IMG/VR virus record: IMGVR_UViG_2740892036_000003 | DNA length: 19,748 bases | Reading direction: 5' to 3' (one strand) | Source: a virus | Lineage: Duplodnaviria > Heunggongvirae > Uroviricota > Caudoviricetes | Shown: in pieces, positions 1 to 19,748 of the stretch | Position numbering within the stretch: position 1 is the stretch's first letter | Layout of the letters: every line of letters begins with the position of its first letter | Translations under genes and position numbers: made by a program | The notes under the pieces: model-generated | Told to the model about the DNA's origin: nothing | Databases searched by the model: none | What the model saw: only the letters and a program-made list of their open reading frames with translations

Positions 1-275
1 GTGGAGCTGCATGACAAGGTCATCGGGCATTATCTGAACATAAAACACTATCAGTAAGTTGGAGTCACTACCCGCATTGCAAAATACTAGCTGCCCTGTC
101 GAGCTTAAAGTATTCCATAGGTGGGATTTTAATACTGCTGTGGGCTTCTTTTTTGGTCATCGCGTCACCTTTCACGCTGTGCCTTAAAGAGTGATTGAGC
201 CAGGCGGTAAGGCTTCCCGCTTTTCGCCCCGTCGGGCTAGGCTCAATCTGTCCTCTGATTCTTTACATATCTTGG

Positions 276-1535
276 TTACTTCGCCTTTCTCAGCGGTGTA
301 ACGTTGTACTCTTCGCCGCGCTCCAGTGCCACCAGCAATCCCGCCCACTGTGTTAACGCGGCCCGGCGTTCATCAAAGTATTGGTGGCGGTTATAGATAC
401 CCTCCACGCCTTTAATTTTGTGGTTAAGGCATCTTTCTGCGACTACAGGATCAACGCCCAGCGCGGCTAAATGGGTGCGGGCCGTGCGCCGGAAGTCGTG
501 AATAGTGAAATTCGGCACGTCCGGCATTTCAGCGCGAACCTTCGCCAGCGCAACGGGCAGGGTGCTTTCCTGAATATGGGGGATCATGCGGTTTTGCATC
601 TTTCTGGCTGGCAGTACCCATGCGCTGTTGCATGAGAACGTTTTAAGCTCTCTCAGCCATTCGACTGCTGGCGGTGCTAATGGAATGTCTATAGCGTCGC
701 CGTTTTTGCTGCGTTCCTCTGGCAAGCGCCATACGGCTTTATCAAGATCGAACTCCTCCCAGCGGGCGGCGCATAACTCCATTTTGCGGACGCATAACGC
801 TAACAGTAATTTGAACGTGATTTCATTCTGGCGACTGAAACCCTTAGCCGTGCGCATGGCTTTGAATAGCTGGATTAACTCATCGCGTGTTAGCCAGCGG
901 TCGCGGCTAACCTCCTTCCCTCCAGCGTCTGCCACCTCAAAGGCTGAACAGGGGTTAATCTCCAGCGCGTGCCGTTTGATTCCGTAGTCGAATATGCGGC
1001 GCGTCCATCTCAGCACGTCCGTTGCTATGGTCGGCGCTCCACGGTCAACAATACCTTTCAGCATGTCGTCGATATGGCGCGGCTTCACGTCCTCTACCTT
1101 CATGCTGCCAATGCAGGGGTTTATATCTTTGTCGATACGGCGGCGGAGTATATCGGGGTGCTTCCAGCGGGGCAGTATCTGACGTTCAAAGTATTCAGCG
1201 GCAAGCTCTGAAACGCGCATGGCGTTTTTTTCTGCTTCCATCTTCGCCAGTGCTTCGGATTTCCGCTCCTGCTTCTCCCCGGCAACGTCATAACCCAGCG
1301 CAACACGCGCCGAAAGCTCCTTTGCTGTCTCTCTGGCCTTTGATAGTGATAGCTCGCTATACGAACCAATTAGCATTGCGCGGGACTTCCCTGCGAGTTT
1401 ATAGCGGAATCTCCATGTGGGGGTTTTGTCGGCTTCACGGTAACGCAGGTATAAGCCGTTCCCGTCCGCCCGTCCCTCGAATCGCTCTCCGGCCTTTATC
1501 CACGCGCGGATCTGCATGTCTGTGAGTTTTGGCAT
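276..1535 (-). CDS. Phage-type tyrosine recombinase / integrase (P4 / CP4-57-like family), about 419 aa
   Basis: Track ORF 276..1598 (-). The upstream 21 codons are probably not translated; an N-terminus MPKLTDMQIRAW (ATG at 1535) is typical of this family. C-terminal catalytic signature HDFRRTARTHL ... LNHKIKGVEGIYNRHQY (His/Arg box and tyrosine nucleophile) is present. Stop TAA at 278..276. Confidence 0.88.
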   Translation of the reverse strand: MPKLTDMQIRAWIKAGERFEGRADGNGLYLRYREADKTPTWRFRYKLAGKSRAMLIGSYSELSLSKARETAKELSARVALGYDVAGEKQERKSEALAKMEAEKNAMRVSELAAEYFERQILPRWKHPDILRRRIDKDINPCIGSMKVEDVKPRHIDDMLKGIVDRGAPTIATDVLRWTRRIFDYGIKRHALEINPCSAFEVADAGGKEVSRDRWLTRDELIQLFKAMRTAKGFSRQNEITFKLLLALCVRKMELCAARWEEFDLDKAVWRLPEERSKNGDAIDIPLAPPAVEWLRELKTFSCNSAWVLPARKMQNRMIPHIQESTLPVALAKVRAEMPDVPNFTIHDFRRTARTHLAALGVDPVVAERCLNHKIKGVEGIYNRHQYFDERRAALTQWAGLLVALERGEEYNVTPLRKAK

Positions 1536-1573
1536 TTTGCGAATATCCAAACTATTCCAAACTTTTAATAGGG

Positions 1574-1627
1574 GGTGTACCCAAATTGATGTACACAAAC
1601 CTCATTGGGTACACCTTTGTGTACACG
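1574..1627. promoter_or_regulatory. Array of four GTAC-centred sites (GGTGTACCC, GATGTACAC, GGGTACACC, GTGTACAC) 40-90 bp upstream of the integrase start; candidate operator or integrase/excisionase arm-type sites
   Basis: Read directly: site A 1574-1582, site B 1588-1596, site C 1607-1615 (exact reverse complement of A), site D 1619-1626 (perfect 8-bp palindrome). Function is inferred from position only. Confidence 0.4.
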
Positions 1628-1671
1628 GCAATCATGCGCTTTGTTGCGTCTTTATGATAGCCGATGATAAC

Positions 1672-1698
1672 AAAAAAGCCCGCTGGATTGCGGGCTTT
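1672..1698 (-). terminator. Rho-independent terminator downstream of yicC
   Basis: On the minus strand: stem GCCCGC (1695-1690), 6-nt loop, stem GCGGGC (1683-1678), followed by a T6 run (1677-1672). About 40 nt past the yicC stop. Confidence 0.6.
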
Positions 1699-1735
1699 AC
1701 TGGTTTCGTGCGTCTTTGTGATAGCTCTTAAATAT

Positions 1736-2599
1736 TTACTCGATATTCTGAATCTGCTCGCGCATCTGCTCAATCAACACTTTCAGCTCAATCGCGGAGT
1801 TTGTCACTTCGGCATTGATAGACTTCGACGCAAGAGTGTTCGACTCGCGGTTGAATTCCTGCATCATAAAGTCCAGACGACGACCAACGGCTTCTTTTTT
1901 CTTCAGAATGTTGTAGGTCTCTTTGACATGCGCTTCCAGGCGGTCCAGTTCTTCGGCAACGTCAATTCGTTGTGCCAGCAGAACCAGCTCCTGCTCCAGA
2001 CGGTTGTTTTCCAACTGAACCTGAGCATCTTCCAGCTTCGCGACCAGACGCTCACGCTGCCATTGCAGGATTTCCGGCATATGGGCGCGGACTTTGACCA
2101 CTTCGGCGGTGACGCCTTCCAGACGCTGCTCGATCAATGCTTTCAGTGCCTGACCTTCGGTTTCGCGCGCGACAATAAAGTCGTCCAGCGTACCATCCAG
2201 CGCCGCGAGAATTTCAGCGGCAATGGCGTCAAGATCCTGCTCCTGGGCTGCCATCACGCCCGGCCAGCGTAGAATATCAACCGGGTTGATTTCCCCTTCG
2301 TCACTCTGCATTTTTACCCAGTTCGCGGCAGTTACCAGCTGTTTAGCCAGTTTTTCGTTGAGGATCAGCTCACCTTGCGCGCTAACATCTGGCTCATAGC
2401 GCAGGGTACATTCCACTTTACCGCGCGTCAGGCGAGAACGAATACGCTCGCGAACGACAGGTTCAAGGCTACGGAACTGCTCCGGCAGACGAAAGTAAGT
2501 TTCCAGATAACGCTGGTTTACCGAGCGCATTTCCCAGGTTGCGCTCCCCCATTCACCCTTGATTTCACGCCGGGCGTAGGCGGTCATACTGCGGATCAT
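1736..2599 (-). CDS. yicC: YicC-family protein (UPF0701; stress-induced, reported endoribonuclease), 287 aa
   Basis: Track ORF 1736..2599 (-), MIRSMTAYARREIKGEWGSATWEMRSVNQRYL...; length and sequence recognised as E. coli YicC; synteny with rph-pyrE. Confidence 0.9.
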   Translation of the reverse strand: MIRSMTAYARREIKGEWGSATWEMRSVNQRYLETYFRLPEQFRSLEPVVRERIRSRLTRGKVECTLRYEPDVSAQGELILNEKLAKQLVTAANWVKMQSDEGEINPVDILRWPGVMAAQEQDLDAIAAEILAALDGTLDDFIVARETEGQALKALIEQRLEGVTAEVVKVRAHMPEILQWQRERLVAKLEDAQVQLENNRLEQELVLLAQRIDVAEELDRLEAHVKETYNILKKKEAVGRRLDFMMQEFNRESNTLASKSINAEVTNSAIELKVLIEQMREQIQNIE

Positions 2600-2683
2600 A
2601 GACGTTCCTGTTTATAAAAGGAGAGGTGGAAGGATTATAGCCATCGATGCCTTGTCAGGATAGGAATAACCGCCGGAAGTCCG

Positions 2684-2689
2684 TATAAT
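2684..2689 (+). promoter_or_regulatory. Candidate sigma70 -10 hexamer TATAAT upstream of rph
   Basis: Perfect TATAAT at 2684-2689, 37 bp upstream of the rph ATG; no convincing -35 at 17 bp spacing (TAGGAA at best). Confidence 0.3.
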
Positions 2690-2725
2690 GCGCAGCCACA
2701 TTTGTTTCAAGCCGGAGATTTCAAT

Positions 2726-3442
2726 ATGCGTCCAGCAGGCCGTAGCAATAATCAGGTGCGTCCCGTTACCCTGACTCGTAACTATACAAAACATGCAGAA
2801 GGCTCGGTGCTGGTCGAATTTGGCGATACCAAAGTGTTGTGTACCGCCTCTATTGAAGAAGGCGTGCCGCGCTTCCTGAAAGGTCAGGGCCAGGGCTGGA
2901 TCACCGCAGAGTACGGCATGCTGCCACGTTCTACCCACACCCGTAACGCTCGTGAAGCGGCGAAAGGTAAGCAGGGTGGACGCACAATGGAAATCCAGCG
3001 TCTGATCGCCCGTGCTCTTCGCGCGGCAGTAGATTTGAAAGCGCTGGGTGAGTTCACCATTACGCTGGACTGCGACGTGCTTCAGGCTGATGGTGGCACG
3101 CGTACCGCGTCGATTACGGGTGCCTGCGTGGCGCTGGCAGATGCGCTACAGAAGCTGGTGGAAAACGGCAAGCTGAAAACCAATCCGATGAAAGGGATGG
3201 TAGCCGCAGTTTCTGTCGGAATTGTGAACGGCGAAGCGGTTTGCGATCTGGAATACGTTGAAGACTCTGCCGCAGAGACCGACATGAACGTAGTGATGAC
3301 CGAAGACGGGCGCATCATTGAAGTGCAGGGGACGGCAGAAGGCGAGCCGTTCACCCATGAAGAGCTACTCACCTTGTTGGCTCTGGCCCGAGGGGGAATC
3401 GAATCCATTGTAGCGACGCAGAAGGCGGCGCTGGCAAACTGA
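2726..3442 (+). CDS. rph: Ribonuclease PH, full-length 238 aa
   Basis: Track ORF 2702..3442. Real start is ATG at 2726 ([16 protein letters not shown]...) with GGAGA RBS at 2714-2718. Ends ...ATQKAALAN, with no truncation. Confidence 0.93.
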
Positions 3443-3447
3443 TTTTT

Positions 3448-3475
3448 AAGGCGACTGATGAGTCGCCTTTTTTTT
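3448..3475 (+). terminator. rph-pyrE intergenic attenuator / intrinsic terminator hairpin
   Basis: Stem GGCGACT (3450-3456), loop GATG, stem AGTCGCC (3461-3467), then a T8 run (3468-3475). It sits between the rph stop (3442) and the pyrE start (3508), the position of the classic pyrE attenuator. Confidence 0.75.
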
Positions 3476-3507
3476 GTCTGTAGAAAAGTAAGATGAGGAG
3501 CGAAGGC

Positions 3508-4149
3508 ATGAAACCATATCAGCGCCAGTTTATTGAATTTGCGCTTGGCAAGCAGGTGTTAAAGTTTGGCGAGTTTACGTTGAAGTCCGGGCGCAAAAGC
3601 CCCTATTTCTTCAACGCCGGGCTGTTTAATACCGGGCGCGATCTGGCACTGTTAGGCCGTTTTTACGCTGAAGCGTTGGTGGATTCCGGCCTTGAGTTCG
3701 ATCTGCTGTTTGGCCCTGCTTACAAAGGGATCCCGATTGCGACCACTACCGCCGTGGCGCTGGCGGAGCATCATGACCTTGACCTGCCGTACTGCTTTAA
3801 CCGCAAAGAGGCAAAAGACCACGGTGAAGGCGGCAATCTGGTTGGTAGCGCGTTACAAGGACGCGTAATGCTGGTAGATGATGTGATCACCGCCGGAACG
3901 GCGATTCGCGAATCGATGGAGATTATTCAGGCTAATGGCGCGACGCTTGCTGGCGTATTGATTTCGCTTGATCGTCAGGAACGGGGGCGCGGCGAGATTT
4001 CGGCGATTCAGGAAGTTGAGCGTGATTACAACTGCAAAGTGATCTCTATCATCACCCTGAAAGATCTGATTGCCTATCTGGAAGAGAAGCCGGAAATGGC
4101 GGAACATCTGGCGGCGGTTAAGGCCTATCGCGAAGAGTTTGGCGTTTAA
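3508..4149 (+). CDS. pyrE: Orotate phosphoribosyltransferase, 213 aa
   Basis: Track ORF 3493..4149. Start at ATG 3508 ([29 protein letters not shown]...) with GAGGAG RBS at 3495-3500. Confidence 0.93.
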
Positions 4150-4156
4150 AGAAACT

Positions 4157-4180
4157 CGCCGGATGAAAAGTCATCCGGCG
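4157..4180. terminator. Perfect 10-bp stem hairpin between convergent pyrE and slmA (REP-like; probable bidirectional terminator)
   Basis: CGCCGGATGA (4157-4166), loop AAAG, TCATCCGGCG (4171-4180). Confidence 0.5.
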
Positions 4181-4185
4181 TCATA

Positions 4186-4782
4186 TTACTGCAACTGCGC
4201 GGCAATTAGCGGCCAGCGGGCGTCAAAATCATCCGTCGGGCGGTATTTAAATTCGCTGCGGACAAAACGTGACAGCATACCTTCACAGAAGGCCAGGATC
4301 TGGCTTGCCAGCAGGGTTTCATCGGTGGTGTAACCTTCACCCTCACGCATTCTCTTTTCACGCAATACCTGACGCAGCTGCGCTTCAATACGCTCGAACA
4401 GCTGGTTGATACGCCCTTGCAGGCGATCCTGTTCAAACATTAGCGCATGACCAGTGAGGATGCGGGTCAGGCCAGGATTACGCTCACCAAAACCGAGAAG
4501 CAGCAACACAATCAGACGCAGGCGCGCTGTGGTGTCTTTCTCATCTTTCAGAATCAGGTTGATGCGAGTAATCAGGCTATCTTCGATAAACTCAATCAGG
4601 CTATCGAACATGCGGGTCTTACTGGGGAAGTGGCGATACAGTGCCGCTTCGGAAACGCCGACAGAGGCGGCCAGTTTTGCCGTCGTGATACGTTGGCTTC
4701 CATCGCTGGATTCCAGCATCAGCGCCAGAGACTGAAGTATTTCCTCGCGACGGTTCCTTTTCGCAGTTTGTTTTTCTGCCAT
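4186..4782 (-). CDS. slmA: Nucleoid occlusion factor SlmA (TetR family), 198 aa
   Basis: Track ORF 4186..4824 (-). Real start is ATG at 4782 ([24 protein letters not shown]...). TetR-like HTH; synteny with dut. Confidence 0.9.
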
Positions 4783-4888
4783 GTTACAAAATACCCCTGA
4801 AAATAAGCACTTGCCAGGCGGCACCCACGCTATGACCGCAAACGAAATGTTTGCGGCTATGTTATGACGTTATTCGGATGCGTATGTG

Positions 4889-5347
4889 TTACTGACGACC
4901 AGAGTGACCAAAGCCGCCTTCACCGCGGTCGGTGGCGTCGAAATCTTCCACCAGATTAAATTCAGCCTGTACTACCGGAACAAAAATCATCTGGGCGATG
5001 CGTTCGCCAGGTTGAATGGTGAAGCTGTCCTGACCACGGTTCCACACGGAAATCATCAACTGGCCCTGATAGTCAGAATCGATCAATCCTACCAGGTTAC
5101 CAAGCACGATACCGTGCTTATGTCCCAATCCGGAGCGCGGCAGCATCATTGCCGCCAGTGAAGGATCGGCAATATGAATCGCCAGCCCGGTCGGAACCAG
5201 CGTAGTGTCACCCGGAGCCAGTTCTACGGCGTCGTCGAGACAGGCACGCAGGTCAAGTCCGGCAGAGCCAGAGGTGGCATAAGTCGGGAGCGGAAATTCC
5301 TTCCCAACGCGCGGGTCCAGAATCTTAACGTCGATTTTTTTCATCAT
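4889..5347 (-). CDS. dut: dUTP diphosphatase (dUTPase), 152 aa
   Basis: Track ORF 4889..5347 (-), [35 protein letters not shown]... Confidence 0.92.
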
Positions 5348-6545
5348 AACGGGTCACGATCTCGTCGAGTAATAATTGGCCAAGGAGCTCTTTGCGCTCA
5401 AGCGGTAAGACTTTATCTCCGTCCTGCCAGAAAAGGTGTAATGCGTTGTTGTCGCTGTTAAATCCTTGAGTTGGCTGGGAAACATCGTTCGCGCAGATCA
5501 GATCAAGGTTTTTACGGATACGTTTTTGCCGGGCGTATTCTTCCACATTATTTGTTTCGGCGGCAAATCCAACGACGTAGGGTCGATGGTCTTTTAGTGC
5601 GGCAACGCCTGCGACGATATCGGGGTTTTTAACCATTTTTATTGTTAATTCATCACCCTGCGTGGCCTGCTTTTTGATTTTCTCTGGGGCCACGGTAGCT
5701 GCGCGATAATCCGCCACGGCGGCGCAGCCGATAAAAATATTTTGCTGCTGTACAGAAGCATTCACGGCGGCTTCCATTTCCAGCGCGGTCATCACATCAA
5801 CACGTTTAACAAACGGTGGCGTCGGTAGTGAAACCGGACCTGATACCAGCGTGACGTTCGCGCCACGACGGGCAGCGGCGGCGGCGATAGCAAAACCCAT
5901 CTTGCCGGAGCTGTGATTAGAGATATAACGCACGGGATCGAGCGGTTCACGCGTCGGGCCGGCGGTAATCATAATGTTCAGATGTTTCAGGTCGTTGACG
6001 GGCGAAAAATGCGCTACCGCCATATCCACAATGGTTAACGGATCGAGCATTCGCCCAGGACCGATATCACCACAAGCCTGACTGCCACTGTCTGGCCCCC
6101 AGATGAGCAAACCACGGGAAGCAAGCACCTCTAAATTATGCTGCGTGGCAGCGGCACGGTACATCTGCTGGTTCATGGCGGGGAGCACGGCTACAGGCGC
6201 AGGTGTAGCCAGACAAATCGTCGATACCAGGTCATTCGCCATTCCGGCAGCAACACGGGCAATCAAATCTGCCGTGGCAGGGGCGAGAATCACTAAATCA
6301 GCCCATTTACCCAGCTCAATATGGCCCATAGCGGCTTCGGCTGCCGGGTCCAGCAGACTGTCGGAAACGGGATAACCAGAAACCGCCTGCAAGCTAAGTG
6401 GGGTGATAAAGGCTTTTGCCGCTTCGGTCATGGCTACGCGGACGTCGGCCCCGCGATCGCGCAAACGACGCACCAGTTCAGGGGTTTTATAGGCAGCAAT
6501 ACCGCCGCTAACGCCGAGAACGATTTTTTTACCGGCCAGGCTCAT
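5325..6545 (-). CDS. coaBC: Bifunctional phosphopantothenoylcysteine decarboxylase / phosphopantothenate-cysteine ligase, 406 aa
   Basis: Track ORF 5325..6617 (-). Real start is ATG at 6545 ([20 protein letters not shown]...). 3' end overlaps the dut start by 23 nt. Confidence 0.9.
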
Positions 6546-6716
6546 GATGATTTTTCCTGTTGGGTGACACCAGAAGTTGGCGATTTTATCACAATACTTT
6601 TGTTGTCGTGCCTTCACCTGAGAATCACTTTGCGAGGCGCTTTCCAGGATTGAAAACTGGCCGTCGATTTAACGGAACGGCTATGACAGGATGCGAGCAC
6701 CACAAAGGAGGTGAAG

Positions 6717-7385
6717 GTGAAAAACAATTCACAGCTGTTGATGCCGCGCGAAAAAATGCTGAAGTTTGGTATTAGCGCCTTAACGGATGTCGAGCTGCTG
6801 GCGCTATTTCTGCGTACCGGAACGCGCGGTAAAGATGTATTAACCCTGGCAAAAGAGATGCTGGAGAATTTCGGCTCTCTTTATGGCTTGTTAACCTCTG
6901 AATATGAACAATTTAGTGGCGTTCATGGAATTGGCGTGGCGAAATTTGCCCAGTTAAAGGGGATTGCTGAACTGGCGCGGCGTTACTACAACGTGCGGAT
7001 GCGTGAAGAAAGCCCTTTACTCAGCCCGGAGATGACGCGGGAATTTTTACAAAGCCAGCTCACGGGTGAGGAGCGGGAGATCTTTATGGTGATCTTTCTC
7101 GACTCACAACACCGGGTTATAACGCATAGCCGACTTTTTTCCGGCACGCTAAACCATGTTGAAGTCCATCCTCGGGAAATTATCCGCGAAGCGATAAAAA
7201 TAAACGCCTCGGCGCTGATCCTTGCACATAATCACCCTTCGGGTTGTGCTGAACCCAGTAAAGCGGATAAACTCATTACTGAACGGATAATAAAGAGTTG
7301 TCAGTTCATGGATTTACGCGTGCTCGACCATATCGTGATTGGGCGTGGAGAGTATGTTTCTTTTGCCGAACGCGGCTGGATTTAA
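6717..7385 (+). CDS. yicR: RadC-like JAB-domain protein (UPF0758, YicR), about 222 aa
   Basis: Track ORF 6711..7385. 6711 and 6717 are both GTG; 6717 has better spacing from the AAAGGAGG RBS (6704-6711). Contains the HNHPSG JAB/MPN motif. Confidence 0.82.
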
Positions 7386-7427
7386 CCCGCTATGCGCGAT
7401 CCTTCGGGATCTTTGTCTGTTCGGGAC

Positions 7428-7456
7428 TTGAGCACATCGCTGAGTCAGCGTATACT
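7428..7456 (+). promoter_or_regulatory. Candidate sigma70 promoter for rpmB-rpmG (TTGAGC, 17-bp spacer, TATACT)
   Basis: -35 TTGAGC at 7428-7433, -10 TATACT at 7451-7456. Leaves a leader of about 145 nt before the rpmB ATG, so the assignment is tentative. Confidence 0.3.
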
Positions 7457-7580
7457 ACGCCACCTTTGAGAATCTCGGGTTTGGCATTTGGGCCTGGCAA
7501 TCGAGAGTTCACATAGAACTGCGATGACCGGGCTGTAAAGCCTGACGAGGCGCCAATACCCCATACGAAGCTCGAGCTAA

Positions 7581-7838
<258 letters not shown>

Positions 7839-7855
7839 GTACTTAGAGGAAATAA

Positions 7856-8026
<171 letters not shown>

Positions 8027-8044
8027 TTCTCGCTTTGATGTAAC

Positions 8045-8072
8045 AAAAAACCTCGCTCCGGCGGGGTTTTTT
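8045..8072 (+). terminator. Intrinsic terminator after rpmG
   Basis: A6 run (8045-8050), stem CCTCGC (8051-8056), loop TCCG, stem GCGGGG (8061-8066; one G-U wobble in RNA), T6 run (8067-8072). Confidence 0.65.
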
Positions 8073-8123
8073 GTTATCTGCTTGCCCCCATATTGATTGC
8101 ATCTGTTCATTCCTGGAGATGCT

Positions 8124-8933
8124 ATGCCTGAATTACCCGAAGTTGAAACCAGCCGTCGCGGCATAGAACCGCATCTCGTTGGTGCAACCATTCTTCATGC
8201 AGTGGTGCGCAACGGACGCTTGCGCTGGCCGGTTTCAGAAGAGATCTACCGTTTAAGCGACCAACCAGTGCTTAGCGTGCAGCGGCGGGCTAAATATTTG
8301 CTGCTGGAGCTGCCTGAGGGCTGGATTATCATTCATTTGGGGATGTCTGGCAGCCTGCGCATCCTTCCAGAAGAACTTCCCCCTGAAAAGCATGACCATG
8401 TGGATTTGGTGATGAGCAACGGTAAAGTGCTGCGCTACACCGATCCGCGCCGCTTTGGTGCCTGGCTGTGGACCAAAGAGCTGGAAGGGCATAATGTGCT
8501 GGCCCATCTTGGACCGGAGCCGCTCAGCGACGATTTCAATGGTGAGTATCTGCATCAGAAGTGCGCGAAGAAAAAAACGGCGATTAAACCGTGGCTGATG
8601 GATAACAAGCTGGTGGTAGGGGTAGGGAATATCTATGCCAGCGAATCACTGTTTGCGGCGGGGATCCATCCGGATCGGCTGGCGTCATCACTGTCGCTGG
8701 CAGAGTGTGAATTGTTAGCTCGGGTGATTAAAGCGGTGTTGCTGCGTTCGATTGAGCAGGGTGGTACAACGCTGAAAGATTTTCTGCAAAGTGATGGTAA
8801 ACCGGGCTATTTCGCGCAGGAATTGCAGGTTTACGGGCGAAAAGGCGAGCCGTGTCGGGTGTGCGGTACGCCGATTGTGGCGACTAAACATGCGCAGCGG
8901 GCAACGTTTTATTGTCGGCAGTGCCAGAAGTAA
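8124..8933 (+). CDS. mutM: Formamidopyrimidine-DNA glycosylase (Fpg), 269 aa
   Basis: Track ORF 8097..8933. Real start is ATG at 8124 ([20 protein letters not shown]...), with the N-terminal PELPEVE catalytic motif and a C-terminal zinc finger (CRVCGTPIV...CRQCQ). Confidence 0.92.
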
Positions 8934-8942
8934 TTCATGCGC

Positions 8943-8964
8943 GCCGGATGGCATACCATCCGGC
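8943..8964. terminator. Perfect 9-bp stem hairpin between convergent mutM and coaD (REP-like; possible bidirectional terminator)
   Basis: GCCGGATGG (8943-8951), loop CATA, CCATCCGGC (8956-8964). No flanking T-run. Confidence 0.4.
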
Positions 8965-8971
8965 ATAAACG

Positions 8972-10736
<1,765 letters not shown>

Positions 10737-11087
10737 AGTAAATAGCTGACTTATGGATGTGCTGGGGATTCTATGTATTTAGCTGTGGCTTTACCATTAC
10801 TTTTCCCGTTTTTGACTTAAATAGCAATTTACCCGCCAATTCTTGCTGAACATCTATACTTTTTTTGTATTTTTATGCGATTCATTGATTTCTGCTGTAC
10901 GTGCAGGAAGGAATCGCAGAGCAACAGTGAAAGAATATGGTTGCTAATGATTTTATTTGATTGATTTCTTTATTGAAAATCAACAATGTGCTTAAAAATC
11001 ATTCGGGTCGGATTGCCGCGAAAGAAGTGATACACTAGCGCGTCAATATCAGTGCGGTATCAGTATTCAGGTAGCTGTTGAGCCTGG

Positions 11088-11099
11088 GGCGGTAGCGTG
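11088..11099 (+). promoter_or_regulatory. ops element (GGCGGTAGCGTG) in the waaQ operon leader, within a JUMPStart-like region; RfaH recruitment site
   Basis: Exact 12-mer GGCGGTAGCGTG at 11088-11099, about 50 nt upstream of the waaQ start. Confidence 0.85.
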
Positions 11100-11148
11100 C
11101 TTTTTCTGCTTCACCTTAATCGGATAATCTCAACAAAAAGAGTTACTT

Positions 11149-12207
11149 GTGGATAAGCCATTTCGAAGAATTTTGCTCATTAAGATGCGTTTTCATGGGG
11201 ATATGTTATTAACTACTCCCGTCATTAGTTCGCTGAAAAAAAATTACCCTGACGCAAAAATCGATGTGCTGCTTTATCAGGACACCATCCCGATCCTGTC
11301 TGAAAATCCAGAGATTAACGCGCTCTACGGCATAAAAAATAAAAAAGCAAAAGCCTCAGAAAAAATTGCCAACTTTTTTCATCTCATCAAGGTATTACGT
11401 GCCAATAAGTATGACCTTATCGTCAATCTTACCGATCAATGGATGGTTGCTATACTGGTTCGCTTATTAAATGCCCGTGTGAAAATTTCCCAGGATTATC
11501 ATCATCGGCAGTCTGCTTTTTGGCGTAAAAGTTTCACCCATTTGGTGCCGTTGCAGGGTGGAAATGTGGTGGAAAGTAACTTATCCGTGCTGACACCATT
11601 GGGACTTGATTCGTTGGTGAAGCAGACAACCATGAGTTACCCGCCTGCAAGCTGGAAACGTATGCGTCGCGAACTTGATCACGCTGGTGTTGGACAAAAT
11701 TATGTGGTTATCCAACCTACGGCGCGGCAAATCTTCAAATGCTGGGACAACGCCAAGTTTTCCGCTGTGATTGATGCCTTACATGCTCGTGGTTATGAAG
11801 TCGTTCTGACGTCCGGCCCGGATAAAGACGATCTGGCCTGCGTCAATGAAATTGCGCAGGGATGCCAGACGCCACCAGTAACGGCGCTGGCTGGAAAGGT
11901 GACCTTCCCGGAACTTGGTGCGTTAATCGATCATGCGCAGCTGTTTATTGGCGTTGATTCCGCACCGGCGCATATTGCCGCTGCAGTTAATACGCCGCTG
12001 ATATCGCTGTTTGGTGCGACAGACCATATTTTCTGGCGTCCCTGGTCAAATAACATGATTCAATTCTGGGCGGGAGATTACCGGGAAATGCCAACGCGCG
12101 ATCAGCGTGACCGAAATGAGATGTATCTTTCGGTTATTCCGGCGGCAGATGTCATTGCTGCTGTCGATAAATTACTGCCCTCCTCCACGACAGGTACGTC
12201 GTTATGA
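11149..12207 (+). CDS. waaQ: LPS core heptosyltransferase III (GT9)
   Basis: Track ORF 11149..12207 (GTG at 11149). The start is uncertain: downstream candidates are TTG at 11173 and ATG at 11185. Stop overlaps the waaG start (ATGA at 12204-12207). Confidence 0.85.
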   Translation: MDKPFRRILLIKMRFHGDMLLTTPVISSLKKNYPDAKIDVLLYQDTIPILSENPEINALYGIKNKKAKASEKIANFFHLIKVLRANKYDLIVNLTDQWMVAILVRLLNARVKISQDYHHRQSAFWRKSFTHLVPLQGGNVVESNLSVLTPLGLDSLVKQTTMSYPPASWKRMRRELDHAGVGQNYVVIQPTARQIFKCWDNAKFSAVIDALHARGYEVVLTSGPDKDDLACVNEIAQGCQTPPVTALAGKVTFPELGALIDHAQLFIGVDSAPAHIAAAVNTPLISLFGATDHIFWRPWSNNMIQFWAGDYREMPTRDQRDRNEMYLSVIPAADVIAAVDKLLPSSTTGTSL

Positions 12208-13328
12208 TCGTTGCTTTTTGTTTATATAAATATTTTCCCTTTGGCGGTTTGCAGCGTGATTTTATGCGTATTGCTCAGACAGTCGCCGCCCGAGGTCATC
12301 ATGTTCGGGTTTATACCCAGTCGTGGGAAGGCGAATGCCCTGATGTATTTGAACTGATCAAAGTGCCGGTTAAATCGCATACCAATCACGGGCGCAATGC
12401 GGAGTATTTTGCCTGGGTGCAAAAACATTTACGCGAACATCCCGTCGATAAAGTCGTTGGATTCAACAAAATGCCGGGGCTGGACGTTTATTATGCCGCT
12501 GATGTTTGTTATGCCGAGAAAGTAGCGCAGGAAAAAGGCTTTTTCTATCGCCTGACGTCACGTTATCGCCATTATGCCGCCTTTGAGCGGGCAACCTTCG
12601 AACAGGGCAAGCCGACACAGCTGCTGATGCTGACAGATAAGCAAATCGCCGATTTCCAGAAACATTATCAGACTGAAGCGGAGCGTTTTCATATTCTGCC
12701 ACCGGGGATTTATCCTGATCGTAAATATAGCCAGCAGCCAGCCAATAGCCGTGAAATCTTCCGTAAGAAGAATGGAATAACCGAACAACAATATTTATTG
12801 TTGCAGGTCGGTTCAGACTTCACGCGTAAAGGTGTCGATCGTTCCATTGAAGCACTTGCTTCGTTACCGGATTCGCTGCGCCACAACACATTGCTATATG
12901 TTGTTGGGCAGGATAAACCGCGAAAATTTGAGGCACTGGCAGAAAAACGCGGCGTGCGCAGTAATGTTCACTTCTTCTCGGGGCGCAACGATGTCTCGGA
13001 ATTAATGGCGGCGGCGGATTTATTACTGCATCCTGCCTACCAGGAAGCGGCGGGAATTGTGCTGCTGGAAGCGATTACTGCAGGATTACCGGTACTAACA
13101 ACTGCCGTTTGTGGCTATGCGCATTATATTGTCGACGCTAATTGCGGCGAGGCTATTGCTGAGCCATTCCGCCAGGAAACATTGAATGAGATTTTACGCA
13201 AAGCGTTAACGCAATCTTCATTGCGCCAGGCTTGGGCGGAAAATGCGCGACATTATGCTGATACACAAGATTTATACAGTCTGCCAGAGAAAGCGGCGGA
13301 TATCATAACGGGTGGTCTGGATGGTTGA
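12204..13328 (+). CDS. waaG: LPS core glucosyltransferase I (GT4), 374 aa
   Basis: Track ORF 12204..13328, [39 protein letters not shown]... Confidence 0.93.
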
Positions 13329-14118
13329 ACTTAAAGAGCCGTTTGCCACGTTATGGCGCGGCAAAGATCCTTTTGAGGAAGTTAAAACCTTGCAGGGTGA
13401 GGTATTTCGTGAACTGGAAACTCGCCGTACTCTGCGCTTTGAAATGGCGGGCAAAAGCTATTTTCTCAAATGGCATCGCGGCACGACCCTGAAAGAGATA
13501 ATCAAAAATTTACTCTCATTGCGGATGCCAGTATTAGGCGCTGACCGCGAATGGAATGCGATTCATCGACTGCGGGATGTCGGCGTTGATACTATGTATG
13601 GGGTGGCATTTGGCGAAAAAGGCATGAATCCGCTGACCAGAACTTCATTTATTATTACCGAAGATCTGACACCAACCATAAGTCTGGAAGATTACTGTGC
13701 TGACTGGGCGACCAACCCACCAGATGTTCGCGTAAAGCGTATGCTTATTAAGCGTGTCGCGACGATGGTGCGCGATATGCATGCTGCGGGCATTAATCAC
13801 CGTGACTGTTATATCTGTCATTTCCTGCTGCACTTGCCTTTTTCCGGTAAGGAAGAGGAGTTAAAAATTTCGGTAATTGACCTGCACCGGGCGCAGCTTC
13901 GCACGCGCGTTCCACGTCGTTGGCGCGATAAAGATCTTATTGGGCTTTATTTTTCTTCGATGAATATCGGCCTGACTCAGCGGGATATCTGGCGGTTTAT
14001 GAAAGTGTATTTTGCCGCCCCGCTTAAAGACATTCTCAAGCTGGAACAAGGACTGCTGTCGCAAGCAGAAGCAAAAGCCACAAAAATCAGGGAAAGAACG
14101 ATTCGAAAATCGTTGTAA
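13321..14118 (+). CDS. waaP: LPS core heptose I kinase, 265 aa
   Basis: Track ORF 13312..14118. Real start is ATG at 13321 ([21 protein letters not shown]...), overlapping the waaG stop by 8 nt. Confidence 0.9.
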
Positions 14119-14133
14119 TTTCCGGAGAGAAAT

Positions 14134-15150
14134 ATGAGTGCCCACTATTTTAATCCACAAGAGATGATCAATAAGACAATCATCTTCGATGAAAGGCCAG
14201 CGGCGTCAGTGGCATCATCATTCCATGTTGCTTATGGCATTGATAAAAACTTTCTTTTTGGTTGTGGTGTTTCAATCACGTCAGTTTTGTTACATAACAA
14301 CGACGTGAGTTTTGTTTTCCACGTTTTTATTGATGATATCCCTGAAGCCGATATCCAGCGTTTAGCCCAATTGGCGAAAAGCTATCGTACCTGTATCCAG
14401 ATCCATCTGGTAAATTGTGAACGGCTTAAGGCATTACCGACGACCAAAAATTGGTCTATTGCCATGTATTTCCGTTTTGTAATTGCAGATTACTTTATTG
14501 ATCAACAAGATAAGATCCTTTACCTGGATGCTGATATCGCCTGTCAGGGAAACTTAAAGCCGCTGATAACAATGGATCTTGCCAATAACGTTGCTGCTGT
14601 TGTTACTGAACGCGATGCTAACTGGTGGTCGTTACGGGGTCAAAGTCTGCAGTGTAATGAACTTGAAAAGGGTTACTTTAATTCAGGTGTCCTGTTAATT
14701 AATACACTAGCGTGGGCGCAGGAGTCCGTTTCTGCTAAAGCGATGTCGATGCTTGCTGATAAAGCCATCGTTTCCCGTTTAACCTATATGGATCAAGATA
14801 TCCTTAATCTTATCCTGTTAGGGAAAGTTAAATTCATTGATGCTAAATACAATACGCAATTTAGTTTAAATTATGAATTAAAAAAATCATTTGTTTGTCC
14901 AATTAATGATGAAACCGTATTAATTCATTATGTCGGCCCGACAAAACCCTGGCATTACTGGGCCGGTTATCCAAGTGCGCAACCTTTTATCAAAGCCAAA
15001 GAAGCATCGCCCTGGAAAAATGAACCGTTAATGCGGCCAGTTAACTCAAACTATGCTCGTTATTGCGCCAAGCATAATTTTAAACAAAACAAACCAATTA
15101 ACGGGATAATGAATTATATTTATTATTTTTATTTAAAGATAATAAAATGA
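14134..15150 (+). CDS. waaO: GT8 LPS alpha-1,3-glucosyltransferase (WaaO/WaaI-like), 338 aa
   Basis: Track ORF 14134..15150; GGAGAG RBS at 14123-14128. GT8 hallmarks: YGIDKNF near the N-terminus, LYLDADI DXD motif, HY..PTKPWHYW C-terminal motif. Position immediately after waaP. Confidence 0.8.
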   Translation: MSAHYFNPQEMINKTIIFDERPAASVASSFHVAYGIDKNFLFGCGVSITSVLLHNNDVSFVFHVFIDDIPEADIQRLAQLAKSYRTCIQIHLVNCERLKALPTTKNWSIAMYFRFVIADYFIDQQDKILYLDADIACQGNLKPLITMDLANNVAAVVTERDANWWSLRGQSLQCNELEKGYFNSGVLLINTLAWAQESVSAKAMSMLADKAIVSRLTYMDQDILNLILLGKVKFIDAKYNTQFSLNYELKKSFVCPINDETVLIHYVGPTKPWHYWAGYPSAQPFIKAKEASPWKNEPLMRPVNSNYARYCAKHNFKQNKPINGIMNYIYYFYLKIIK

Positions 15151-15166
15151 AATTGAGAAAAGTTAA

Positions 15167-16162
15167 ATGAATGAATTTATAAAAGAACGGTTTTCGTATT
15201 TAGCAGATAATAAAAAAGAAAACGCCCCAGAGCTAAATGTTTCCTACGGTATCGATAAGAATTTTTTGTATGGTGCTGGCGTTTCAATTTCTTCCGTTTT
15301 GATTAATAATTCAGATATTAATTTTGTCTTTCATGTTTTCACTGATTATGTGGATGATGATTATTTAAAGTCATTTAATGAAACAGCAAAACAATTTAAT
15401 ACCTCAATTATTGTATATTTAATTGACCCCAAATACTTTGCTGATCTGCCGACGTCACAGTTTTGGTCGTACGCGACATACTTCAGGGTATTGTCTTTTG
15501 AATATCTGAGTGAAAGTATTTCCACACTGCTGTATCTGGATGCCGATGTTGTTTGTAAAGGAAGCCTGAAACCTCTCACAGAAATTATATTTAAAGATGA
15601 GTTTGCTGCGGTCATTCCTGACAATGATAGTACTCAGGCGGCATGTGCAAAACGCCTCAACATTCCCGAAATGAATGGACGTTATTTCAATGCAGGCGTT
15701 ATCTATGTCAATCTTAAAAAATGGCATGAAGCAAATTTGACACCGTATTTACTCAAACTTTTACGAGGGGAAACTAAATATGGCTCTCTTAAATATTTAG
15801 ATCAGGATGCGTTGAATATCGCATTTAATATGAATAATATCTACCTTGCGAAGGATTTTGATACTATTTATACCCTGAAAAACGAACTTTATGATCGTAG
15901 TCATCGAAAGTATCAGCAAACCATTACCGATAAAACAGTGTTGATTCACTATACAGGGATAACTAAACCATGGCATAGCTGGGCTGGATATCCGTCTGCA
16001 TCATACTTTAATATCGCGCGTGAACAATCTCCCTGGAAGAAATATCCTCTTAAAGAGGCGCGGACTGTTGCAGAAATGCAGAAACAATATAAGCATCTGT
16101 TTGCCCATGGTGAGTATATAAAAGGCATAACTTCATTAATTAAGTACAAGCTTAAGAAATAA
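15167..16162 (+). CDS. waaT: GT8 LPS alpha-1,2-glycosyltransferase (position and family fit R1-type WaaT), 331 aa
   Basis: Track ORF 15167..16162. Paralogous to the preceding gene (YGIDKNFLYGAGVSI, LYLDADVVCKGSLKPL, HYTGITKPWHSWAGYPSA). Naming is by gene order. Confidence 0.7.
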   Translation: MNEFIKERFSYLADNKKENAPELNVSYGIDKNFLYGAGVSISSVLINNSDINFVFHVFTDYVDDDYLKSFNETAKQFNTSIIVYLIDPKYFADLPTSQFWSYATYFRVLSFEYLSESISTLLYLDADVVCKGSLKPLTEIIFKDEFAAVIPDNDSTQAACAKRLNIPEMNGRYFNAGVIYVNLKKWHEANLTPYLLKLLRGETKYGSLKYLDQDALNIAFNMNNIYLAKDFDTIYTLKNELYDRSHRKYQQTITDKTVLIHYTGITKPWHSWAGYPSASYFNIAREQSPWKKYPLKEARTVAEMQKQYKHLFAHGEYIKGITSLIKYKLKK

Positions 16163-16171
16163 ATTACTCTT

Positions 16172-16864
16172 ATGATTACAAGTATACGTTATCGCGGCTT
16201 CTCATTTTATTACAAAGATAATGATAATAAATATAAAGAAATCTTTGATGAAATACTGGCCTATAATTTTAAAACAGTAAAAGTATTACGTAATATTGAT
16301 GATACCAAAGTATCATTGATTGATACGAAATATGGTCGCTATGTTTTTAAAGTCTTTGCCCCGAAAACGAAAAGGAATGAACGTTTTTTAAAATCTTTTG
16401 TAAAAGGTGACTACTATCAGAATTTGATCGTTGAAACCGATCGTGTCAGAAGTGCAGGTCTTACTTTTCCTAATGATTTTTATTTTCTGGCTGAGCGTAA
16501 AATTTTCAACTATGCCAGTGTTTTTATTATGCTTATCGAGTATGTCGAGGGCGTAGAGCTCAATGATATGCCGATTATTCCAGAAAATGTTAAAACAGAA
16601 ATTAAGGCTTCAATGGAAAAATTGCATGCCTTAAATATGCTATCGGGCGACCCACACCGGGGTAATTTTATCGTTAGTAAAGATGGTGTCAGGATAATTG
16701 ACCTATCCGGTAAAAGCTGTACGGCAGAGCGTAAAGCTCGTGATCGTCTGGCCATGGAACGTCACCTGGGTATTGCCAACGAAATAAAAGATTATGGCTA
16801 CTATTCAGTAATCTACAGAACCAAACTACGCAAATTTATTAAAAAATTAAAAGGCAAAGCGTAA
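16172..16864 (+). CDS. waaY: LPS core heptose II kinase, 230 aa
   Basis: Track ORF 16172..16864. Recognised as WaaY-like (LIDTKYGRYVFKVFAPKTKRNERF, DPHRGNFIV, RIIDLSGK). Confidence 0.75.
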   Translation: MITSIRYRGFSFYYKDNDNKYKEIFDEILAYNFKTVKVLRNIDDTKVSLIDTKYGRYVFKVFAPKTKRNERFLKSFVKGDYYQNLIVETDRVRSAGLTFPNDFYFLAERKIFNYASVFIMLIEYVEGVELNDMPIIPENVKTEIKASMEKLHALNMLSGDPHRGNFIVSKDGVRIIDLSGKSCTAERKARDRLAMERHLGIANEIKDYGYYSVIYRTKLRKFIKKLKGKA

Positions 16865-16889
16865 ACCACACAGTCAAAACGGAACCAAC

Positions 16890-17915
16890 ATGGATTTATT
16901 AGCTGAGAGTATTACTGAAGTCGCTGTCTCTGGGGAAATTGCTAACACCGATCGTGTGTTAAATATCGCTTACGGTATTGACCGTAACTTTTTATTTGGT
17001 GCGGCAGTATCTATGCAATCAGTTGTTATGCATAACCCGGACCTTGCGGTTAAGTTTCATCTCTTTACCGACTACATTGATGAAGATTATCTACAACGTG
17101 TTAATGCTTTTACCAGCAAAAATGCTAACGTTGAAGTAATAATTTATAAAGTCTCCAATGCCTTTATTGATATCTTCCCCAGCCTGAAACAGTGGTCTTA
17201 TGCAACATTCTTCCGTTTAGTTGCGTTCCAGTATTTGAGTGAAACTATTGAAAATCTGTTATATATCGATGCTGATGTCATCTGTAAAGGCTCATTAGCT
17301 GGATTGCTTGATATTAATTTTGATGAGGATAAGTTCGCAGCTGTTATTAAAGATGTGCCTTTTATGCAGGAAAAACCAGCGAAGCGTCTGGCTATAGAGG
17401 GACTTCCAGGGAATTATTTCAACGCCGGTGTAGTATATCTGCAGCTTGAAGCATGGGCGAAAAATGATTTTATGAATAAAGCCATTGCTATGCTGGCAAG
17501 TGACCCGCAGCACACGAAGTATAAATGCCTTGATCAGGATATTTTAAATATTCTGTTCTTTGGTCATTGTATTTTTATTAGCGGCGATTATGATTGCTTT
17601 TATGGCATTGACTATGAGTTAAAAAATAAAAGCGATGAAGATTATAAAAAGACCATTACCGATGATACTAAGCTGATTCATTATGTTGGCGTAACGAAGC
17701 CCTGGAACGACTGGACGAATTATCCCTGCCAGAAGTATTTTAATGAGGCTTATCAGGCTTCTTGCTGGAATGATGTGGCGTTTATTCCAGCCACGAATGA
17801 AAAGCAGTATCAAGTGAAATATCAACATGCAAAGAAAAATGGTGATACGTTTAACGCTTTTATTTACTTCATTAAATTTAAATTAAATAAGTATAAAAGA
17901 AAACTATTTGGATAA
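16890..17915 (+). CDS. waaW: GT8 LPS alpha-1,2-glycosyltransferase (position fits R1-type WaaW), 341 aa
   Basis: Track ORF 16890..17915. Third GT8 paralog (YGIDRNFLFGAAVSM, LYIDADVICKGSLAGL, HYVGVTKPWNDW). Confidence 0.7.
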   Translation: MDLLAESITEVAVSGEIANTDRVLNIAYGIDRNFLFGAAVSMQSVVMHNPDLAVKFHLFTDYIDEDYLQRVNAFTSKNANVEVIIYKVSNAFIDIFPSLKQWSYATFFRLVAFQYLSETIENLLYIDADVICKGSLAGLLDINFDEDKFAAVIKDVPFMQEKPAKRLAIEGLPGNYFNAGVVYLQLEAWAKNDFMNKAIAMLASDPQHTKYKCLDQDILNILFFGHCIFISGDYDCFYGIDYELKNKSDEDYKKTITDDTKLIHYVGVTKPWNDWTNYPCQKYFNEAYQASCWNDVAFIPATNEKQYQVKYQHAKKNGDTFNAFIYFIKFKLNKYKRKLFG

Positions 17916-17999
17916 TAATAAAAATCATGGATGTCTGAGTTACAATAATAATTAAGGATGAGTACTATCATATTTTATTAGTTCAGGCAAGAGAACACG

Positions 18000-18983
18000 A
18001 TGAGCAATGATTACCCTTTAGTATCCATAATAATACCGACGTATAATTCATCTGATTACATTACTGAAACTCTAACGAAATTAGAAAAACAAACTTACCC
18101 AAATTTTGAAATTGTTATTGTTAATGATGGTTCTAAAGATAACACATCAAACGTTTTGAGAGAGTATGGGTTAACCCACTCTCGATTAATTATTATCAAT
18201 AAAGAAAATGGCGGTGTTTCGTCTGCCAGGAATACAGGTATCCGCAAGGCGCAAGGACAGTTTATATGTTTTATGGATGATGATGATGAGATAGATCCTA
18301 ACTATCTGCTGAAGATGTATACCAGACAACATGAGACGGGAGGGGATGCGATTTATTGTGGGCTTTATGGCCATTATATAAAAGATGGTGTTACTTACTC
18401 ACCTATAAATACAGAGTTTAATGAAGGATCTTTACTTTTCGACTTTTTTTATAAAAAGGTTAGATTCCATATAGGGTGCTTGTTTATAAGAAAACAACTT
18501 CTGGAAGAGAATAATCTTTTTTTTGATGAAGATTTACGACTAGGAGAAGATCTTGATTTTATCTATCGACTGCTAATTACATGCGATATGTATGCGGTTC
18601 CATATTATATGTATAAGCATAACTATAGAGAAAATTCCTTAATGAACTCATGTAGAACCATCACTCATTATCGACATGAGTCATTTGCGCACGAAAGAAT
18701 CTACTCTTCTGTGATGCAGTTATACAAAGGTAACCGGAAAGAAGAAATTCATACATTATTGAGTCAAAATAGAGCTTATCATAAAACTCGTTATTTATGG
18801 AATGTTCTACTTAATGGTGATTTTAAACTATTGAATCAATTAGTTGAAAGCAATGATAAAGAATTAAGAGATTGTAATCTTCCTGGCAAGAGAGATAAGA
18901 GACGAGCAAAAATATTAGCATCAAAAAATTATATTCTCTGGAGGATGGTAAGACTGGTAAATAGAAAAAAGAATAAACGTTAG
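18000..18983 (+). CDS. waaV: GT2 (GT-A fold) beta-glycosyltransferase (fits R1-type WaaV), 327 aa
   Basis: Track ORF 18000..18983. N-terminal VSIIIPTYNSSDYI, VIVNDGSKDNT, FMDDDDE and LGEDLDF are classic GT2 motifs. A GT2 enzyme at this position is what distinguishes R1 from R4 (which has a GT25 enzyme here). Confidence 0.7.
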   Translation: MSNDYPLVSIIIPTYNSSDYITETLTKLEKQTYPNFEIVIVNDGSKDNTSNVLREYGLTHSRLIIINKENGGVSSARNTGIRKAQGQFICFMDDDDEIDPNYLLKMYTRQHETGGDAIYCGLYGHYIKDGVTYSPINTEFNEGSLLFDFFYKKVRFHIGCLFIRKQLLEENNLFFDEDLRLGEDLDFIYRLLITCDMYAVPYYMYKHNYRENSLMNSCRTITHYRHESFAHERIYSSVMQLYKGNRKEEIHTLLSQNRAYHKTRYLWNVLLNGDFKLLNQLVESNDKELRDCNLPGKRDKRRAKILASKNYILWRMVRLVNRKKNKR

Positions 18984-19028
18984 ATCTTGCATTAAATAAC
19001 CCATCCTCGTAGCATAGGTTGAAACTAT

Positions 19029-19748
19029 ATGTCGTTTTGTTGGAATGAAATTAATTCTGGTATAAAGTCTTTAATTCTCATATTATGTATTTTTTCTTTA
19101 ATGACTTTGTCTTTATGGGATGATGTTGCAACAAAGTTTCTTCATGCAGCTGGAATTATATCTGCATTGTATTTTCTTGCGACACCAAAAAAAACAATAA
19201 CTAATAATCCTACTTTGTTAATTTTCATCTCATTATGTCTTTTGGGTATCGTAAATATCATCTGGTATTCACATTATAAAGTTTCAGGCTCTGTTTATAC
19301 CAATGCATATCGTGGCCCAATGGAAACTGGAAAAATTGCCTTGTGTAGCGCTTTTATTTTCTTAGTTCTTTTTGCTAAAAATGAGATGAGAACAAAAATA
19401 AAATTTGGGAAACTAATTCTGTTCGCATCCCTGGCAACGCAGTTACTTTTTTTTGCGCATGCCATGTGGCAACATTTCTATTTAAACGTCGACCGTGTTG
19501 CATTATCAGCTTCCCACGCTACAACAGCAGGCTACATCATCCTTTTTCCTTCTTTACTGGCATCAATTCTCATTTTAAAATCCGACTTAAGACATAAAAC
19601 AACATTATATACAATTAACTTCATGCTTAGTTTATGTGCTGTCATAGTAACTGAGACGCGTGCAGCCATATTAGTGTTTCCATTCTTTGCGTTAATATTA
19701 ATCGTAATGGATAGTTATATTAATAAGCGAATTAATTATAAGTTATAT
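19029..19748 (+). CDS. waaL: O-antigen ligase WaaL-like polytopic membrane protein; 5' complete, truncated by the window end (240 codons visible)
   Basis: Not in the ORF track because no stop is reached. Hand-translated from ATG 19029: MSFCWNEINSGIKSLILILCIFSLMTLSLWDD..., with no in-frame stop to 19748. Very hydrophobic, with IWYSHYKV and TETRAAILVFPFF segments resembling WaaL. Confidence 0.7.
   Translation, partial: MSFCWNEINSGIKSLILILCIFSLMTLSLWDDVATKFLHAAGIISALYFLATPKKTITNNPTLLIFISLCLLGIVNIIWYSHYKVSGSVYTNAYRGPMETGKIALCSAFIFLVLFAKNEMRTKIKFGKLILFASLATQLLFFAHAMWQHFYLNVDRVALSASHATTAGYIILFPSLLASILILKSDLRHKTTLYTINFMLSLCAVIVTETRAAILVFPFFALILIVMDSYINKRINYKLY

Follow-up and report, generated by a model that had tools for sequence, protein, structure and literature searches.

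A tyrosine integrase beside yicC as the likely boundary gene of a Gram-negative PICI-type satellite

A gene for a phage-type integrase lies next to yicC in a 19,748-nucleotide stretch of DNA (the window), which raises the question of what kind of element this integrase belongs to and where that element begins. The window itself contains only the integrase gene (int), the int-alpA RNA and 29 codons of the next gene; the rest of the element is described here from other genomes. The features are listed in Table 1. We conclude that window positions 276–1535 most probably encode the integrase of a Gram-negative PICI-type satellite (an 'EcCI' island of some 12–13.5 kb) that integrates at the 3' end of yicC.

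Table 1. Features at the left end of the window (position 1 is its first nucleotide)
Feature	Position	Strand	Basis or remark
IS1 end: last 18 InsB codons, stop codon, terminal inverted repeat	1..72	+	identity to IS1
Second gene of the island, first 29 codons (307 aa in intact copies)	73..160	-	cut by IS1
int-alpA RNA, Rfam RF02996	181..247	-	spacer after the integrase stop codon
Tyrosine integrase, 419 aa, P4/CP4-57 type	276..1535	-	ORF, Pfam and catalytic residues
Four GTGTACAC-like repeats between att core and int start	1575..1626	.	overlap the int regulatory region
Predicted intrinsic terminator, island-borne	1675..1698	-	9-bp stem, 6 G-C pairs, then T run
att core at the yicC-side junction: last six codons and stop (QIQNIE*), TTACTCGATATTCTGAATCTG on the + strand	1736..1756	-	
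yicC, target gene, 287-aa ORF	1736..2599	-	ORF; directly right of the integrase region

The integrase and its attachment site in yicC

The original prediction described a 419-codon tyrosine integrase transcribed leftward beside yicC, and this is confirmed by the open reading frame, the Pfam domains and the catalytic residues. In the list of minus-strand open reading frames, the gene is intact, with an ATG at 1535 and the stop codon at 276–278. The same ATG was chosen by RefSeq in a near-identical genome (L001), and an in-frame TTG upstream at 1598 is an alternative start that would give 440 aa. The protein matches the families Arm-DNA-bind_3 (PF13356, E 2.7e-19, 69.5 bits), Phage_int_M (PF22022, E 1.2e-16, 61.2 bits) and Phage_integrase (PF00589, E 1.5e-17) and has domain matches in the PDB (2kj5, 3jtz, 3ju0). 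By motif inspection, we located a complete catalytic set (R250, K277, H346, R349, H372 and Y381). The protein can be assigned to the tyrosine recombinase (phage integrase) superfamily and, by its N-terminal arm-DNA-binding, SAM-like central and catalytic domains, to the P4/CP4-57 type. A simple scan upstream of int found no sigma-70 consensus promoter.

When comparing the integrase to its relatives, we find that it groups with a clade that appears to target yicC. In 47 loci from other bacteria, which span Enterobacterales, Aeromonas, Tolumonas, Zobellella, Ferrimonas and Betaproteobacteria, yicC ends about 170–250 bp upstream of an integrase relative. The identity to these integrases is mostly at least 63%, and 42% in Ferrimonas (L056). 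Relatives that have no yicC neighbour also exist (L033, L041, L042, L044 and L061). ARAGORN found no tRNA or tmRNA gene in the whole window, as had been noted for the surroundings of the integrase. The yicC copy of L001 is annotated as a YicC/YloC family endoribonuclease (WP_000621336.1) and differs from that of the window by one synonymous change at 1754; the yicC reading frame is intact after the insertion.

The junction had been expected at 1536–1671, outside of yicC, and this has to be corrected: the att core corresponds to the last 21 bp of the gene. Genomes that lack the island align only from base 1736 rightward, and thus the inserted DNA reaches the yicC stop codon. One complete genome (L003) has a second copy of the 21-bp core, with 1 mismatch, at the far island end. 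The far-end core copy includes a 9-bp inverted repeat, TACTCAATA and TATTGAGTA, that flanks CAGATTCAG. Among five complete Escherichia coli islands compared, only L003 has the full 21-bp far copy. The far att copy is shorter by 11 bp, comprising the right half-site on the dinD side, in three of the five (L001, L004 and L087), including both that have the same integrase protein as the window, and it lacks 2 bp at the same place in L005 and in the published attR of CfCIP10159. Such small losses are a recurrent feature of this copy.

Two other candidates for the core were rejected. The original prediction had suggested a search for a direct repeat at the far end, and window positions 1602–1631 do recur there as TCATTRGGTACACCYTTGTGTACAC (25–30 bp); however, this is an internal arm repeat and not the junction. 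It was rejected because no genome has an empty site containing it: the empty site predicted from this repeat was found in 0 of 5426 genomes with at least 80% coverage. The second candidate, the 8-bp core TGAATYTG alone, is all that the far junction of L001 keeps, and L003 shows the full 21 bp.

Between the att core and int, all 4 matches to GTGTACAC (at most 1 mismatch) of the 19.7-kb window fall within 52 bp. About 40 loci from other genera keep the layout of these repeats; with the most divergent integrases, the motif becomes GTGCAC. In complete relatives, two further copies of GTGTACAC lie some 60 bp inward from the far island end. The repeats are putative arm-type sites (P arm) for binding of the integrase. 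The hairpin between the repeats and yicC had been taken for the terminator of yicC itself, but it is island DNA and unlike the terminator sequence that follows yicC in K-12. It has a folding energy of -20 kcal/mol (z -2.9), and RM13514 as well as other genera have an equivalent hairpin after yicC. Transcription of yicC is now ended by this predicted terminator of the island.

In the mechanism that we propose, the catalytic domain would exchange strands around CAGATTCAG, between the two 9-bp inverted half-sites, and the N-terminal arm-binding domain would bind the GTGTACAC repeats, four on the int side and two on the far side. The end of YicC (QIQNIE*) is unchanged, as the element brings its own terminator for yicC.

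The island in complete relatives and the state of the window copy

The nearest complete genome, L001, differs from the window by 1 base over positions 73–19748. This single difference is at 1754 (C vs T), inside the att core. The L001 island has a length of 13.5 kb, and the islands of complete relatives range from about 9 to 13.5 kb, with all genes on one strand. The order in L001 is int, an orphan gene, alpA, AntA, an Icd-like gene with C4/isrK RNAs, primase, SSB, PerC and small cargo. The complete relatives also have the int-alpA RNA after int, Bro/AntA-type genes, a P4-family primase and iterons. For the L001 island, Pfam confirmed AlpA, AntA, Bro-N and PRiA4_ORF3, and NCBIfam yielded Icd-like, SSB and DinD matches and an ANR/PerC-type match below the cutoff; the PerC gene has strong PHROG matches. 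The int-alpA, isrK, C4 and c4-a1b1 RNAs are all above the Rfam gathering score. In the window, the int-alpA RNA is a full-length match to its model (cmscan, 64.9 bits vs a gathering score of 35.8, E 1.4e-12); the match is also present in L001, where alpA follows about 1.1 kb further on. Furthermore, four TGTTGTCTCA iteron repeats at L001 positions 12638–12734, between the primase and SSB genes, mark a candidate replication origin.

The second gene of the island occupies a variable slot between int and alpA; the gene in this slot that is disrupted by IS1 in the window encodes an orphan winged-helix protein. Window positions 1–72 are identical (100%) to annotated copies of the IS1 family transposase, which occur at 71,348 places in 4958 genomes. 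They translate into the InsB C-terminus VELHDKVIGHYLNIKHYQ followed by the stop codon, and the homology to L001 begins exactly at base 73. Only one end of IS1 falls within the window, which includes neither the other end nor the target duplication. IS1 is the likely cause of the contig break. Since the left edge is IS1, the island is disrupted or truncated in the window genome, where IS1 has landed after codon 29 of the second gene.

The window copy is probably no longer mobile, because IS1 interrupts its second gene and the relatives with the same integrase have lost 11 bp of the far att copy. This raises a reading that would qualify the satellite interpretation: the island could be an inactive, anchored remnant that spreads only by homologous recombination of its flanks. 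We consider the chances of this to be about even. It is supported by the IS1 insertion at 72/73, by the far-att losses of 11 and 2 bp described above, and by islands that share the integrase protein and the shortened att and yet carry different cargo. Against it, the integrase keeps every catalytic residue, and the sole base at which the window departs from L001 over 19.7 kb sits inside the predicted strand-exchange region. By chance, this one difference would fall into the 21-bp core about once in 1000, and it hints at recent integrase activity.

Classification among mobile elements

Gram-negative PICIs have been described as carrying int, alpA and pri in one direction, with PerC-type LEE activators (Fillol-Salom 2018). 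In L001, int, alpA and pri are present and point in one direction. PICIs have a size of 10–20 kb and no tail, lysis or full head module. The islands have a size of 9.3–13.5 kb, and no phage structural or lysis genes were found in their annotation or in Pfam and PHROG scans. No clear packaging or capsid-remodelling gene was found in the L001 island; a GNxNAxKHG motif of a 125-aa island protein weakly resembles TerS (phrog_1889, E 0.007 across 20 residues). SatelliteFinder (de Sousa 2023) uses five core components, which are int, regulator, primase-replicase, capsid morphogenesis and TerS. The island has three of these five (int, AlpA and primase) and Types A and B need at least four, so that it would be a low-confidence 'Type C' PICI.

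The att-site files of the Williams lab contain two reference Gram-negative PICIs in yicC, EcCIRM13514 (YicC_N.EcCIRM13514) from E. coli O145:H28 RM13514 and CfCIP10159 (YicC_N.CfCIP10159) from Citrobacter freundii. EcCIRM13514 is a bioinformatic assignment, and we did not find its name in the main text of Fillol-Salom 2018; no published experiments on yicC islands were found in the literature searched. Like the window island, both reference islands target the 3' end of yicC, have the same orientation with int adjoining yicC, and have similar att sequences in the published files, in which the identity blocks GAGCAGATTCAA and ATCGAGTAAGC are shorter and shifted compared to the 21 bp of L003. The integrases of the window and of EcCIRM13514 share 86% identity. 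As in the window, a terminator and four GTGTACA repeats precede int in EcCIRM13514, which also has two repeats at its far end and the same gene order as L001: int, a variable gene, HTH/alpA, Rha/AntA, Icd-like, primase, SSB, PerC and cargo. In contrast, it has an unrelated gene in the slot between int and alpA, a primase of 607 aa compared to the 919-aa TOPRIM/DUF927 primase of L001, a ProQ/FinO gene that is absent from the window-type island, and other distal cargo. Unlike both reference islands, the window copy is cut by IS1.

The island is of a kind already known, and so is its site. The original prediction was right in regarding the integrase as the boundary gene of a mobile element that uses a non-tRNA site at yicC and lies mostly outside of the window. 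Its view of the site as a probable home of an undescribed accessory system does not hold, as reference PICIs in yicC have already been published. This view is further weakened by the cargo of the closest relatives, which is small and in which PADLOC detected no known defence system except for a DinD paralog (PDC-S13); PADLOC also gave weak primase/DRT similarity.

Among the E. coli PICIs, EcCICFT073 has been studied experimentally. It resembles the yicC island in having int, alpA and pri on one strand and in its size class, and a PerC-type activator is common to the cargo of E. coli PICIs and the yicC island. However, EcCICFT073 has another attachment site and uses cos sites and RppA (c1503) for packaging. 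An RppA/B/C-type packaging protein was looked for in the island, and no Rpp homologue was found by sequence: three island proteins compared to solved structures did not return RppC (6HLK or 6HN7). By analogy to EcCICFT073, a helper phage would turn on AlpA, which would drive excision, primase-dependent replication and packaging into helper particles.

Some of the same genes are also typical of P4. The island could be a strict P4-like satellite, with a P2-type helper and Sid/Psu capsid size redirection, instead of a PICI. P4 and the yicC island share the integrase architecture, a P4-family/DUF927 primase, a C4-type antisense immunity RNA with isrK, an Icd-like gene and an AlpA/Vis-type regulator. 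P4 integrates into a tRNA-Leu gene, whereas the yicC island uses the 3' end of a protein-coding gene. P4 also has psu, delta, sid and epsilon, which make up four of the seven P4-like core components, and no homologue of these was annotated or found in PHROG and Pfam scans of the L001 island proteins. As gene order and integrase moreover match a reference PICI, we regard the P4-like reading as improbable.

Mobilizable islands of Vibrio, Escherichia and Salmonella have, furthermore, been published as inserting at the 3' end of yicC. An integrative mobilizable element that is moved by conjugation, such as MGIVflInd1, MGIVmi1 and the SGI1-like IEEcoMOD1 and IESenUSA1, would also explain a tyrosine integrase beside the yicC 3' junction. 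These elements differ in carrying mobI or an oriT mimic, traG/traN, mpsA, AcaCD- or SetCD-responsive promoters and RdfM-type excisionases. For the L001 island, RefSeq annotates no relaxase, mobI, tra, mpsA or sgaC-type gene and no RdfM-type excisionase, nor did any such gene emerge when the proteins left unannotated were scanned with Pfam, PHROG and NCBIfam. The yicC islands are also smaller (9–13.5 kb, compared to 22–37 kb for SGI1-like elements) and have the hallmarks of phage satellites, namely alpA, AntA, the Icd-like gene, C4/isrK RNA and the P4-family primase. We consider conjugative mobilization of the island very improbable, and a PICI-type satellite remains our preferred interpretation.

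The yicC 3' end as an insertion site

In K-12 MG1655, yicC is followed by dinD after a 220-bp spacer with no integrase, as the original prediction had stated. Its proposed check against island-free genomes shows that the integrase is not conserved backbone: the K-12-type junction between yicC and the downstream backbone is uninterrupted in 4192 of 5426 complete E. coli genomes. A match of any kind to the integrase gene is present in 557 of the 5426 genomes (~10%), with at least 99% identity in 32 of the 557. These genome counts already refute the reading that the integrase is backbone or a lone domesticated recombinase, to which we give practically no credence: the fixed position beside yicC is its sole support, and the complete relatives have a bounded insert of 9–13.5 kb flanked by att repeats.

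The K-12-type junction is missing in about 23% of complete E. coli genomes, and about 10% have an integrase from the clade described here. Satellites thus dock often at the yicC 3' end, and the site has been charted fairly well and is not a gap in knowledge. The practical value of the analysis is correct annotation: the yicC frame is kept, the terminator belongs to the island, the att core lies inside the gene and the contig ends in IS1.

Lastly, we looked at dinD, which is variable DNA at the yicC site. The chromosomal dinD cassette begins exactly at the yicC stop codon and is missing in about 13% of E. coli genomes; two dinD alleles exist that are about 13% apart. The product of dinD is a Bro-N protein that has an entry as defence candidate PDC-S13, and a dinD paralog is the last gene of one yicC PICI. 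The literature search found no paper that joins yicC, dinD and the hotspot. It is possible, although we consider it rather unlikely, that satellites have long docked at the yicC 3' end, to be locked in there and then domesticated. The far-att deletions (2 or 11 bp), which lie right next to the crossover, would then be a systematic route to satellite fixation, dinD would be fossil satellite cargo, and the winged-helix orphan encoded between int and alpA would represent a satellite regulator or an anti-phage gene that has yet to be described. If true, the classical SOS gene dinD came as satellite cargo; the repeated losses in the far att copy are relevant to the question of how satellites get fixed. 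A 23-nt fragment after dinD in K-12 is suggestive of a second copy of the yicC end; it is the fragment alone, and 1 of 500 shuffles reached it.

Attachment site of the integrase

The integrase next to yicC is an intact 419-aa ORF with three Pfam domains (Arm-DNA-bind_3, Phage_int_M and Phage_integrase), which corresponds to the P4/CP4-57-type architecture. Its catalytic set is complete (R250, K277, H346, R349, H372 and Y381), and its sequence matches in the PDB are the arm-binding and core-binding domains of CP4-like integrases. The original prediction of an integrase adjoining yicC is thus confirmed, as are two further points: ARAGORN detected no tRNA or tmRNA gene across the whole window, and in K-12 yicC is followed by a 220-bp spacer and dinD, without an integrase.

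The junction, however, is not located between the integrase start and a yicC terminator (1536-1671), as had been proposed. In the alignment with K-12 and with 5426 complete genomes, backbone sequence begins precisely with the yicC stop codon, so that all DNA from 1735 leftward is inserted. The hairpin that had been taken for yicC's own terminator is therefore island DNA, and its sequence is unlike the K-12 yicC terminator. The final 21 bp of yicC (CAGATTCAGAATATCGAGTAA, yicC sense) are repeated with one mismatch at the dinD-side (far) end of the island in strain ET479, and we therefore predict that these 21 bp are the att core of the window. After insertion, the YicC C-terminus still reads QIQNIE*. 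The far copy in ET479 reads TACTCAATA-AACAGATTCAGAA-TATTGAGTA, i.e. a 9-bp perfect inverted repeat that flanks a central segment, which would be the usual core shape of a tyrosine recombinase with two half-sites and an overlap.

Part of 1536-1671 had also been expected to recur at the far end. A repeat of 25-30 bp does recur there; however, both of its copies lie within the insert and an empty site with this repeat is found in none of the genomes, so that we rejected it as att site. It is part of a group of GTGTACAC-like repeats, of which four, the sole matches in the window, lie between core and integrase, and two more are found ~60 bp inside the far end. The repeat arrangement upstream of the integrase is conserved in ~40 loci of other genera, and where the integrases diverge most, in Azonexus and a related MAG, the motif becomes GTGCAC. 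Since the integrase has an arm-binding domain, these repeats are best read as arm-type sites.

Features of the yicC island in the window and in related loci (L001, E. coli STN0717-20; L002, a locus with the dinD cassette)
Feature	Position	Strand	Remarks
IS1 end	window 1-72		InsB C-terminus and inverted repeat; same sequence as in thousands of annotated IS1 copies
Second island gene, first 29 codons	window 160-73	-	remainder cut off by IS1
int-alpA RNA motif (Rfam RF02996)	window 181-247	-	64.9 bits, well above threshold; directly past integrase stop
Integrase	window 1535-276	-	ATG at 1535
GTGTACAC-like repeats	window 1575-1626		four copies
25-30 bp repeat	window 1602-1631		also at far end
Hairpin terminator	window 1675-1698		within inserted DNA
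Predicted att core	window 1736-1756		within yicC reading frame
yicC	window 1736-2599	-	same strand as integrase
Far junction	L001 8180-8187
DinD paralog	L001 8299-9123	-	full length, last island gene; 73% identical in nucleotides to backbone dinD over 300 nt; Bro-N domain
119-aa ORF	L001 9258-9617	+	no family match
PRiA4_ORF3 protein	L001 9610-10152	-	Pfam E 2.9e-42
125-aa protein after PerC	L001 10884-11261	-	GNxNAxKHG motif; weak terminase-small-subunit match (phrog_1889, E 0.007)
isrK, C4 antisense and c4-a1b1 RNA matches	L001 16917-17118	-	overlap Icd-like gene region
Slot gene (between int and alpA)	L001 19165-20088; window 73-160	-	orphan, no Pfam domain
dinD cassette	L002 3541-4874		begins exactly at yicC stop

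Known relatives and gene content of the island

Window 73-19748 differs by one base from E. coli STN0717-20 (L001), in which yicC and the backbone dinD are separated by 13.5 kb; the gene list beyond the second gene is taken from L001, not from the window. In order, the L001 island contains the integrase, a 307-aa orphan gene, AlpA (Pfam PF05930), a 144-aa hypothetical gene, AntA/AntB, DUF4222, an Icd-like protein, three small ORFs, a 919-aa TOPRIM/DUF927 primase, four TGTTGTCTCA iterons, SSB, a PerC-family regulator, two small ORFs, a PRiA4_ORF3 protein, a 119-aa ORF on the opposite strand and a DinD paralog.

The att-site supplementary files of the Williams-lab PICI integrase study (bioRxiv 10.1101/2022.07.18.500453; PMC10111431) list 'YicC_N.EcCIRM13514' and 'YicC_N.CfCIP10159', two of the Gram-negative PICIs that the study adopted as references from Fillol-Salom et al. 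2018. Its text remarks on att 'drift' among yicC PICIs. The integrase of EcCIRM13514 (strain RM13514) is 86% identical to that of the window, and both the terminator-plus-repeats layout and the gene order are alike (int, slot gene, HTH, Rha/AntA, Icd-like, primase, SSB, PerC, cargo, dinD). According to Fillol-Salom et al., Gram-negative PICIs have int, alpA, pri and unidirectional transcription, are induced by a helper phage via AlpA, and frequently carry LEE (PerC-type) activators. The yicC 3' end is also the published target of the conjugation-mobilised islands MGIVflInd1, MGIVmi1 and SGI1-like IEEcoMOD1, whose transfer genes were not found in the L001 island. P4-specific psu, delta, sid and epsilon were likewise not detected among the L001 island proteins. 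As only three of the five PICI core components are detectable with the stricter SatelliteFinder rules, we file the island as a relative of the reference PICIs, based on homology and synteny, that falls short of a proven functional PICI. The site had been considered the likely home of an undescribed system; instead, it holds a satellite whose family and attachment site are both known. We thus conclude that the finding is real but ordinary: a further member of this family, cut off by IS1. P4-type immunity RNA (isrK/C4/c4-a1b1) is present in the PICI-like L001 island.

In relatives, the alpA homologue is usually found 1.1-1.4 kb past int, which leaves a slot for one gene; accessory genes at this position have also been remarked by SatelliteFinder's authors. 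The slot genes of L001, of RM13514 and of a further E. coli island (L004; DUF6387) are mutually unrelated. The family present in L001 and the window comprises 51 clusters, is restricted to Enterobacterales and has no Pfam domain. In the protein model (mean pLDDT 73), the sole recognisable part is an N-terminal MerR/Xis-like winged helix, and the C-terminal part is unmatched.

The cargo, for which annotation with defence predictors had been proposed, can be listed from L001, but PADLOC found no known defence system in this island except the DinD paralog as candidate PDC-S13. The island of TKEC21-59 has an identical integrase and an identical second-gene protein, yet it lacks the DinD paralog; thus, cargo differs even between islands with identical integrases. 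The PRiA4_ORF3 gene and the 119-aa ORF are convergent with a tail-to-tail overlap of 8 bp, and the pair is kept as distal cargo in two islands. From its terminase-like match, the 125-aa protein is a possible packaging factor.

State of this copy

Since 160-73 encodes the first codons of the island's second gene, the IS1 lies inside that gene. No IS1 was found at the same spot among the complete genomes of the collection. The IS1 probably explains why the contig stops at the left edge.

Among the islands compared, only ET479 has a complete far att copy. In L001, L004 and TKEC21-59 the copy lacks 11 bp, which correspond to the right half-site, whereas RM13514 lacks 2 bp at the point of this loss, as does the published attR of CfCIP10159 (Citrobacter). 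The shortening sits right beside the crossover. Islands with shortened copies should excise poorly and would build up in genome collections because they could not be lost from the chromosome; the shortening may thus be a recurrent 'locking' of islands. The sole difference between the window and L001, base 1754 (C vs T), is found inside the predicted crossover segment CAGATTCAG. With a 71-nt junction probe, 28 genomes carry the window allele; five have one mismatch, and these include the L001 allele. One difference would land in the 21-bp core by chance about once in 1000, and its position speaks against complete inactivity of the island.

Target specificity and dinD at the same site

We searched for integrase relatives in one genome per species and found them in Enterobacter, Erwinia, Pectobacterium, Serratia, Yersinia, Pantoea, Aeromonas, Tolumonas, Zobellella and Ferrimonas, and in the Betaproteobacteria Chromobacterium, Vogesella, Crenobacter, Azonexus and Propionivibrio. 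The end of yicC lies ~170-250 bp upstream of int in 47 loci, even in genomes whose YicC shares only 41-46% identity with that of E. coli. Despite this low identity, the last 13 yicC codons (39 nt before the stop) are near-identical in nucleotides from E. coli to Betaproteobacteria (loci L007-L058), which may partly come from island-supplied sequence. One locus labelled Chryseobacterium sp. 18061 (L014) combines an Enterobacter-like yicC (92% identical protein) with an 89% identical integrase; this assembly is probably contaminated or mislabelled.

Among the 5426 complete E. coli genomes, 4192 have an intact K-12-type yicC/downstream junction and 557 have any match to the integrase gene (32 at >=99% identity). 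The exact junction type of the window occurs in 41 and the RM13514 type in 402 of them. The K-12-type junction is thus missing in ~23% of genomes, whereas this integrase clade is found in only ~10%.

A dinD match is absent in 712 of the 5426 genomes, and in some strains (RM14723, 95-3322) yicC is directly followed by yicG. Where present, dinD occurs as two alleles ~13% apart, and DinD carries a Bro-N domain. We hypothesize that dinD may be old satellite cargo. Behind dinD, K-12 has a 23-nt fragment similar to the 3' region of yicC; one of 500 shuffles reached the score of this fragment.

Follow-up and report, generated by a model that had tools for sequence, protein, structure and literature searches.

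Four GTAC-centred sites crowd into 54 bp upstream of an integrase gene in the stretch of DNA analysed here (the window, 19,748 nucleotides at full length), raising the question of what the array is and which protein would read it. The first-pass annotation had described it as a symmetric repeat array placed where an int promoter and operator, or arm-type recombinase or excisionase sites, might be expected. Re-reading the window letters located all four sites at the positions given there, and the array does lie upstream of int, 39–91 bp from an ATG at 1535 on the minus strand.

1574–1582, plus strand: site 1, GGTGTACCC; single putative arm repeat in the orientation opposite to that of the tandem pair, centred 43.5 bp from the int ATG
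1588–1596, plus strand: site 2, GATGTACAC; extra, facultative putative arm repeat, oriented as site 1
1607–1615, minus strand: site 3, GGGTACACC; exact reverse complement of site 1, half of the tandem pair
1619–1626, minus strand: site 4, GTGTACAC; perfect palindrome, half of the tandem pair
1607–1626, minus strand: int-proximal tandem pair (sites 3 and 4), GTGTACACaaaGGTGTACCC in the int sense; 12-bp period, midpoint 136 bp from the core described below

The array is neither diffuse nor readily produced by composition. Five of the six GTACAC hexamers in the 19.7-kb window fall within 1575–1626, and all three matches to GKGTACMC lie in the array, with 0.39 expected. Among 5000 windows simulated with a first-order Markov model, four plain GTAC sites came together within 54 bp in 21 and four GTACMC-type sites in none, bearing out the earlier opinion that a chance origin is unlikely.

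The organization of the sites is nonetheless other than it first appeared. The GTAC centres stand 43.5, 57.5, 75.5 and 87.5 bp from the int ATG, and the resulting spacings of 14, 18 and 12 bp recur in every E. coli copy examined (the window, L001 and L003–L006). When five diverged E. coli variants are aligned, GTAC is invariant at the four int-side sites while the intervening spacers diverge. The consensus of the repeats is GTGTACMC inside a 12-bp unit. The repeat array as such thus stands, but the palindromes do not hold up as its functional unit, which is instead the tandem pair formed by sites 3 and 4 at a period of 12 bp, together with the oppositely oriented sites 1 and 2.

The array lies inside an island at the end of yicC

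The window corresponds to the E. coli yicC–rph–pyrE...waa region, and its int-region sequence is 100% identical in strain D5 (locus L001), where int is the last gene of a ~13.5 kb island between yicC and dinD. The D5 island encodes int, a hypothetical protein, an AlpA-type helix-turn-helix (HTH) protein, AntA/AntB, an Icd-like protein, a TOPRIM/DUF927 primase, SSB, PerC and a dinD paralogue. In other E. coli strains (L003–L006) the same place is taken by four diverged forms of it. Across L001 and L003–L006, RefSeq annotates int, AlpA/HTH, AntA/AntB, Icd-like, a P4-family or DUF927 primase, SSB and PerC. These are the hallmarks of Gram-negative PICI-like elements, namely small size, int and alpA genes, a Bro/Ant zone, a primase/replication zone and site-specific integration. 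Judged by its gene order and site-specific insertion, then, the island is PICI-like, and reference PICIs are known to integrate into yicC (preprint 10.1101/2022.07.18.500453).

1736–2599, minus strand: yicC, the backbone gene whose 3′ end is the island target
1749–1756, no strand assigned: core identity block TGAATCTG, the likely strand-exchange region, from occupied junctions compared with the C600 empty site
1736–1753, minus strand: island-supplied replacement of the last six yicC codons and, in addition, the stop; synonymous, TTACTCGATATTCTGAAT against TTATTCGATGTTCTGAAT in K-12
1675–1698, minus strand: island-supplied intrinsic terminator, between the core and the arm repeats, just past the rebuilt yicC end
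1629–1672, no strand assigned: strongly conserved stretch that separates the tandem pair from the terminator, near-invariant in five E. coli variants

Comparison of both D5 junctions with the unoccupied site of C600 extends the core identity in E. coli to TTCTGAATCTG (1746–1756), while the shortest block common across genera is CAGATTCA on the int-sense strand (that is, TGAATCTG, 1749–1756). Read from these alignments, the crossover falls within the last codons of yicC. The match to most E. coli genomes begins at 1736. The terminator at 1675–1698 was found by a terminator scan and its position is conserved across the integrase clade; the native yicC terminator has been displaced to the far junction of the island (D5 compared with C600). 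The boundaries of the island are thereby fixed: the crossover lies in the last yicC codons, and the island supplies both a replacement gene end and a new terminator.

Is the array part of this island or of the chromosome beside it? The first-pass annotation had noted that its occurrence in genomes lacking the integrase would make it a backbone feature downstream of yicC. The unoccupied yicC–dinD spacer of C600 contains neither GTACAC nor GTGTAC, and the 205-bp int–yicC spacer is present in only 79 of 5426 genomes, 5425 of which have yicC. Because the array lies inside the junction and is absent from the empty site, it belongs to the island, lying 120–180 bp from the crossover, and is no part of the yicC backbone.

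The block at 1629–1672, which separates the pair from the terminator, is more strongly conserved than the arm-site spacers. Its core, AAAGCGCA, lies 10–12 bp from the pair and is kept even in Betaproteobacteria loci, though not in the lineages carrying the GTACCA variant described below. An accessory-protein or accessory-factor site and an int promoter element are both candidates for this block.

Matching repeats flank the core at fixed distances

Further copies of the motif had been suggested as something to look for at the other end of the element. That end lies outside the window and was read from L001 and L003–L006. A co-oriented pair, GGTACACCcttGTGTACAC, occurs there in D5, within aGGTACACCcttGTGTACACcg at L001 8250–8272 (the pair itself at 8251–8270), and the four other variants also carry a far-end pair; in all five its orientation is that of sites 3 and 4. 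The correspondence is visible as well as a 30-nt direct repeat (family D11; 87% identity) between window 1602–1631 and the island far end. The repeats are therefore inside the element and on both sides of the crossover core, as arm repeats are.

The distances involved are close to constant. From pair midpoint to core centre, the E. coli copies measure 136 bp on the int side (135 in L005) and 77 bp on the far side, and other genera 131.5–136 bp and 76.5–78 bp, respectively, in the loci that reach the far end. This core distance is conserved far better than that of the array to the int start, for which values between 45 and 119 bp occur.

276–1535, minus strand: tyrosine integrase of the P4 family (Pfam PF13356, PF22022, PF00589)
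1251–1535, minus strand: Int residues 1–95, N-terminal arm-binding domain (PF13356), the proposed reader of the repeats

The integrase has the domains that such sites call for. It matches the P4-type arm-binding domain PF13356 with an E value of 2.7e-19, followed by a central domain (PF22022) and a catalytic domain (PF00589). Its N-terminus also matches the arm-type binding domains in PDB entries 3jtz/3rmp (E 9e-6) and 3ju0, and its identity with P4 Int is 27% (E 1e-22).

P4 integrates into a tRNA-Leu gene, and its attP arm repeats were reportedly described by Pierson and Kahn in J Mol Biol in 1987. In the P4 record (NC_001609), 12-bp units are annotated as "attP arm sequence repeat": a tandem pair on the int side at 3942–3965 and another on the other side at 4151–4174, flanking a core at 4078–4097, together with an inverted single copy at 3915–3926, at the int start, that is the counterpart of site 1. 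Their sequences are ATTGGGGGCATA-ATTGGGGGCATC and GTGGGGGCACAA-AAGGGGGCATAT, with ATGTGCCCCCAA inverted. The two elements share a P4-family integrase with an N-terminal arm-binding domain, 12-bp units, a co-oriented pair on each side of the core, an inverted copy beside the int start and an int gene transcribed away from the core, and their pair midpoints stand at nearly the same distances from the core centre, 134 and 75 bp in P4 against 136 and 77 bp in the yicC island. They differ in the repeat itself (TGGGGGCA in P4, GTGTACMC in the island), in the position of the array, which is nearer the int start in P4, in the extra facultative site 2 of the island, and in target, the island using the 3′ end of a protein gene; their integrases, moreover, share only the 27% identity given above. 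Given the same layout, a homologous Int and matching arm-binding domains, we class the array as P4-type arm repeats.

We therefore favour, with a probability of roughly 0.85, the reading that a ~13.5 kb PICI-like yicC island has in this array the int-proximal arm of its attachment site, the repeats being arm-type sites of the island's own P4-family Int. Of the possibilities raised by the first-pass annotation, this is the arm-type recombinase option, which gains from both the far-end pair and the absence of the array from the empty site. From the layout we infer how Int would use these sites: its N-terminal domain would bind the arm repeats while its C-terminal domains would work on the core TGAATCTG at a distance of 136 bp; an Int tetramer would bridge both arms to the core, drawing on the far pair 77 bp from it; and the intasome so built would serve both integration (attP x attB) and excision. 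The feature is thus most likely genuine but ordinary, a set of P4-type attP arm repeats, a known kind, with a new sequence in a PICI-like island, and a formerly unannotated array can now be placed within the framework of heterobivalent tyrosine integrase arm sites.

Conservation and lineage variants among relatives

A scan for the integrase with one genome per species returned 79 loci, and 57 loci were counted for the integrase clade, whose members are 63–94% identical apart from a 42% identical member from Ferrimonas. Its members occur in Enterobacterales, Aeromonas, Tolumonas, Zobellella, Neisseriales and Rhodocyclales, most of them next to the 3′ end of yicC. Across L008–L059, the yicC-adjacent placement persists even where YicC itself is only ~43% identical. 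The tandem pair is kept in 53 of the 57 loci and site 1 in 51, at an offset of 44–45 from the pair, while site 2 is found in only 33, at an offset of 30, being degenerate or absent in, for example, L022, L025 and L052. These counts define the conserved design as the pair plus an inverted copy, with site 2 facultative. The P4 attP layout (~135 and ~76 bp) is in this way conserved in a yicC-targeting family reaching from Enterobacterales to Betaproteobacteria, even though its Int is so distant from that of P4.

The sequence of the repeat varies by lineage. Most Enterobacterales have GTACAC/GTACCC; GTACCA is found in Yersinia, Rahnella, one Serratia locus, Pantoea and Zobellella; GTACAT is scattered over a set of loci; Azonexus and its relatives carry GTGCACCC (the GTGCAC lineage); and Ferrimonas has GGGTAKCA. 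Where the motif is GTACCA, site 1 reads TGGTAC, and the asymmetry of the motif in these lineages shows the pair to be a direct repeat, with sites 1 and 2 in inverted orientation.

Outside the E. coli set the far end was reached in five loci (L040, L055, L058, L059 and L078), and there the variants at the two ends match or nearly match; in L024, L028, L039, L046, L051 and L057, of the GTACAT, GTGCAC and GGGTAKCA lineages, the sequence analysed runs to 10 kb past int. The far pair is of the same lineage variant as the int-side repeats in the first four of the five, and in L078 one half-site is off by one base. That four to six sites change in concert, although the two arms are separated by more than 8 kb, speaks for a single reader encoded by the island. 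Three further loci (L042, L043 and L045) are not at yicC; the core-binding domain of their integrases is 48–55% identical and the N-domain 71–81%, and GTACMC is kept.

Expression of int

A search of 1450–1800 for sigma-70 consensus −35/−10 elements at 16–18 bp spacing, which would miss weak or activator-dependent promoters, found none, nor was the consensus found at the far end (L001 8100–8500). A weak promoter could drive int, as could read-through from yicC or, once the island is circular, a promoter at its far end, for which ICEKp1 offers a precedent (PMC13023037). The int-sense RNA of 1536–1675 is predicted to fold with −42.5 kcal/mol (z = −4.06), with a stem of GGUGUACCC and GGGUACACC, and an Rfam search of 1300–1900 returned only sub-threshold chance matches.

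Since the array sits between the island terminator and the int start codon, it is plausible by analogy that Int bound there would also lower int expression. Negative autoregulation through att-overlapping sites has been shown for IntS of KplE1 (PMC2951348) and for IntI, a P4-like integrase, of PAI I536, and for P4 Int negative autoregulation is described in PMC2951348.

Alternative readers and readings

The protein most naturally set against Int as reader of the repeats is an excisionase of the AlpA/Vis type, which would bend the arm during excision and repress int. An AlpA-family HTH protein is encoded two genes from int; directionality factors typically bind direct repeats spaced by about one helical turn, a description that the 12-bp period fits; and the authors who described a doubled motif in helper-embedded PICIs (HE-PICIs) kept AlpA binding as an option for it (PMC10111431). 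Against this, the sites lie on both arms in a P4-like geometry, and in P4 the corresponding units are annotated as attP arm repeats. Nor, in these comparisons, does AlpA track the motif: AlpAs that are 78% identical accompany different motifs in L039 (GTACAT) and L033 (GTACCC), as do those of L024 and L020 (87%) and of L078 and L058 (72%), while identity within one motif class falls as low as 20%. The excisionase-site option of the first-pass annotation is accordingly disfavoured, and we consider it unlikely.

A role confined to expression fits the data less readily still. Were the array mainly an int promoter carrying the operator of a dimeric repressor that recognizes the palindrome GTGTACAC, recombination being unrelated, its position would make sense, as any dedicated int promoter, lying past the terminator, would have to be in or beside it, and a perfect palindrome is more typical of dimeric HTH targets than of arm sites. 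Yet the search of 1450–1800 picked up no sigma-70-like −35/−10 pair, the same pair of repeats recurs at the island far end, more than 11 kb from int, it is the core and not the int start to which the array keeps its distance, and GTACCA, the motif of some lineages, is no palindrome; we hold this to be very improbable. Much the same low weight attaches to a function at the RNA level, in which site 3 would pair with site 1 in an int-leader hairpin controlling translation or stability. The predicted fold does contain a site 3–site 1 stem, and P4 Vis has been proposed to act on int mRNA (described in PMC2951348); but any inverted pair of protein sites yields such a stem, the region holds no Rfam family, and the far-end pair and fixed core distance are left unexplained. 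As for the idea that the sites cluster by chance or belong to the backbone downstream of yicC, plain GTAC sites do occasionally cluster as tightly in simulation, but GTACMC-type sites never did, the empty site lacks the array, and the array is conserved across genera together with the integrase; we regard this reading as refuted.

A segment of Int that co-varies with the motif

Residues 29–42 of Int, unlike AlpA, do track the motif across classes. The segment is LYLRYREADKTPTW, the window type, with GTACMC-AA, and LYLSYRENYQTPVW with GTACMC-CT. LY(I/L)C(Y/F)PxxYxxPFW accompanies GTACAT in E. coli, Rosenbergiella, Serratia, Chromobacterium and Tenebrionibacter (the L004 type being LYICYPKNYTVPFW), and LYLCYRESFAxPKW accompanies GTACCA (the Yersinia type being LYLCYRESFASPKW). 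Residues 33–40 form the loop of a predicted β-hairpin in a low-confidence, single-sequence AlphaFold model of residues 1–100 (pLDDT 60.5), which was used for secondary structure only.

Recombinant integrases are present in E. coli (L004 compared with L001), Rosenbergiella (L024 with L020) and Serratia (L028 with L022): residues 96–419 are 95–100% identical to those of the neighbour, whereas residues 1–95 and the adjacent arm repeats are of the other class. In L003 and L004, however, the far-end pair is of the other class, having stayed unchanged when the int-side repeats were swapped. With less than 150 bp between them, the coding segment and the int-side sites move together in recombination, and their co-variation is for that reason suggestive, not decisive; we had entertained it as decisive and dropped that view, given this adjacency and the unmatched far ends of L003 and L004. 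We therefore offer only tentatively, as somewhat short of an even chance, the idea that the segment at about residues 29–42 sets which 12-bp repeat is read, and that segment and adjacent repeats are exchanged between islands as one cassette.

Were that so, arm specificity would follow a readable protein–DNA code, and the HE-PICI motif, the GTGTACMC array and the P4 repeats would represent one architecture, in which ~135 bp separate the int-side pair from the core and the far arm is shorter (75–77 bp in P4 and the yicC island, 95 bp in the one HE-PICI measured). The variants GTACMC, GTACAT, GTACCA, GTGCAC and GGGTAKCA, with their paired Int-segment variants, make a ready test set for how arm specificity is encoded, one that could aid the prediction of att sites and the engineering of integrases.

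Comparison with other integrase systems

In lambda, attP has the arm sites P1, P2 and P′1-3, and Int is heterobivalent, its N-domain binding the arms and its C-terminal domains the core. The yicC island resembles lambda in the general mechanism proposed for it and in having arms on both sides of the core, but differs in the family of the arm-binding domain and in the sequence, number and spacing of the sites; lambda int, moreover, is not read from an att arm. The heterobivalent mechanism is summarized in PMC2951348, which also describes the attL of KplE1 (CPS-53), where arm-type P′ sites of IntS overlap the intS promoter and integrase and directionality factor repress int. In KplE1 as in the yicC island, the region upstream of int is an att arm, with arm-type sites between the core and int; the KplE1 sites, by contrast, have a TAAA motif and are arranged otherwise, and in KplE1 a promoter and binding are demonstrated.

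A closer comparison is with HE-PICIs, in which two co-oriented copies of a doubled motif, tgTGTATTGCantgTGTATTGCa, surround the attP centre; its authors proposed that it is bound by integrase arm domains or AlpA, and reported it as unique to HE-PICIs (PMC10111431). In one example (L106) we find three copies upstream of int, a pair at 73–85 bp and a third copy at 43 bp, as well as a far pair, with pair midpoints 137 bp from the core on the int side and 95 bp on the far side. Like the yicC island, this element has two co-oriented pairs of 12-bp period flanking the attP centre, the int-side pair being the farther and a single copy lying nearer int, and it is of the same type (int, alpA, Bro/Ant, primase). 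It differs in the sequence of the repeat, in a third copy that is direct and not inverted, in a far-arm distance that is off by ~18 bp (in this one example), in an integrase only 25% identical to that of the yicC island, in targeting prophage late genes and in supplying no replacement sequence.

Two stricter equations between these systems were tried and rejected. The yicC array is not an instance of the HE-PICI doubled motif (TGTATTGC in tandem, twice per attP): it reads GTGTACMC, and the architecture alone is shared. Nor do the published HE-PICI distances of 81 and 132 bp (PMC10111431) add up to the same 213 bp as in the yicC island, as L106 gave 95 + 137 and only the int-side distance matches closely; the published values were probably measured from motif edges. 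The comparison nonetheless suggests that the "new doubled motif" of HE-PICIs is the same architecture as the layout of P4 and the yicC island.

Tandem pairs of this kind extend further. GTGTACATA-N3-GTGTACATA pairs stand just upstream of 11 distant P4-family int genes (22–30% identity, in viral contigs), with a second GTGTACATA pair on the same contig in two of the 11, one of which has a 16-bp direct repeat 144 and 91 bp from the pairs. Taken together with HE-PICIs and P4, these pairs indicate that a tandem 12-bp pair is general to the P4-type integrase family. A search of viral contigs with TGTACCA-N5-TGTACCA, a pattern too unspecific for the purpose, gave at least 120 matches, none of those listed being beside a related integrase.

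Further observations on the islands

The first 72 nucleotides of the window are the end of a multi-copy element, of which an E. coli genome has a median of 10 copies and which also occurs on plasmids; we take this end to be the right end of IS1. The insertion sequence meets the island at position 72, which is 200 bp downstream of int and within the gene next after int in D5, and the junction at 72/73 is found in no complete E. coli genome of our collection; the island copy in the source genome may thus have been interrupted, disrupted or truncated by it.

In D5 the dinD paralogue (L001 8299–9123) adjoins the backbone dinD, the two sharing a 58-nt stretch of 86% identity at their 5′ ends, and is absent from the other E. 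coli island variants. Adjoining the primase gene, at L001 12638–12734, are iteron-like direct repeats, with TGTTGTCTCA units in a 34-nt repeat 63 bp apart (family D10), which may be the replication origin of the island. Six of the other loci (L010, L011, L012, L013, L017 and L024) carry a different doubled repeat 7.7–11.2 kb downstream of int, GGTACGCA-N4-GGTACGCA, with a 12-bp period and occurring twice in L012, which may represent either origin iterons or the arm sites of a second element.
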